From Bacteroidota bacterium (lineage in GTDB: Bacteria > Bacteroidota > Bacteroidia > Chitinophagales > BACL12), in the NCBI GenBank assembly GCA_016124275.1, contig WGOA01000045.1, forward strand, positions 35,055 to 99,054: DNA of 64,000 bases, in the 5' to 3' direction. How positions within the stretch are numbered: position 1 is the stretch's first letter; each line of letters starts with the position of its first letter. The translations under genes were made by a program, and so were the position numbers. The notes below the pieces were generated by a model. It saw only the letters and a program-made list of their open reading frames with translations, ran no database searches and had not been told where the DNA came from. Positions 1-64,000 of the stretch are shown here, one piece after another.

Positions 1-616
1 GGAGCCAATCCCAAGCCTGGCAAAAGGCCTGCGAATCTGGCAGGAGAAGGGCCTTTTTGGGAGCCGCAAAGCTCAGGCAACGAGATGCCCGGACCGCCGT
101 ACCTTTGGTGTGGGCATCGGCAAAGAGGCCGCTGGGGAGGTCAATGGAAACCACTTCGGCACCGGAACTGTTGAGCCGCTGCACCACCGCTTCTGCCAGT
201 CCCTGCAAGGGGCGGTTCAGGCCTGAACCAAAAAGCGCATCAACGACGATTGTGCCGGGTTCAATTGCCCGCCAATCATCGGGTTGATGCATATGGACCA
301 GCGGCGGGTGCAACCGTTCTAATCGCTCCAGGTTCAGGCGGAAATCGTCGGAGCCAGGCGCTTGAAACCAGACTATCCCAACACTTACCGGGTAACCCGC
401 CTGAATCAAATGACGGGCAACGGCTAATCCGTCCCCGCCGTTGTTCCCGGTTCCAGCCAGCACGTAAACGGGTTGACTGTTGGGGTAAATTTTTTGAAAC
501 CACCCGCTAAAGACGCGCGACGCGCGCTCCATCAAATCGATGGAGGAGATGGGTTCCCGCTTGATGGTTTCCTGGTCCATCCAGCGCACCTGATCTTGAT
601 TTAAAACTTTAAGCAT
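1..616 (-). CDS. nnr: NAD(P)H-hydrate epimerase/repair enzyme (YjeF-N domain); 5' part only, gene continues past the left edge
   Basis: Absent from the ORF track because it has no stop in the window. My reverse-complement translation from ATG 616..614 reads MLKVLNQDQVRWMDQETIKREPISSIDLMERASRVFSGWFQKIYPNSQPVYVLAGTGNNGGDGLAVARHL..., which carries the YjeF_N 'GxGNNGGDG' signature. The ATG overlaps the stop of the upstream gene by 8 nt (ATGCTTAA). Confidence 0.8.
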   Translation of the reverse strand, partial: MLKVLNQDQVRWMDQETIKREPISSIDLMERASRVFSGWFQKIYPNSQPVYVLAGTGNNGGDGLAVARHLIQAGYPVSVGIVWFQAPGSDDFRLNLERLERLHPPLVHMHQPDDWRAIEPGTIVVDALFGSGLNRPLQGLAEAVVQRLNSSGAEVVSIDLPSGLFADAHTKGTAVRASRCLSFAAPKKALLLPDSQAFCQAWDWL

Positions 617-1463
617 TCCAATTTAAACGTTTGATATGCCTTAGTTTATGCGTATATTTTTTCCTTTCAGCGTGAAAAATTCCATGGGTGTCCAGAGCGT
701 CGATTCGCACGCTCCCGGAGGCGTGAAGAATGCGGCCGGGACCGCAGAGCATGCCTACGTGGACAATTCTGCCTTCTTCATTTTCAAAGAAAGCGAGGTC
801 TCCTTCTGTTGCCTGGTGCACAAAATCAAGCGTTTCTCCTACCAGGGCTTGATCAGCAGCATCGCGCGGAAGGGATACTCCAGCGGTTTTGCAGACTACT
901 TGCACCAATCCGGAGCAATCTATTCCAAAGGGCGTTTTGCCTCCCCACAAATAAGGCGCCCCGAGGAACTTATTGGCCACCTTAACTGCAAAGGCCGCAG
1001 CGGGTGCCACCTTTCCGGCTTCCACGGCCTGGCCGTTAAAGACAAACTTTTCTTGCTGTAATTTAAAGTTTAACCCGTCAAACTGAGGCAAAACACTGCC
1101 CAAAACAAGCAGCACGTGGCGGTCTTTGCTGGTAGCGCTTTGCACCAAATCCAAGGTGCACCAAGGGGAGTCTGTCGGGGGAAGGGGATTTTTGAGCAAC
1201 CGCGCCTGCGCGCGATCCAACCACCCTTCGTAACTGTCAGCATCGATCCGGATTAGGAGCCATTCTCCCTCTTCCCGGAGCAATTCCCAGGTTTCTCCAA
1301 ACAATAATTGCGTAACCATTTCGCTTCTATGGGAGGGTTCCCTGCGAAGTGGAATAACGCTAAACGTGCATAAGCCATGATTCATAAGGCCCCAATTTAG
1401 GCATTTGTCCACACCGCGGAAGTTGTGGGTAAAAATGGTAGAAAGGGCATCGTAAATCCCCAT
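609..1463 (-). CDS. NlpC/P60 (C40) peptidoglycan endopeptidase with N-terminal SH3b-like domain
   Basis: 284-aa ORF. 'GAPYLWGGKTPFGIDCSGLVQVV' plus the downstream 'HVGM' give the NlpC/P60 catalytic Cys/His. N-terminal 'VIPLRREPSHRSEMVTQLLFGE' matches the SH3-like region of YkfC-type enzymes. The true start may be the internal Met at 1385. Confidence 0.85.
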   Translation of the reverse strand: MGIYDALSTIFTHNFRGVDKCLNWGLMNHGLCTFSVIPLRREPSHRSEMVTQLLFGETWELLREEGEWLLIRIDADSYEGWLDRAQARLLKNPLPPTDSPWCTLDLVQSATSKDRHVLLVLGSVLPQFDGLNFKLQQEKFVFNGQAVEAGKVAPAAAFAVKVANKFLGAPYLWGGKTPFGIDCSGLVQVVCKTAGVSLPRDAADQALVGETLDFVHQATEGDLAFFENEEGRIVHVGMLCGPGRILHASGSVRIDALDTHGIFHAERKKYTHKLRHIKRLNWNA

Positions 1464-1530
1464 CTTCTCCGTACCTTGCTATGGGGAAACGGGAGGCTTA
1501 ACGTACACGTAACGAATACTTTACACCCGA

Positions 1531-4500
1531 ATGCATTTGAGGCTTTCCGATGTCCTGCTGTGGTTTGACCGCAGTGTCCTGTCCAGATTAATCATATGGA
1601 TTTTTTTGGCTTTGGGTTCAGGCTTTGTTGCCAAGGGGCAAATCACCGCCAATTTTACCGCCGATTCCACCACGGGATGCGAGCAGCTGTTGGTGAATTT
1701 TAGCGATCTGTCCACGGGTACGGTCACGTCTTGGACCTGGGCCATTTACAACGACGTCGGAGCAGTAGTTGGATTTTCCTCCCTGGAGGATCCAAGTTTC
1801 GTTTTTGATATCCCCGGCAATTACGATGTTGAACTGACCGTTTGCGGTCCGGCGGGTTGTGATACCCGATACCTGGCGGATTACCTTGTCCTCTTTGATG
1901 CCCCTGAAGTGCTTTACACGGCTTCGGCATTTTCCGGTTGCCCGCCTGTTAACATCAGTTTTACCGATGTAACCTCGTATTCATCCGGAGCATTTCTCAA
2001 TCGCTTTTGGGTAATTGAAGGGGGGCCTTTGCTTCCAACGTCTTCTTCCATAAATTATACGTTTACAGCACCGGGTATTTACGATGTGCTCCTGCTGATA
2101 GAAGATGACAACGGATGCAGTGCATTTTACGAAGACTCTGTAGAAATCTTTGCTCCGCCTGCAGCGGTGCTTTCTGCAACGGATTATTCGGCTTGTAACC
2201 CTCCGCTTTCTACTACTTTTTCGGCGGCCGTTACGGGCACGCCGCCTTATACCTACAGCTGGGATTTTGGCGATGGTAGCACCTCAACTCTCCCTTCGCC
2301 TTCGCATACCTACACCAGTTCTGGAAACTTCAATGTAAGCCTCACGATCACGGACGGCCAGGGCTGTACAGCCACCATAGCGGAAACAAACTTCATTCAG
2401 GTCTTTCCTGCCGATGTTCAGTTCAGCACTGCAACAACCGTGGGATGTGTAGGCCAGCCCCTTGATTTTATCAATACCAGCACGCCCAGTTCGGGTACAT
2501 GGGTTTGGAATTTTGGCGACGGCAGTCCGGTTTCCGGGTTTTTCTCGCCGAGCCATACCTACGCCACTCCTGGTACTTACACGGTTAGTTTGCTGGGCAG
2601 TTTCGGCAGTGGTTGCTCGGATAACTTCACCCAAACCATTGTAGTTCAAAATCCTCCTACGGGAGATTTTACTGCTTCTACCACAGAAGATTGTCAGGTT
2701 CCCACGACGGTATCGTTCAGCAGTTCTCCGGGACCGAGTGTGGCTTCCTACCTCTGGACCTTTGGCGATGGCAGCACGTCAACTGCGGCCAATCCCAACC
2801 ATACCTACACCGCATACGGAACCTACACCGTAACCCTTACTATGTTTGATGCCGCAGGTTGCTCTATTGTTGTAACCAAAAGCAATTTCATTTCTATTCA
2901 GCCGTTGGACGTGGGTTTTGTTTTGGATCCGGAAGATGGTTGCGCCCCGTTAACCATTTTATTTGCGGACACCACAAGCGGCCCTTCCCCCATTACCACT
3001 TGGTTCTGGACATTTGGTACAGGGGCTACGGCTACCGCTGCTTCTCCAAGCTATACCTACACTACCCCGGGATGCTATGATGTTTCGTTGACCGTTACGT
3101 CCGCTACCGGGTGCACGGCAACCTTGTTGGAACCCAATTTTGCCTGCGCAGGCAGCGACAACACCGCTTTTTTTACCGTACCGGACACCTCCTGTCCTGC
3201 CGTTCTTGTCGGGGTTGGTGCAGCCGGATTGGATGCCGTGGAAGTTTTTGTGGACGGGGGGTTGCTCACCACCATTCCCACTCCATCAGATCCCATGTTG
3301 ATCCCAAACATTCCCAACGGGTTGCACGACTTAACGCTGGTTTCTTACGACAACGGTTGCCCGGATACGCTGGAAACATCCATCTTCATTTTAGCGCCGA
3401 TTGATTCGGTTATTAACGTCATTCGGGATTGCGCCAATCCCTACCAGGTCACGTTTATCTTGCAGCCTTCCGTTGCCGATTCATCTTGCGGGTGGGAATG
3501 GGATTTGGGCGATGGCACCATTGTCGCTAACGTCGATACCCTGGTCTATACCTACGCCACTCCGGGTTTCTATGTCCTGAACATAGAGGTTTTCTGTTTT
3601 GATTTGGGTACCTGTGGGACGCTGGCTGCCGGTGGCATTACCATTACTGATCCCGTAGCTGATTTCACGCCCGCGATTGACTTCAGTTGCAGCTACCCGG
3701 TTGCCATAAACTTTGAGGACAATTCCACTGATGGGTTCAATGATGATTTGATCTACGCCTGGTCGTTTGGCGATGGAGGAACATCTTTTGTGTCCGGACC
3801 CACCCGAAACTATACCGTGCCTGGTGAGTTTGTGGTGAGTGTGGTGATTACGGATGTCAATGGTTGCACCGATTCCCATGTGGATACGGTGAACATCAGT
3901 CAATTGCAGGCAGATCTGAGCTGGACCGCCCTATGCTCCCCATTGGATGTAGAGATCACGGACGCCACAGTGGCCGTTGGGGGTGCCATTACGTCCTGGT
4001 CCATTGATTACGGAGATGGCACAAGCGAAATTGTGGTTCCCCCGGCTTCGCTCGGAACAGTCATTCACTCGTATCCAACAGAAGGCGAATTCAATGTGCA
4101 ATTATTGGTAACCAATGAATTTGGGTGTTCGGATAATGTTACTGTCGAAGTGAGCAATACCTTTCTTCGGCCTGATTTCCTGGTCAATGATGCATTCCCG
4201 TGTGCAGGGCAATCCATTAATTTCATCAATCTGAGCATCGGGACCGGGCTCACCTATTTCTGGGATTTTGGTGTTCCTGGGGTAACCGATGACACCAGCA
4301 ACCTTTTCGGGCCCTCTTTTGCATATCCCTATGTGGGCACGTTTAGTCCATCATTGGTCATTACAGACGTCAACGGCTGCACGCAGTCGCTGGTCCTGCC
4401 GGATTTCATAACCACTGACACGCTGGTGGTAGAACCGTTTGACTGGACTACGCTGATTGAGAATTGCAATTTTGCTTTGGTAGAATTCCGGCCAAACGCG

Positions 4501-6207
4501 TTGGATACTGCTGAAGCCTGCTCGTATTTCTGGAACTTTGGTGATGGTGGTGTTTCCGTAGAAAGGACCCCCATCTATCCCTATGTTTTGGCAGGGGAGT
4601 ACAATGTTTCGCTGACCATCACCAATTGCAACGGTTGTTCGGACATCTATACGGTAAGCAATGCCATTACGGTAATCGGGCCATTTGGCAATTTCTCGGT
4701 TTCGGATGACAGCATTTGCATTGGTCAAACCATTCTGTTTGAAGCCAACGTGGTCAAATCAGATTCTATTTTTCTGTTTGCTGGCAATGGAGATGTCTTT
4801 GGGACGGATATCCCTTTTAGCGATACAGTGAGCACCCATATTCTTTCTTATGCTTACAGTGTCCCTGGCACCTACACGCCCCAAATTGTGATCAAGGACA
4901 CAACAGGATGTTTTTCAGTTTTGCATGGGGATAGCATTTTTGTGGGTTCGCCTTCTGTTGCAGCATTTGATTTGCCCATTGCCGAAGCGTGCCTGGGTGA
5001 GGAGTTTCCGCTCATAGACCTCACCGTTGCGACCGATCCAGTTACCGGATTGAGTTGGAGCTTTACAGATACCACGCTTGCCGGTGCGCTTGCGGACACC
5101 ACGTTCTTTACGCCACTTGCTGCAGGACTTTATCCTTTTCAACTTTTGGTTGAAACTGCATTTGGTTGTGTGGATTCTGCCGCGGGTTCGTTCAATGTTT
5201 TGCCTTTGCCCGCCATTGGGATCAGTCCGGATACGTCCGTATGTCCAGGATTGAGCACACAGCTGCTCGCCAGTGGGGGAATCGCCTATTCGTGGTCGCC
5301 TGCAACAGGATTGAGCGATCCATTGATTGCAAATCCATTCGCTAATCCGATTTTAACCACTACCTACACCGTAGTGGTTGATGACGGGAGTTGTGTGGAT
5401 TCGGCCCAGGTAACAGTCACGGCCGTAGAGGAGTTGCCCATCGTCTTTGGCACGGACACTACACTCTGTCTCGGCCAATCAGCACCGCTTTTTGTTGAAT
5501 TGCCCACCGGACTGCCTGGTGACGTTCTTTGGTCGTGGAGTCCTGTTGAAGGGTTAGATGACCCATCCAGTCTGAACCCAATTGCGACGCCCTTGGTCAC
5601 AACCACGTATGCGGTCAGCGTGAGTTGCGGCGATCTGACGAATGTCGGAGAAGTGGATGTGGTCATTAATGCGCTCCCGATTGCTGCCATTGTGCAAGGG
5701 GATACGACGATTTTCCCTGGAGAGTCTGTTTCCCTGCCCACGGTGGTTGGGGGGGGAGGGGGCTTGTTCGCGTATACCTGGACACCGCCCATTGATTTAA
5801 GCTGCACGGATTGTGATAATCCGGTTTCTACCCCAAACAGTGACATTGAGTATGTCCTGTTTGTGCAAGATCAGTTTGGCTGCAGCGACAGTGCCAGTGT
5901 CAGGATTAATTTGCGCGAGGATTGTGGCGAAGGCGTTTTTGAAATTGCCAACATCATCACGCCAAACGGGGACGGGGCAAACGATGTTTTCAGTTTCCGT
6001 TATGAAGGCATTTCTGAAATATTGGCCATTCGCATTTTTGATCGCTGGGGGGGAATTGTGTTTGAGACCCAGGACGTGGAAACGCAGTGGAATGGAACTT
6101 GCAGTGGTAAATTTTGTACCCCCGGGGTGTACGTCTATACCATCGAAGCTGTTTGCGACAACCTGGTCAACACAATCCTGGCCGGAAACGTTACCCTGAT
6201 CCGATGA
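1531..6207 (+). CDS. giant surface PKD-repeat protein with T9SS type-B (gliding-motility) C-terminal sorting domain
   Basis: 1558-aa ORF with a hydrophobic N-terminal signal/anchor. About a dozen PKD modules are marked by recurring W(D/N/T)FGDG(S/T)...H.Y...G.Y.V.L motifs. There are three C-proximal ~75-aa Cys repeats (C.G.S..L.A.GG..Y.WSP..GL....NP...P..TT.Y.V.V). The last ~90 aa 'ITPNGDGANDVFSF...IFDRWGGIVFE...WNG...PGVYVYTIE' match the type-B CTD. Confidence 0.85.
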   Translation: MHLRLSDVLLWFDRSVLSRLIIWIFLALGSGFVAKGQITANFTADSTTGCEQLLVNFSDLSTGTVTSWTWAIYNDVGAVVGFSSLEDPSFVFDIPGNYDVELTVCGPAGCDTRYLADYLVLFDAPEVLYTASAFSGCPPVNISFTDVTSYSSGAFLNRFWVIEGGPLLPTSSSINYTFTAPGIYDVLLLIEDDNGCSAFYEDSVEIFAPPAAVLSATDYSACNPPLSTTFSAAVTGTPPYTYSWDFGDGSTSTLPSPSHTYTSSGNFNVSLTITDGQGCTATIAETNFIQVFPADVQFSTATTVGCVGQPLDFINTSTPSSGTWVWNFGDGSPVSGFFSPSHTYATPGTYTVSLLGSFGSGCSDNFTQTIVVQNPPTGDFTASTTEDCQVPTTVSFSSSPGPSVASYLWTFGDGSTSTAANPNHTYTAYGTYTVTLTMFDAAGCSIVVTKSNFISIQPLDVGFVLDPEDGCAPLTILFADTTSGPSPITTWFWTFGTGATATAASPSYTYTTPGCYDVSLTVTSATGCTATLLEPNFACAGSDNTAFFTVPDTSCPAVLVGVGAAGLDAVEVFVDGGLLTTIPTPSDPMLIPNIPNGLHDLTLVSYDNGCPDTLETSIFILAPIDSVINVIRDCANPYQVTFILQPSVADSSCGWEWDLGDGTIVANVDTLVYTYATPGFYVLNIEVFCFDLGTCGTLAAGGITITDPVADFTPAIDFSCSYPVAINFEDNSTDGFNDDLIYAWSFGDGGTSFVSGPTRNYTVPGEFVVSVVITDVNGCTDSHVDTVNISQLQADLSWTALCSPLDVEITDATVAVGGAITSWSIDYGDGTSEIVVPPASLGTVIHSYPTEGEFNVQLLVTNEFGCSDNVTVEVSNTFLRPDFLVNDAFPCAGQSINFINLSIGTGLTYFWDFGVPGVTDDTSNLFGPSFAYPYVGTFSPSLVITDVNGCTQSLVLPDFITTDTLVVEPFDWTTLIENCNFALVEFRPNALDTAEACSYFWNFGDGGVSVERTPIYPYVLAGEYNVSLTITNCNGCSDIYTVSNAITVIGPFGNFSVSDDSICIGQTILFEANVVKSDSIFLFAGNGDVFGTDIPFSDTVSTHILSYAYSVPGTYTPQIVIKDTTGCFSVLHGDSIFVGSPSVAAFDLPIAEACLGEEFPLIDLTVATDPVTGLSWSFTDTTLAGALADTTFFTPLAAGLYPFQLLVETAFGCVDSAAGSFNVLPLPAIGISPDTSVCPGLSTQLLASGGIAYSWSPATGLSDPLIANPFANPILTTTYTVVVDDGSCVDSAQVTVTAVEELPIVFGTDTTLCLGQSAPLFVELPTGLPGDVLWSWSPVEGLDDPSSLNPIATPLVTTTYAVSVSCGDLTNVGEVDVVINALPIAAIVQGDTTIFPGESVSLPTVVGGGGGLFAYTWTPPIDLSCTDCDNPVSTPNSDIEYVLFVQDQFGCSDSASVRINLREDCGEGVFEIANIITPNGDGANDVFSFRYEGISEILAIRIFDRWGGIVFETQDVETQWNGTCSGKFCTPGVYVYTIEAVCDNLVNTILAGNVTLIR

Positions 6208-7259
6208 AGTTCATGACGCTTATATTCAAGAGTTCCATGTTTCGGCTGGTAACGCAAGCATCCACAACAGCGCTGACCGTGGTTGTGCTGATGCTTTCTG
6301 CATCCTCCTTGCGCGGGCAGGATTGGCATTTTTCGCAATTTCAGGGCAATCCGCTTGCCCTTGATCCTGCTATGGCTGGATTGTTTTCCGGTGATTTGCG
6401 TTTGGGGTTGCAATACCGAAACCAGTGGAATTTTGCGGCCAATTACCACACTATTTCCGCTGCAGCAGATGCTCCCCTGGTGCGTTTTAAAAATGAAGAC
6501 TTTTTTGCGGGGAGCCTCCAGATCATCAGTGATCAGGCTGGAGATCTCCGATTCCGAACCACTTCCATCAGTGCAGGGCTGGCCTACCACAAACGGCTTG
6601 ATCCATACAAGAATCATTACTTGTCGGCTGGCTATCAGGCTGGCTATTCTCTTCGCGCAGTTGATTACAGTCAAATCGTGGCATTTGATCCGGAACCATC
6701 AGCGGTTTTGGAGAACAACCAGTTTGGCTTTTTGGATATGGCTGCTGGGGTAAACTGGTTTTTAGCGCCAAAGCGAAATCAGTTTGCCTACGCTGGACTG
6801 GGCATGCATCACCTCAATCAGCCCGACCAGAGTTTTCAGCAAAATGGGTCAGCGCCGCTGGCCATGCGAATTAATGTTTACGCTGGCGGGAGTTTGCCAC
6901 TATCTTCATCCGTCTTTTTGCAACCCGCGCTGGTGTACTACAATCAGGGCCCTCACCAGGAACTCAATGCAGGAGTGAACTTGCGATGGTGGCTCAATGA
7001 AGAGCAATCGATTTATCAAAAGGAGCGCGCAATCGGAATGGGCGTTTGGTACCGGGCAGCGGACGCTTTAATCGTCAGCACCCGTTTTGATTACGGTGAT
7101 TTTCTGATTGGACTCAGCTATGACATCAATTTTTCTAAACTATCTCAGGTTTCCAACCTCAACGGTGGTCCGGAAGTTTCGCTGGTTTACATCCTCAATA
7201 GCGGGAAAGATGCCGGTGGATCGCTGCGCCAACAAATGTATTGTCCTTCGTTCTTTTGA
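6204..7259 (+). CDS. PorP/SprF-family type IX secretion system membrane protein
   Basis: MKFMTLIF... signal sequence followed by 'QDWHFSQFQGNPLALDPAMAG...LQYRNQW', the PorP/SprF N-terminal signature, then beta-strand-like alternation to the end. I set the start at ATG 6204, which overlaps the adhesin stop (ATGA). The track start at 6114 would lie inside the adhesin. Confidence 0.8.
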   Translation: MKFMTLIFKSSMFRLVTQASTTALTVVVLMLSASSLRGQDWHFSQFQGNPLALDPAMAGLFSGDLRLGLQYRNQWNFAANYHTISAAADAPLVRFKNEDFFAGSLQIISDQAGDLRFRTTSISAGLAYHKRLDPYKNHYLSAGYQAGYSLRAVDYSQIVAFDPEPSAVLENNQFGFLDMAAGVNWFLAPKRNQFAYAGLGMHHLNQPDQSFQQNGSAPLAMRINVYAGGSLPLSSSVFLQPALVYYNQGPHQELNAGVNLRWWLNEEQSIYQKERAIGMGVWYRAADALIVSTRFDYGDFLIGLSYDINFSKLSQVSNLNGGPEVSLVYILNSGKDAGGSLRQQMYCPSFF

Positions 7260-7288
7260 GCAGGCTTCATGCATGTTTTGAAGCCAGG

Positions 7289-7313
7289 AACATAACATAA
7301 GCTTTGTTATGTT
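7289..7313. terminator. hairpin between convergent genes (possible bidirectional terminator)
   Basis: AACATAACA-taagctt-TGTTATGTT: perfect 9-bp stem with a 7-nt loop, followed by TT. It lies in the 94-bp gap between the PorP/SprF 3' end and the SPOR-protein 3' end. Confidence 0.45.
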
Positions 7314-7353
7314 TTGCGAATAGGCAGTCTGTTCCTTTTTGCTTGGCCCTTTT

Positions 7354-8652
7354 CTATCGGCCTGCATAGCGCAGAATCCAGGCATCCTCCTGGTTAAACG
7401 TTTTGCGCAGGGTAGCTAATTTGTTTGCTGCAACTGTATTATCTACGTCCACAAACATTCCTGCCCGATAGTTTCCATTTTCCGCAAAAAGGACGGCTCG
7501 CTGCCCAACTGGAGCTTTTACCGCCAGAAGCCTTTTTTCTGCTTCGTTTTTTGTTGGAAAAGAGCCTACGATAAGGTAGTAACCCTTTGGAGGCGCAATA
7601 CCTTCTGCATGGTAGAGCAGGGGCTGATTGACGATAGCCTCAGGCCGCGCAATTTTTGAAGGCGTTTCTGCGGGCGAATCAGTGGGCGCAGGAACAAGAG
7701 CATCGTTTGCAAGGCGCTGTTTTTCGCCTGAAACAACCGGGCCGGATCCTGGTTTTGGTGCTACCGTCAAAGGCTGGTTGCGGGAAAGCGATTCAACGGC
7801 GGTGGGTTGGTTTTTTTGACGCCACGTTGTGCGTAGTGCCAAGCTGTCTCTGGTAGCAAGGGCTGCGGCATAGCCAGTGGAATCTGGAATGGGGAGGATG
7901 GCCGCAGGAGTAACGGAAAGCAGTGTTGTTGTTGGACCAAAAGTGGCCATTTGGCGTTTAAGGCTCGGGATGAGCGGGTGAAGAATGGCTGCGCGCCCTT
8001 CCTCGATGACTGCTTCAGGACGCGGGGCTAACCACCTTGCCAGGCTGGTGGATTCTAAGGCCAAGCCACTCATTAAAATCTGCCATACGCCAAAGCACAT
8101 CAACACAAAAGCAGCAGCCCACCACCAGGTTTGTTTCGGCCAGCGCTCCCCAAAAGGCACTGTTGATGGTGTGGCATCTTCTTCCTCTGCGATTTCCTTG
8201 GGAGTTGGGGTTGGAGGGATGCGGGAACCGCCCGTGGTGAGGGGCAACGCCTTTAGAACCAGCAGGCCATAGGATTCCTCCAGAAAATTCTCGCGCTCCT
8301 CAGGAAGGAAGCGAAGTTTTGCATCCTCTTCCAGCAGTAACTTGCCCACTCCAGGAAAGCGCAGCGTTCTATCGCGTGTTAGGCGTTGGTGGCATCGCTC
8401 CGAAAACTGGCGCACCAACTCTTCGGCCGACGCATAAGGAAGCCCTTCTGATTCTGCTAAACTGTTTACAAGAAGCCCGTCGTTCCGCTCTAACCTTGGA
8501 TTGAATGCGATCGCTTTATCTGGAGGATAGAACTCTCCTGTACCCGGGTGCATTCTTGCAGACCGGTACTCGCTCACAAAGCCGCCCAGACCGGGCACTA
8601 TGACACAATTGTGCCGGTAGAGCAGATGTCCAATAAAGGGTAAGAGGTCCAC
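7354..8652 (-). CDS. HU-CCDC81-like N-terminal domains + C-terminal SPOR (peptidoglycan-binding) protein
   Basis: N-terminal 'LLYRHNCVIVPGLGGFVSEYRSARMHP..EFYPPDKAIAFNPRLERNDGLL' is the Bacteroidota HU-CCDC81 pattern. There is a mid-protein TM segment (WWWAAAFVLMCFGVWQILM). C-terminal 'YYLIVGSFPTKNEAEKRL...NYRAGMF' is SPOR-like. Confidence 0.75.
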   Translation of the reverse strand: MDLLPFIGHLLYRHNCVIVPGLGGFVSEYRSARMHPGTGEFYPPDKAIAFNPRLERNDGLLVNSLAESEGLPYASAEELVRQFSERCHQRLTRDRTLRFPGVGKLLLEEDAKLRFLPEERENFLEESYGLLVLKALPLTTGGSRIPPTPTPKEIAEEEDATPSTVPFGERWPKQTWWWAAAFVLMCFGVWQILMSGLALESTSLARWLAPRPEAVIEEGRAAILHPLIPSLKRQMATFGPTTTLLSVTPAAILPIPDSTGYAAALATRDSLALRTTWRQKNQPTAVESLSRNQPLTVAPKPGSGPVVSGEKQRLANDALVPAPTDSPAETPSKIARPEAIVNQPLLYHAEGIAPPKGYYLIVGSFPTKNEAEKRLLAVKAPVGQRAVLFAENGNYRAGMFVDVDNTVAANKLATLRKTFNQEDAWILRYAGR

Positions 8653-8673
8653 TTAGGACACGAAGAACGGAAA

Positions 8674-10302
8674 TCAGAAGGAGAACTGCAGCCCAGCCAT
8701 GAAGCGAAAACCGTAACTGGGGTATAAATAATAGCGCTGGTGTTTAAAACTAGCCAAGTTATTAACATCTGCCCATGCGGTGAAGTATTTATTCACTGCA
8801 TAGGTAGCGCCAAGATTGATGTCAGCGGTGCCTTTGAGCTTGGTTTCTGAACCGTCCGGCAACCGAGCCCAGGTTGGACCCATGCCCAAAACATCTGCCT
8901 TGAGGTGCAATTTCTCGGTGGCTTTGTAGCGACCGCCAATGTTCCAAAGCAAGCCAGGTTCGTGCCAGGCGCGGGCCTGATCGCCCGTTTCCGAAAAGCT
9001 CCGCAAATCCAAACTGGCAAACGCCCGGTACCGCTCACCACCCTGGTAGCTGACTTCGGCATGAGCAACCCAAAGCGTAACGTCCTCGTACAGCACCTGG
9101 AACCTGCGGGTATCAGAAGAATCGTTTACAAACAATGCGAAATCATTAATGGGCTTCTGTGAAAGCTTCACTTCATAACCCATGCGTCCTTCGTATTCTC
9201 CGCGAACCCCCGCATAGCGATCCTCTACACGGCTGTTTCGAAACCCGATAGAATCAGCCAGAAAGGGATTGGCGTCAGTAAGCGTTCGCCAGGAGTTTGT
9301 TTGGAGCCGCATGTTCCATCCCGCAAAAAAGACCAGCTCCTTGTCGAGCAATTTGGCATTAAACTCCAAATCCGGAAAAAGCAGGAATCGACCGGTATCC
9401 GTGGCCATTTCCAGTCCCGCAAGGATGAAAAAATCATCGCGATTAAACGCGTACCCGGGTCTGAATCGGAAAACGCCGCGATTGCGTTCCAGTGGTCCTC
9501 TGTAAACCAGGCTTTCAAAACCTGTAAACAACCGAATTTCATCTTTGGATGGCAGAGGGTAGCGAAAAACGGTTTCTACAAAGGGTCGGGTTTCCCGGCC
9601 GTCAAAAACATCAGCCTGCGTTTGAATACCGCCCTTTAGCCCGAACTCGAGCCCTAAATCGTTGGCTTTAGCGTTTGCCAACTCCAGAACGGCTCCGGTG
9701 CGCAGAAAGCGCTGACGAACATCCTCGCGTTGAAAACTGGTGTCTTCTTCGTTATACCCGTAGAAAAAAACAGATTCGCTCTGAACTTCGCCATCCAGTC
9801 CCAGCACGACGGGTCCTAAAAAGTACTTTCCGAAAAGAGCGCCACCAGCTTGCGTGTAGCGTTGGTTTTCCCGGGCGCCATTGGATGACGTGTAACCGCC
9901 GCGAAATCCGTAGTTGAACTTCTCAGAGCGTCCTGAACTGTATGCAGCTTCCACTAAAGGCGAAAACTGGGTCCCGAATCCCAGTTTGGCGAAAAGGTTG
10001 GGCAGAGGCTGCAAGGTTGGCTTACCGAGTGCCACAGGTTTGACTACAGGTGCTTGCCAGGGAATTGGTTGCAGGTAAAGCGGCACCTGGTAGTTCGGCA
10101 CTTCCAGGGCTTTGCTTTCCGTTTCAGGAAGCAAAGGGGACAAGTTAACTTTTACCGCATCAGCTAGGTGAGGCTTGTAGGTGCCAACAACGGTAATCTC
10201 CTCCTGTTCCAAATCGGCTTCCGGGCTGGGCTGACCCATGCTCAGGTTGTACCCGCCCAGGAAAACGACTAAGCTGACAACCAATATTCGGGATGTCCGC
10301 AT
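8674..10302 (-). CDS. outer-membrane beta-barrel protein (putative porin / plug-less TonB-receptor-like)
   Basis: 542 aa with a signal peptide (MRTSRILVVSLVVFLGG) and alternating hydrophobic beta-strand pattern throughout. The C-terminus is '...RFMAGLQFSF', ending in the aromatic residue typical of OMPs. The family name was not recognised with certainty. Confidence 0.5.
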   Translation of the reverse strand: MRTSRILVVSLVVFLGGYNLSMGQPSPEADLEQEEITVVGTYKPHLADAVKVNLSPLLPETESKALEVPNYQVPLYLQPIPWQAPVVKPVALGKPTLQPLPNLFAKLGFGTQFSPLVEAAYSSGRSEKFNYGFRGGYTSSNGARENQRYTQAGGALFGKYFLGPVVLGLDGEVQSESVFFYGYNEEDTSFQREDVRQRFLRTGAVLELANAKANDLGLEFGLKGGIQTQADVFDGRETRPFVETVFRYPLPSKDEIRLFTGFESLVYRGPLERNRGVFRFRPGYAFNRDDFFILAGLEMATDTGRFLLFPDLEFNAKLLDKELVFFAGWNMRLQTNSWRTLTDANPFLADSIGFRNSRVEDRYAGVRGEYEGRMGYEVKLSQKPINDFALFVNDSSDTRRFQVLYEDVTLWVAHAEVSYQGGERYRAFASLDLRSFSETGDQARAWHEPGLLWNIGGRYKATEKLHLKADVLGMGPTWARLPDGSETKLKGTADINLGATYAVNKYFTAWADVNNLASFKHQRYYLYPSYGFRFMAGLQFSF

Positions 10303-10310
10303 GCTCAGGC

Positions 10311-13300
10311 TCAGGGGTTTTTGTTGTTTTCAAAGGTGGGAAGGGCAGGATCACTTTCCAGGAATTCCAATTCGCTGCTTTCGCCCAATCGCGAACGCGA
10401 GCGCTCGATAGCCTCTATCTCCCGGAGTTTCTGGCGCGCTTCTGCAAGCAGGGCATCATTACCGCTGTAGTTGTCGATAATGCTGCTCAGCGCAGCGCGT
10501 GCCTGAACAAACTGCTCTTCCTCGCGCAAGACGTCAGCCACCAACAGGTAACTGCGAATAACCCACTCTTCGTAGGCTGTGCTTTGTATCAAGTCAAGGC
10601 AGCTGTTCTTGGCCTTTTCGTATTCACCGCGTTCAAATTCTATTTTAGCCCGGAGGTAGCGGGCTTCTGCGCCAAAGGCATTGGTTGAAGCGCGGCTCAC
10701 TTGCCCAAAAAGGTTGTAGGCCTCATTGTTTTTGGAAAGTGCCAGGTAGGATTTGCCTGCGTAGTAATTGGCTTCAACCCGTTCTTCACCGGATGCTTCC
10801 GGAGACTCTGCCCAACTTGCTCCGTATCGGATAGCCTCTGCATAGTTGCCCAATGAATAGTGAGCCCGGACCAGCCCTTTCAAGGCTTCATAAGCATTTC
10901 CCTTAAACTCTGCCCCGGCATACAATTGACCATACCACGTGGCTGCTTTGTCAAACTCCAGTGTTTCAAAAAATGCGATGCGCGCAGCTTTTAACAGTGC
11001 CATTTCTGTAAAGCGGCTGTGCTTTTGTTTGAGCACATGTTCGTAGTCGGGCAGCGCTTCGCGATAGGCGGCTTCTTTGTACCGGCACTCACCCCGGTAA
11101 AAGTGAGCGGGATCGGCAAAGAAGCCATTGGGAAACTCATCCAGATAGCGGTTAAAACCAGGGAGCGCTGAGGCGCAATCTCCGGTTAAGTAGCGCTGAT
11201 AAGCGGAGTTCCAGGTAACCGAATCTCGTTCCGCTGCGGAGACCCCGGCCATTTGGGTATAAAGTTCAGGACGGGATGTTTCGACAGAAATGTCCCGAAT
11301 ACCAGCAAGCGCTTCGCGCCCTTCAGGGGATCCTTTGTAATCGCGGGCTACCTGCTGGTAGTATTGCAAAGCTTGATCATATCGCTGCGCATTGTAGGCC
11401 AGGAGGGCCTGCTTCAACAGAGCTTTAGCAGTGAAGGGGCCATTGGGGTACTTTTGAAGCAGCCGATCAAAAGACGATTGGGCAGAACTGGAATTGCCTA
11501 AGGTCAGATGGGTGTTGCCGTTCTCATACAAGGCATCATCGTGGTAAGCCGATTGAGGATAATCGTTGATCAGGGATTGCATCAAGCGGGTTTTCTCATT
11601 GAAATTGCCCTGTAGTCCCTGGACAATAGCTCGTTGGAAAAGCGCGTAGTCCGTGCCTGGCCATTTGCCGTCAATAATTTTCTTGTACTCGCGGTCTGCT
11701 TTGGGATAATCCTTTAACATGAAAAAACAATCGCCCAGCCGAAGGGTGGCATCAGTGGCAATTTGCCGCTTAGTCGGATCTTCTGACGTGGGTTTCCAAC
11801 TTTCCAAAACCTTTGAAAAATGTCCTGCGGCAGGACTGTAGCGGTTCTGCTCCAGCGAAACATACCCTAAGGTATAATATGCTGAGGCTAAACTTGCATT
11901 GCCTGGAAGTTCTGCGTTCTTTCCTGCCTTAACAATAAAATCGTTGAGCAGGCGGCTGCTCTCTCCATATTGTTTTTTGCGAAAGGCAATTTCACCTAAC
12001 CAGTACTGTGCTGAAGCGTCAAGTTTTGGATCGGTGGGATAGGAGCGGCTCAGCACAAAAAAACGAGAAGCATCCTCCAGATCCTGATCATTGTACCGTT
12101 CAACCCCTTGGTAAAACGCTGCTTTTTGATAAGCGGCACGCAATCCAGGGCCTTTGTTGGGAATCTCTTCCAACACCTGCAAGGCAAGCGCATAATCGCG
12201 GGTTCTCAGGATGGCTTCAGCCAACAGCATTTGAGCCTCCTCGCTCCGGTCCGTTGAGGGATAGTCTTTAACATAATTCCGAAGGGCTTCAATGGCTACA
12301 GCCTGGTAGTCCAACTCGTAGGACAGTTTTCCGAAAAGAAACGCAGATTCGCGCGCCAGCTCCGGATTGGCCTTACTTCGCGAAGCCTCCTGGAACGAGG
12401 AACGAGCCGCTTCCTTGTTGCCTAACTTGAGCAGCGCATCGCCTGAAAGGTAAAGCGCTTGCTGAGCCAGCGTGTCAGTGGCTGTGTTTAGTTGGGAAAA
12501 ATTATCGACGGCTTCCTGGTACAAACCTGCCCGGTATTGGGCTACACCTAACTGAAAATAGTCCTCCGGCCGGAGTTTACGAGCCTTATCCACGTAATAC
12601 TGCAGGTACGGGAGTGCTTTTTCGTGTTCTCCTAACGCGTAGTAAGACTGCCCAATGACCTGGTGCAATTCCACATCATATTGAATTTTACGGTCCCCGA
12701 TAAGCGGGCTTGCGTAGTCAATGGCCAGTTGGTAATCACCCCGGGCAAAGTAAACCTGAGCGATGTAGTAGGGGACTACCTTTTCATAGGCTGCGCTGAG
12801 CGCGGCAACTTCAAATGCGGCAAGGGCTTCATCGTACTCGCCATCCGCCAACGCAATGTAGCCGTAGTAATAGTTGGAAGGGTAGTAGTACTCCGAATCG
12901 CCTTCCCGGACTTGCGCAAAAAGGGGCTTCGCTTCTTCCAGCAGCTTGCGGCTGAAGTAGCAATAGCCCAGTTGAAAGGCATAGTTCATCCGATCAGCAG
13001 GCTCCAGATCGCCGGGCTGAACTTTAGAAAACCAGTCGAGGGCCTGGCGGTATTCCTTCTCCCGGAAATAATAGCGCCCTAGTTGATAATAGGCCAATTG
13101 TTTTCGTGGGTGTTCCGGGTACTCCGCTGCGAACTGCTGCAAAAGCATTTCAGCATCCGGATTGTACAACTCCACCGCACAAACGGCTTCATAATAGGCT
13201 GCATTAACCTGGAATTGGTAAATCTGATCTTGTCCCGCAGGTCGGCTTTGCTGCTTCACTGCGGCAAATGCACTGGCGGCCGCCGCGTATTGCTTCAGCT

Positions 13301-13433
13301 GAAAAAGGTCTTCGGCCTGGCGATAAAGGGCATAGGTGTCCTCGAAATACAAATTGCGCTGAGCAACGGTCGCAGAGCCGGACCAAACCACCAAAGCAGT
13401 TGTCAGCAATAAGCAGCAGGAGAGAATGCGCAT
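10311..13433 (-). CDS. large tetratricopeptide-repeat (TPR) protein, secreted
   Basis: About 1040 aa of repeated A..Y..G..Y....Y..A...F TPR-like units. I set the start at ATG 13433 (MRILSCCLLLTTALVVWSGSATVAQ, a signal peptide) rather than the track's 13505. The stop lies 8 nt upstream of the next gene, so it looks like an operon with 8674..10302 and 7354..8652. Confidence 0.7.
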   Translation of the reverse strand: MRILSCCLLLTTALVVWSGSATVAQRNLYFEDTYALYRQAEDLFQLKQYAAAASAFAAVKQQSRPAGQDQIYQFQVNAAYYEAVCAVELYNPDAEMLLQQFAAEYPEHPRKQLAYYQLGRYYFREKEYRQALDWFSKVQPGDLEPADRMNYAFQLGYCYFSRKLLEEAKPLFAQVREGDSEYYYPSNYYYGYIALADGEYDEALAAFEVAALSAAYEKVVPYYIAQVYFARGDYQLAIDYASPLIGDRKIQYDVELHQVIGQSYYALGEHEKALPYLQYYVDKARKLRPEDYFQLGVAQYRAGLYQEAVDNFSQLNTATDTLAQQALYLSGDALLKLGNKEAARSSFQEASRSKANPELARESAFLFGKLSYELDYQAVAIEALRNYVKDYPSTDRSEEAQMLLAEAILRTRDYALALQVLEEIPNKGPGLRAAYQKAAFYQGVERYNDQDLEDASRFFVLSRSYPTDPKLDASAQYWLGEIAFRKKQYGESSRLLNDFIVKAGKNAELPGNASLASAYYTLGYVSLEQNRYSPAAGHFSKVLESWKPTSEDPTKRQIATDATLRLGDCFFMLKDYPKADREYKKIIDGKWPGTDYALFQRAIVQGLQGNFNEKTRLMQSLINDYPQSAYHDDALYENGNTHLTLGNSSSAQSSFDRLLQKYPNGPFTAKALLKQALLAYNAQRYDQALQYYQQVARDYKGSPEGREALAGIRDISVETSRPELYTQMAGVSAAERDSVTWNSAYQRYLTGDCASALPGFNRYLDEFPNGFFADPAHFYRGECRYKEAAYREALPDYEHVLKQKHSRFTEMALLKAARIAFFETLEFDKAATWYGQLYAGAEFKGNAYEALKGLVRAHYSLGNYAEAIRYGASWAESPEASGEERVEANYYAGKSYLALSKNNEAYNLFGQVSRASTNAFGAEARYLRAKIEFERGEYEKAKNSCLDLIQSTAYEEWVIRSYLLVADVLREEEQFVQARAALSSIIDNYSGNDALLAEARQKLREIEAIERSRSRLGESSELEFLESDPALPTFENNKNP

Positions 13434-13716
13434 GGATATTTGACAGGCAACGATCGTACCAAAATTTTTCAAAGCAAGGCACCAAAAGCACTTGCTTAGA
13501 CCCATAAACTGGATTCGCGATTATTTATTGCCTCTTAAGAGGCGGTATTCGCTGCCTTTGTCAAAGTTCTGCCTTCTGACCAGTACTCGTCTTGAATGCA
13601 GCCACGAGTCATCCACAGGCTGTTGTGAATTGCCAGCTAAAACAACCGAAACGATCTGCATGAGCACGCATGCCCCAAATGCTGGGTGCAAGGTAAAAAC
13701 GGGACGATGATGCTTA

Positions 13717-15996
13717 TTAAAACTCGAAGGACACCGTCAAACTGGGCAGAATGGGCAATTGATTAACCCTTTCAGCCCTGATCCGGTCAAAGTAAAAAAT
13801 ATTCTCCCGGTCATAGGCATTGGTAACGCTCAAGGTCGTTTCCAGCCGGTTTTCGTTTAAGAAATTCCAGATTTTCTTAGCGCTTAGGTCCAGGCGGTGG
13901 TAATAAGGCAGTCGGCCACCATTGAGTTCATCGTCGTTGTAAATGATGCCCAGGGTGCCATTTTGGGTGGTGTAATCGGTTCCAATACCATCCTGGAGAT
14001 CGATGGATTCGTAAAAACCGGAGGTTTGTGTAAAGGGGAAACCAGAACCGAGGTTCCACCGTGCACCCAGTTCAATATCCTTTTTATCGCCCAGCACATA
14101 GCTTAAAACAATGTTGGCATTGTGCCGGCGATCATAATGGGGTGGGTAAGTTTGCTCTCCGTCAAAACGCGTCACTTTGGCAATGGAGTAGGCTACCCAT
14201 GCATACCAGCGCCGGCGCTCGTACTTGGCCAGAAAGTCAATGCCAAAAGCATCGCCATTTTCTGTGGCAAAGTCAGGGTCGTTCGGGAAGAGTTTTTGAC
14301 GGTTGATGTTGATGAGCTGGGTAAATCGCTTCAAATAGGGTTCAACGGTAAGCTCCAGGTTGTCGGTGGCATCTACCTCTACACCACCGACCACATGCCA
14401 GGCTTTTTGGAGTCGATGGCTGTCTTCACTGCGATCCGGCGTTTCAATCGCCTCATCCGGACCGGATAGAAATCCGTTGAACAGGTTGACCACATCGCGA
14501 TCAGAACGGGTATCAATCAGGTTCTGGCTGTAAAACCCACCGGCAAACTTGAGCCGGACCCGATCGGCGGCATTGTATTTCAAGCCCAATCGCGGTTCAG
14601 GAGAAACCGTGCCCAGCGAGGAATAATACTGGATGCGAAGGCTTGGTTCCAAGACCAGTTTGCGGTTGAAGACTTTGCGGTATTTGACAAACGCCCCCAA
14701 TTCAGTGGTGAATTGATTCTGCTGGTATTCAACGCCAATAGCGTTGAAAAAGCTGAAATCCGTTTCGAACCCATCAATGGAGAACCCGAATTTCACATCA
14801 CCATCCGGCACGAAGTACGTAAAGTCAACACCGAGATTAAAGCCATTTACCCCGCTGTTGCGCGGCTTTTCATCGGCTTCGCGGTAATCAATATCATAAC
14901 CTGAGTAGGCAAAAATGCCTTCGATGAGCACATTGGAATTTCCGGGAACGACCACGAAATTGGAGCCGAAACCAAAGGAATTCCAGGCGAAGGTGGTCAC
15001 ATCCGCAAAATTCACGGAGTCGCGGAAGTTGAATCCAAACAAGTTGAATTTGCTGCCACCATCGCTGTTAAAGGACATCTTTCCATAGATATCCAAGAAC
15101 GAAAACGGAATGCCTTGACCGTCATTGACGTATTCGTAAAGCGACTGGCTGGTGCGATCCAGATAGGAATTTTTGGCCGTAAAGAGAAACGACGAACTGC
15201 CTCCGCCCGTCTTTCGCAATTTCTGCAGCGGCCCTTCCAAAAGCACCTTTCCCAAAAACGGTGAAGCAGAAACTTTGCCGTGGTACCCGGTTCGGCTGCC
15301 ATCGCGGGTAGTAATATCAACGATAGCAGAAATCCGGTTGCCATATTCGGCATTGAAGCCTCCGGTCAAAACCTCAACATTGCGAATAATGTCTGTTTCA
15401 AAAACAGAAAACAAGCCGATAGAATGGAAGGGGTTGTAGATGACCATGCCATCCAGGAGCACTTTGTTGTGAATCGGTGCTCCACCCCGGATGTACAATT
15501 GTCCACCCTGATCTCCGGTGAAAATCACCCCGGGTAGAACCTGCAGGTATTGCGCCAAGTCAGGCTCTCCACCTACGGAGGGCAGCGCTTCAATTTGCTT
15601 GGGTGTAACCGTGACGGTAGAAATCTGAACCTCCTCGTACTTTTCCTGGGTCTTGCTGGTTACCGTTACCTCCTTTAGCCGGATGTCGCTTTTTGCCAGG
15701 TAAAGCTTCAAGTTCACGATGGGAGAGCCTTTAGCCACAACCACCGGCTCGCTAAGCGTGTCGTACTCAATGTTGGTGACCAGGACGCTGTATTCGCCCT
15801 CCGGCACATTGGAGATGGAGAAAAAGCCGTTGTCGTCCGTAGCGGCTCCCATGGTCGTGCCCTTCAAAATCACGTTGGTAAAAATCACCGGCTCGCCGGA
15901 AGCTTCCTCATAAACGAAACCCCTAATGGTTCCGTTTTGAGCAAACAAGGAAATTGCCGAGCAGCAAAGCACCAACAAGGCCGCAGTAAAACGCAT
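13717..15996 (-). CDS. TonB-dependent receptor with N-terminal carboxypeptidase-regulatory-like domain
   Basis: 759 aa. A signal peptide is followed by 'GTIRGFVYEEASGEPVIFTNVILKGTTMGAATDDNGFFSISNVPEGEYSVLV' (CarboxypepD_reg). The plug region is 'LPGV...GGQLYIRGG'. A long beta-barrel ends in '...LTVSFEF'. Confidence 0.8.
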   Translation of the reverse strand: MRFTAALLVLCCSAISLFAQNGTIRGFVYEEASGEPVIFTNVILKGTTMGAATDDNGFFSISNVPEGEYSVLVTNIEYDTLSEPVVVAKGSPIVNLKLYLAKSDIRLKEVTVTSKTQEKYEEVQISTVTVTPKQIEALPSVGGEPDLAQYLQVLPGVIFTGDQGGQLYIRGGAPIHNKVLLDGMVIYNPFHSIGLFSVFETDIIRNVEVLTGGFNAEYGNRISAIVDITTRDGSRTGYHGKVSASPFLGKVLLEGPLQKLRKTGGGSSSFLFTAKNSYLDRTSQSLYEYVNDGQGIPFSFLDIYGKMSFNSDGGSKFNLFGFNFRDSVNFADVTTFAWNSFGFGSNFVVVPGNSNVLIEGIFAYSGYDIDYREADEKPRNSGVNGFNLGVDFTYFVPDGDVKFGFSIDGFETDFSFFNAIGVEYQQNQFTTELGAFVKYRKVFNRKLVLEPSLRIQYYSSLGTVSPEPRLGLKYNAADRVRLKFAGGFYSQNLIDTRSDRDVVNLFNGFLSGPDEAIETPDRSEDSHRLQKAWHVVGGVEVDATDNLELTVEPYLKRFTQLININRQKLFPNDPDFATENGDAFGIDFLAKYERRRWYAWVAYSIAKVTRFDGEQTYPPHYDRRHNANIVLSYVLGDKKDIELGARWNLGSGFPFTQTSGFYESIDLQDGIGTDYTTQNGTLGIIYNDDELNGGRLPYYHRLDLSAKKIWNFLNENRLETTLSVTNAYDRENIFYFDRIRAERVNQLPILPSLTVSFEF

Positions 15997-16113
15997 AGAA
16001 GGGTAAAATTAAGGCGGGGGAATGGCCTGGTTCAGCTAAGGGCGAAGGACAGGCTTAAATATGACCGGAAAGTGACGACACAACCCGGGTAAAGGCCGGC
16101 AAAACGCCGGAAA

Positions 16114-17304
16114 TCAGCCTACTACCTCGGCGACGAGGCTGGCGGCCTCGCGCAAAAGAATGGCAGAACGCACTTTTAACCCGCTGTCATCAATAATCTT
16201 CTTAGCCTCTTCTGCATTCGTTCCCTGCAGGCGCACAATGATGGGCACGTTGACTTCCCCGATGTTTCGGTAAGCGTCAACCACACCTTGCGCAACCCGG
16301 TCGCAGCGAACGATGCCGCCAAAAATGTTAATGAGGATAGCCTTGACGCTGGGGTCCTTCAAAATAATGCGGAATCCCGCTTCAACGGTCTGCGCATTTG
16401 CGGTACCCCCTACGTCCAGAAAGTTGGCCGGCTCACCACCACTCAGCTTGATGATGTCCATGGTGGCCATAGCAAGTCCGGCGCCATTGACCATGCAACC
16501 GACATTTCCATCGAGTTTAATGAAATTGAGGTTGAATTTGCCTGCTTCCACTTCAACAGGATCTTCTTCATTCAAATCGCGCTGAGCAGCCAGATCCGGA
16601 TGGCGATAAAGGGCGTTGTCGTCAATAGCCACCTTGCTGTCAACAGCTATAATTTTGTCATCCGATGTTTTTAACACCGGGTTGATCTCAAACAAGCTGG
16701 CATCTGAACTCCGGTAGGCCTCGTACAGCGCAGCAACAAACCGGGTCATTTCTTTGAACGCATTGCCAGATAAACCCAACCGGAAGGCGATGTTGCGCGC
16801 CTGGAAGGGCAGGAGGGGGCCGCTGCCATCGACGAACTCGCGAAAAATCCTTTCAGGTGTTTTTTCGGCAACTTCTTCAATGTCCATGCCGCCTTCGGGC
16901 GAGTAAACGATCACATTTCGCCCGGAATTCCGGTCCAACAGCACACTCATGTAGTATTCTTCCGTCTTGGAAGCGCCCGGATAGTAAACGTCCTGGGTAA
17001 TCAGCACTTTGCGAACCAGCTTGCCTTCCGTACCGGTTTGCGGCGTAATCAGGGTCATCCCCAGGATCTTACCGGCAATTTGCTGAACCTCTTCCAGCGA
17101 TTTAGCCAATTTGACACCACCGCCTTTGCCCCGGCCACCCGCGTGAATTTGCGCCTTGACCACCCACCAGGACGTGCCCGTCTGGGCCTGGAGCGTTTTG
17201 GCTGCTTGCACGGCCTCCTCGGCCGTCTCAGCGGGAATGCCTTGTTGAATGGCCACGCCGAAGCGCTGCAAGAGTTCTTTTCCTTGGTATTCGTGGAGGT
17301 TCAT
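16114..17304 (-). CDS. sucC: succinate--CoA ligase (ADP-forming) beta subunit
   Basis: 396 aa. '[17 protein letters not shown]...[18 protein letters not shown]' and '[18 protein letters not shown]' are canonical SucC motifs. Confidence 0.95.
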
Positions 17305-17396
17305 GTCGAAAAGAGGAGTTGCTTTAAGGCCACGAAAGTACGGAAATCCCGATGGATAGGGGACCCATGGCCGCCTTTGGACCTGTCAAAAAAGAA

Positions 17397-17433
17397 GCGG
17401 GACTGTCTAAGTGACAGCCCCGCTGTTAGAATT
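17397..17433 (-). terminator. rho-independent terminator of the small lipoprotein gene
   Basis: The minus strand reads GCGGGGCTGTC-actta-GACAGTCCCGC followed by TTCTTTTTTG: an 11-bp stem with one mismatch, then a T tract. It sits 35 nt downstream of the stop at 17468. Confidence 0.7.
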
Positions 17434-17467
17434 TACGCTTGACGAGGAAACGTTTTTCCGACAAAGC

Positions 17468-17680
17468 TTACTTTTCTTCGCAGCTCACGGTGGTGCCTAA
17501 CAAAGCAGCAGACAGTTCCTGAGCGGTAACGTACGCATCGCGTTCGGTTTTGTCATCTGAGCAAAACTCGGAATCAGCAGCGCCGTTTCCGTATTCACAA
17601 ACCACACACTTTTCTCCGCAGGAGCTGAAGGTGAATGCGGCAAACAAGGCAGCAGAGGCGAACAAGCTAATCTTCTTCAT
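17468..17680 (-). CDS. small Cys-rich lipoprotein (70 aa)
   Basis: I set the start at ATG 17680: MKKISLFASAALFAAFTFSSC, a signal peptide with a lipobox Cys. Five further Cys follow (CVVC..FC..SC). A strong terminator lies downstream. No family was recognised. Confidence 0.55.
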   Translation of the reverse strand: MKKISLFASAALFAAFTFSSCGEKCVVCEYGNGAADSEFCSDDKTERDAYVTAQELSAALLGTTVSCEEK

Positions 17681-17763
17681 AAATGCGTTTTTTTGAGGCA
17701 CCGCGCATACACGCAGAGCGTAAGGAATCCTCAAAAGTACGAAAACCTTTAACTGACCTCCCA

Positions 17764-18462
17764 TTGGCTACGCACGACCTTCCTCAGACTGCCCTAAATT
17801 CTAAGCATGTTGTTCGCGCAGTTCGCCTGACCAAAGCTTATGGTGATCTTACCGTTCTCAAAGGCGTTGACCTGGAGGTTGAACGCGGGGAGGTAGTGGC
17901 CATTGTCGGAGCCAGCGGGGCCGGGAAATCTACCTTGCTGCACCTGCTCGGTACGCTGGACAGACCTGACTCCGGGCAAGTTTGTATTGCCGGTGAACAG
18001 GTCAGCGACTTGCCAAAGACCCGGTTGGATGCCTTTCGCAACCGCAGCATTGGCTTTGTGTTTCAGGCCCACCATTTGCTGGCAGAGTTTTCGGCCCTGG
18101 AAAACGTGATGATTCCCGGCTTGATTGCGGCCAGACCGGAAACGCAAGTCAGGGAGCGAGCAAAAGCGTTGCTCGGACAACTGGGCCTATTCGCCCGATT
18201 GGATCACAAACCCGGACAACTCTCTGGCGGCGAGCAACAACGTGTCGCTGTGGCGCGGGCCTTGCTCAATGAGCCGGATGTTATTCTGGCCGATGAACCT
18301 TCCGGCAACCTGGATTCTGATCATTCGAGGGAGCTGCACCAACTTTTCTTCAAATTGCGGGAGCAATTCGGGCAAACCTTTGTCATTGTTACCCATAACC
18401 CTGATCTGGCGGCGATGGCCGATCGCAAGCTGGTGATGGTTGATGGTCGAATGGCCCCGTAA
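17764..18462 (+). CDS. ABC transporter ATP-binding protein (LolD/FtsE-like)
   Basis: Walker A '[11 protein letters not shown]', signature '[15 protein letters not shown]', Walker B '[11 protein letters not shown]'. The track start at 17683 abuts the divergent gene and adds ~40 aa, so I propose the in-frame TTG at 17764. The start remains uncertain. Confidence 0.8.
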
Positions 18463-18565
18463 GCCTGCGCTGGGGCAGCACCATTCAAGGGGCTCTGGTT
18501 GGGTTGCCTGACGCATGGTTTCTTATACCTTCGGAACGGGGGCGGTTCAATTGGACAGATGACCC

Positions 18566-18573
18566 TACCTTTG
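18566..18573 (+). promoter_or_regulatory. candidate Bacteroidota sigma-A -7 box (TAnnTTTG)
   Basis: TACCTTTG lies 48 nt upstream of the radical-SAM ATG (18621). This is a motif match only. Confidence 0.3.
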
Positions 18574-18620
18574 CATCCTGTTTTCGAATGGTATTTTTCA
18601 CTTAAGGAAACGTTCTTCTA

Positions 18621-19727
18621 TTGGCTTTTGGAATCAACAAAAGGCGGCTGAAAAAAGCTGCGCATCGGCTAAGGCACTTGCCTGGCGGCCTTGATTTTTT
18701 CCGATACTCCGGCAACAAAGTTCACGCGGCGTGGCTGCGGACCCGCAAGAGCACCCGGGTTGCCCATCCTTCTTCCATCATGTTGGAAGTGACCAACCAC
18801 TGCAACCTGAAGTGCATTACCTGTCCGCGCGAGTACCAGTTTGGGGAGGACATGGCCAAGGGCTTCATGGACATCCGGCAACTGCGCAAAGTGGTGGATG
18901 AAGTGTACCCGTACATTGACTCCATCGGTTTAACCGGTTTGGGCGAAACGCTGATGTACAAGCAGCTGGAGGAGGCGGTAGATTACATTCGCGCTAAAAG
19001 CGATGGCATTATTCTCTTTATCTCCATCAACGCCCACTTGCCCAAATGCGTGGAGATTGCCAGCCGTTTGGCCGATAAACTCGATACCATACAAATTAGT
19101 ATGGATGGGGTCGGTGATGTCTATGAGCAGGTGCGCCTGCGGAGCAATTACAACACCTTTTTTGAGAATACGCGAGCCATTACTGCCGCCGCGAAAGGCA
19201 AGCGGGCAGAGGTGATGTTTAATTTTGTGGCCGTTAAGGAAAACTACCACACGCTGGCAGAGGTTGTAGAGGCGGCCCACCAGTTAGGCGTGGGCTATGT
19301 CAACGTAACGCCTTTCAATGTGGCATCTGTTACGGCACACGATGTTTCGTATTACGACTTCTTTCAAACCGAAGCGTTCAAAAACGAAATCATCCGGGCC
19401 AAAGCCATGGCTGATCGCGTTGGTGATGTCATCCTGTCCATATGGGACTTCAAGAGTCCTGCAGGTTTCCAGAAATGCCACCTTCCCTGGTCGCACTTTT
19501 ACATCTCCTGGGACGGTTACATGACCCCTTGTTGTGCCAAACCTTTTCCCAAGGAATTAAACTTTGGGAACGTCTTTGAAGAGGGGCTCATGACCTGCTT
19601 GAACAAGCCCGGGTACCAACAATTTCGCCAACTCTGGTACACGAACGAAACCCCTGAATTTTGTCAGAAATGCCACATGGTTGATATGGCACCCATCCCG
19701 CTAGACGTGGATTTGCCGATCAATTGA
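18621..19727 (+). CDS. radical SAM enzyme with C-terminal SPASM/twitch Cys cluster
   Basis: 'EVTNHCNLKCITCPRE' is the CxxxCxxC radical-SAM cluster. C-terminal 'CHLPW..ISWDGYMTPCC....FGNV......C..C' is SPASM-like. The substrate is unknown. Confidence 0.75.
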   Translation: MAFGINKRRLKKAAHRLRHLPGGLDFFRYSGNKVHAAWLRTRKSTRVAHPSSIMLEVTNHCNLKCITCPREYQFGEDMAKGFMDIRQLRKVVDEVYPYIDSIGLTGLGETLMYKQLEEAVDYIRAKSDGIILFISINAHLPKCVEIASRLADKLDTIQISMDGVGDVYEQVRLRSNYNTFFENTRAITAAAKGKRAEVMFNFVAVKENYHTLAEVVEAAHQLGVGYVNVTPFNVASVTAHDVSYYDFFQTEAFKNEIIRAKAMADRVGDVILSIWDFKSPAGFQKCHLPWSHFYISWDGYMTPCCAKPFPKELNFGNVFEEGLMTCLNKPGYQQFRQLWYTNETPEFCQKCHMVDMAPIPLDVDLPIN

Positions 19728-21039
19728 TCTTGGCATAGTCCTGCTTTGGTTCGGCAGGAGCCTCTTCGGATTCAGGATAGGGAATGGCATCCAGCGCTTT
19801 GGACCACTTGGCCACCAGCGCTTCAAACACCGGGCGGTGCTTTTCATTGATGGGGAAGGATGCCGGAATCTTTTCAAGGAAGGGATCAACCTGCTGCCCG
19901 TTTTTCCAGAAACGGTAACACAGGTGGGGTCCGGTTGCGAGTCCTGTGCTGCCCACATAGCCGATCACTTCGCCCTGCTTGACAGCGCGGCCATTTTTCA
20001 TGCCCGGTGCGAAGCGACTCATGTGCAGGTACTGGGTAGAATAGGTATCGTTGTGTTTGATTTTGACGTAATTGCCGTTGCCGCTGTTGTAGCCGGCAGC
20101 AATGACCAGGCCATCCCCCGTTGCGTGAATAGGTGTACCCTCAGGCGCTGCGTAGTCTGTTCCCAGGTGCGCTTTGTAGCGCTTTTGAACCGGGTGAAAG
20201 CGCTTAAGCGAATAGCGCGACGAAATGCGGGTATAGTTCAGCGGAGCCTGGAGGAAAGCGCGTTTCAGGCTTTTTCCTTCAGCATCAAAGTAGCCGGTTT
20301 CTCCTTCCTGGTCAAAGCGAAAGGCTTCAAACTCTTTGCCGCGGTAGTTAAAGGAAGAGGCAAAAATGCTGTCCACGCCAACGGATTCGCCGTCCACAAA
20401 ACGCTCTCCGTAAATCACTTTGAACTTGTCGCCATCCTGAATCTTGTAAAAGTCAATGGACCATGCGTACAAATCGGCCAGCCGAACCGCCAACTCAGCG
20501 CTGGCGCCGCCGTCCAACAGGCTTTGATAAAGAGAACTGGTGATGATACCTGCTACTTCGCGCACCTTGCGCTCCACGGGTTTGCTAGCGCGGTAGCCAC
20601 TGACGGAATCCCCGTCAAATGTATAAACTACGTATTCAATCTTGTTCTCTTCGTACACAAAGTATCGCGCGCTGGAGTCTGGTCCGAGCAGCACAGTATA
20701 GGGATTGCCCGCACGCATGCGACGGAAGTCGAACAACTCGATGTCTTTGGCCATCCGATCAATGAGCGTGTAGGCCACCTGATGCGGCAGGAGGATGTCA
20801 GCAAGGAACTGATTGCTTCCCACTTGCCCTTCAACCAAAACAAAAGAGTCAATGGGCAAGCCGTAGCGAATCTCGCAAGGCTTCTCTGACGCGGCTGTGC
20901 TTTCCTCTGCTTTAGCATCGGAGCGGCCGAACTGGCAACCGGACAAGAACAGCACACCCAGGGTCAGGGTGGTGCAGAACAGCGCTGATGATGCTTTGGA
21001 AACAAAACCAGGAAAGGTGAGGCGTGTGAGTAACGACAT
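19720..21039 (-). CDS. M23 family peptidoglycan DD-metalloendopeptidase
   Basis: 'HLGTDYAAPEGTPIHATGDGLV...GNGNYVKIKHNDTYSTQYLHMS...GYVGSTGLATGPHLCYRF' gives the HxxxD and HxH motifs of LytM/M23. Confidence 0.85.
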   Translation of the reverse strand: MSLLTRLTFPGFVSKASSALFCTTLTLGVLFLSGCQFGRSDAKAEESTAASEKPCEIRYGLPIDSFVLVEGQVGSNQFLADILLPHQVAYTLIDRMAKDIELFDFRRMRAGNPYTVLLGPDSSARYFVYEENKIEYVVYTFDGDSVSGYRASKPVERKVREVAGIITSSLYQSLLDGGASAELAVRLADLYAWSIDFYKIQDGDKFKVIYGERFVDGESVGVDSIFASSFNYRGKEFEAFRFDQEGETGYFDAEGKSLKRAFLQAPLNYTRISSRYSLKRFHPVQKRYKAHLGTDYAAPEGTPIHATGDGLVIAAGYNSGNGNYVKIKHNDTYSTQYLHMSRFAPGMKNGRAVKQGEVIGYVGSTGLATGPHLCYRFWKNGQQVDPFLEKIPASFPINEKHRPVFEALVAKWSKALDAIPYPESEEAPAEPKQDYAKIN

Positions 21040-21218
21040 AAGGCTATATAACTCCTTGATCTAATGAGTAAAACGCGTTGCAAGAATAGCAACAACTCCC
21101 CCCTATATCCAAGCTCTTACGCAATATTTAATCCACAAGATTCAACAAGGGTTGTCGTTAATGCCGGAAGCGTTGTCTATTTATTAGGACGACTCCTTGC
21201 CGCCCGGCTGTTTTACAT

Positions 21219-22136
21219 TTGCCAACCATGGCACGGAATGGCATTTTAGGGTTGTTGTTGGTCTTGACATGCTTGTCTGCGAAAGCTGGCAGCGGATGGA
21301 CCTTAAATCGCGGCGAAGCTTGGTTTGAAGGATCTGTTTCTTCTATCAGCTATTCGGAGCTCTGGCAACAGAGCAGCCCATTTCTGCAACTCCAGCGGCC
21401 AGTAACGGATTTTGGAATCCGTCTTTACGCCGAGTACGGGCTGTTGGATAACGTGACGCTGATCGGGCAATTGCCCTACCGTATGGTCAGTACCGGGGGA
21501 GAACCGCAAGGGTCAGCAGATTTTTCGGATACGCTTCCAGTGGGCAACTTGAATTACCTGGGCAATTACCGGCTCGGGGCCCGTTACCAGGTGTTTAACA
21601 GGAGCCAGACCGTCGTGAGCCTGCAGGGCATTGTGGAGTCTAACAACAGCGATTTGAACCAGATAACCGGGTTGCAAACCGGTTTTGATGCCTGGTCGGT
21701 GGAACTGCTCGTTGCCTTTGGCAAGAGTTTTCCGCGAAGCTACCTGGCTGGGCATGGCGGCATGGCCATTCGAACTAACCAATACAGCGAAGAATTTCTG
21801 GGGCAGTTGGAGTACGGCGTAAACCTGACAGGCGGTTGGTGGCTCATGGCAGTGGCCGATTACCGGCTCAGTTTTAGAAACGGCGATAGGGTGCCTTGCA
21901 ATACGCGGCACACGGGATTGTACGTCAACAACCAGGAGGCCTTAAGTTACGGGTTGAAAACCCTGGTGCCCATAACGGGAAACATTGGGCTGAGCGCGGG
22001 CCTTTACGGGGCCTTGATGGCCGACAACCTGCCTGCTGCCTTCTCTTTTAATGGAGGGGTGTATTGGAATCCTCAGTTTCGCCGCTCCGGGCAGGTCCAG
22101 CAACCTGTTCCGTCCAGCGCTCGTGCAAGGCTATGA
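21219..22136 (+). CDS. hypothetical outer-membrane beta-barrel protein
   Basis: Signal peptide (MARNGILGLLLVLTCLSAKA) followed by a regular amphipathic beta-strand pattern. An OMP-like terminal motif 'GGVYWNPQF' is followed by an 18-aa tail that overlaps the 3' end of coaE. No family was recognised. Confidence 0.45.
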   Translation: MPTMARNGILGLLLVLTCLSAKAGSGWTLNRGEAWFEGSVSSISYSELWQQSSPFLQLQRPVTDFGIRLYAEYGLLDNVTLIGQLPYRMVSTGGEPQGSADFSDTLPVGNLNYLGNYRLGARYQVFNRSQTVVSLQGIVESNNSDLNQITGLQTGFDAWSVELLVAFGKSFPRSYLAGHGGMAIRTNQYSEEFLGQLEYGVNLTGGWWLMAVADYRLSFRNGDRVPCNTRHTGLYVNNQEALSYGLKTLVPITGNIGLSAGLYGALMADNLPAAFSFNGGVYWNPQFRRSGQVQQPVPSSARARL

Positions 22137-22689
22137 CCTGCGGGATCAGCAAATGCTCACCGTCGTTCAGAATCACATGCTGAGAGAGAGCCCGCTTTTG
22201 TTCATCAGACCATTGCCGTTCCATCCGGGCGCGAACATCGGCTTCCGTGAGCCCATCTCTGGTCATCGCGCGCTGAAGCCTTAGGGCCTCCGGCGCCCAA
22301 ACTATAACCACTTCGTTCACTAATTTATACGATCCGCTCTCGAAAAGAAGAGCCGCTTCGCGGAGGGTATAGGGAAACTCCCGGTGGCGTTCCATCCAGT
22401 GTGCAGTATCGCGGAACACGGCGGGATGTACGAGTTGGTTCAGCCGGGTCAGCGCTTCCGGATTGTGGAACACCCGGTCTGCCAGCACCGACCGCCGCAA
22501 ATGGCCGTCCCCGTCATAGATGTCTGCTCCAAAGGCAGATTTGAGTTGGTCCACCAATGCAGGGTCATCGGTCATGATCTGTTTGGCCCGGTCATCCGCG
22601 TAGTAAACAGGCGTACCCATGGTTTCAAACAATCGGCAAACCGTTGTTTTTCCACTTCCAATACCTCCGGTTATGCCAATGCTAATCAT
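22048..22689 (-). CDS. coaE: dephospho-CoA kinase
   Basis: MISIGITGGIGSGKTTVCRLF... is the canonical CoaE P-loop N-terminus. I set the start at 22689, which overlaps the upstream stop by 8 nt (ATGATTAG). Confidence 0.9.
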   Translation of the reverse strand: MISIGITGGIGSGKTTVCRLFETMGTPVYYADDRAKQIMTDDPALVDQLKSAFGADIYDGDGHLRRSVLADRVFHNPEALTRLNQLVHPAVFRDTAHWMERHREFPYTLREAALLFESGSYKLVNEVVIVWAPEALRLQRAMTRDGLTEADVRARMERQWSDEQKRALSQHVILNDGEHLLIPQVIALHERWTEQVAGPARSGETEDSNTPLH

Positions 22690-23605
22690 GTTTGCGCACA
22701 ATGAGTTCAACGCTGCGGGGGTGCCAATGCAATTGTTTTAATCCTTCCGGGTGGCGAACCATCCGAACGTCCACTAAGTGCCCATTGCTGTCGGCTTGAT
22801 TGGTCAAATCCACATCGAGCCTGAAGTCTTCCTTGCGAATGGATTCGTAGCGGGCCATCGGCACCTGAAAACTGACCTCCACCTGATTGGGAATAAGCGA
22901 AATGCCCGATTCCGGTACAGCGGTCAATGGGATGGTCAGCGACATCTCTGTAAATCGATCAACCGGTATTTTATAGGCTACCGCTGCGGGGTCTACGCTG
23001 ATGTTCAACCTGTTGCTCTGCTGGACGCGAACCTGGCCCATAAGGGTCTGCTTTACCATGCTTTGGACGATTTTTTCTGTGGGCCAAAAGAACATGTTTG
23101 CTACGCGGCTGGCTGGTCCGGAAATCCAAACAGAATCGGGTGCAAGGACAGCCTCCTCGGTGGGGCCGCAATTTGGCGCAAAATCGAGTTGGGCCTGCAA
23201 CACCAGGGGGACCCTTTTTACCGCACCTGGTTCGGTTTCCAGGAGGATGGAATCCGGTTGAATGGAAAGCAGCTTCAATCCACGGGGCAACCCCGCGCCA
23301 AAAACCGGTAAGTAGTACTGCGTCAGCACCAGCTTCCGGGTTCCGAACGTGTTAAGGTCCAGGCGAAGGGTTCGTGTCTGAAACGACTCAAACAACAACT
23401 TCCAGCCTGTTGCCTGAACCTGCAAAACGGCGCGCTCAGGCAAGCGGTTAACAACCACGTTGTCTTTGGACGAATTGGTCCAGGTCAGGTTAACCGGAAT
23501 ACCAGTATCGTACGATTTGGAGAGGGCATTGAGGAGCCAAAGAACGGCTGCCAGAGCAATGCTGAGCAGCACACCAATGGTCCTGGAGCTCCCCAAAGCG
23601 CTCAT
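22682..23605 (-). CDS. YbbR-like domain-containing protein
   Basis: 307 aa with an N-terminal TM segment and repetitive beta-rich modules. It occupies the position between yajC and coaE that YbbR-like proteins hold in the conserved Bacteroidota block. The call rests partly on synteny. Confidence 0.55.
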   Translation of the reverse strand: MSALGSSRTIGVLLSIALAAVLWLLNALSKSYDTGIPVNLTWTNSSKDNVVVNRLPERAVLQVQATGWKLLFESFQTRTLRLDLNTFGTRKLVLTQYYLPVFGAGLPRGLKLLSIQPDSILLETEPGAVKRVPLVLQAQLDFAPNCGPTEEAVLAPDSVWISGPASRVANMFFWPTEKIVQSMVKQTLMGQVRVQQSNRLNISVDPAAVAYKIPVDRFTEMSLTIPLTAVPESGISLIPNQVEVSFQVPMARYESIRKEDFRLDVDLTNQADSNGHLVDVRMVRHPEGLKQLHWHPRSVELIVRKHD

Positions 23606-23931
23606 GTTGCGCTCTCTTCGCCCAGGGCTTTGGTGAATTCTACAGAAACCATGCTCCGCTCAATGCGGATTTTGATGTTTTTATCCACCTCCACCAACAG
23701 TGTTTTATCGTCCATCTGGACCACTCTGCCGTGGATTCCGCCGCTGGTTACGACGCGCTGGCCCTTTTCAATGCTGTCAATAAACGACCGCTGTTCCTTG
23801 GCTTTTTTAGCCTGCGGGCGAATCATAAAGAAATAGAGGATAAACACGAACATCGCCAGAAAAATCAGGGATGTCGGTCCGCCGCCGGAGCTGCTGCTCG
23901 AAGTAGTTAAAAGGACAAAAGCGAGCGTCAT
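23602..23931 (-). CDS. yajC: preprotein translocase subunit YajC
   Basis: 'ILYFFMIRPQAKKAKEQRSFIDSIEKGQRVVTSGGIHGRVVQMDD' is the YajC signature. The start is set at the internal Met 23931 to avoid overlap with the upstream gene. The stop overlaps the ybbR-like ATG (ATGA). Confidence 0.85.
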   Translation of the reverse strand: MTLAFVLLTTSSSSSGGGPTSLIFLAMFVFILYFFMIRPQAKKAKEQRSFIDSIEKGQRVVTSGGIHGRVVQMDDKTLLVEVDKNIKIRIERSMVSVEFTKALGEESAT

Positions 23932-23944
23932 GCGATAGGACTTT

Positions 23945-24466
23945 TTATTCTTCGGGAACAATCACGTTGCCGGAGATGTAGAGCAAATTGGTGTTGGGAA
24001 CGGTGTTGGCGGTAATGGTTACCGTCTTGTCAAACTTGTCTCTGCGGCCGTTTGAGTCATAGGTTACCTTGAGGAAGCCACTTTCGCCTGCGGGAATGGG
24101 CTCTTTTGGCCATTCAGGTACGGTGCAGCCGCAAGATCCCTTTGCGGAGGTAATCACCAACGGGGTCTTGCCTGTATTGGTGAATTTGAAGGAATACTCA
24201 ACGATTTCACCCTGGATAATGGCGCCAAAGTCCCACTTATCCCGCTCAAAGGTCATAACCGGAACCGTGGCTTGGTCCAGCACAGCATCGGGTTTGGATT
24301 CAGCCGATTTTGGATTGTTGATCATTTCTCCGCTCAAGGCAGGATCAGCATTTGCTCCGTTGGTAGAATCCTCCGAATCGGCACAGCTGCTCATAGCGAC
24401 AAGCGCAAAGGACAGGGGGACCAGAACGGTCAAAATCAGCTTGGAACGTAAAAAGGTGGCTTTCAT
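23945..24466 (-). CDS. DUF1573 domain-containing lipoprotein
   Basis: Signal peptide plus lipobox (LVAMSSC). 'FERDKWDFGAIIQGEIVEYSFKFTNTGKTPLVITSAKGSCGCTVPEWPKEPI' is the DUF1573 core including the CGCT motif. Confidence 0.85.
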   Translation of the reverse strand: MKATFLRSKLILTVLVPLSFALVAMSSCADSEDSTNGANADPALSGEMINNPKSAESKPDAVLDQATVPVMTFERDKWDFGAIIQGEIVEYSFKFTNTGKTPLVITSAKGSCGCTVPEWPKEPIPAGESGFLKVTYDSNGRRDKFDKTVTITANTVPNTNLLYISGNVIVPEE

Positions 24467-24515
24467 GGAGAGCAAATTTAACCCCGTAAAGATAAGGGCT
24501 GTTGAACAACCGAAA

Positions 24516-25475
24516 TCATTCCACTAACCCTCTTCCGCGCTTGCGGATGCGGCCTTCATCCCGGAGCGTTTTCATCAAGTTGTCTAAAACACCGTTGATG
24601 AAATCTTTAGAACGGGGAGTTGAATATATTTTAGATATATCAATATATTCATTAATACTGACTTTGATCGGGATGGTTTCGCAGTAGAGCAGTTCGGTCA
24701 GGGCCATTCGAATCAGGATGCGGTCCATAAGCGAAACCCGCTCCATCTCCCAGTTTTCCAACCGGGGAGCAACCAGTTTTTCTAACTCTTCTTCTTTTTC
24801 TAACCCCAATCGAAGCAGTTCGCAGACAAAATCGCGGCTTTCATTGGGCAACTCAAGCATGTCGTCCAGCCAGCCGCCAGGCTGGCCGGGTTTCCAGGCT
24901 TTGAGGGTGTTGAGCACTCGGGGAATGACAATGTCCACATCTTCGTCCCAGGTAGGGAAGCTGTCTTCAAAGTGTTGGTCCAGGTCTTCGGAAGGCCAAA
25001 CCACTTCCTCAAAAAGTTGAATGGCTATGGCGCGATCAGCCTCCGTATCGCTAAACTCGGATCGCGCGTAGGTTTCGTATTCGGGCAGTGCTTTAAGGCT
25101 GTTGTAGGCCAAACGCACCAGTTCCTCATCCAACAGGAAGCGAAGCTTTTCCCGATCGATGATCTTGCGAAAATGATCATCGGCGCGCAGGGCAACGGCA
25201 ATGGCATTCTGGTAAAAGCGCCGGGTAAACGATAAGTCCTTCTCGGTCGGCAGGTATTTAGCTGCGCGCATGACCGCTTCGCGTTCAACGCTGTCGGCCA
25301 CTTCAACCAAAAACAAAAAGTGGTATAAATAAGAACGCCCGGTATCCCGGATGCTCGCCATTAGCTTCTTTTTGAGGGCAGCATAATCCCGGCTGCCCTC
25401 TTGGTTGTGGGCAAACAGGATTTGCATGACTTTGACGCGCAAACTGCGACGGCTCAGCAGCGGTTGGTTGTTCAC
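24516..25475 (-). CDS. nusB: transcription antitermination factor NusB (long Bacteroidota form)
   Basis: N-terminal 'LLSRRSLRVKVMQILFA' and C-terminal 'RMALTELLYC..IPIKVSINEYIDISKIYSTPRSKDFINGVLD' are NusB motifs. The GTG start at 25475 overlaps the ldh stop (GTGA). Confidence 0.85.
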   Translation of the reverse strand: MNNQPLLSRRSLRVKVMQILFAHNQEGSRDYAALKKKLMASIRDTGRSYLYHFLFLVEVADSVEREAVMRAAKYLPTEKDLSFTRRFYQNAIAVALRADDHFRKIIDREKLRFLLDEELVRLAYNSLKALPEYETYARSEFSDTEADRAIAIQLFEEVVWPSEDLDQHFEDSFPTWDEDVDIVIPRVLNTLKAWKPGQPGGWLDDMLELPNESRDFVCELLRLGLEKEEELEKLVAPRLENWEMERVSLMDRILIRMALTELLYCETIPIKVSINEYIDISKIYSTPRSKDFINGVLDNLMKTLRDEGRIRKRGRGLVE

Positions 25476-26593
25476 AGGCGGCTTTTCAAAATAGCCACTG
25501 CTTCCAACCGGGAAGCAGCTGCGCGGAGGGCAGCTTCGTGTGTGGTGATGCCCTGGTTATTGGCGGTCTTTAGGATTTCCAACGTGCGGGAGTAAATGAC
25601 TTCCGTCATTTCCAGGGCATGTTGCTGGTGGTAATTGCCCAGGTATTCCGCGTAGCAATTAATCAGGCCCCCGGCATTGATGAGGAAGTCCGGGCAATAG
25701 ACAATGCCTTTTTCCCGGAGCATTTCGCCGTGCCGGCTTTCATCTTCCAATTGGTTGTTGGCTGCCCCGGCCACGATGGAGCAATGCAGCCGATCAATGG
25801 TGCGGTCATTCAGCGTGGCGCCAAGCGCACAGGGCGAATAAACATCAATGTCAAGATCAAAAAGCGCGTCAGTGGTGGTTGGTCGTGCACCGTAACTGAG
25901 GCAAGCGTGTTCAACCCGGTCCTGGTGCAGGTCGGATACCCAAACCTCGGCTCCTTCCTGGCGCAGGCGCTTTACCAGATAAGTTCCTACGTTCCCTGCG
26001 CCCTCAACAGCCACCCTTCGACCTTTAGCATCATCGGTGCCAAAGACTTCCTTTAAACCGGCTTTTAGCCCGAGGTACACCCCATGAGCGGTGACCGGAG
26101 AAGGATCGCCGCCGCCTCCCATCCAGGAGGGCTTGCCGGCGACATGCCGGGTTTCCATGGCTACAAACTCCATGTCGGCGGTGCTGGTTCCCACGTCTTC
26201 TGCGGTGATGTATTTTCCTTTGAGGCTTTCTACAAATCGGCCATACCGACGCCAGAGCGCCTCAGATTTGAGTTGCCTCGGGTCTCCTATGATCACCGCC
26301 TTGCCCCCGCCGAGGTTAATGCCGCTGATGGCCGCTTTGTAGGTCATGCCGCGGGACAGGCGAATGACATCGCGAAGGGCAGCGGCCTCATCGGTGTAAT
26401 TCCAAAAGCGGGTGCCTCCCAATGCCGGTCCAAGCACGGTGTTGTGAATGCCGATTATGGCCTTTAAACCCGTGGCCTTGTCATGGCAAAAAAACAGGTT
26501 CTCATGATCCATCTGGCCCATCAGGCCAAAGATGCCGCCGCCAATTTCATGGGCATCAGCAGGAGCGACTGGGGCAAAGGGCGCTTGGGACAT
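25472..26593 (-). CDS. Glu/Leu/Phe/Val dehydrogenase family enzyme (leucine dehydrogenase-like)
   Basis: 'GPALGGTRFWNY....AL.D...LSRGMTYKAA..G.NLGGGKAVI' and the NAD-binding 'VAVEGAGNVG' match the Leu/Phe/Val dehydrogenase type. Confidence 0.85.
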   Translation of the reverse strand: MSQAPFAPVAPADAHEIGGGIFGLMGQMDHENLFFCHDKATGLKAIIGIHNTVLGPALGGTRFWNYTDEAAALRDVIRLSRGMTYKAAISGINLGGGKAVIIGDPRQLKSEALWRRYGRFVESLKGKYITAEDVGTSTADMEFVAMETRHVAGKPSWMGGGGDPSPVTAHGVYLGLKAGLKEVFGTDDAKGRRVAVEGAGNVGTYLVKRLRQEGAEVWVSDLHQDRVEHACLSYGARPTTTDALFDLDIDVYSPCALGATLNDRTIDRLHCSIVAGAANNQLEDESRHGEMLREKGIVYCPDFLINAGGLINCYAEYLGNYHQQHALEMTEVIYSRTLEILKTANNQGITTHEAALRAAASRLEAVAILKSRL

Positions 26594-26683
26594 CAGGTAA
26601 TTTGTTGACGTAAATTTTTGATTCTTAAGACGTTTTGCGTGCGGGATGCAAATTTATTGTTTTTTTTTGTCGCCTACTCTGTT

Positions 26684-28474
26684 TTGAAAGAACTCGCCTA
26701 CCTCAATCCCTACTTTTTTAAGTACCGCTACCATTTTATCGGTGGCATCTTTTTCGTAGCGGCATCCAACGTTTTTGCGGTGGTTTCGCCGCAGGTGGTG
26801 CGCCATGCCATCAACCTGGTTACCGAAAGCCGCGACTTGTATTTCAGCCTGGCCGGGACTGCCGCGCAGGCTGATATGCGCGAGCGCTTTGTGGGTATTC
26901 TGCTGCTGTTCGCCGGCGTTTACCTGGTCCTGGCGCTGATTCGCGGTGCGTTCATGTTTTTTATGCGGCAAACGCTGATCATTATGTCACGCCTCGTGGA
27001 GTACGACTTAAAAAACGAGCTCTACGAGCAGTACCAGCGGCTCGACCAGGGCTTTTATCGGCGCAACAATACCGGTGACCTTATGTCAAGGGTTGCCGAA
27101 GATGTTGGAAGGGTAAGAATGTATATCGGACCGGCACTGATGTATGCCATAAACCTGGTGGTTTTGTTCGTGCTGGTCATCTATACCATGGTGCGGATAA
27201 ACCCGACATTAACGTTATACGTATTGTTACCACTTCCAATATTATCACTCTCTATCTATTACGTCAACAACATCATCAACCGCCGCTCAGAGGCCATCCA
27301 GGCCCAGTTAAGCGAGTTAACCTCGCGTGCGCAGGAAGTCTTTTCGGGCATTCGGGTAGTTAAAGCGTATGCCCAGGAAGATCCGATGGCAAAACATTTT
27401 GACCAGGAATGCATCGAGTACCGCGAACGTTCTATGGGTCTGGCCCGCTTGGATGCAATTTTTCAGCCGTTGATGATGCTGCTCATTGGCCTGAGCACCA
27501 TCATTACTATTCTCATTGGAGGCCAGCAAGTTATTGCAGGAACGGTTACCCCTGGAAACGTCGCTGAATTTGTGATCTACGTGAACATGCTTACCTGGCC
27601 TGTGGCCTCCCTGGGTTGGGTGGCTTCAATCATTCAGCGGGCAGCCGCGTCGCAAAAGCGAATTAATGAATTTTTGGCCATAACTCCCGTTTTGGTTGAT
27701 GAGGGAAGGGAAGTTCCGGATTTTCACGGCGACATCGAATTCGACAACGTCAGCTTCACTTATCCGGACACCGGTATCCGGGCATTGCACAACCTGAATT
27801 TTCGCATTCCGGCAGGTCACCGGGTCGCACTTTTTGGCCGAACGGGATCCGGAAAATCCACCATTGCCGAATTGCTTGTTCGCATGTACGACCCGGACAG
27901 CGGGGTCATTCGCATTGATGGCGTGGACTTGCGGGATATTCCTTTGCGCGACCTGAGGCGTAATATTGGTTATGTTCCGCAAGATGTGTTCCTGTTTTCC
28001 GAATCGGTAGCGTATAACATCCAGTTTGGCACCATTGAAGCCGAGCGAAGCCTTGAAAGAGCGAAAGTGTTGGCGGGTTACGCGTCCATTGCAGAGGAAA
28101 TTGACCAATTCCCCCGAAAATTTGAAACCCGGATAGGCGAGCGTGGCGTGACGCTGAGCGGAGGACAAAAGCAGCGCATCTCCATTGCACGGGCTTTTTC
28201 AAAGAATGCGCCCATACTGCTGCTGGATGATTGTTTGAGTGCCGTGGATGCGGGCACGGAGAAACGCATTTTGGACAATCTGGAAGAATACCTCCAGGGA
28301 AAAACGGCCTTGATCATTACCCACAGGGTGTTCAGCCTTCTGGATCTGGACGAAATTCTGGTTTTGGACCAGGGCACGGTTGCAGAAAAGGGCAGCCATG
28401 ACGCGCTTTTGTCCGCGGGGGGACTCTACGCTGAACTCTACGAAAAGCAGAAACGGGAAGATCACGTGGCTTAG
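26684..28474 (+). CDS. ABC exporter, fused permease/ATPase (MsbA/MdlB-like)
   Basis: Six-TM exporter domain followed by Walker A 'GRTGSGKST', 'LSGGQKQRISIARA' and 'LLLDDCLSAVD'. I propose the in-frame TTG start at 26684 (MKELAYLNPYFFKY...). The track start at 26618 adds an implausible leader. Confidence 0.85.
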   Translation: MKELAYLNPYFFKYRYHFIGGIFFVAASNVFAVVSPQVVRHAINLVTESRDLYFSLAGTAAQADMRERFVGILLLFAGVYLVLALIRGAFMFFMRQTLIIMSRLVEYDLKNELYEQYQRLDQGFYRRNNTGDLMSRVAEDVGRVRMYIGPALMYAINLVVLFVLVIYTMVRINPTLTLYVLLPLPILSLSIYYVNNIINRRSEAIQAQLSELTSRAQEVFSGIRVVKAYAQEDPMAKHFDQECIEYRERSMGLARLDAIFQPLMMLLIGLSTIITILIGGQQVIAGTVTPGNVAEFVIYVNMLTWPVASLGWVASIIQRAAASQKRINEFLAITPVLVDEGREVPDFHGDIEFDNVSFTYPDTGIRALHNLNFRIPAGHRVALFGRTGSGKSTIAELLVRMYDPDSGVIRIDGVDLRDIPLRDLRRNIGYVPQDVFLFSESVAYNIQFGTIEAERSLERAKVLAGYASIAEEIDQFPRKFETRIGERGVTLSGGQKQRISIARAFSKNAPILLLDDCLSAVDAGTEKRILDNLEEYLQGKTALIITHRVFSLLDLDEILVLDQGTVAEKGSHDALLSAGGLYAELYEKQKREDHVA

Positions 28475-28538
28475 CGCCTCAGCCCTGGAATGCATCGCCA
28501 GCCTTTTGGTGGCGACCCCAAGTTCCCGCTTGCAATCT

Positions 28539-28546
28539 TATCTTTG
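28539..28546 (+). promoter_or_regulatory. candidate -7 box (TAnnTTTG) for ychF
   Basis: TATCTTTG lies 21 nt upstream of the ychF ATG. This is a motif match only. Confidence 0.3.
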
Positions 28547-28566
28547 CCGCTCAAATTTCAAGCGGT

Positions 28567-29667
28567 ATGGCACTCAAGTGCGGCATTGTCGGTCTTCCAA
28601 ATGTGGGTAAATCCACGTTGTTCAACGCGCTGTCCAATGCCAAGGCTCAGTCGGCGAATTTTCCTTTTTGCACCATCGAACCCAATGTTGGGGTCATTAC
28701 CGTACCCGATCCCCGCCTGCTCAAGCTGCAGGAGCTGATTAACCCAAAGAGTCTGGTGCCCACGACCATGGAGTTTGTTGACATTGCCGGCCTGGTTAAA
28801 GGAGCTTCCAAAGGGGAAGGGCTGGGCAATCAGTTTTTGGGCAATATCCGGGAAACCGATGCCATTATCCATGTGATTCGCTGCTTTGCTGACGACAACA
28901 TCGTTCATGTTCACGGCCATGTTGACCCTGTCCGCGATAAAGAGATCATTGATACGGAGTTGTTGCTCAAAGACCTGGAAGGGTTGGAAAAGCGTCTGGA
29001 CAAGCAACGCCGGGCTGCAAAATCCGGCGACAAGCCTGCCCAAAAGCAGGTAGCCATGATGGAGCGTCTCAAAGCCCATATTGAAGCAAATCTGGCTGTC
29101 CGCTCGTTTGATTTGCAAGATGAAGAGGAGAGGGGCTGGCTGCGCGACTTCCAGTTGCTTACCGCCAAGCCTGTTCTGTACGCCTGCAATGTGGACGTAG
29201 GGGCTATTTTGACAGGCAACGCATTTGTGGATCAATTGAAGGCGGCTATTGCCGGGGAGCAAGCAGAAATTGTCCTGATTTGCGCCGGTATGGAAGCAGA
29301 AATTGCCGAGTTGGAAAGCCTGGAAGACCGGGTGGCTTTTTTGGCCGATTTGGGGTTGGCAGAAAGCGGTTTGAACCGCCTGATCCGATCAGCGTATAAA
29401 TTGCTGGATTTGATCACCTATTTTACGGCCGGAGTAAAAGAGGTCCGCGCCTGGACTATTCATCGCGGAACACGGGCCCCCCAAGCGGCAGGGGTTATTC
29501 ACAGTGATTTTGAAAAGGGATTTATTCGGGCTGAAGTGATTCCTTACCAGACTTTCGTGACGCTCGGTTCAGAAAATGCCTGCAAAGAAGCCGGAAAACT
29601 CCAGGTGGAAGGAAAAGAATACGTGGTACAAGACGGAGACGTCATGCATTTTCGCTTTAATGTCTGA
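28567..29667 (+). CDS. ychF: redox-regulated ribosome-binding ATPase YchF
   Basis: 'MALKCGIVGLPNVGKSTLFNALS...ANFPFCTIEPN' and C-terminal 'DFEKGFIRAEV...GK...EGKEYVVQDGDVMHFRFNV' are canonical YchF. Confidence 0.95.
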   Translation: MALKCGIVGLPNVGKSTLFNALSNAKAQSANFPFCTIEPNVGVITVPDPRLLKLQELINPKSLVPTTMEFVDIAGLVKGASKGEGLGNQFLGNIRETDAIIHVIRCFADDNIVHVHGHVDPVRDKEIIDTELLLKDLEGLEKRLDKQRRAAKSGDKPAQKQVAMMERLKAHIEANLAVRSFDLQDEEERGWLRDFQLLTAKPVLYACNVDVGAILTGNAFVDQLKAAIAGEQAEIVLICAGMEAEIAELESLEDRVAFLADLGLAESGLNRLIRSAYKLLDLITYFTAGVKEVRAWTIHRGTRAPQAAGVIHSDFEKGFIRAEVIPYQTFVTLGSENACKEAGKLQVEGKEYVVQDGDVMHFRFNV

Positions 29668-29768
29668 GCTGTTGGGCGGGCTTGCCTCGGTGCTCCTCCT
29701 CCACGCTGGCCCCCCAATCATTTAGGCATGGGGGTCGGCCTCTGCAACGCGGCGTTAGGGCATTCCCC

Positions 29769-30221
29769 TTATTCTTCTGGGATAAAGTCGAGGGACACAG
29801 AGTTTATACAGTACCGCAAACCCGTTTCGGTTGGTCCGTCCGGAAAGACATGCCCAAGGTGTGAGCCGCATTGTCCGCAAACCACTTCTGTCCGGATCAT
29901 GCCATGGCTTTTATCCACTATTTCCCGGATGCGGTCGCCTGCGGCTGCACGGTCAAAGGAGGGCCAACCACATCGGCTGTCAAACTTGGCTGCGGAATGA
30001 AAGAGTTCCTGGCCACAGCCCCCGCAGGTGTAGAGGCCAGCCTTCCAATGCAAATTGTACTGTCCGGTAAAGGGCCTTTCGGTGCCTTTGCCGCGAAGGA
30101 CATGGTAGCGTTCCTGCCCTAAACGCTCCAGCCATTCGGTTTCGCTGGAAGGTTGGCTCCAGTCCTTGGAATCCTCCTTGGAGTTGGAGAGAGTTGGTTG
30201 TAGGGGCAGAGAGGAGGACAT
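29769..30221 (-). CDS. msrB: peptide-methionine (R)-S-oxide reductase
   Basis: '[10 protein letters not shown]......G.Y.C..CG..LF.S..KF.S.CGWPSF' and 'EV.C..CG.HLGHVF.DGP' are MsrB motifs. Confidence 0.9.
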
Positions 30222-30510
30222 AGGATTGGTTTTTTCTAACCTTCAGGCAACTTGGGATTAGCTGATAGGATCCTGGGTTGAAACAGCAAGAAGGCTGGGT
30301 GAGTTCATTTTGAGGAAAAAATTGGTCCCCAAAACGCCTTCTAACAACCAGAACTGTTCAGAAATTGAAAAAAAAGTGGATGCTTTGCAACCAACGGGCC
30401 ATAATATTCGTCCCGGAACGTTTGGGAATTAGAACCTAAGGCCTTATCTTGTTAGAAGCATTGGGTTTTAAGGGCCAATTAGGGGGGCTCACCGTCTCAC
30501 GCACAGGAAA

Positions 30511-30609
30511 ATGAAGGGTCTATCCATAATCACATCGTACATGTTGGCAGTATTATTCTGCCTGGTCCTCTCTTTTGTATTGTTGGCGTTTCACATGTAC
30601 ATGAGTTGA
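30511..30609 (+). CDS. candidate small hydrophobic peptide (32 aa)
   Basis: Not in the ORF track. ATG 30511 is preceded by the purine-rich 'acaggaaa'. The translation is MKGLSIITSYMLAVLFCLVLSFVLLAFHMYMS*, one TM helix. The stop overlaps a 7-bp-stem hairpin (TTGAGCA-acg-TGCTCAA, 30605..30621). There is no homology evidence. Confidence 0.25.
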   Translation: MKGLSIITSYMLAVLFCLVLSFVLLAFHMYMS

Positions 30610-30670
30610 GCAACGTGCTCAATCATGCTGTTCGGTATGGAAACGCCTTGCCATTGCCCATCCTGACGGA

Positions 30671-30775
30671 GCGCCAGTTAGTTTAACACCGGTAAGCGTA
30701 GCGCCAGTCGGTTTAACGCCAGTCGGTTTAGCGCCAGTCGGTTTAGCGCGAGTCGGTTTAACGCCTTTTGGTTTG
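30671..30775. repeat. 15-bp tandem repeat, 7 copies
   Basis: Copies read gcgccagttagttta / acaccggtaagcgta / gcgccagtcggttta / acgccagtcggttta / gcgccagtcggttta / gcgcgagtcggttta / acgccttttggtttg. The array lies directly 3' of the stop (30791) of the thioredoxin-fold gene. Confidence 0.9.
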
Positions 30776-30790
30776 TCAAAAGCCTCGCTT

Positions 30791-32212
30791 TCAGGGCTTA
30801 AACTGACCTTCCCAGGCGTCCATAAACTCTCCAAGTTGTTCGGCAACTAATCGTTTAGCGATAATTTGTTTGTTGTTGTCAAGCAAAAACAGCACGGGCG
30901 TGGCATTGATGTCGTACAGCGTTTTGAATTCGCTGGTTTGGTCAAAATCAGCCACGTGATACCACCCGTCCAAGCTGTGTTTCTCAATGAACTTTAGCCA
31001 TTTGTCCAATTCCAATTGGGTGTTAACCGCAAAGATGGAAATGTCATAGCGCGTCTTTACCTGGTCAAAGGCCTTCTTCAGCTCTGGTGTTTCTTTTTGG
31101 CAATGGCTGCAATCCGGGTCCCAAAAGTACAGGATGGTGTATTTGGTGTTAAGGGAATACAGATTCTGCGTCCGTCCATTGACATCCTTCATGATGATGT
31201 TTGGAGCGGTTTTTCCAATCAGTGTGGGCTGCATCCGCTTCGCCCGGTCCGTAATTCGGAAACGTTGGGCTTCGTCCAACCACGTTGCCTGGCCCTTATC
31301 GTAGTAGTTTAAGGCAATATGGACATAGACACCGTCCATGCCCATAATGTTTGAATTGGCATATTCATTGAGCAACCAGACCAGGCAAAACTTAAACACC
31401 TCTGGATTAGCCTTGGCTTTGTTTAGAATATTATCGACAGAAACACTCAGCGAATCAGGAGAACGGTAGGAAAGCGTGTTGAGGTAGCGATCCATGACAT
31501 TGTAGACGACTGGTGTGCGAAGCAAACGCTCATCGCTCCAATCCAACTGGTCCAGGGAATGCCTTCTGGCATAGCGAAACTGGAAGAAAGAATCGGTGAT
31601 GTTTCCCTGGGCATCCCGGGGAGGCTCGGGCATTTCCAGCTCTTCGAGCGCCTTGAGGATTTTGATGTACAACAGATCCGGATGCTTAGCCAAGAGGTCC
31701 TTGCGCCACTCTTTAACATCTACATTGAGCTTTTCCAATTGCTCGATAACTGCCTTATGCTCGGGGCTCTCAGGATTAAGGTTCTGCAATTGGGCGGTCA
31801 GGGGCTCTGACGCCGTCCGTTTTGCCTGCAGGAAACGCAGGTCCTGATAAAACACTTCATTTTCCTTTGAGCCTTTGAACTGAATGGAGCCGACCAGGTT
31901 GTTGACATCGCCGGTCATGCTGAATTTGGGCTCGCGAACCACAAATTCGAAATATTCATTTTTGCGGCTTGGAAAGACGATCATGTACAAGCCAGCAGGC
32001 AATAAGGTGTCAGCACTGATGGTGACCCTGCCTTCTTTATCCAGCAACAGGGTATCGGCAATGTATTGTTTATCGCCGTAATGGTAGGCCAAAAAGATGG
32101 TGGTATCGGCAATGTTCTCCAAATCAAGTTTGTACTCAAACCCGTCAGCGGCACGAACATTTGCAGATATAAAGCTGATAATCAGCGTTGTGTAGAAAAG
32201 TATTTTTGACAT
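30791..32212 (-). CDS. TlpA/AhpC-TSA-type thioredoxin-fold thiol:disulfide oxidoreductase with long N-terminal domain
   Basis: The C-terminal domain '[25 protein letters not shown]' carries the CxxC of the TlpA family. I set the start at ATG 32212 ([21 protein letters not shown], a signal peptide). Confidence 0.75.
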
Positions 32213-32239
32213 AGAATGGGGAAGGTGAATCAATGCGCG

Positions 32240-32247
32240 CAAATTTA
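32240..32247 (-). promoter_or_regulatory. candidate -7 box (TAnnTTTG) for the thioredoxin-fold gene
   Basis: The minus strand reads TAAATTTG 28 nt upstream of ATG 32212. Immediately before it is a hairpin (GGGCCAAATGC-atg-GCATTTGCCC, 32248..32271) that could terminate the efflux operon. Confidence 0.35.
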
Positions 32248-32351
32248 GGGCAAATGCCATGCATTTGGCCCGTCCGTCCGGAGCAATTGCACGAAAGCGC
32301 CTAACAGCAAAAAGTTTGCCAGAACGCCATGATTGACCTTTAGAAGGTCTT

Positions 32352-33434
32352 TCACTCTAAAACAGGCACTTTTATGGCCATGGTGGTATCGAGCCCACTC
32401 AATACTTCAACGGCAAGGCCATCGGAGAGTCCAAGGGTAAGATTTTGCCGAACAAAAACCTGAGACCCCTTTTCAATTTCTACATAAGCCGTATCACCGC
32501 TGAATTGAAGCAGGCTCTCTTTAACAAGCAAAACCGAATCCCGGCTATCCAGCAAAATATCTGCATTGGCGCTGTATCCGGCTCGTAAGAAAGCGCTGTG
32601 CGCAGGATCAACATCTGCCCGGATGTTGAACTTAATGGTGCCTTCTTCGGTAACCCCTTTTGGCGAGATAAACTGAAGCCGGGCATCGAACACAAGGTCT
32701 TCAATGGCACCAACGGTCAATTGCAGGGTCATGCCTTCTTTTAACTTGCCCACTTCCGATTCATCCACCTTTCCTTCAAAGATCATATCACCCATATCGG
32801 CAACCGTGACAATGGTAGTGCCATCGTTGAAATTGTTGCTGGCAATTGCGGGGCTCCCTTCGCGCACGGGCACATCTAAAATCATGCCGTCTGCCGTGGA
32901 ACGCACCAGGTTTGCAGCCGTTTTGGACCCGCGGGCAGCACCGGTCTGAAGAACGTCCAATGCTGCTTCGGCACCTTTAAGTTGTTGAAAAGTCAAATCG
33001 GATGAAAGGGCAAACTGGAGGTAGGCTTGCTCAGCAATGGTTCCGTCTTTAAACAGCCGTTCCTGCCTGATGCGTTCTTTCTCGGCAGCCTGATAATCAA
33101 TCCGGGCGAGGTCCACCTGAGCGCGAGCTGCCTGCAAACTGTTTTCGTCCGGAACTACCTGAATGCGGGCCAACAATTGGCCTTTGGTAACGGATTGACC
33201 GGCCTCTACATAGATTTCCTCAATGATGCCGGTAACTTGTGCTTTGACTTCAACTTCGCGCCGCGGCACGATGGACCCCGTAGCAACGGTTTTCTTCACC
33301 ACATTGCCGATGCTTGCTTTTTGGGTTTCGTAGATGACCGGATCTTTTTTCATCTGATCATAGAAATACTTACCCATCGCGATGGCCAGGCCAATGAATA
33401 ACAGTGCAAAAATTATGATTGCTGCTTTTTTCAT
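32352..33434 (-). CDS. efflux transporter periplasmic adaptor subunit (HlyD/MacA-like)
   Basis: N-terminal TM anchor, then 'VTGIIEEIYVEAGQSVTKGQLLARI', a coiled-coil segment and C-terminal beta-barrel domains, as in RND/MacA membrane-fusion proteins. Confidence 0.85.
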   Translation of the reverse strand: MKKAAIIIFALLFIGLAIAMGKYFYDQMKKDPVIYETQKASIGNVVKKTVATGSIVPRREVEVKAQVTGIIEEIYVEAGQSVTKGQLLARIQVVPDENSLQAARAQVDLARIDYQAAEKERIRQERLFKDGTIAEQAYLQFALSSDLTFQQLKGAEAALDVLQTGAARGSKTAANLVRSTADGMILDVPVREGSPAIASNNFNDGTTIVTVADMGDMIFEGKVDESEVGKLKEGMTLQLTVGAIEDLVFDARLQFISPKGVTEEGTIKFNIRADVDPAHSAFLRAGYSANADILLDSRDSVLLVKESLLQFSGDTAYVEIEKGSQVFVRQNLTLGLSDGLAVEVLSGLDTTMAIKVPVLE

Positions 33435-33461
33435 TATTTTCTTTTTTAAACGGATGCCCGT

Positions 33462-34724
33462 TTAGTCTTCTTTTAGCGTAATAGCCGGATTGATCGAAGC
33501 CGCTTGAAATGCGGGGATAGCCCCGGCTACAGCACCGGAAACCACGAGACAGCCCAAAGCAATAAGGGCAAAGGTTAAATTGATTTCCGGATCGCGGAGA
33601 AAAACATTTCCGCCTTCCGCAGCGGCCGCTGAGATCATTTTATCCGCGAGGGTTAGGATGCCAATTCCAGCCATGAGCCCGATGTATCCCGATAGCGTTG
33701 TCAGGACAATAGCCTTGGACATAATCATGCGGACGATACTGCTGTTGGTAGCGCCCAAAGCCTTTCGAACCCCGATTTCCTTGACGCGTTCCCGAACAAT
33801 AATCAGCATAATGTTTCCTACGCCAATGACCCCTGCCAGCAGGGTACCAAAACTCACGAAAAGCACAATGGTGCGGATCCAGAAAAAGAGGTTCTGGAAG
33901 CGCAAAAACTCTTCTTCCAGGTTGAACGAGCCAATGGCTTGTTTGTCTTCGGGCGAAACATCATGCCGCTCGCGCAACAGCGCAGTCAGTTCCTCCTGAA
34001 CGCTGGCCGTTTCATGCCCTTCGCCAACGGTGCAGATGAACCAACCCACTTCATTGATCATGTTGTAGGTGTACTGCATGGTGGTGATGGGCATGAAGAT
34101 GCTCTCATCGTCTTCACGGCTTTGGTCACCGCTCCGCTCAGAATGGGCAATGCCCACAACCTGGAACCACACCCCTTTAATTTTCAGGTATTCGCCAATG
34201 GGTTCTTCCTCCCCAAACAGCACTTCAGCAACGCGTTTGCCGATGACAATAACTTTTCGGCGCTCCGCCAAATCAATGGGGTTGATAAATCGCCCCCGGG
34301 CAAGGCGCACGGGTTCCAGCCTGATCAGTGCTTCGGTTTCGCCGCGAACGCTAAAGGCCCCCTCTTTTTCTTTCCGAACAATCTGATCCACTGCCAGCCA
34401 AAGCCGGGGCGAAATCTGGTCAACGCCTTCCACCTTGTTTTGGATAGCCGTGATGTCATCCATGTACAGCGGGAAAATGCGACCCGCCTGTAAGCCTTTA
34501 TAGGGAACCGTGGTTCGCTCGGTCCAGACAAACATGCTTTTGGTCGAAAACTTTCCGAACTCGAACAGCGCTGCGTTCTCGAGTGCTGCCCCTGCACCCA
34601 TCATAACAATCAACATAAAAATTCCCCAGATAACACCGAGTGCAGTCATCGCTGTCCTCAGCTTGTGCTTGGTCAGCGTGGAGAGAATCTCCTGCCATTT
34701 GTCCAGATCAAAGAGGCTTTTCAA
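33462..34724 (-). CDS. ABC transporter permease, MacB/FtsX type
   Basis: 'FDLDKWQEILSTLTKHKLRTAMTALGVIWGIFML' followed by a large periplasmic domain and the FtsX C-terminus 'RERVKEIGVRKALGAT'. I propose the TTG start at 34724. The track start at 34925 lies deep inside the upstream gene. Confidence 0.8.
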   Translation of the reverse strand: MKSLFDLDKWQEILSTLTKHKLRTAMTALGVIWGIFMLIVMMGAGAALENAALFEFGKFSTKSMFVWTERTTVPYKGLQAGRIFPLYMDDITAIQNKVEGVDQISPRLWLAVDQIVRKEKEGAFSVRGETEALIRLEPVRLARGRFINPIDLAERRKVIVIGKRVAEVLFGEEEPIGEYLKIKGVWFQVVGIAHSERSGDQSREDDESIFMPITTMQYTYNMINEVGWFICTVGEGHETASVQEELTALLRERHDVSPEDKQAIGSFNLEEEFLRFQNLFFWIRTIVLFVSFGTLLAGVIGVGNIMLIIVRERVKEIGVRKALGATNSSIVRMIMSKAIVLTTLSGYIGLMAGIGILTLADKMISAAAAEGGNVFLRDPEINLTFALIALGCLVVSGAVAGAIPAFQAASINPAITLKED

Positions 34725-34738
34725 CTGTTGGAGAGAAT

Positions 34739-35986
34739 TCAGGATTTCATAGCAACGGCCGGTGCAATGCGCACGGCGCGAATAGCTGGAATTAAGCCGG
34801 ATAACCCTCCGGAGACGACGAGGATGATCAACGCACCGATCACGACCCCGGGCGTAACACCAGGATTTAAAAACATGGTTTCCGCACTGGGTTCTGTGGG
34901 CAGGACATAGGCATTGACCACACACAGCAACCCGATGCCCAGCATCATGCCCAGGTATCCGGCAATGCCCGTAATCAGAATGGATTCTTGCATGATCATG
35001 GATACGATACTTCGATTGGTAGCCCCAAGGGCTTTGCGAACGCCGATTTCACGGGTTCGTTCGGTGACAGAGATAAGCATAATGTTGCTTATGCCAATGA
35101 TGCCTGCGATCAGCGTAAGTATTCCAATGATCCATATAAAGACCTGAATCCCGGCAAACAGTCCGAGGAATCGTTTGAACTCTTCCAGCGAGTTGTTGAT
35201 GTAAATGGCCTGTTCGTCAGCGGGGTCAAAACGGTGCACTTCCGACAGTCTGTTTCGGAGCGATTCTTCCAATCGCTTGGAGGCATCAATGTCCGAACTG
35301 TGCATGGTCAACATCAACTGGCTGAGCCTGTCTTGTCCGTTGTCGATGCGCTGGGCAGTACTGACCGGCAGGTAGATTTGCTTGTTCTCGTTGCGGCCTC
35401 CGGAATCGTCAAAAATTCCGACGACCTGGTAGAGCACCCCCTTGATTTTTATGTAGGTTCCAAGAACAGTTTCATCGGGCTCGTAAAGTCCGGCAGCGAC
35501 GTCCACGCCAATGACGCAGACCTTCCGGAAACTCCGCATATCAAATGCGTTTAAAAAACGACCTTGCGTAACTTCAGTGTTTTCCAGATACTGATGATCC
35601 GGGTGGACACAGCGGATGTAATAGGAACTGCTGCGGTCACCGCGGCTGACGGAAAACTCGCCGCGCAGGTAGTATCGGCCAGTCAGTCGATCGACCGCGG
35701 GCTCCTGTTGCCGGATGTCCTGGTAATCGCTGTTGGTGAATTCTATAGACCGCCCGGAGGGCAATCCCCTGTAAGGCATGCTCGTTACTCCGGGATAAAT
35801 CCAAATACTGTTGATGGCGTCGTCCTTAAACTGAAAGGTAACGCCGCGCTGCAGACCATTGCCCGATCCGAGCAGCAACACCAGCATGAGCATTCCCCAA
35901 AAAACGCTGAGCGAAGTAAGCCCGGAGCGAAGTTTGTGGCGCCAAAGCGAATCAAAAACTTCCCTGCTTTGTTCCAGGTTAAGCAT
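34739..35986 (-). CDS. ABC transporter permease, MacB/FtsX type (paralogue of 33462..34724)
   Basis: It has the same architecture: 'SLWRHKLRSGLTSLSVFWGMLML...TERTREIGVRKALGAT'. ATG 35986 overlaps the ATPase stop by 8 nt (ATGCTTAA). Confidence 0.85.
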   Translation of the reverse strand: MLNLEQSREVFDSLWRHKLRSGLTSLSVFWGMLMLVLLLGSGNGLQRGVTFQFKDDAINSIWIYPGVTSMPYRGLPSGRSIEFTNSDYQDIRQQEPAVDRLTGRYYLRGEFSVSRGDRSSSYYIRCVHPDHQYLENTEVTQGRFLNAFDMRSFRKVCVIGVDVAAGLYEPDETVLGTYIKIKGVLYQVVGIFDDSGGRNENKQIYLPVSTAQRIDNGQDRLSQLMLTMHSSDIDASKRLEESLRNRLSEVHRFDPADEQAIYINNSLEEFKRFLGLFAGIQVFIWIIGILTLIAGIIGISNIMLISVTERTREIGVRKALGATNRSIVSMIMQESILITGIAGYLGMMLGIGLLCVVNAYVLPTEPSAETMFLNPGVTPGVVIGALIILVVSGGLSGLIPAIRAVRIAPAVAMKS

Positions 35987-36674
35987 GGAGCGTGGTTTCG
36001 TGCAACGCAGCGTGGTGGTCAATCAACCCATCCCGCAAGCGGATGAGCCTTTTGGTGCGGCGGGCTACCTCGTCTTCATGGGTTACGATCAGCACCGAAA
36101 TTCCCTCGCGATTCACGGCTTCAAAGAGTTCCATGATCTCCAGCGAAGTTTGCGAATCCAACGCACCGGTAGGCTCATCGGCCAAAATAACTTTGGGCTG
36201 ACTCACCAGGGCACGCGCAATGGCTACCCGCTGGTTTTGTCCCCCCGACATCTCCGAAGGAAGATGGTCGGCCCAATCGGCCAGCCCCACGCGGCCCAGG
36301 TATTCCAGTGCCTTGCGGTTTCGCTCTTTGCGCCCTATCCCTTTGTAATAAAGAGGAAGGGCCACGTTTTCCACCGCGTTTTTAAACGGAAGCAGGTTAA
36401 AGGACTGAAACACAAAACCGATAAATGCATTGCGGTATTTGGCAGCCTGGTCGGGTTTCAGGTTTCGGATGGGCACACCATCTAGTTCATACAGCCCTTC
36501 GTCGTAGTCATCCAGGATGCCCAAAACGTTTAACAGGGTTGATTTACCCGACCCTGAAGAACCCATTATGGACACGAATTCTCCTGCTGCAATGGTTAGA
36601 TCAATGCCTTTGAGTACCTCCAATTTGCGTGAACCAATCCGGTAGGATTTGCGAATGTTGTTCAGGTGGATCAT
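35979..36674 (-). CDS. ABC transporter ATP-binding protein (MacB-type ATPase)
   Basis: 'GSSGSGKSTLLN', 'MSGGQNQRVAIARAL' and 'ILADEPTGALD'. It is the first gene of the ATPase-permease-permease-adaptor operon. Confidence 0.9.
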   Translation of the reverse strand: MIHLNNIRKSYRIGSRKLEVLKGIDLTIAAGEFVSIMGSSGSGKSTLLNVLGILDDYDEGLYELDGVPIRNLKPDQAAKYRNAFIGFVFQSFNLLPFKNAVENVALPLYYKGIGRKERNRKALEYLGRVGLADWADHLPSEMSGGQNQRVAIARALVSQPKVILADEPTGALDSQTSLEIMELFEAVNREGISVLIVTHEDEVARRTKRLIRLRDGLIDHHAALHETTLHA

Positions 36675-36836
36675 GCTTGGGCGAAAAGGTTCGGTGCGCA
36701 GCGCGGGGATTTGTCTGCCTTTGACTTCAGGGGCTTGCCAAGGACAAAGACCCGCTTTCTTTGCGGGCTTGCCAAGCCCGCGGTGCGGGATTAACGCAAG
36801 ATTAACATATGGGCATCGCTTGAAGGCAGTTTTTGC

Positions 36837-37349
36837 CTACAACCAGCCTGTCCGGACCGCTAACTGCAACAACAGATTGGCATACAGGCCGGCAACAACA
36901 TCATCCAGCATGACTCCGACGCCCCCCCCCAGGCCCTCTGCCTTTCTGGCCAGCCAGGGTTTAACGATGTCAAAAAACCGGAAAAGCGCGAAACCGACCA
37001 AAGCCCCCACCCAGCTCCAGGGCACCAGCACCAGCGCAACCCAAACGCCCAGCCACTCGTCCAGGACGATCCGCGATGCGTCATCGCCCCAGTGGTGCTC
37101 GGCACGGGCGGCACTCCAAACCCCGACACCGAACAGCAGGACACAAGCAGCGAGCGCCAGAAAAGGTTGGTTCACCGAGCCGGGAAACGAACCCGGCAAC
37201 AGGTATTGCAACAAGGTCCAGGATGCCAAACCGCCCAAAGCACCAACGGTTCCGGGAGCCAACGGAGCATAACCCAAACCAAAACCGCTGGCCAGGACCA
37301 GGGCTATGCGATCCCGCGAGGCATTCCAATCCGTTCTCCCAGCACTCAT
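36837..37349 (-). CDS. pgpA: PgpA-family phosphatidylglycerophosphatase A-like protein (probable phosphatidylinositol-phosphate phosphatase)
   Basis: 'GFGLGYAPLAPGTVGAL...FRFFDIVKPW.......GGVGVMLDDVVAGLYANL' are the PgpA family motifs. The ATG overlaps the MIPS stop (ATGA). Confidence 0.8.
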   Translation of the reverse strand: MSAGRTDWNASRDRIALVLASGFGLGYAPLAPGTVGALGGLASWTLLQYLLPGSFPGSVNQPFLALAACVLLFGVGVWSAARAEHHWGDDASRIVLDEWLGVWVALVLVPWSWVGALVGFALFRFFDIVKPWLARKAEGLGGGVGVMLDDVVAGLYANLLLQLAVRTGWL

Positions 37350-38689
37350 GCGTTTTGAGCAGGTTCGTCGGAATAGTACTCCAGGCCGAGGTGCGTAATC
37401 AGCGTTTCACCCATGAGGTGCCGCAGGGTGTTCATCAGTTTTTCGCGCTGAATGAATACGTCGTGCTGGGCGTAGAGTCCAGGGGCAGTTTGGGGCGATT
37501 TAAAGTAAAACGATAGCCATTCCTGAACGCCTGACATGCCTGCCCGGGCGGCGAGATCCAGGAAAAGCGCCAGGTCCAGCACCAGCGGCGCGGCCAGAAT
37601 GGAATCGCGGCACAGAAAGTCGATCTTGATTTGCATGGGGTACCCCAGCCAGCCCGTGATGTCAATGTTGTCCCAGCCTTCTTTGTTGTCGCCCCGGGGC
37701 GGGTAATATTCGATGCGCACTTTGTGGTACAATTCGCCGTAGAGTTCCGGATGCCGTTCCGGCTCCAAAATCTGCTCCAGAACCCCGAGTTTGCTCACTT
37801 CCTTGCTGCGAAAATTGTCCGGATCGTCCAATACTTCTCCGTCGCGGTTGCCCAGAATATTGGTGGAAAACCACCCGCTGATGCCCAAACTGCGGGCTTT
37901 CAGGCCCGGCGCAACGATAGTCTTCATCAGGGTTTGGCCGGTTTTGAAATCTTTACCAGCCAGGGGCGCCCCCGTTTTCCTGGCCAATTCCACCAGCGCA
38001 GGCACATCGCAAGAAAGGTTTGGCGCTCCGTTGGCGTAAGGAATGCCCAGGCGCAAAGCCGCATACGCGTAAAGCATGCCGGGCGGCAAATCCGGGTGAT
38101 CCTGGTCAATGGCGCGTTCGAGCGCTTCCAGCGATTCGTGCACAGCCCCTGGAGGAAGGTAGCGTTCTGTGGATCCACACCAAATCATGACCAGACGGTC
38201 GCAACCCTCGCGTTGCTTGAACTGGCGCATATCTTCCATGAGCGCTTCCACCAGTGCGCGTTTGCTGGTTGATGGCTTGACGTTCGGACCGCTGATCCGG
38301 CTCACAAAACCGGGGTCAAAAACGGCAGGCATCGGGCGAATGGCTTCCAGGTCTTCGCGCACCGATTCCAGTAAATCCGGGCTCAGTACCCCGGCTTTGC
38401 GGGCGGCTTGGTAGCAATTGTCTTCGTAGATGTCCCAACCCCCAAAAACCAGGTCCTGTACCGCGCTCAGCGGAACAAAATCGCGCAAAAACGGGTTTCG
38501 GTGTTCCGTCCGCTGCCCGAGCCGAATGCTTCCCATTTGGGTCAGGGAGCCAATGGGCAAGGCAAGCCCTTTGCGCACAGCCAAAACTCCTGCAATGAAC
38601 GTGGTAGCGACAGCGCCCATTCCGGGCAGCAAAATGCCGAGTTTACCCGTTGCCGGACGCAGGGAAGCAGGGGAGGGAGGATTGCTCAT
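37346..38689 (-). CDS. ino1: myo-inositol-1-phosphate synthase (inositol-3-phosphate synthase)
   Basis: About 447 aa. 'GKLGILLPGMGAVATTFIAG' is the Rossmann N-terminus, and 'PYANGAPN', 'GKDFKTGQTLMKT' and 'SKEVSK' blocks are typical of bacterial/archaeal MIPS. The start is set at Met 38689 (MSNPPSPASLRP...). Confidence 0.8.
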   Translation of the reverse strand: MSNPPSPASLRPATGKLGILLPGMGAVATTFIAGVLAVRKGLALPIGSLTQMGSIRLGQRTEHRNPFLRDFVPLSAVQDLVFGGWDIYEDNCYQAARKAGVLSPDLLESVREDLEAIRPMPAVFDPGFVSRISGPNVKPSTSKRALVEALMEDMRQFKQREGCDRLVMIWCGSTERYLPPGAVHESLEALERAIDQDHPDLPPGMLYAYAALRLGIPYANGAPNLSCDVPALVELARKTGAPLAGKDFKTGQTLMKTIVAPGLKARSLGISGWFSTNILGNRDGEVLDDPDNFRSKEVSKLGVLEQILEPERHPELYGELYHKVRIEYYPPRGDNKEGWDNIDITGWLGYPMQIKIDFLCRDSILAAPLVLDLALFLDLAARAGMSGVQEWLSFYFKSPQTAPGLYAQHDVFIQREKLMNTLRHLMGETLITHLGLEYYSDEPAQNA

Positions 38690-38690
38690 A

Positions 38691-38716
38691 AGGTATATGC
38701 AACAGGTATAGGCAAC
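38691..38716. repeat. 13-bp tandem duplication abutting the MIPS start codon
   Basis: The plus strand reads aggtatatgcaac|aggtataggcaac (12/13 identical). On the coding (minus) strand this is GTTGCCTATACCT GTTGCATATACCT, followed by one T and then ATG. Confidence 0.85.
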
Positions 38717-38836
38717 GATAGAGCGCCAAGGGTTCCAAGAGTTCCGGGGAACAAACCGCACCGGTCAGCCCAGCTCCAATTCACTAAACCGCTTGCAAAA
38801 GTACGCCTGCTAAATCCGAATAGCCTGTTCCGCCAA

Positions 38837-38929
38837 GGAAAGGACCGCCTTGTGGAAAACTGCCAGCAGCGACAAGGCAGCAGAAGCACAGCCCACGGGG
38901 AAGGACCCCGTCGTGGAAAACTGCCAGCA
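38837..38929. repeat. two 32-bp direct repeats (28/32 identical), period 61 bp
   Basis: GGAAAGGACCGCCTTGTGGAAAACTGCCAGCA (38837..38868) and GGGAAGGACCCCGTCGTGGAAAACTGCCAGCA (38898..38929). Both lie in the 260-bp spacer between the CDP-alcohol transferase and MIPS genes. Confidence 0.85.
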
Positions 38930-38949
38930 TCCACCAGGTTAGGAAACGA

Positions 38950-39615
38950 TCAACTGCCGGTTTTCCGCAAGGTCTGATAGCCCCGGTACAACCGCTGAAA
39001 GGCGGTGAATCCGGCCCCCGAAACAACGATCCAGAGGGCGGGTTCCAGGATGCGTTGCCACAAGAGAGCATCGCCCTTCGCCCGAAATCCTAAAAGGCCG
39101 CAAACCAGGGCCGCCAGGCTGATCAGCACCAGGCGTTCCGGGCGTTGAAACAGGCCAAAGCTGCCGGTTTGTCCAAGGCCTTCTGTGCGTGCGCGGGTGT
39201 AAGAAACCATGATGGAAAAAACCATAGCCAGGTAAGCAGCGAGCAAGGTACGGGGTTGGTCAAGGCTGTAGGCTGCCCATCCGATGCCCATAAACATGAC
39301 CAGCTCTGCGTAGCGGTCCAACACGGAGTCAAGAAGGGCACCTGCCGGACTGGCTGCCCCGCTGACTCGCGCAACCCGGCCATCCAGGATGTCAAAAAAA
39401 CCGCCGAGGAGCACCAGGCCGCCAAACTGGGCGAGTCCTGCATAAGCGGCCGGAAAGCCTTTGCCAGCTGCATGGATCAGGCACCAGGCCGCCCAGCCAT
39501 TGGCCAGCAATCCCAACAGCGTCAGCACATCGGGGGTTACGCGCAGCGCGATAAGCAGGCGGATGAGCGGCTGACTAAGGCGGTACAACAAATCCTGGAA
39601 CAAGTCCTTTAGCAT
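38950..39615 (-). CDS. CDP-alcohol phosphatidyltransferase (probable phosphatidylinositol-phosphate synthase)
   Basis: 'FFDILDGRVARVSGAASPAGALLDSVLDRYAE' is the D(x)2DG(x)2AR...G(x)3D(x)3D signature. The protein is multi-TM. The start is set at Met 39615 (MLKDLFQDLL...). Confidence 0.8.
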   Translation of the reverse strand: MLKDLFQDLLYRLSQPLIRLLIALRVTPDVLTLLGLLANGWAAWCLIHAAGKGFPAAYAGLAQFGGLVLLGGFFDILDGRVARVSGAASPAGALLDSVLDRYAELVMFMGIGWAAYSLDQPRTLLAAYLAMVFSIMVSYTRARTEGLGQTGSFGLFQRPERLVLISLAALVCGLLGFRAKGDALLWQRILEPALWIVVSGAGFTAFQRLYRGYQTLRKTGS

Positions 39616-39762
39616 GGCTGAAAGAAACGGCGGCTCACAAAAGGAAAGCGGCAAAGCTAGTCGAATAAAAAAAATCCCGGCCAAACACCCGGGGTTTTAT
39701 AAACCTCGATGAAAACGATTAGGGACCTCCGCACGGTCTGGAATATCCTCTGTTCCTTAAAG

Positions 39763-39782
39763 TTATCCACTTGTTATCCACT
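39763..39782. promoter_or_regulatory. two tandem DnaA-box sequences, 11-bp spacing
   Basis: agTTATCCACTtgTTATCCACTgg. Each copy matches 8/9 of the TTATCCACA consensus, with a perfect TTATCCAC core. They lie in the 447-bp divergent intergenic region. Confidence 0.5.
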
Positions 39783-40062
39783 GGTGGTTGACGCGTAGGT
39801 TATCTTGGGGGAAGGGCTGCACGGCTTCGCGCAGCGCCTGAGGTCCATTCTGGCTCCGGCGAGCAAGGCCCCGGATGGCGAAACTGTTAGGTTTAAAAAA
39901 GCTGGTGGTGTTTGTCCGGGAAGACAATGAACGGGAGCGATGCTCCCGGATATGGAAAAGAACGGATGGACAAGATAGGACGAATATCCAGGCGGTACAA
40001 CGGTGGAACGGGCGGATTAATCGCGTATCTTCGTAGACTTTCGATCAAAAAACTCGCTGCGG

Positions 40063-40629
40063 ATGCCTACCCCCTTCGCCTTACGGATGCTGCTGTTGCT
40101 GCTGCTGGCTTGTCCTGTTTTGAATGCCCAGATTGATGGTGCGGTGCGCCGCAATCTTGTCGCCAACATGGAGCAGGATGCCGGTATGTACCTGTTGATC
40201 AAGGATGCCTCCGGGCGCCTGGTACCGGGTAATTTGTCGGCCAAAGAAAAGCCCGGTCACATTACCATCTCCGGGTTTACCCAAACCTCAGAAGCCGCAC
40301 AGGAAGGCAAAGCGGTAAGCCTGGGGCAGGTCCGGATTACCAAGTCGGTTGGCGAGTCCACTGCCGTGCTTTTAGAAGCCCTGAGCGAAGGGCAGGTTTT
40401 AAAGCAGGTTGATGTCCTGGTGTATAAAAAGAAGTCAGACGGCACCGAGATTGAAGAGTTCCGACTCAAATTGGAGGACGTTACGGTGGTTTCCGTACAG
40501 ACGCGCTTTAAAGCGGGCAACAGCCGCATTCCAAACTCTACGCTGGTAGAAGAGGAGGTGGTTTTGGACTACCGCGCGATCACATGGTTGCTGGATGATG
40601 GCACCTCTTCGTTTCGCGCTGAACAATGA
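40063..40629 (+). CDS. Hcp (type VI secretion tube protein)-like protein with predicted N-terminal signal peptide
   Basis: Residues 36-188 follow the Hcp/PF05638 pattern by eye: GMYLLIKDASG..., HITISGFTQ, VRITKSVGESTAVLLEALSEGQVLKQVDVLVYKK, FRLKLEDVTVVSVQ, EEVVLDYRAITW. Residues 1-23 (MPTPFALRMLLLLLLACPVLNAQ) look like a Sec signal. An alternative start is Met36 at 40168. Confidence 0.6.
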   Translation: MPTPFALRMLLLLLLACPVLNAQIDGAVRRNLVANMEQDAGMYLLIKDASGRLVPGNLSAKEKPGHITISGFTQTSEAAQEGKAVSLGQVRITKSVGESTAVLLEALSEGQVLKQVDVLVYKKKSDGTEIEEFRLKLEDVTVVSVQTRFKAGNSRIPNSTLVEEEVVLDYRAITWLLDDGTSSFRAEQ

Positions 40630-40818
40630 TGGGCCCTGGCCATCATTGAACTATGTATAGCCAGGGTTTTTAGTGCGTTTTGAAACGCAGCATTTAACCT
40701 GGTCATCGTTTTGGATTTTCGCTTGGGCAATATCCCGGCAGGTTTTGCGATATTATGAGTAACTTCCGCGCTGCCGTCGATTTTACACGTTCCGGGTATA
40801 TTCCCGATTGATAAAGCC

Positions 40819-41673
40819 TTGCCTCCACCGTCTATGGTTCGATTGGTCTGTCTCCTGTCAGGTATGCTGCTATTAGCGTCTGCACAGGGTAATACACATG
40901 CTTCCGCTAACCAAGCGAAGGCAGCCGGCCCCGTTTCGGGTGCTGCTGCTTCCTTAAATCGGCCCCAGGCACCTGCCAATACCCCTCTTTTGGTAGCGAA
41001 TGGTCCGGAGACCGAAGACAACAACCGGGGTTTGCTCGCAGCGGTCTCCAAAGCTGCCGAAGTTCGGTTAAGCCAGGAGTATGTGCGTTTTGCGGAGCGC
41101 CAAAGCCTGCCTGATCGCGATGTGTTTATCCTGGCCATGACGGGTTTTGAACAACTGCAACGCCAGGGCAAACTGCTCAACGAGCGCTACCTGACCGTGG
41201 TTGATTTTCGCTTGCCCTCCACCCGCGAAAGAATGTGGGTGTTGGACATGGTTGAGCGCAAAGTGGTGTTTAAAACCCTGGTTGCGCACGGCGTCAATTC
41301 CGGTGAGCTCTATGCTACGGAGTTCTCCGATCGCCCGCAGAGTTTTCAAAGCAGTCCCGGTTTTTACCTGGCCAGCGAGTCTTACATCGGCAAGCACGGC
41401 TTGTCCCTGCGCCTGGATGGTTTGGAGCCCGGCATCAATGGCAATGCCCGCGATCGCGCCATTGTTTTGCACGGCGCAGATTACGTAAGCCAGGAGTTTA
41501 TCCGCGACAATGGTCGTTTGGGCCGCAGCCAGGGATGCCCATCCGTGCCCGTAGAATTGAGCCAGCCCATCATTGAAACCATTCAAGGGCAAAGCTGCTT
41601 TTTCATCCTCCAGCCCGGTCAGCAGTACCTGCAGAAGTCGCAACTGGTTCGCCAGTCTATGCTCGAAGGGTAA
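40819..41673 (+). CDS. L,D-transpeptidase catalytic-domain family protein (YkuD_2 type), secreted
   Basis: Signal peptide MVRLVCLLSGMLLLASAQG. 'LTVVDFRLPSTRERMWVLDM....VFKTLVAHGVNSG......FSDRPQSFQSSPGFYL..ESYIGKHGLSLRLDGLEPGINGNARDRAIVLHGADYV......GRLGRSQGCPSVP' matches the YkuD_2 family, including the catalytic SxGC. Confidence 0.8.
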   Translation: MPPPSMVRLVCLLSGMLLLASAQGNTHASANQAKAAGPVSGAAASLNRPQAPANTPLLVANGPETEDNNRGLLAAVSKAAEVRLSQEYVRFAERQSLPDRDVFILAMTGFEQLQRQGKLLNERYLTVVDFRLPSTRERMWVLDMVERKVVFKTLVAHGVNSGELYATEFSDRPQSFQSSPGFYLASESYIGKHGLSLRLDGLEPGINGNARDRAIVLHGADYVSQEFIRDNGRLGRSQGCPSVPVELSQPIIETIQGQSCFFILQPGQQYLQKSQLVRQSMLEG

Positions 41674-41749
41674 AAGCTCCGTTTGCAAGCGCCAAACTTG
41701 TTGCGATAATCCTCGCTGGCTTTGGCCTGAAGCCCTTAACTTTCCGGGT

Positions 41750-42379
41750 GTGAATGCACCGCCCATCTTTCAACAAGCGCTTCGCTTTTCCAATTCCCGC
41801 TCCCAACTGGTCCCTTTGGGATTGCAGCATGTTTCGGGCTTATTGCCCTTTGCCCTGGATCCTGATCTTTGGCGCTTTGGGCGCGCAGACCTTCGTACCG
41901 AAGAAGATTTAATCGAATACGTTGATTTTGCTATAGCAGAACGCCGCGCTGCCGTATCCTATGCTTTTGCCATTGTCGATGCCTCCACCGGTGCCGTGGT
42001 CGGATGTACCCGATTTTGCGCATTTTCCTGGGAAAATGACCGTCTGGAAATAGGGTTTACCTGGTTGGGTAAGCCTTATCAGCGCAGTGGTATAAACCGG
42101 GCGGTTAAATATGAGTTGCTGCGCTATGCGTTTGAGCACTTGCACATAGAGCGCGTTGAATTCAAAACGGACAGCCGGAACCAAGCGTCGCGAACAGCCC
42201 TGCTCGCTATCGGCGCTTCGGAAGAAGGCACGTTGCGGAGCCACATGGTTAACGCAGACCACTACCGACGTGATTCCGTATACTTTTCCATCTTAAAGGT
42301 GGAATGGCCTGCGCTCAAGGAGCGGGTGTTCGCTGAATACGCTGCGGTTGCTCAGGAAGCCCGACAACCTTCCCTATGA
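41750..42379 (+). CDS. GNAT family N-acetyltransferase (RimJ/RimL-like)
   Basis: 'RLEIGFTWLGKPYQRSGINRAVKYELLRYAFEHLHIERVEFKTDSRNQASRTALLAIGASEEGTLRSHM' is the Acetyltransf_3 core. I propose the in-frame GTG start at 41750. The track start at 41573 overlaps the upstream gene by 100 nt. Confidence 0.75.
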   Translation: MNAPPIFQQALRFSNSRSQLVPLGLQHVSGLLPFALDPDLWRFGRADLRTEEDLIEYVDFAIAERRAAVSYAFAIVDASTGAVVGCTRFCAFSWENDRLEIGFTWLGKPYQRSGINRAVKYELLRYAFEHLHIERVEFKTDSRNQASRTALLAIGASEEGTLRSHMVNADHYRRDSVYFSILKVEWPALKERVFAEYAAVAQEARQPSL

Positions 42380-42398
42380 AAACTTATGGAGCATTGGA

Positions 42399-44006
42399 TC
42401 AGGCCTGAGCATTCTCCGCCTGTTCCGTCTTGAATTCCGAGTTGGTGTGGAAGCGCAGTTCCGGATAATTCTCCTGCGAAACATTTAAGATCCAGGCGGA
42501 CTCGGCAAAAAAGACCCAGTTGCCATCCTTGTCCGTGGCCACATGATCGCTTTTGTAGCGAAGAAATTCCTGCAGCTTAACGGGATTGTTTGTGGTAATC
42601 CAGCAAGCTTTGTAATAAGGGAGGTGGTGGAAGGTACTCCGCGCACCATATTCGTGCTCCAGCCGGTAGCGAATCACATCAAACTGCAATTCTCCGACCG
42701 TGCCCACAATTTTCTTGCTGCCGGGCTCTTTGATAAACAACTGCGCGACCCCTTCTTCGGTCAGCTGCCGAATGCCTTTATCCAATTGCTTGGACTTCAT
42801 CGGATCGTTGTTGACCACTTCGCGGAAAATCTCCGGCGAGAAGCTCGGGATGCCGCGGTACGTGAAGGCTTCGCCTTCTGAAAGCGTATCGCCGATTTTA
42901 AAGATCCCCGTATCGTAAAGCCCGATGACATCACCGGGCCAGGCCTCTTCAATCACCTCTTTGGAGCGGGCCATGAAGGAGTAGGGGTTCGAAAAACGGA
43001 CCTGCTTGTGCAGCCGGGTGTGTTGATAAAAAGTGTTGCGCTCAAACTTGCCTGAACAGACCCTCAAAAAGGCAATGCGGTCTCTGTGTTTGGGATCGAT
43101 GTTGGCGTGAATCTTGAACACAAAACCACTGAACATTTGTTCATTCGGTTTTACGTCGCGCAGATCGGTGGGGCGGGGCTGGGGTGGGGGAGCAATGCGC
43201 ACAAAGGCCTCCAGCATTTCCTGCACCCCGAAATTGTTGACGGCACTGCCAAAGAAAACCGGGGCAATCTCACCGCGGTGATAGGCCTCAATATCCAGTT
43301 TGTCGTAAACGCCGTTGATTAATTCGGCATCCTCGCGCAGGGCGTTGGCGGCTGAACCCAACTGCTCCTCCAACCGGGGATCATCCAGTCCTTCAATGGT
43401 CAGGACATCTTCTGTTCGCCGCACGCCTCCCGGACGAAACATGAGCAAATGGTGCTGGTCCAGGTCGTAAACGCCCTGAAAGGTCTTTCCCATGCCTACC
43501 GGCCAGGTCATCGGGCGCAGACTTATGTGCAGCTTTTCTTCCAATTCATCCAACAAGTCGAAGGGGTCGCGGCCGTCGCGATCCAGCTTGTTGATAAAGA
43601 TGATCACCGGGGTAGCGCGCATCCGGCAAACCTTCATCAGCCGTTCGGTTTGTTCCTCAACCCCCTTAACGCAGTCGATGACCAGCACGACGCTGTCCAC
43701 CGCAGTAAGCGTGCGGTAGGTGTCTTCGGCAAAGTCTTTGTGCCCGGGCGTGTCCAGCAGGTTGATCAACAGTCCCGAATACTCAAAACTCATCACCGAC
43801 GTTGCCACCGAAATACCGCGCTGCCGCTCAATTTCCATGAAGTCGGACGTGGCGCTCTTGCGGATCTTGTTGCTTTTAACGGCACCTGCCGTTTGAATAG
43901 CCCCACCAAAAAGCAAAAACTTCTCCGTCAGCGTGGTTTTGCCGGCATCCGGGTGCGAAATGATCGCAAAGGTTCGCCGTTTGGCGATTTCTTCAGGTAA
44001 ACTCAT
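42399..44006 (-). CDS. prfC: peptide chain release factor 3
   Basis: [44 protein letters not shown]... is the canonical PrfC N-terminus with G1-G4 GTPase motifs. The start is set at Met 44006. The track's 65-aa extension has no support. Confidence 0.95.
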
Positions 44007-44223
44007 CAGGCCGACAAAGTTAAGCCCACAAGGGCCTAAAACCTCATTTGGCTTGCGAGGGAGGGCAGTGCTGTGCGCCCATGCAGGCAGCAGCGGTCCA
44101 AGGGCTTGCCGAGGTGAACAAAAGTGCGCTTGGGGGGGGCTTAGGCCACCAAAAGTGACGAATCGCTGCACGCTCGTTTGGGCGAAAGGGTTTTGCGGCA
44201 TTTTTCGGCTACTTTGGCATGCC

Positions 44224-45702
44224 GTGAATTATCTCCCCGAAAGCCGGATTGAGCGGGAACTCAACAAGCTGCTTCCCGTGACGGTGCCGTACAACCTGCG
44301 CCGCCATTTTCCTTTTAAAGAACTGGGTCAGCGCCGGTTGGAGCTGCTCCTGTTTGCCCTTTTTCGGCGAGGACTGGAATCCGGTGCCTTCAAAAAGGAG
44401 TTTGACCACCTGAACATCAGCCACCCCGTAGAAGGACTGGGCAGAATAGGCTTGCTGCAATACCGCAAGCAGGCTGCCGGTGCGGTGCTTTGTATGCAAC
44501 AGGAGACTCCCCTGAATCCCGGCGATTTGATGCGGCATCTTTTGCTGTTTACCGAATTTTCAGCGCAGCACAGCCTGTTCAAAGCAACGCCAGCTCCGCG
44601 CATTTTTCTGGTTGTTCCCGGTGGTGTGGACGCAGCGGTGCAGGCGCTGACGCAGGATTGGCCGGCCGGGCTGGACAACCGGGAGCGGCCTTCTGTTTCA
44701 GCTATGGAGGATGGTGTAGCAAAAGGCGCGGAAGATCCTGGAGGTACCGAAAAGGGCAAGAGCCAGCCTGCAACCCCGCTTGTGCTTACTGCGCTGGATC
44801 GCGACCGGTTAAGGGCGCTTGATATTGAATGGCTGCTGCCCGTTGATCTGGACCCCATGCTGGTGGCAGAGCCGGACATCAAAAGCCTTTTTTTTGCCGT
44901 TGAAATGGTGGCTCCAGAGCAATCGCTCCGGCGTATTTTGGGTGAATTCCGGGTAGAAGAGCTGGGTGCGCCCGACATGGCTGCGCTCCTGGCCAAGATC
45001 AGCGCTAACGCAGGTCCGAGCATGAACGCTGTGGGGCTCATTCGGTTTTTTGGCTATCCGCGCGAATTTTTGCGCCAGTTGGTTAAGGACAAGGCGCTCC
45101 GGGAAATCATGATTAAAGGGGCCGAGTTCAAAGCGGAGCTGGATTACGCTGTGCTGGACTTTTTGCACCGAAAATGCCAGATGATTGGCAAAGTGTTGCT
45201 GGCCGCAGCGCCTGTTTCGCCCAATTCACCGGCCATGCAGGCAGTGGTACCCTATGTGTTTTCGAGGATGGTTATTAAATACCTAAAGAATACAAATTCT
45301 AAAGTATTGCAGGAAATTGCCCGTAGTGGCGCAAGGCGCGATTTCTACGAAGATGCCAACCTGGACCTGATTCGGGCTGATTTGCTGGCGCTGGCGGTTG
45401 ACCTGGCTGAGCAGGAGTCCGATGCTTTTCTGGCCGAAGACCTGCAGGAGCGCGCAAGGTTGGAAGCGCTCCGTCAGGCAGCACTAGAGCAACCAGATCC
45501 AGTTGTGCTTGCCCGGCAGTTTGCGGAAGACTGGGAAGCACTGCAACCCAGCGTCCGGTCTATGGAGAAGAAACTGCTGTCTTTTTTGCCCCGCGATCCG
45601 GTTCTGTTGCTGGACGATTTTGGATCGCTGAATGATGATAAGGGCAAAGCCAGCCGCTTGTTGGAGGGTTTTAAGAAGCGCTTCCAAAAGCCGGAACCCT
45701 AA
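44224..45702 (+). CDS. hypothetical protein (~492 aa), no family recognised
   Basis: Long ORF with protein-like composition. I propose the GTG start at 44224 ([17 protein letters not shown]...). The track start at 43933 overlaps the prfC 5' end. An N-terminal globular region is followed by an acidic/Gly linker ([20 protein letters not shown]) and an alpha-helical C-terminal half. Confidence 0.55.
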
Positions 45703-45707
45703 GGCTG

Positions 45708-45734
45708 GAAAGTTGCGCTATTCCCAACTTTTTT
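45708..45734 (+). terminator. weak rho-independent terminator candidate
   Basis: AAAGTTG-cgctattcc-CAACTTT followed by TTT: an A/T-rich 7-bp stem beginning 6 nt after the stop of 44224..45702. Confidence 0.3.
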
Positions 45735-45852
45735 AAGTGCGATTCGTATGGGTAGCAGAGCAATTTGGTTGCTCCAGCATACGCAAATCCTTACTTTCGC
45801 GGCGCTGTTGCTAAAGAACCGGAAACTCTTCGCCCGAGTTAATTTTTTTCCC

Positions 45853-46620
45853 ATGGACCATATTGACATTCTCGGTATCCCTGTCATCAATTCTACCGCC
45901 AAAGCGGTAAATCAGGTATTTGATGGCATTCTTGGTCGTCCATTTGAGCGCTGTTATACGGTGTATTTTGTCAATGCCTATGGCGGCAACCTCAGCTTTG
46001 AGGACAAAGCCTTTGCCAAAGCCCTGAAAGAAGCCGATTTTCTGCTTAACGACGGCCTTGGCGTGGACATGGCGGCCTGGATGCGCGGGCGAAAATTCCG
46101 CGAAAACCTGAATGGCTCTGACCTGATCGACGAAGGGGATTTCCTGAAAATCTGCGCTGCAAAAAACTATACGGTCTTTGTGCTTGGCGCCAAACAAGAA
46201 GTGCTGGATTTGGCCGTGGCCAATTACCGAAAAGATTATCCTGGCTTAAAGATCGTCGGTTCACACCACGGATACTTTAACCACTACGGCGACGATCAGT
46301 CGCTGCCGGTTGTGGACGCGATCAATGCTTCTGGCGCTGACGTGCTGTTGGTTGGATTCGGAAACCCACGCCAGGAACATTGGATCAACACTTACAAAAA
46401 CCGTCTGCGTTGCAAAATGGCCATTGGCTTTGGCGGCTCCATTGACCAGGTGGCCAAAGTGGTGCCGCGCGCGCCTAAGTTTTGGATCGCCATTCGGATG
46501 GAATGGTTGTTCCGCCTTTTTCAGGAACCTAAACGCCTTTGGAAGCGCTACCTGATCGGTAACCTGGTATTCTTGAGCCGCGCATTGGTGGGCAGCAAAG
46601 GCTTGTACAAAGAGGTTTAG
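45853..46620 (+). CDS. WecB/TagA/CpsF family glycosyltransferase
   Basis: MDHIDILGIPVINSTAKA..., 'LNDGLGV', 'VFVLGAKQEVL', 'LLVGFGNPRQEHWI' and 'GFGGSIDQVAK.VPRAP.....MEWLFRL..EP.RLWKRY' are TagA/WecG family motifs. The start is set at Met 45853. Confidence 0.8.
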   Translation: MDHIDILGIPVINSTAKAVNQVFDGILGRPFERCYTVYFVNAYGGNLSFEDKAFAKALKEADFLLNDGLGVDMAAWMRGRKFRENLNGSDLIDEGDFLKICAAKNYTVFVLGAKQEVLDLAVANYRKDYPGLKIVGSHHGYFNHYGDDQSLPVVDAINASGADVLLVGFGNPRQEHWINTYKNRLRCKMAIGFGGSIDQVAKVVPRAPKFWIAIRMEWLFRLFQEPKRLWKRYLIGNLVFLSRALVGSKGLYKEV

Positions 46621-46642
46621 GGTGCTGGGTTAGGCCCAGGCG

Positions 46643-47371
46643 TTAACGCAACCGGCTCCAGTAGAGCTTGCGAAACGTGTTGACGGTGTCGTACTGAAGA
46701 CGCGATGCAGGAGCCTTCGGGAAATTCTTCCAGGATTCCGGAAATTCATACCCCCACTCGTTCATGTATTCGCTGAAGAGTTTGACCGCACGCGCCTGAA
46801 GCTCCGGGGTATCGTAGTACGACCAGAAATCGCGGCTTTTTTGGCCGGTAACGTTTTTGCTGGGCAATGGCCGCACTGGCTCTATGTTGATTTTGCGCAA
46901 CGCCGTGGCAAAATCTTCCTGCAAGTTTTCGTAGCGAATTAGATAATCAAACCTATGGTGATCCAGGATAGACCAACTGGAATAGGGCATGGTGTAAAAG
47001 CGCTTAAAAAATGCCCCAAAATCAGCTTCGTTTTCTTTGATGAATTCAAAACGACTGCGGTCCCAATAAAGAAGAAAATATTTGTGCAAAAAACCAAAAT
47101 CCTTTTTGCGCTGATTGGAATAGGCTCCAACGTGGTCAGTTTTGTATTTGAAAAACTTTGAAACGACAACATCCAAAGGATTTCTTATGTTTGAAAATAC
47201 AAAATACTTTTTTTCTTCTGGCGATGCCTGTTTCATAAAATCAGCATACAGCGCGTGCTTGAAGAGAATTTTCTCCCCCGCATAAAGCTCCAGCAATTCG
47301 TTCTGCACCGTGGTGCAGGCCGTTTGCGGTAACTGGATGTATACGTACTTGTGTTTGTGCGAAACGACCAC
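46643..47371 (-). CDS. sulfotransferase family protein
   Basis: 'KHKYVYIQLPQTACTTVQNEL' is a 5'-PSB-like loop of the Sulfotransfer_2-type family, and 'FVFSNIRNPLDVVVSKF' is a 3'-PB-like region. 242 aa. Confidence 0.6.
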   Translation of the reverse strand: MVVSHKHKYVYIQLPQTACTTVQNELLELYAGEKILFKHALYADFMKQASPEEKKYFVFSNIRNPLDVVVSKFFKYKTDHVGAYSNQRKKDFGFLHKYFLLYWDRSRFEFIKENEADFGAFFKRFYTMPYSSWSILDHHRFDYLIRYENLQEDFATALRKINIEPVRPLPSKNVTGQKSRDFWSYYDTPELQARAVKLFSEYMNEWGYEFPESWKNFPKAPASRLQYDTVNTFRKLYWSRLR

Positions 47372-47577
47372 GGCTAAACTTCAATTGTTCAGGCTTACGC
47401 AAAAACGGAAGCCCCGGTTACCTTTCCGAGCGCGAAGTTACCCAGAATCCAGCTCCTTTTCTGGGAAAAGCGGGTTTGAATGCGCGCAGCCATGCTAGGG
47501 AGCCTTCTTGTTCAACGGCCAATCCGCTTGCGCAGTTGGCTGAAAATCAGGAAGTTTCGCGGTATTTTCAGGCGCTC

Positions 47578-48744
47578 ATGAACCATACTCTCATTCTTGG
47601 AGCCGGACCCGCTGGTCTGGCCATGGCCGGTCGCCTTAGGGCCGCTGGTCAGTCGTTTGACGTTCTGGAACAATTCCACGGAATTGCCCCATCCTGGCAA
47701 AACCACTACCGCCGTTTGCACCTGCATACGGTCAAGAAATTCAGCAATCTTCCCGGCGAGCCGCTGCTGGATAGCCTTCCTAAATACGTGCCTCGCCAGG
47801 ATTTGGTCAATTATTACCAACACTACGCAGCGTCGCGAGGTATTGAGCCAATTTTTGGCCAAACTGTTAGCCAAGTGCGTCATTTAGGGGGGCATTGGCA
47901 GGTCAATACCCAGGACCGGACGTTTGAAGCTAGTCAGGTAGTGGTTGCCACAGGGTTCAATCGCCGCCCCAAACAGCCTAAATGGGCGGGCGAAGAGCAG
48001 TTTGGAGGGGAGATCCTGCACAGCCGCCATTATCGCTCGGCTGAGGGCTACCGGGGGAAAAAGGTGCTTGTGGTGGGTTTTGGCAACACCGGGGCTGAAA
48101 TTGCCCTGGATTTGCTGGAGCAAGGGGCGCTGCCGTCGCTATCCGTGCGCAGCCCGGTCAACGTGGTGCCGCGCGATTTTCTGGGCAACGCCACACAAGA
48201 AAGTGCGATGGTGTTGTCCAAATTGCCAACATTCATCAGCGACCCGATCGGTCAGTTGTTCCAACGCCTTGCCATAGGAGACCTGACGCGGTATGGGCTG
48301 CGCAAGCCGCCGGAAGCACCGGCATGGCAGCAGCGCACCCTTGGCAAAACGCCGGTTATGGACATTGGGACGGTAGCAGCCATCAAACGAGGGGCCATTC
48401 CTGTCTTTCCGGGCATTTTGCAATACAGTCCAGGACAGGTTCATTTTGTGGACAGCCGCTCTGAATCATTTGACGCAGTGATTCTTGCTACCGGATATGC
48501 GGCGGCTGTGGAGGAATTTTTGGAAGATGCCAGCTCCCTGCTCAACAATCTTGGTGTGCCATCCGGATTGTGGTTTGACCATAAACCTGGATTGTACTTC
48601 CTCGGATTTGATGCCTATTCCAATGGTTTGTTGTGGAGCATTCGCGAGGATTCCGGCAAAATCCTGAACCATATGTTAGCCCGCCAGGCGCAGGAGAGTC
48701 CTTCCACCAGCGTTACCGCGTTGGAACCTGCGGGCAACCTTTAA
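47578..48744 (+). CDS. flavin-containing monooxygenase-like NAD(P)/FAD-dependent oxidoreductase (YUCCA/ArsO-like)
   Basis: MNHTLILGAGPAGLAMAGRL carries the FAD GxGxxG motif. 'W...Y..L.LHT.K.FS.LPG' is present. The second dinucleotide site is 'VLVVGFGNTGAEIALDL', and 'ATGY' lies near the C-terminus. The start is set at Met 47578. Confidence 0.7.
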   Translation: MNHTLILGAGPAGLAMAGRLRAAGQSFDVLEQFHGIAPSWQNHYRRLHLHTVKKFSNLPGEPLLDSLPKYVPRQDLVNYYQHYAASRGIEPIFGQTVSQVRHLGGHWQVNTQDRTFEASQVVVATGFNRRPKQPKWAGEEQFGGEILHSRHYRSAEGYRGKKVLVVGFGNTGAEIALDLLEQGALPSLSVRSPVNVVPRDFLGNATQESAMVLSKLPTFISDPIGQLFQRLAIGDLTRYGLRKPPEAPAWQQRTLGKTPVMDIGTVAAIKRGAIPVFPGILQYSPGQVHFVDSRSESFDAVILATGYAAAVEEFLEDASSLLNNLGVPSGLWFDHKPGLYFLGFDAYSNGLLWSIREDSGKILNHMLARQAQESPSTSVTALEPAGNL

Positions 48745-48754
48745 AGCCGATACC

Positions 48755-50422
48755 ATGAAAAATTTTGCGGACCACGTAGATTATATTCTGGTTGGTGCAG
48801 GCTCAGCAGGTTGCGTTCTGGCCAACCGGTTGAGTGCTGATCCTTCGGTGCGGGTTTTGCTTTTGGAGGCTGGAGTCCCGGATGCCAAAATGGAGATTCC
48901 AGTGCCCGGTGCTTTTTATAAACTGTTTAAAACAGAAGTGGACTGGGCCTATTCCTCGACACCGCAACCCGGTTTAAATGGCCGGAGCCTGTTCATGCCC
49001 CGCGGAAAGACTTTGGGTGGCAGTTCCAGCATCAACGCCATGATCTACATCCGGGGTCATCGCAGCGATTACGACCACTGGCAGGAACTCGGTAACCCAG
49101 GCTGGGATTATGAATCGGTGTTGCCTTTGTTTCGCCGCTCGGAGGATTTTGCCGATGGGGCCGATGAATTCCACGGAGAGGGAGGTGATTTAACGGTTTC
49201 GCGGCCCCGCTTTCCCCATGAAATGGGCGAGGCGTTTATTCAATCGGCAGAGGCACTGGGGTTTGACCGGAACAACGATTTCAACGGCGAGCATCAGACG
49301 GGTTTTGGCCGGTACCACGTCAATATCCGCAACGGCAAGCGCTGCTCCAGTGCGGTAGCTTTTTTGCGGCCCATCCTGAACCGACCCAACCTCACTGTCG
49401 TCACGCAGGCCCAGGTTTCCGAAATTTTAATGGAAGAAGGTCGTGCGACTGGCGTGCGTTGCATGCTCACGCAAGGCACAGACGGCCGCCAACGCCGGGT
49501 TCAGGATTACCATTGCCGGCGCGAAGTAATTCTCTGCGGAGGGGCCATCAACAGCCCACAACTGCTGATGTTATCTGGCATCGGGCCCAAAGATCATTTG
49601 GAGGAATTGGGGTTGCCTGTACTCCGCGACCTGCCTGGTGTAGGCCTCAATCTACAGGATCACCTGTTCGCGCCGTTGGTCTTTAGCAACCGCCAGCGCA
49701 ATTCCATGGATACGGTAGATCGGCCCGCTCATCTTTTGCCGAACCTCCTCCAATTCTTTCTCCTGGATAGAGGACCACTGACCAGCAACATTGCGGAATC
49801 GGGCGGGTTTATTCGCACTGTTGAAGGGCTCCGCGCTCCCGACATGCAGTTTCACTTTATCCCGGCATATTTCGTCAACCACGGCTTTGAGCGGCCAGAC
49901 GGCCATGGCCTTTCGCTTTGTGCCACCTTGCTTGCTCCGCAAAGCCGAGGGTCCATTCAACTCCGTTCGGCCGATCCGCTGGCATCGCCCATCATCGACC
50001 CCCAGCATTATTCCAAAAAGGCTGACCTCGAAACCATGAAGCGCGGTGTCCAAATGGCGCTGGAAATATTGCGTCAGGAACCTATGGCGCCTTATCTGGG
50101 CAAGCCTTTTTCGCCCGATGAACATTGGCCGAATGATGCCGCCCTGGAGCAATGGATTCGCAACACCAGTGAAGCGCTTTACCACCCGGTGGGTACCTGC
50201 AAAATGGGGCAGGACAGCCTGGCAGTTGTGGATGCCAGCCTTCGGGTACACGGCATTCGCGGCTTGCGGGTGGCCGATGCTTCTATTATGCCCGAAATCG
50301 TCCGGGGCAATACACATGCACCAACAGTTATGATTGGAGAAAAGGCCGCCGACCTGATCCTTGAAGACGCTCGCCAGGCCAGAAAAGGACTTTCGACGGT
50401 TAAAAAGACGGTAAACGGATAG
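48755..50422 (+). CDS. GMC family oxidoreductase (choline/alcohol dehydrogenase-like)
   Basis: 'DYILVGAGSAGCVLANRLSADPSVRVLLLEAG', 'GKTLGGSSSINAMIYIRG' and 'HPVGTCKMG......VVD..LRVHGI.GLRVADASIMP' are GMC signatures 1 and 2. Confidence 0.9.
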   Translation: MKNFADHVDYILVGAGSAGCVLANRLSADPSVRVLLLEAGVPDAKMEIPVPGAFYKLFKTEVDWAYSSTPQPGLNGRSLFMPRGKTLGGSSSINAMIYIRGHRSDYDHWQELGNPGWDYESVLPLFRRSEDFADGADEFHGEGGDLTVSRPRFPHEMGEAFIQSAEALGFDRNNDFNGEHQTGFGRYHVNIRNGKRCSSAVAFLRPILNRPNLTVVTQAQVSEILMEEGRATGVRCMLTQGTDGRQRRVQDYHCRREVILCGGAINSPQLLMLSGIGPKDHLEELGLPVLRDLPGVGLNLQDHLFAPLVFSNRQRNSMDTVDRPAHLLPNLLQFFLLDRGPLTSNIAESGGFIRTVEGLRAPDMQFHFIPAYFVNHGFERPDGHGLSLCATLLAPQSRGSIQLRSADPLASPIIDPQHYSKKADLETMKRGVQMALEILRQEPMAPYLGKPFSPDEHWPNDAALEQWIRNTSEALYHPVGTCKMGQDSLAVVDASLRVHGIRGLRVADASIMPEIVRGNTHAPTVMIGEKAADLILEDARQARKGLSTVKKTVNG

Positions 50423-50482
50423 TTTGCCCGTATTTTTAAGGAAACATCCAGAAACAAGAGCTTTCTGTAAAATGCTGATTTT

Positions 50483-51940
50483 ATGGCCACGCTAACTTCA
50501 CACGCTTCCAAAACGCTCAATGGGCCTTCGCAAGCCGACGCCATACAAGCTGTTTTTCAGGCTCAGAAAGTTTATGCTCCGGAACTTGCCCTGACCAGCG
50601 CCCGGCAGCGTATCGCTTCGTTAAAAAAGCTTCAGCGTGAGCTGATGAAGCGGCAACAAATATTTCGCGATGCCATGCTGGCTGACTTTAACAAGCCAGC
50701 CACAGAGGTTGATTTGACTGAACTGTTTCCGGTATCCGCTGAAATAAAGCATACTTGTTCCCATTTGAGTGATTGGATGAAACCCGTAAAGGTGGGCATA
50801 CCTTTGCCTATGCTGGGCAGCTCTGCTGAGATTCGCTACCAGCCTCGTGGAGTGTGCCTGATCATTTCGCCCTGGAATTTTCCCATTAACCTGACTATGA
50901 TGCCCCTGGTGTCGGCTATTGCAGCCGGCAACACTGCCATACTCAAAACCTCTGAACTTACGCCGCATACCAGCCAGGCCATGGCCGATCTTATCGAGGC
51001 GATTTTTGAGCCGAGGGAGGTTGCTGTTTTTCAAGGGGATGCCACGGTTGCACAAGAACTGCTCAAGCAGCCTTTTCACCATATCTTTTTCACAGGCAGT
51101 CCCGCCATAGGAAAGGTTGTGATGCGCGCCGCTGCCGAACACCTGGCCTCCGTCACCCTGGAACTCGGTGGAAAATCTCCGGTCATTGTGCATGAGAGTG
51201 CGGATCTTGAAGATGCCGTTCGCAACATTGCCTGGGGTAAATTCATCAACAACGGCCAAATTTGTCTATCGCCGGATTATGTGCTTTTGCCCGAGTCTTT
51301 GCACGATTCGTTTAACGAGCTCATGCAAGCGCAGGTGCAAAAGTTTTACGGGAAAACGGACGAGGCTCGTCGGGCCAGCGACAGTTATGCGCGCATCGTC
51401 AACAACCGGCATTTTGAACGGCTTCAAGGGTTGCTGGACGATGCGGTAGCTAAAGGAGCAACCGTCGCCCTTGGCGGTGTGACCCGCTCGGAGGAACGCT
51501 ACATTTCGCCCACTGTTCTTGGCAACATAACCGATGATATGGCCATAATGCAGGAGGAAATCTTTGGCCCCATCCTGCCCGTATTGCTTTATACGGAACT
51601 TGAAGATGCCATCGCCTATGTGAATGAACGACCGCGCCCTTTAGCGTTGTATGTGTACGCTGGAAAGTCTGCACCCATTGAACATATTCTGGAGCGCACC
51701 GTCTCTGGAGGGGCCTGCATTAACAACAATGTGGTGCACTTTTTTAATCCCAACATTCCTTTTGGGGGCGTCAACAACAGCGGGTTTGGCAGCAGCCATG
51801 GGGTTCACGGGTTTAAAACGTTTAGCCATGCTCGGGGTGTCGTGCACCAGCAGCCTAATCTGACGGCGGTTCGTTTGATGATGCCACCTTATTCTGCTAA
51901 TGTGGATCGTTTGGTGGATCTCACAATCAAACTCTTTTAG
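50483..51940 (+). CDS. aldehyde dehydrogenase, class-3 / fatty- or coniferyl-aldehyde dehydrogenase-like
   Basis: 'PRGVCLIISPWNFPINL', 'LELGGKSP' (catalytic Glu) and 'FINNGQICLSPDY' (catalytic Cys). The 485-aa architecture has a short N-terminus, typical of the ALDH3/AlkH type. Confidence 0.85.
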   Translation: MATLTSHASKTLNGPSQADAIQAVFQAQKVYAPELALTSARQRIASLKKLQRELMKRQQIFRDAMLADFNKPATEVDLTELFPVSAEIKHTCSHLSDWMKPVKVGIPLPMLGSSAEIRYQPRGVCLIISPWNFPINLTMMPLVSAIAAGNTAILKTSELTPHTSQAMADLIEAIFEPREVAVFQGDATVAQELLKQPFHHIFFTGSPAIGKVVMRAAAEHLASVTLELGGKSPVIVHESADLEDAVRNIAWGKFINNGQICLSPDYVLLPESLHDSFNELMQAQVQKFYGKTDEARRASDSYARIVNNRHFERLQGLLDDAVAKGATVALGGVTRSEERYISPTVLGNITDDMAIMQEEIFGPILPVLLYTELEDAIAYVNERPRPLALYVYAGKSAPIEHILERTVSGGACINNNVVHFFNPNIPFGGVNNSGFGSSHGVHGFKTFSHARGVVHQQPNLTAVRLMMPPYSANVDRLVDLTIKLF

Positions 51941-51945
51941 GGTTA

Positions 51946-52108
51946 GGGTGCTTCTGAAAAGCCCGGATGCTGCGTTATGCTCAAATTTTAACATCCTCAT
52001 TTACAATCAGTAAACTCCGGTGTTAAAATTTTCGCAAGCCTTGCCTCCAGACTTTTCAGAAGCACCCCGCCAACTTGCTGAAAAGCCCGGATGTTGGGTT
52101 ATGCGCTC
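51946..52108. repeat. composite inverted + direct repeat element filling a convergent intergenic gap
   Basis: Outer 16-bp inverted repeat: GGGTGCTTCTGAAAAG (51946..51961) and CTTTTCAGAAGCACCC (52052..52067). Inner 10-bp inverted repeat: AAATTTTAAC (51983..51992) and GTTAAAATTT (52022..52031). Direct repeat: CTGAAAAGCCCGGATGcTGcGTTATGC (51954..51982) and CTGAAAAGCCCGGATGtTGgGTTATGC (52078..52108). Confidence 0.85.
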
Positions 52109-52110
52109 GA

Positions 52111-53871
52111 CTAAGGGGAAACCGAAGGCGATTCTACGGTTGGAGGAACCAGCGTGTCCGGGGATTGCGCTGCTGCTTCCAAAGCTTCCAGTTGCAGCTT
52201 GCGCTTGGCATCGTTGGCTAACATTTGCGCAGCTTCCCGCGCGCGATCCGCTTCAAAGGCGGCGTCTAATCCGTACAAGTCCAAGTGAAAGATTGGCCAG
52301 CCATCGGCATCTGCCCGTGCGGTGAAGTGCCTGAGATACACCGGAAGGCCAGGGCTCAAGGCTATTTTGTGCTCTTTGCGCTCCGCAATTTTTCGGTCTA
52401 CCAAAGCCATATCAGCCGATCCCGTGTCGCGAGCCAACAGATAGGCGGCAAAGTCCATAGGGCGATCCAGACGAACACAGCCGTGGCTGAAGGAACGGAT
52501 TTCGCTGTCGAAATAGCGCTTTGCATTGGTGTCATGCAGATAAACGCTATGCGTATTGGGAAAGAGAAATTTGACCAAACCCAAGGCATTGGACGTGCCG
52601 CCGTTTTGCCGCACCAGGTAGGGAAAGTTGCCCGCGCTGACCCCGTTCCAGTCAACAGCTTGGGCATCGACTACTGCGCCGCTTCGATCCCGGACCGTAT
52701 AACCGTTGCGGCTCAGGTAGCCAGGATCATTTTGGGTCTTGGGAAGAATTTCTTGTGTGGAAATGCTGTAGGGTACGTGCCAATAGGGATAGGCAACCAA
52801 TACATTAATGGTACTGGTTATTTCAGGTGTCTGATTGCTCCGCGTGCCTACGACGACGCGGTGCGTATGGACCGCTGTGTCTCCATCAATAATCTGCAAT
52901 TCAAAACCAGGCAGGCAAACCCATGCGAAGGGCTGGGTCCAGTCGTTTTCCCAGCGCCAGCGCTCTAAGGTGATAGCCAGGCTGCGGTAGCGGTCGGCAT
53001 TGCTGCGGCCCAGAGCCATGGCTGTGTTGGATCCGATGACCCCATCGTCTTTCAGCCCGTGCATGCGCTGAAAATGGCGCAACGCCAATTGGCTGAGGGA
53101 ATCGGAAGCCCAGCCTGCTGAATCGAGGAACCCTCGCAAGCGCAACAAGTCGCGAGCAAGGGCGTGCGCCTGAATGGAATCCTGTTTCTCTGTGGGTACC
53201 GTTGCAGTGCTGTCTTCCAAGGGGTAAGCCAGGATAAAGCGCGCGGTAGCTTGCTGCAGCGCGTGGTAAAGCGGATTGTCCGGCTGCAAGGCGCGCAGCC
53301 CTTGGTACCACGCACTCGAATCTGCCGAGCTGGCTAACCAAGCCAATAGATCGGGAACCCGCTCATTAGGTGTCCAACTTAGGGCCGCAGAGTCTGGTGC
53401 AAATTGTCCAACAGCCAGGTCATGGCCGAAGCGGAGCAACCCGTCACTGAGTTGCAGTTCCATCCTCGCGTAATCTTTAGGCGAAGCCAGCTCCTGCCGG
53501 GGTTCGGGGAGGTAATGCGCGGGTTCGAGCCCGTAACCCTTGGCGCCGCTGAGCAGCCTCATGGCCCGCCGCCGGGGCGCTTCCCCCAACCACAGGGCAT
53601 CGTAACCTTTGGCCTGGTAAAAGTCCCGCAGGAGCGTTGCACTGGGCAATTCGCGCCCTTCCACCTCCAACGCCTTGTTTTCGCGTCGGGTCAGCAGCTT
53701 TTCCAACTCTTTGCCCACATCCGCCCGCCAGATTTCCGGAACCTCAGGATTGGCCCCATTGTTTTGTGCGCCGGCTTCTTGGGAGTCCGCAGCATTGCAG
53801 GCCTGAAAAAACAGGCATGTACCGAGCGCCATCGCTGATAAACTGCCAAATCTGGGGGCGCTCATCCTCAT
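52111..53871 (-). CDS. L,D-transpeptidase family protein (YcbB/LdtD-like, with peptidoglycan-binding domain)
   Basis: 'LRHFQRMHGLKDDGVIGSNT' is a PG_binding_1 domain. 'VVVGTRSNQTPEI...' leads to the YkuD catalytic motif 'VYLHDTNAKRYF....R.FSHGCVRL'. The start is set at Met 53871 (MRMSAPRFGSLSAMALGTCLFFQAC, a lipoprotein-like signal). Confidence 0.85.
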   Translation of the reverse strand: MRMSAPRFGSLSAMALGTCLFFQACNAADSQEAGAQNNGANPEVPEIWRADVGKELEKLLTRRENKALEVEGRELPSATLLRDFYQAKGYDALWLGEAPRRRAMRLLSGAKGYGLEPAHYLPEPRQELASPKDYARMELQLSDGLLRFGHDLAVGQFAPDSAALSWTPNERVPDLLAWLASSADSSAWYQGLRALQPDNPLYHALQQATARFILAYPLEDSTATVPTEKQDSIQAHALARDLLRLRGFLDSAGWASDSLSQLALRHFQRMHGLKDDGVIGSNTAMALGRSNADRYRSLAITLERWRWENDWTQPFAWVCLPGFELQIIDGDTAVHTHRVVVGTRSNQTPEITSTINVLVAYPYWHVPYSISTQEILPKTQNDPGYLSRNGYTVRDRSGAVVDAQAVDWNGVSAGNFPYLVRQNGGTSNALGLVKFLFPNTHSVYLHDTNAKRYFDSEIRSFSHGCVRLDRPMDFAAYLLARDTGSADMALVDRKIAERKEHKIALSPGLPVYLRHFTARADADGWPIFHLDLYGLDAAFEADRAREAAQMLANDAKRKLQLEALEAAAQSPDTLVPPTVESPSVSP

Positions 53872-54014
53872 GCGGTGAAAATACACAGGCGTTTGACGCG
53901 ATTTATGCCCGCTATCCACAAGACGGCTGGGTATAGTCCGAAAGGCCCGTTGGTTAGCAACAAGCCCGTGGGTACGGGCAGAAATAATACCAGCCATGCG
54001 CCTGAAACTGCCCA

Positions 54015-55505
54015 TTATTCGTTCTTAAATCCAGGCTGGGGAATAGCATGCTCAAAGAGCAACGCCCCATCGACATCGTGAAAACGGACGTTCAAGACCC
54101 TGCGGCCCTTTCCCCCAATGATCTCCAGCATAGCAAAATTGCGTTGCTCCAGCAGCGAACCCGGCAACAAAAGGCTGTTGTGCTCCTCTTTGGGTTTATG
54201 CGCTCCGGACGTGAGCGGGGACACGGTCAGATCGTACACCCAGGCGCCACCGGGCAGCTCTAAACGGCTGATTTCGCTGTGGTGCCGATCGCCGCTGAGC
54301 ACGACAACGCCTCGGATGCCTTCCTGATCCATTCGCTGGAGCAAGCGCTGGCGCTCTTCCGGGGCCAGATTTTGATAGGTTTCCCACACTGCAGCCGTGT
54401 TCAGGAGTTGTCCGCCCATCAACACCAGCTTAAAGGTGGCTTTGCTGTTCAGCAGGCTGGCGATGAGCCAATCCTCCTGGGCAGCCCCGAGGAGGGTAGG
54501 GGCAAACGTTTTAGCGCCATTGGGGCTGCGGTGCCAGCGGTTGTCCAGCAGAAAAACATCCACATCAGCCCAACTAAATGCGCTCATGGTGCCCGTTATT
54601 CCTGCCGCCCCGTAGGAAGGGTTGGCCCAAAAGTCCCGGAACGCATCCAGCGTCCATTGCTTGTGGGCAAAACTGCCGTCGGCGTCATTCGGACCAAAAT
54701 CGTGGTCGTCCCAAATGGCGTAATTCGGCGCGATCCGCAATAACCGCTGCATTTCAGGGGTGGCGCGGGTATGGGCATAGCGGTGGTAAACCCCGCTGCG
54801 CGAACTGAAATCAGGATCGCGCAAATACGTGTTGTCCCCCAGCCAAAACATGGCGTCGGGCGCCTGATCCGCAATGGACCCAAAGATGCGGTAATCTCCA
54901 CCATAGGGTTTGCCCGGTCTATCATAGCCAGGCTCATTGATGTAGGTGCAACTGCCCGCTGCAAAACGAAGGGTAGGCAAGCTGTCCTGAAACTGCCACA
55001 CCAACGCAGTGTGAAAGGGTACACTTTCCGCTTCGGAGCGGTTGCCGTCCTGTGCTATCAGATAGATCCGTGAATTATATGCCTGATCTGGTTGCAAAAG
55101 GGTTGCCGTCAGCGTGCCCAGAAAAAAATCGCTGCCGTCCAGGGACAATTGCGCAGCGCGGACTTCCAAGGGCGCATCCACCGGCCAACATTCCCAAATG
55201 GCTGTGCAAGCCCGGTCTGCGCGAACCCAGAGCTTGGCTTCCCGGTAAGTGATGTGCCCAAGCATGAGGCCCAAGAGGGCTGGAGCCTCTTCCATACCAT
55301 TGGGCATGCTATGCTTCGGGGGAAGGGGGACTCTCTGCTCCGCGGCAGTTGCCGTCAATCCCGGAGACAGTTCCAGCGCCCGTCCGGAGGTCCAACCTGG
55401 TTGCGGGGAGCAGACGAAAAACAGGGCCAGGATGATGCTCCATGATGCTCCCGATGGGCATTGCCTGTAAACCATAGCCGGGCTTAAGCGAGACGTGATC
55501 ATCAT
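54015..55505 (-). CDS. alkaline phosphatase D (PhoD) family protein
   Basis: 'FAAGSCTY', 'FWLGDNTYLRD', 'IWDDHDFGPNDADG' and 'VLSGDRHHSEI' are PhoD-like metallophosphatase motifs. The start is set at Met 55505. Confidence 0.8.
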   Translation of the reverse strand: MMITSRLSPAMVYRQCPSGASWSIILALFFVCSPQPGWTSGRALELSPGLTATAAEQRVPLPPKHSMPNGMEEAPALLGLMLGHITYREAKLWVRADRACTAIWECWPVDAPLEVRAAQLSLDGSDFFLGTLTATLLQPDQAYNSRIYLIAQDGNRSEAESVPFHTALVWQFQDSLPTLRFAAGSCTYINEPGYDRPGKPYGGDYRIFGSIADQAPDAMFWLGDNTYLRDPDFSSRSGVYHRYAHTRATPEMQRLLRIAPNYAIWDDHDFGPNDADGSFAHKQWTLDAFRDFWANPSYGAAGITGTMSAFSWADVDVFLLDNRWHRSPNGAKTFAPTLLGAAQEDWLIASLLNSKATFKLVLMGGQLLNTAAVWETYQNLAPEERQRLLQRMDQEGIRGVVVLSGDRHHSEISRLELPGGAWVYDLTVSPLTSGAHKPKEEHNSLLLPGSLLEQRNFAMLEIIGGKGRRVLNVRFHDVDGALLFEHAIPQPGFKNE

Positions 55506-55702
55506 TGCGTTTATTCGAACAACCAACCTATCCAAGCCGGGGCAAAGATAAACCACCGGTTAACAGGCTTCGTTGCAGCGTAAAATTTTGGCCAATTCCC
55601 CATTAAAAAAATAATTTATGGCTGGAAAACAATCAATGGCCAAAAAGCAGCGTATTTTAAAGGCAGTTATCCGTTGACCGGATTTGATCCCCACCCATCC
55701 TC

Positions 55703-57895
55703 ATGCGCATTTTACCCATTGCCTACCCCTCGAGTTTTTCCCTGACGGCCATGTTTTGGTGTTTAGCGCAGGTATCCCTTTTGCCGGTTGCTGCACAAAA
55801 CACGGCAACGTTTAACCAGATCCAGCCGGAACACGTGCAAATAGTCCGGGATGAATGGGGGGTACCCCACATTTTTGGCAAGACAGATGCAGATGTTGGG
55901 TATGGATTGGCCTGGGCCAATGCCGAAGATGCCTTTGCGGTGATGCAAGAGACGGTGCTCACCGGCAAGTCCATGATGGGGTTGTACCAGGGCAAGGAAG
56001 GTGCGGTGCGCGATTATCTCATGGCCGCTTTGGACATTCCTACCATTGTGCAAAGCCGCTACCAGAATGATTTCTCTGAAGCGTTTCGCCGCTACCTCGA
56101 TGGGTACACACAGGGTTTAAATGCCTACGCCCGGGCGCATCCCCGCGAAGTACTCGTACAGGGGTCATTTCCGGTCACTCCGCAGGAACTCATTCAGGGT
56201 TCGGTATTCATCACCACGTACATGGTTTATGCCATGCGCGAAATTGAAGCCATTGTCAAAGGCCGCTATGCCCTTGATCACGCGGGAGCTGTAGGGTCTA
56301 ATGCTTATGCGTTGCGCTCTGGCCGGACGGCTGATGGCAACACCTATCTGGCTATAAACCCGCATCAGCCCATGGAAGGGCCATTTTCGTTTTACGAGTG
56401 TCATGTAACCAGCGAAGAGGGCTGGAATTTCCATGGGGGTATGTACCACAACGGTCTGCTTCCCGGGTTTGGTAACAGCGATTACCTGGGCTGGGCGATG
56501 ACCTACAATGCCCTCGACCTGGTGGATACGTACCGGTTGGAAATGGATCCGAAACGCAAGTACCACTACCGTTTTGACGGCGGGTACAGGGAGTTGGAGC
56601 GCAAGCGTATCTGGCTGGATATTCGTTTTGGTCCGGCAGTGGTTAAAGTTCCTAAGTGGGTCTATTGGAGCGTTTACGGACCAACCTTTCAACACGAAGA
56701 TGAATTCTTCGGTGTCCGCTTTGGCAATACGTTTAACATATTGGCGGGAGAGCAATTGTACCGCATGAACAAAGCCACCAGTTTTACCCAATGGCGCGAA
56801 GCCATGCTGATGCGGGGTGTCCCGCGCTTCAACTTTATTTACGCCGACCGAGAAGATAATATTTACTATGTTGACAATGGCCAGATCCCGGACCGCAAAC
56901 CGGGCTATGATTGGACGGGAGCCGTTCCAGGCGTTAGTTCTGAAAACCTTTGGACCGAGTTTATTCCCTACGACAGTCTCCCGCAGGTGCTCAACCCCAA
57001 GGCGGGTTATGTCTTCAATACCAACAACAGTTCTTTTCACTGCACAGCCTGGGGGCAGAATGCTGATTCTACCAACAAAGCCCGCTATCCGGATCACGCA
57101 GGGTATAAATCGTCTGACAACAACCGGGCGCTTCGCTTTGAGGAATTGATTTCAACACAAGCAAAATTTGAGTTTGAAGGGTTCAAGGCCATCAAGTTTG
57201 ACAACCAGTTCCCCGCTTGCTCGCCCTTTTTGGCGTCCTGCGAAGTGCTGTTCAATTTGGACACTACGGCTTACCCCCACTTAGCGGAGTCCATTGAACT
57301 GCTCAATGCCTGGGACGGCCATGCCAATCCGGAGAGTTCGGCGGCCACCCTCTTCGCACTCACGATTGACAAGGTTTTCCAGGCTAATCACCTCGGCTAC
57401 GATGAGTTCTCCAACGGTTTTATTTTACAGCCCCCGGCCCTCATCAAAGGTTTGGAAGAAGCGCAAGCCCATTTGCTTCACTATTTTAAACAAGTCCAGG
57501 TCCCGCTTCAGGAATTTCAGCGCATCATTCGCGGCGACATCGACTTGCCCTTGCCTGGCTATTTTGACGTGCTGGCAGCCAATTACTCGCAACCAGCAGA
57601 AGATGGCCGTTACCAGGTGTTTGTCGGCGATGCGTACACCCAGTTTGTATCCTTTGGACCTAATGGGGTGGAGCGCTTGGAAACGCTGCAGCCCTTCGGT
57701 TCCTCCAGTCGGGAACTGAGTCCCCATTATACGGATCAGATGGCGCTGTTTGCCGAGCGGCGCACCAAAAGCATGGCCATGGACAAAGCGGGAATTCTGG
57801 CTCGGGCGGTAAAAATTTACCATCCGGGTTTGGATCAGCTCCAACCTTCGCCAGAAAATTTTTCACTGGACAAAAAAAACACCCCGGAGCATTGA
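55703..57895 (+). CDS. penicillin/acyl-homoserine-lactone acylase family protein (Ntn hydrolase, S45)
   Basis: 730 aa with a signal peptide. 'VRDEWGVPHIFGKTDADVGYGLAWANAEDAF' is the alpha-subunit motif. 'GSNAYAL' gives the beta-subunit N-terminal Ser nucleophile context. Confidence 0.8.
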   Translation: MRILPIAYPSSFSLTAMFWCLAQVSLLPVAAQNTATFNQIQPEHVQIVRDEWGVPHIFGKTDADVGYGLAWANAEDAFAVMQETVLTGKSMMGLYQGKEGAVRDYLMAALDIPTIVQSRYQNDFSEAFRRYLDGYTQGLNAYARAHPREVLVQGSFPVTPQELIQGSVFITTYMVYAMREIEAIVKGRYALDHAGAVGSNAYALRSGRTADGNTYLAINPHQPMEGPFSFYECHVTSEEGWNFHGGMYHNGLLPGFGNSDYLGWAMTYNALDLVDTYRLEMDPKRKYHYRFDGGYRELERKRIWLDIRFGPAVVKVPKWVYWSVYGPTFQHEDEFFGVRFGNTFNILAGEQLYRMNKATSFTQWREAMLMRGVPRFNFIYADREDNIYYVDNGQIPDRKPGYDWTGAVPGVSSENLWTEFIPYDSLPQVLNPKAGYVFNTNNSSFHCTAWGQNADSTNKARYPDHAGYKSSDNNRALRFEELISTQAKFEFEGFKAIKFDNQFPACSPFLASCEVLFNLDTTAYPHLAESIELLNAWDGHANPESSAATLFALTIDKVFQANHLGYDEFSNGFILQPPALIKGLEEAQAHLLHYFKQVQVPLQEFQRIIRGDIDLPLPGYFDVLAANYSQPAEDGRYQVFVGDAYTQFVSFGPNGVERLETLQPFGSSSRELSPHYTDQMALFAERRTKSMAMDKAGILARAVKIYHPGLDQLQPSPENFSLDKKNTPEH

Positions 57896-57954
57896 GTATT
57901 CGGTGCCAGCTTTTCTATTTTCCAACCCTCAATCCATTGCCAATCTCAACGCCC

Positions 57955-59169
57955 ATGTTAAGTCCTGCTTGTTCGTCGCGGCTCTTGCCCCTGCTGGCCG
58001 TATTTTTTTTCACGGCCACCTTCTTCTCCTGTACCAACACGGCCAACGAAGGGCCTATTGCTGCGGAGGGTTTTACAGAAGAGCTTTTAATGGAGCGGCT
58101 GATCAGTGCCGTTCCTGGTCAGGTCATTATGCTGGGCGAAGGGGAGTTTCGCTTTACGCGATCCCTTAGCCTGGATGGCATTCCCGGTGTTACCCTGGCC
58201 GGAGCAGGGGCGGACAAGACCATTCTGTCGTTTACCGGTCAAACCGACGGGGCAGAAGGTCTGCTCATAACGGCAGATTCCTTCACCGTGAGGGATCTGG
58301 CGGTTCTGGATGCCGCCGGAGATGCCATTAAAGTGAAGGATGGCAAGGCGGTCACCATTCAGCGTGTCCGTGTCGCCTGGTCTGGAGGCCCTAAAGCGGC
58401 AAATGGCGCATACGGGCTCTACCCTGTGGGGTGCAAAGGGGTTTTGATTGAAGACTGTGAGGTGTCCGATGCATCCGATGCGGGGATCTATGTGGGCCAG
58501 TCAGAGAATATTGTTGTTCGGAACAATCTTGTCCACCACAATGTGGCCGGCATCGAAATTGAGAATTCCTTTTTCGCTGAAGTTTACGGCAATACCTGTA
58601 CAGAAAACACGGGCGGTATTTTGGTCTTTGATCTCCCGGAACTGCCCATTAAAAACGGGCACCATGTACAGATTTTTAAAAATGAGGTACACAACAACAA
58701 CTTTCCCAATTTCGCCCCGGAAGGCAATATGGTCGGCATTGTTCCTGCCGGGACCGGCGTTTTGGTCATGGCAACGCGGGATGTTGATGTGTACGATAAC
58801 AAAATCAGCAATCACCAGTCGTTTTCGGCAGCGGTGGTGTCCTACCTGATCAACCAAAAGCCTTATTCGGATCCGGCATACGATCCTTTCCCTGACCGCA
58901 TTTCCCTGCGCAACAACATCATCGAGCGGCAGCCAGGTGCCGGACCGGACAGCACAAGAGCGCTCGGCGTTCTGTTGGCTACCCTCTTCAAAGGTGACAC
59001 CCCTGAAATCCTGGTGGACGGCATCGTCCCTCCGGATCGCGCGCTGACCATCTGCATTCAGGACAATCCAGGTACCCGGATTGCCACCCTTGATGCGGCA
59101 AACGGTTATGCAGGACTGCATTTAGATCCTTCCCCTTATGCCTGTACCGTGGATCCGGCCACTCCGTAG
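57955..59169 (+). CDS. parallel beta-helix repeat lipoprotein (partner family of SO_2930-type di-haem cytochromes)
   Basis: Lipoprotein signal MLSPACSSRLLPLLAVFFFTATFFSC. 'AYGLYPVGCKGVLIEDCEVSDASDAGIYVGQSENIVVRNNLVHHNVAGIEIENS...NTGGILVFDLP' shows PbH1 repeats. The start is set at Met 57955. Confidence 0.75.
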   Translation: MLSPACSSRLLPLLAVFFFTATFFSCTNTANEGPIAAEGFTEELLMERLISAVPGQVIMLGEGEFRFTRSLSLDGIPGVTLAGAGADKTILSFTGQTDGAEGLLITADSFTVRDLAVLDAAGDAIKVKDGKAVTIQRVRVAWSGGPKAANGAYGLYPVGCKGVLIEDCEVSDASDAGIYVGQSENIVVRNNLVHHNVAGIEIENSFFAEVYGNTCTENTGGILVFDLPELPIKNGHHVQIFKNEVHNNNFPNFAPEGNMVGIVPAGTGVLVMATRDVDVYDNKISNHQSFSAAVVSYLINQKPYSDPAYDPFPDRISLRNNIIERQPGAGPDSTRALGVLLATLFKGDTPEILVDGIVPPDRALTICIQDNPGTRIATLDAANGYAGLHLDPSPYACTVDPATP

Positions 59170-60247
59170 CGCCTTGGTTAGCGCGTTTGCCGGGGCCTGT
59201 ATTTTACTTGGCTTTGCGTTGCCTGCCTGGCAATGTGCAACGGGCAGCAAGAGCCTCCAACCGGGTTTTGATCCCGATGCCCCGCCGGCTCAATATTTGT
59301 CGGAGTATGGTTTTTTTGCCGGCGAAGCCATGGCTTTGGCTCCAGCTGCCGGCGTTTTGCCTTATGAGTTGGTTTCGCCGCTTTTTTCGGACTACGCGGA
59401 GAAGACCAGATTTGTGTACCTGCCGCCGGGCACGCAAGCAGCGTACCATCAACAAGAGGCCTTTGACTTTCCCGTAGGAACGGCGCTGGTGAAAACCTTT
59501 TGGTACCCGCGGGAAGACGGGCAAAAGCATTTAGTAGAAACCCGTCTGTTGCTAAAGCGGAAGGATGGATGGGATGCCTTGCCCTATCGCTGGAATGAAG
59601 CAGGTACCGAGGCGGAGCTCGCCCTTGCAGGAGCCCGGTTAACGGTAAAACCATCTGTGCCTGGCATGGATTTGGAAGCGTTCGATTACGTTATACCCAA
59701 TAAAAATCAATGCAAAGGCTGCCACAGCGTCAGCGGCAAATTCGCCCCAATTGGTCCTAAAGCCCGCAACTTGAACCGGCGGTTGGATTATGGCTCAGGT
59801 GCTGTTAATCAATTGGATTATTGGCAGCAGGCTGGCATCCTAAGCGGGTTACCGGAGCCTTCCGCCCGGCCAGCCCTGGCCGATTATGCAGATGCCTCGC
59901 AGCAGCTGAATGAGCGGGCCATTGCCTACCTGGAAATTAATTGTGGCCATTGCCATCGGCCGGAAGGACCGGCCAATACTTCAGGGTTACACCTTACCTC
60001 ATTGGAGAACGACCCTGCGCATCTGGGCTTTTGCAAATCGCCGGTTGCCGCTGGCAAAGGATCCGGAGGGTTGCGCTATGACATCCATCCGGGGCAGCCA
60101 GACTCGTCCATACTGCTTTACCGAATGCAACAGCAGGATCCTGGGGTTCGAATGCCTGAACTTGGGCGCCAATTGTTGCACAAAGAAGGCGTAGCCCTGA
60201 TCCGGGAATGGATCGCATCGCTCCCTGGCGATTGTTTGATGCCTTGA
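59138..60247 (+). CDS. di-haem c-type cytochrome (SO_2930-like family)
   Basis: Two CxxCH motifs: CKGCH (59711..59725) and CGHCH (59942..59956). The C-terminal 'RMPELGRQLLHKEGVALIREWI' block is typical of this family. The start is uncertain because the ORF overlaps the upstream gene by 32 nt. Confidence 0.75.
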   Translation: MPVPWIRPLRSALVSAFAGACILLGFALPAWQCATGSKSLQPGFDPDAPPAQYLSEYGFFAGEAMALAPAAGVLPYELVSPLFSDYAEKTRFVYLPPGTQAAYHQQEAFDFPVGTALVKTFWYPREDGQKHLVETRLLLKRKDGWDALPYRWNEAGTEAELALAGARLTVKPSVPGMDLEAFDYVIPNKNQCKGCHSVSGKFAPIGPKARNLNRRLDYGSGAVNQLDYWQQAGILSGLPEPSARPALADYADASQQLNERAIAYLEINCGHCHRPEGPANTSGLHLTSLENDPAHLGFCKSPVAAGKGSGGLRYDIHPGQPDSSILLYRMQQQDPGVRMPELGRQLLHKEGVALIREWIASLPGDCLMP

Positions 60248-60322
60248 GACGAATCGTTGGTCACTTGCTCCGCAGGGCTTAATTTCACGTAGAAATTCCC
60301 TCTTTCCACGTACCAATCCCAT

Positions 60323-60757
60323 TTGATGAAAAAGATGCTCCTTTCGGTTCTGCTGGTTTTTTCGGCCAGCAGCTTGTTTGCTCAGACCACGGCTACCTCC
60401 ATTATCGGCGAATGGCTGAACGAAGATAAAGACGCCAAGGTAACCATTTACCAAAAAGGCGATTTGTTTTACGGCAAAGTCAGTTGGCTCAAGGAACCCA
60501 ACGGCGATGACGGCAAGCCAAAGGTGGACGAAGAGAACCCCGACCAGGCAAAGCGCAGCCGCCCGATAGATGGGCTTGTCCTGCTTCGCGATTTCCGCTA
60601 CGAAGACAAAGAGTGGAAAGGCGGTTCCATTTATGATCCCAAGAACGGCAAAACGTACGATTGCTACATGGCGCTGGAATCCGGCAACAAACTCAAGATT
60701 CGTGGGTTTGTCATGGGCATGCGCGCTGTCGGACGCACCACGTATTGGACGCGTTAA
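60323..60757 (+). CDS. DUF2147 domain-containing protein
   Basis: Signal peptide followed by 'IIGEWLNEDKDAKVTIYQKGDLFYGKVSWLKEP' and 'GSIYDPKNGKTYDCYMALESGNKLKIRGFV', the DUF2147 pattern. Confidence 0.8.
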   Translation: MMKKMLLSVLLVFSASSLFAQTTATSIIGEWLNEDKDAKVTIYQKGDLFYGKVSWLKEPNGDDGKPKVDEENPDQAKRSRPIDGLVLLRDFRYEDKEWKGGSIYDPKNGKTYDCYMALESGNKLKIRGFVMGMRAVGRTTYWTR

Positions 60758-60784
60758 GCGCAAACCAGCCTAACCCAACACCCC

Positions 60785-61972
60785 TTGCATACTGAGGACA
60801 TCCTTTTTTCGCTCGGCGAACACCGCGACGGGCCGGAGGAGTATGCCGCATCGGGGCAAGCGGTCATTCCCCCGATTTACCAAACGGCCAACTTTCGCTT
60901 TCCAAACACGGCATCGCTGCGCCGAGCGCTCGCTGACGAGTACGGCTCACACCTGTACACCCGCGGAAACAACCCCACCACGGAGCTTCTCCGGAAAAAA
61001 CTGGCCGCTTTGGAAGGGGCAGAGGACGCGCTGGTTTTTGCCAGCGGCGTTGCAGCGGTTTCAGCCGCCGTGTTGAGCACGATCAAAAGCGGCGACCATG
61101 TAATTTGTGTTCGCGACCCGTATCCGTGGACGGCCTGGTTGCTTCGGGACTGGTTGCCGCGGTTCGGTGTCTCGCACTCCTTTGTAAACGGCACCCTGGT
61201 CTCTGCCTTTCAGGAGGCCTTGCAACCCAATACCCGGTTGATTCTGTTGGAGTCGCCCAACAGTTTCTGGTTTGATTTGCAGGATTTGGCGGCCATTGCC
61301 GACCTGGCCCGCGCGCACGACTGCACTACGGTAGTGGACAACAGCTATGCCGGTCCACTGCTGCAAAACCCTTTGGCCATGGGCATTGATCTGGTCGTGC
61401 ATTCCGCCAGCAAATACCTGAACGGTCACGGCGATTTAGTGGCTGGTGTGGTTTGCGGAAGCAGTGCGCGTATCCGGAAAATGTACCGCGAAGAGTTTCA
61501 GGGTTTGGGCGGCATTCTCGCTCCTCACGAAGCCTGGCTCATGTTGCGAGGACTTCGCACGTTGGGGATTCGCATGGAGCGAATTGGCAAAACGGCTCAT
61601 TTCCTGGTTGAAAAACTTGCCCTGGATCCTCGGGTGCGCAAGGTGCATTACCCCTTTCACCCGAGCCACCCGCAACACGAGTTGGCAAGGCGGCAAATGA
61701 AAGGACCCTCGGGTCAATTTAGCATAGAAATAGCTACGGAAGACCCCGCGGTTACGGAAGCGTTTTGCGACGCGCTTCACTGCTTTCAATTGGCCGTGTC
61801 CTGGGGCGGATTTGAGTCGCTGGTCATCCCGGCTATTGCCAAGAGCGCGGACCACCCTTCGCCTGCCTTGGTGCGTTTCTGCGCAGGATTAGAGCACCCG
61901 GATGCCCTTTGGGAGGATTTGCTGCAGGCACTCAATCAGGTGGAAATGCCTGCAAGGAGCCGCAACAGGTAG
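60785..61972 (+). CDS. Cys/Met-metabolism PLP-dependent enzyme (cystathionine beta-lyase / gamma-synthase-like)
   Basis: 'YTRGNNPT', 'VVDNSYAGPLLQNPL..GIDLVVHSASKYLNGHGDLVAGVV' (PLP Lys) and 'SWGGFESL'. The gene uses a TTG start at 60785. Confidence 0.8.
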   Translation: MHTEDILFSLGEHRDGPEEYAASGQAVIPPIYQTANFRFPNTASLRRALADEYGSHLYTRGNNPTTELLRKKLAALEGAEDALVFASGVAAVSAAVLSTIKSGDHVICVRDPYPWTAWLLRDWLPRFGVSHSFVNGTLVSAFQEALQPNTRLILLESPNSFWFDLQDLAAIADLARAHDCTTVVDNSYAGPLLQNPLAMGIDLVVHSASKYLNGHGDLVAGVVCGSSARIRKMYREEFQGLGGILAPHEAWLMLRGLRTLGIRMERIGKTAHFLVEKLALDPRVRKVHYPFHPSHPQHELARRQMKGPSGQFSIEIATEDPAVTEAFCDALHCFQLAVSWGGFESLVIPAIAKSADHPSPALVRFCAGLEHPDALWEDLLQALNQVEMPARSRNR

Positions 61973-63099
61973 CCAATGCCTATGCCTAAAAAATTGCCAA
62001 ACGCGATGCCGGCAAGCGCAGTGATGATGCCGGAAAAAACGAGTTCCCGGTTGTTTAAGGCTACCGCAACTTGAGGAATAAACGGCGGTCCAAAAATAGC
62101 GGCCGTGGAGGTGACCAGCACCGTATCGGCATCAATGCGGAACAAGCGCGCCAACCCAAAATGAAGGGCCACGCTCATGGTAAACAATGCAGCGGAATAG
62201 GCGAAAACACTTGGTGAAGCGTGGATCAGTTCGTTGAAATTCACCTCCATGCCAATGGCCAGGCAAAAAACCAGCAAGAAATATTGCCCCAGTTCATAAG
62301 CCCCCGTGAAGCGGCGCAGTTTCGGAAAAAAACTCCCCGCAATGCTGAATGCCGTTAGCATAAGAATAGTTACGGCCTCGTCAAGTGCTCCCATGATCAA
62401 CAACGTAGCACCGCTTGCTAAGCCAACAATAGCAGCAGCCAGTAAAAAAGCGCGGAAAAAGACCCATCCTTTTTTTAAGTAATTGCGTTTGGAGCCATAC
62501 CAGTCGCGGTCCAGTTCCTGATCAACAATGCCCAATGGGCGGTAAGTGGGCAGAAAGCGCTGCAAGACGCGCTGGGCAATAGAAGTAAGAAAGACCAGAT
62601 AAATGCCACTGTTGACAATGTCGCTCAGGTTGACCAACCCAATGAGCGAGTCCGGCGCACCCACGGCAAGGCCTACGGCGTTCATGTTGATGGCGCTTCC
62701 GGTAAGCCCCGCAGCCAGCATGGCAGATATCATCCAGCCCTGTTGTTCCAGGCCTGGAAACATGAAAAATACTGCTATGGATGCCGTTGACACGCTGACT
62801 ACGGCCAGCAGGAAGGATGTGGTGATGCTGCGCGCCTGCTTAAACCACACCAAAACATTGGTAGAAATCAACAACAGCGGAATGGCCAGGGCAACAGTGC
62901 TTTCCTGCGCCAGCTTTGAGATTTCTGTTTGCAGGGGAAACAAATCAAGGTTGCCGAGCGCAATGCCTGCCAAATAGCAAAGTACCACAGGACTTAACCA
63001 CCCTTCCAGTTTGAGGGCGCGCGCCACCTTGGTCACCAAAAAAGGGAACCCCAGGAGGACGAGGCATTGGAGCATGGCATATCCTGTCAAAGCGCTCAA
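61936..63099 (-). CDS. polytopic membrane protein (DUF819-like)
   Basis: 387 aa with about 10 predicted TM helices. The N-terminal 'GWLSPVVLCYLAGIALGN' region resembles DUF819 proteins. The family call comes from memory only. The 3' end overlaps the convergent PLP-enzyme gene by 37 nt. Confidence 0.45.
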   Translation of the reverse strand: MSALTGYAMLQCLVLLGFPFLVTKVARALKLEGWLSPVVLCYLAGIALGNLDLFPLQTEISKLAQESTVALAIPLLLISTNVLVWFKQARSITTSFLLAVVSVSTASIAVFFMFPGLEQQGWMISAMLAAGLTGSAINMNAVGLAVGAPDSLIGLVNLSDIVNSGIYLVFLTSIAQRVLQRFLPTYRPLGIVDQELDRDWYGSKRNYLKKGWVFFRAFLLAAAIVGLASGATLLIMGALDEAVTILMLTAFSIAGSFFPKLRRFTGAYELGQYFLLVFCLAIGMEVNFNELIHASPSVFAYSAALFTMSVALHFGLARLFRIDADTVLVTSTAAIFGPPFIPQVAVALNNRELVFSGIITALAGIAFGNFLGIGIGYLLRLLAGIST

Positions 63100-63214
63100 A
63101 AGTAGGCTTCTACCGGATTTTTACCTATTCCGGTTGGCCGATCCGCAATTCCACCAACAGAATAGCTTATTTTGCATAGCTCGGTTTTACCTTTTCAATC
63201 TCCTACTCCACATT

Positions 63215-63850
63215 ATGGTCAATATCCTCGAACAAATCAGCAGCCAGTTGGGTGATTATGCCTACCAGAAAATTGGTCAGCAATTGGGCTTAGATGCCAA
63301 CACCAGCAAAATGGCCGTGCAAAATGCCCTCCCGGTACTTATAGGTGCCTTAGCGCGCAATACCCAAGACCCGAAGGGTGCCGCTGCTTTAGCCGGCGCA
63401 TTGGACCGGGACCACGATGGCAGCGTGCTCAATAACCTCGATTCCTTTCTGAAGGCACCGGAGCAAGGGAAAGGAGCCGGTATTCTCGGCCACGTGTTGG
63501 GTAGCCAACGCGGCCGGGTAGAACAGTATGTGTCCAAGAGCAGCGGGCTGAACACCAACAACACCGGTCAATTGCTGGAGATGCTGGCCCCGCTGGTCAT
63601 GGGCAGCCTTGGCAAGCATAAAAAATCGCAGGGTTTAGACGCCGGCGGTCTTGCGGGCATGTTGGGCCAGGTTTTAAACGGTCAAGGCGCTTCAGGAGCA
63701 CAAGCAGCCCAGCCGGGACAAAAACCTGCAAAATCACCGCAACAGCAATTGTTGGCTTCGCTGTTAGACAGCGACAAGGATGGCGATATCTCCGATGACC
63801 TGATCAACTTGGGCGGGAAACTGTTGGGCGGCATGTTTGGCAAAAAGTGA
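63215..63850 (+). CDS. DUF937 domain-containing protein
   Basis: MVNILEQISSQLGD...SKMAVQNALPVLIGALARNT.DPKGAAALAGALDRDHDGSVLNNLDSFL and a C-terminal 'LLDSDKDGDISDDL..LGGKLLGGMFG' match the DUF937 pattern. The start is set at Met 63215. Confidence 0.7.
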   Translation: MVNILEQISSQLGDYAYQKIGQQLGLDANTSKMAVQNALPVLIGALARNTQDPKGAAALAGALDRDHDGSVLNNLDSFLKAPEQGKGAGILGHVLGSQRGRVEQYVSKSSGLNTNNTGQLLEMLAPLVMGSLGKHKKSQGLDAGGLAGMLGQVLNGQGASGAQAAQPGQKPAKSPQQQLLASLLDSDKDGDISDDLINLGGKLLGGMFGKK

Positions 63851-63860
63851 GCGCGCCACC

Positions 63861-64000
63861 ATGAGCGCTTCCACCTTGCCGGAGCACTTGATGCAAATGC
63901 TGCAGGCCGCTCCGGAGTTTGCTGCCCGCATCGCTGTTCAAGATCCGGCTGAGTTCAGGCGGTCAAAGGTGGAGCTGCTCAAGCGTCAGGAAAGGCATGA
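63861..64000 (+). CDS. hypothetical protein, 5' fragment (runs off the right edge)
   Basis: ATG 63861 lies 10 nt after the upstream stop. The translation MSASTLPEHLMQMLQAAPEFAARIAVQDPAEFRRSKVELLKRQERH... stays open to the window end. It is too short to classify. Confidence 0.35.
   Translation, partial: MSASTLPEHLMQMLQAAPEFAARIAVQDPAEFRRSKVELLKRQERH

Follow-up and report, generated by a model that had tools for sequence, protein, structure and literature searches.

A solitary Hcp-family gene with a conserved, predicted Sec leader in an uncultured Chitinophagales lineage

The window considered here, that is, the whole 64-kb stretch of DNA that was analysed, carries at 40063..40629 (+) an intact ATG-start open reading frame (ORF) of 188 codons plus stop, seen both in the ORF list and in the sequence itself and present, leader included, exactly as an earlier note on this DNA had claimed. 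The encoded protein was 100 % identical to a database entry (P0001) that bears the NCBI name 'MAG: type VI secretion system tube protein Hcp [Bacteroidetes bacterium]'. A 378-bp intergenic region (39685..40062), presumed from the gene layout to be the promoter region of the Hcp-like gene, separates it from a divergent inositol-lipid operon, and this arrangement is kept at all homologue loci. The operon starts with a CDP-alcohol phosphatidyltransferase gene (38950..39684, minus strand; PF01066) and includes the genes for MIPS (37346-38761; PF07994/PF01658) and PgpA (36837-37349; PF04608), all assigned through the identical locus L001. The downstream neighbour is a YkuD_2 L,D-transpeptidase-like gene (40819..41673, plus strand; PF13645, E=1.7e-63), whose product has a leader of its own ending in LASA↓Q (here and below, the arrow marks the predicted cut). 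A sigma-70-type promoter scan of 39685..40062 revealed no plus-strand site, Bacteroidota promoters being outside the scope of such a scan, and the terminator scan run alongside it, likewise of sigma-70 type and unsuited to Bacteroidota, returned nothing useful. The composition of the gene is native, with a GC3 of 0.64, similar to that of its neighbours.

Residues 1-22 of the precursor (40063..40128, plus strand, like all parts that follow) would form a Sec/signal peptidase I (SPase I) signal peptide, recognised by its conservation among homologues and with a predicted cut before Q23, the N-terminus reading MPTPFALRMLLLLLLACPVLNA↓QIDG. Alignments place next to it a clade-specific mature N-terminal extension of residues 23-41 (QIDGAVRRNLVANMEQDAG; 40129..40185), followed by the Hcp/TssD domain of residues 42-182 (40186..40608), delimited by PF05638, TIGR03344 and a structure model, and by a C-terminal tail of residues 183-188 (40609..40626), the end of a DDGTSS(F/Y)RxE(R/Q) motif. 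In alignment A1, the C-terminal residues D179, G180, T181, S182, S183 and R185 were invariant, as were R29, N31 and L32 of the extension, which carries a near-invariant V/M-R-R/K-N-L/I motif (DGxVRRNL within residues 23-35); in alignments A2 and A3, R7 and N9 in mature numbering were conserved in at least 90 % of the sequences. In the AlphaFold model, mature residues 4-12 form a helix of low confidence, pLDDT staying under 50 over mature residues 1-13.

The resemblance to Hcp, which the earlier note had read from sequence blocks, was borne out by profile and structure comparisons, and the possibility of no significant Hcp match is thereby excluded. The Pfam model PF05638 (T6SS_HCP) matched residues 43-175 with E=6.3e-15 and 56 bits (gathering score 23.5), the match taking in positions 1-127 of the 129 in the profile, while the NCBIfam model TIGR03344 (TssD) matched residues 42-182 with 60.5 bits against a cut-off of 58.9. 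A phmmer search against PDB sequences retrieved Hcp1 of enteroaggregative E. coli (EAEC; 4hkh, E=1e-8) and then other Hcp chains. The AlphaFold2 monomer model of the mature protein (pLDDT 79, pTM 0.76) presented the Hcp fold, a beta-barrel with one helix and a long hairpin, and a Foldseek comparison of this model with the PDB gave Hcp-containing entries only among the 50 matches listed, 4hkh again being the best (E=5e-11, TM 0.74/0.86, 27 % identity). The protein is thus a bona fide member of the Hcp family, in sequence as in fold. The register of the blocks first proposed was about two residues off, since canonical residue 5 aligns with residue 42 of the window protein and the canonical Met1 corresponds to residue ~38, not to Met36. 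That the protein is not of the Bacteroidota T6SS-iii TssD type was supported indirectly, the two being set apart by profiles: besides PF05638 and TIGR03344, no other tube-protein model in Pfam or NCBIfam matched at E<=10. Nothing pointed to a phage or eCIS tail tube: the one PHROG match was weak (E=4e-4), to a family without an assigned function, and the neighbours are housekeeping genes.

The leader is composed of an n-region with R8, an h-region (MLLLLLLACPVL) and a c-region (LNA), with VLNA↓Q as the predicted site, and its best 10-residue window has a mean Kyte-Doolittle value of 2.97. T6SS tube subunits have no signal peptide and are cytoplasmic until firing, whereas in this clade (36-94 % identity) the leader was kept in 13 of 14 sequences, the fourteenth (P0010) being truncated at its N-terminus. 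All seven close homologues had an in-frame n-h-c leader ending in AxA↓Q; for P0007 the annotated start had simply been placed too far in. The site varies across the clade among LNA↓Q, LQA↓Q, VKA↓Q, VRA↓Q, ASA↓Q and AQA↓Q, and Gln also stands directly after the leader in six further exported ORFs of the window. The sequence follows the Q-rule pattern for SPase I, defined here by a positive n-region, an uncharged hydrophobic h-region 10-15 residues long and a cleavage site with small residues at -3 and -1 and Gln at +1, and Gln after the SPase I site is documented as a rule of Bacteroidetes (PMC5837995, PMC10653852). From this pattern and its conservation we infer export, cleavage and pyroglutamate formation. 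A lipoprotein was considered and rejected: Cys17 is absent or displaced in orthologues, and there is therefore no lipobox. No T9SS C-terminal sorting domain (Por_Secre_tail, CHU_C) was found in the protein by Pfam, its end lying 13 residues beyond PF05638, the sole Pfam match, so that a T9SS C-terminal domain is lacking. T9SS cargo is detectable in the same window, CHU_C being present in 1531-6207.

An internal start at Met36 or Met42 was also evaluated and rejected, because these methionines are unconserved in most orthologues, where Met36 is replaced by G, A, A or S and Met42 by T, I, S or T, and because the segment upstream is conserved coding sequence, the VRRNL stretch before Met36 being among the best-conserved parts of the protein. 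Moreover, the leader reads in frame and without interruption in all complete sequences of the clade. A start at Met36, which the earlier note had set, together with a complete T6SS elsewhere in the genome, against its own reading of export, is excluded by this comparative evidence, made up of the orthologue alignment, the leader and the dN values given below, all of which argues that the leader is real and not the product of a mis-called start.

The comparison with the closest orthologue (L009), at which synonymous sites are near saturation (dS≈1.6), demonstrated extreme purifying selection on the mature part, with dN 0.020 and omega≈0.012. Among the neighbours, omega was 0.026 for prfC (release factor 3), 0.051 for MIPS, 0.092 for YkuD_2 and 0.127 for the GNAT gene, and the mature Hcp-like protein is thus more constrained than release factor 3. 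The leader presented dN 0.39, dS 1.18 and omega 0.33, a turnover about 20× that of the mature part, with hydrophobicity and the xNA↓Q ending retained. Such quick turnover with a preserved hydrophobic character and cleavage site is what a working signal peptide typically shows.

In its neighbourhood, the gene stands alone. The earlier statement that no T6SS core gene lies in the 64 kb was confirmed by Pfam searches of ORFs of at least 150 aa throughout the window and by Pfam assignments for 30.7-50.4 kb, the only part in which smaller ORFs were covered. Similarly, no T6SS Pfam family was found within ±10 kb of the homologue loci L001-L017, which occupy the same housekeeping slot with 36-100 % identity, and the orphan status attributed to the gene holds in the window and at all these loci; none of them places it in or close to a T6SS cluster or vgrG/effector island, where a functional tube gene would lie. 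The clade is small, with 12 clusters among 5.8 billion protein clusters and 6 representatives among 1.84 billion, and it was found in three GTDB species, MAGs whose names assign them to Chitinophagales or Bacteroidota. The gene is a single core gene, inherited vertically within a small Chitinophagales lineage that has not been cultured, and a horizontal-transfer island was rejected in view of the native composition and the conserved chromosomal slot.

The surroundings were also considered as a source of function. Adjacency to the inositol-lipid operon, to YkuD_2 or to the GNAT gene carries no specific signal, because gene order is generally conserved in this lineage, with synteny over the entire region. 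The YkuD_2 neighbour is syntenic at all loci, with an opposite-strand gene intervening in L016 and L017. It had no match at E<=1 among PDB sequences, including those of Tlde1a, whose crystal structure is understood to be deposited. A domesticated Hcp-Tlde1 effector pair found no support on either count, the missing PDB sequence match and the interruption of the pair in L016 and L017. X-ray work on Tlde1a has been reported (PMC9638812).

The reading that best accommodates these observations, to which we assign a probability of roughly 60 %, is that of a Sec-exported Hcp-family precursor whose product would be soluble in the periplasm and act without a contractile machine. The Hcp match, the conserved leader and the orphan loci all support the proposal already made in the earlier note, of an orphan, Sec-exported and repurposed Hcp fold. 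According to this model, Sec would translocate the precursor and signal peptidase I would cut before Gln23, which would then be cyclised to pyroglutamate, as with most Bacteroidota SPI substrates. With neither a lipobox nor a T9SS C-terminal domain, the mature protein of 166 residues would remain soluble and periplasmic and, separated by the inner membrane from any cytoplasmic sheath, could not polymerise inside one, so that it would work independently of any contractile machine. More speculatively, and purely by homology, the mature protein may assemble as a ring, probably a hexamer, like canonical Hcp; our best guess, by analogy, is a periplasmic Hcp-type ring. Equally speculative is the proposal that the lumen or faces of the ring, together with the VRRNL arm, bind an envelope partner, as a binding, chaperone or scaffold ring, the role of 'binding ring' being a guess taken from what canonical Hcp does.

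Several other explanations were weighed against this one. One would be an ordinary cytoplasmic T6SS tube subunit, translated from a start near Met36 or Met42, whose T6SS genes lie in another part of the genome. In its favour, the complete Hcp domain begins near residue 38-42, the identical protein is labelled 'tube protein Hcp' at NCBI, and it is common for orphan hcp genes to work with a remote T6SS cluster. This explanation is nevertheless very improbable, given the non-start residues at both positions in most orthologues, the strongly conserved VRRNL segment upstream, the open in-frame leader with AxA↓Q in all complete clade sequences and leader codons whose omega of 0.33, with physicochemical conservation, is not that of neutral drift. 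If the gene were a functionless relic, decaying since the loss of a T6SS or derived from a prophage tail gene, the lack of T6SS genes nearby and the faint PHROG similarity would be accounted for; this reading is effectively refuted by the selection analysis (omega 0.012 at near-saturated dS). Every complete orthologue sequence retrieved has an intact ORF, and the window gene has a native composition and an Hcp domain that spans the full profile length. If the leader were an uncleaved signal anchor, the Hcp domain would be tethered on the periplasmic face of the inner membrane, and the long leucine-rich hydrophobic core could be taken in this sense. Its h-region of 12-14 residues is short for a transmembrane anchor, and throughout the clade the small residues at -1 and -3 and the Gln after them are kept, in agreement with the SPase I/Q-rule (PMC5837995), which leaves an anchor distinctly unlikely.

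Two further explanations accept export and differ in what the protein would do. In the first, the ring would act in the periplasm as a decoy or an immunity factor: it would re-capture effectors that depend on the Hcp lumen, or cap tube fragments, when attacking bacteria deliver them there, a defence against T6SS with no need for a T6SS of its own. The genes are orphan in every context seen, and the exported form of another subfamily, described below, starts exactly at the canonical N-terminus and can be 70-78 % identical to canonical Hcp, as a mimic might be. The periplasm is also the site of immunity proteins against periplasm-acting effectors, and canonical Hcp reportedly binds effectors in its lumen, as Silverman and colleagues are said to have found in 2013. 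Against such a role stand an omega of 0.012, a fixed slot and strictly vertical inheritance, unlike those of arms-race defence genes; no solved Hcp shares more than 27 % identity with the clade, which is thus no close mimic, and PADLOC, whose library comprises anti-phage systems only, gave no match. We consider a decoy unlikely. A self-assembling envelope or extracellular structure, in which rings would be stacked without a sheath as tubes or fibres, a surface layer or vesicle cargo, fits the tight constraint, as expected from many homotypic contacts, and also the occurrence of Hcp outside the cell in six-tandem-Hcp proteins with dockerin and Calx-beta; purified Hcp1 rings, too, can reportedly stack as nanotubes, an observation said to come from Ballister and colleagues in 2008. 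The protein lacks, however, a T9SS C-terminal domain, a lipobox or any other known outer-membrane route, partner genes are conserved no further than general synteny, and the N-terminal extension might, speculatively, impede head-to-tail stacking. The chances of such a structure seem slight.

Contrary to what the earlier note had implied, the window protein is not unique, and leader-bearing orphan Hcps recur in other lineages. Among 102 distant single-domain Hcp representatives, 36 had leaders and were ~20-30 aa longer, a share inflated among the weak matches by the leader columns included in the search profile. The four leader-bearing distant examples examined were all orphans in non-T6SS neighbourhoods. 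The leaders of the 'MALNAYLxLKGQK...GSVTQKGREG' (ALNAYL) subfamily and of other clusters seem to have been acquired independently, and the ALNAYL leader stops precisely at residue 2 of canonical Hcp. In addition, three proteins (P0019, P0089 and P0118) have six tandem Hcp domains and export-type N-termini, and P0118 carries Calx-beta and dockerin besides. To judge from their predicted domain make-up, they show Hcp used in extracellular architectures, outside a T6SS context. Two further candidates for multi-stretch Hcp matches (P0012 and P0110) were spurious, being SprB and FG-GAP repeat proteins. Full-text searches retrieved no description of a signal-peptide-bearing Hcp in the literature, and the window protein apparently belongs to a wider, undescribed set of leader-bearing orphan Hcps.

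Tentatively, and with less than even odds in our estimate, these proteins may represent a widespread unrecognised class of Sec-exported Hcp rings, periplasmic or extracellular and devoid of a contractile machine, with single-domain forms that arose independently in several phyla and with six-domain single-chain forms. One attractive role for such a class would be to bind or neutralise incoming T6SS cargo, or to chaperone envelope proteins. If the class is real, leader-bearing 'T6SS tube protein Hcp' entries would be systematically mis-assigned and the presence of Hcp would be an unreliable T6SS marker.

Textbooks present Hcp as the model of secretion without a signal peptide, and the standard way to monitor T6SS activity is to look for Hcp in culture supernatants. 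An Hcp that is conserved, under strong selection and routed through Sec would point to a second life for the Hcp ring in the cell envelope, where a periplasmic ring with a 40-angstrom lumen could serve as a chaperone, a scaffold or an anti-T6SS decoy of a new type. When genomes are annotated, orphan 'Hcp' genes with a leader should not be taken as evidence of a T6SS. Moreover, the recurrence in other Hcp subfamilies and in six-domain proteins makes this a general and experimentally tractable question, beyond a single MAG.

Among known systems, the closest relatives are the Hcp/TssD proteins of T6SS-i, especially Hcp1 of the EAEC Sci-1 system (4hkh), with which the window protein has in common the full-length domain, the canonical motifs (the ITKxxxxSxxxLxxA helix and the EEVxLxYxxITW C-terminal strand) and the beta-barrel-plus-helix fold, at TM 0.74-0.86 and 27 % identity. 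Unlike them, it has a conserved Sec leader, predicted to be cleavable, and a 19-residue mature N-terminal extension to which canonical Hcp has no counterpart, and its gene stands alone among housekeeping genes at every locus. The conserved leader and the solitary locus are the reason why the protein is predicted to be periplasmic and independent of sheath, baseplate and VgrG. With the TssD proteins of T6SS-iii, which are encoded within T6SS-iii clusters and are not known to carry leaders, it shares the phylum and the general tube-protein superfamily, but, judged by profiles, it fits the proteobacterial-type PF05638 and TIGR03344. The orphan or auxiliary hcp genes of Proteobacteria (hcp islands and Hcp-ET fusion effectors) also lie away from the main T6SS cluster; they are usually found beside vgrG, effector or immunity genes, their products are fired by a T6SS encoded elsewhere and, to our knowledge, they lack signal peptides, whereas the window gene has no vgrG, effector or immunity neighbours and does have a Sec leader. 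The leader-bearing members of the ALNAYL subfamily and of other metagenomic clusters (P0197, P0146, P0206 and P0132 among them) resemble the window protein in that the Hcp domain follows a classical n-h-c signal peptide. They belong, however, to a different subfamily (E ~1e-6 or worse with the clade profile, against 1e-35 or better within the clade), their mature N-terminus is the canonical Hcp N-terminus without the VRRNL extension, and their cleavage site is not followed by Gln, unlike that of the window clade. The six-tandem-Hcp proteins, finally, differ in having six domains per chain instead of one and belong to another subfamily and another lineage.

The ORF at 40063..40629 (+) begins with ATG, comprises 188 codons with the N-terminus MPTPFALRMLLLLLLACPVLNAQIDG, exactly as the earlier note gave it, and belongs by sequence and fold to the Hcp family (the T6SS tube protein TssD). 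Pfam placed residues 43-175 on positions 1-127 of the 129 of PF05638 (T6SS_HCP; E=6.3e-15, 56 bits vs a gathering score of 23.5), and the NCBIfam profile TIGR03344 (tube protein TssD) matched residues 42-182 with 60.5 bits vs a cut-off of 58.9. A phmmer search of PDB sequences returned EAEC Hcp1 (4hkh) at the top (E=1e-8), with further Hcp chains ranked below it. Moreover, the mature protein (residues 23-188) was modelled with AlphaFold2 from a 12-sequence alignment (pLDDT 79, pTM 0.76), and all 50 PDB matches listed by Foldseek for this model were Hcp-containing entries, the best among those listed being 4hkh (E=5e-11, TM 0.74/0.86, 27 % identity). The resemblance first read block by block was thus borne out by profiles, sequence search and structure prediction; its register was about two residues off, residue 5 of canonical Hcp pairing with residue 42 of the Hcp-like protein.

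The alignment of the clade formed by its close homologues revealed that the leader (residues 1-22) was kept in 13 of 14 sequences, down to 36 % identity, the fourteenth (P0010) having its N-terminus cut short. A small-x-small motif followed by Gln closed the hydrophobic leader in six of seven close relatives (LNA|Q, LQA|Q, VKA|Q, VRA|Q, ASA|Q and AQA|Q). The seventh, P0007, had its start called too short, and its locus encodes in frame MKAISIRSILSLFVLVSFTSQASA|QLEGTMRRNL. Gln also directly followed the leader in six other exported ORFs of the window; the TonB-dependent receptor, for instance, reads SLFA|QNG, and YkuD_2 reads LASA|QGN. This pattern is known in Bacteroidetes as the 'Q-rule' of signal peptidase I substrates: once exposed, the Gln cyclises to pyroglutamate (PMC5837995, PMC10653852). 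The single Cys of the leader was not conserved across the clade, so a lipoprotein was rejected, and no T9SS C-terminal domain was found by Pfam, Hcp being the sole domain. The conserved leader, the Q-rule and the lack of both a lipobox Cys and a T9SS domain make Sec export and signal peptidase I cleavage before Gln23 a well-supported prediction, in agreement with the signal peptide proposed earlier.

Two other readings of this N-terminus were considered. The start could have been mis-called, with a T6SS encoded elsewhere in the genome, and the earlier note had left the choice between Met1 and Met36 to be decided. Met36 and Met42 are the only candidate internal starts; orthologues carry G/A/A/S and T/I/S/T at these positions, and a near-invariant DGxVRRNL lies within residues 23-35, upstream of Met36. 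These clade conservation data contradict a mis-called start and favour Met1. An uncleaved signal anchor would also account for a hydrophobic N-terminus, but the h-region is short and the AxA|Q site conserved, which makes this reading unlikely.

Selection was assessed by comparing the window gene with its closest orthologue (locus L009, from an uncultured Chitinophagales MAG). With synonymous sites almost saturated (dS about 1.6), the 166 residues of the mature part presented three differences (dN 0.020, omega 0.012) and the 22 residues of the leader nine (dN 0.39, omega 0.33), the leader being uncharged and hydrophobic, with xNA|Q, in both. Functional signal peptides turn over fast in sequence while preserving their physicochemistry, and this leader behaves in the same way. 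The omegas of the same genome pair were 0.026 for prfC and WecG, 0.051 for MIPS, 0.066 for CDP-OH_PT, 0.092 for YkuD_2, 0.127 for GNAT and 0.153 for PgpA, placing the mature Hcp-like protein under tighter constraint than any neighbour. An omega this low is consistent with a protein that makes many contacts, both homotypic and heterotypic; a non-functional relic was rejected, being contradicted by the value of 0.012.

The clade is small. Among 5.8 billion protein clusters, a word-indexed search recovered no more than seven close relatives and a profile search 12. When 1.84 billion representatives were scanned exhaustively with HMMER, six scored E<1e-30, and the next matches were generic Hcps at about 1e-9. 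The clade was present in just three of 185,579 GTDB species representatives, uncultured Chitinophagales or Bacteroidota MAGs. The gene is native in composition (GC3 0.64) and occupied the same slot in every homologue locus retrieved (L001-L017), even at 36-48 % protein identity, between a divergently transcribed inositol-lipid operon and YkuD_2-GNAT. A mobile island was rejected on these grounds; the gene belongs to the core of a small lineage, inherited vertically and under strong selection.

In this neighbourhood, Pfam revealed no T6SS core family among window ORFs of at least 150 aa, which agrees with the earlier statement for the 64 kb, and no T6SS family lay within ±10 kb of the gene in any of the homologue loci. 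The ORFs of this size include T9SS cargo (PKD repeats, CHU_C), a PorP/SprF protein, a TonB-dependent receptor, succinyl-CoA ligase, NusB, YchF, MsrB, a MacB/FtsX ABC system, PgpA, MIPS, CDP-alcohol phosphatidyltransferase, YkuD_2, GNAT, RF3 and other housekeeping functions. Since the whole region is syntenic, adjacency carries no specific functional meaning. The operon (36837-39684, -) comprises a PgpA-like phosphatase, myo-inositol-1-phosphate synthase (MIPS) and a CDP-alcohol phosphatidyltransferase, and is conserved in most related loci, MIPS being missing at this position in L005 and L008. Directly downstream, the L,D-transpeptidase-like YkuD_2 (40819-41673, +), with a Q-rule leader, prompted consideration of a domesticated Hcp-Tlde1 module, for which no support was found; in the most divergent lineage the pair is split by an opposite-strand thioredoxin-like Thioredox_DsbH gene of 700-720 aa (L016 10604-12766, -; L017 9837-11945, -), an insertion breaking a gene order constant elsewhere. 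Within 12 kb, the window holds a second, different L,D-transpeptidase-type protein (Scaffold plus YkuD, 634 aa; 52111-54015, -).

Other features were recorded in the window. At 1531-7259 (+), the gene for a 1558-aa protein carrying several PKD repeats together with a CHU_C type IX secretion signal overlaps the PorP/SprF family gene that follows it, a typical pairing of T9SS cargo with a PorP-like protein. A 432-aa protein with two N-terminal CCDC81-like prokaryotic HU domains (7354-8652, -) lies next to a TPR-rich protein of 1064 aa and an ORF of 542 aa that matched no Pfam family. An ABC-transporter ATPase and a radical SAM/SPASM-domain protein (17683-19727, +) may be a peptide-maturation pair. 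Two proteins whose window copies lack Pfam matches, one of about 490 aa (43933-45702, +) and one of 242 aa (46643-47371, -), keep their position in all related loci; the latter matches Sulfotransfer_2 in relatives, in some weakly or faintly, and omega for 46646-47380 was 0.026 against L009.

Such a protein is not unique to the clade, further leader-bearing Hcps being found. A classical n-h-c leader was present in 36 of 102 distant single-domain Hcp representatives, these 36 being correspondingly longer by about 20-30 residues, a count obtained with a query profile that contained leader columns and so favours leader-bearing matches. In an unrelated 'MALNAYLxLKGQK...GSVTQKGREG' subfamily (proteins P0134-P0247; loci L018, L019 and L020), 15 of the 120 best matches had a Sec-type leader with its AxA site exactly at canonical residue 2, as in MLKKLVAASLALALLAGTQTADA|ALNAYL. 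These leader-bearing members partly group together, but the 70-78 % identity of some to leaderless Hcps suggests that the leader was gained independently several times. All four leader-bearing examples with inspected contigs were orphans: the ±10 kb around them held no T6SS gene. Moreover, the HMMER scan of 1.84 billion representatives yielded, outside the window, three proteins (P0019, P0089 and P0118) with exactly six tandem PF05638 domains per chain (E 1e-153 to 1e-213) and export-type N-termini resembling RRRLLVEALEGRALLA, P0118 additionally having Calx-beta and dockerin domains. This arrangement looks like a covalent 'hexamer', a single-chain pseudo-hexameric ring in an extracellular protein. 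Together, leader-bearing orphans and six-domain chains suggest that exported Hcp rings form a class not recognised so far, represented in the window by a well-supported and strongly conserved gene whose product has an N-terminal arm of its own.

In the proposed mechanism, Sec would translocate the precursor, signal peptidase I would cut it and an N-terminal pyroglutamate cap would form. The protein lacks any known signal for export across the Bacteroidota outer membrane; the mature form would therefore stay soluble in the periplasm, where it could not be incorporated into a cytoplasmic sheath-tube complex. To our knowledge, all characterised Hcps form hexameric rings; by analogy, and speculatively, this protein might do so, and its lumen or faces, together with the clade-specific 19-residue N-terminal arm (VRRNL), might bind an envelope partner. 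A periplasmic decoy against incoming T6SS cargo is an attractive alternative, but it conflicts with conservation this extreme and with vertical descent; a self-assembling envelope structure would be another candidate. PADLOC gave no match for the protein and PHROGs a weak one to a family of unknown function. The orphan, Sec-exported, repurposed Hcp fold proposed earlier is supported as far as sequence analysis goes.

Full-text literature searches found no description of signal-peptide-bearing Hcp homologues, and the database name of an identical protein is 'type VI secretion system tube protein Hcp'. A functional T6SS tube subunit is by definition leaderless and T6SS-linked, whereas the Hcp-like protein carries a leader and its gene showed no T6SS linkage in the loci inspected. 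A Sec-routed Hcp would surprise a T6SS specialist and lends itself to direct testing.
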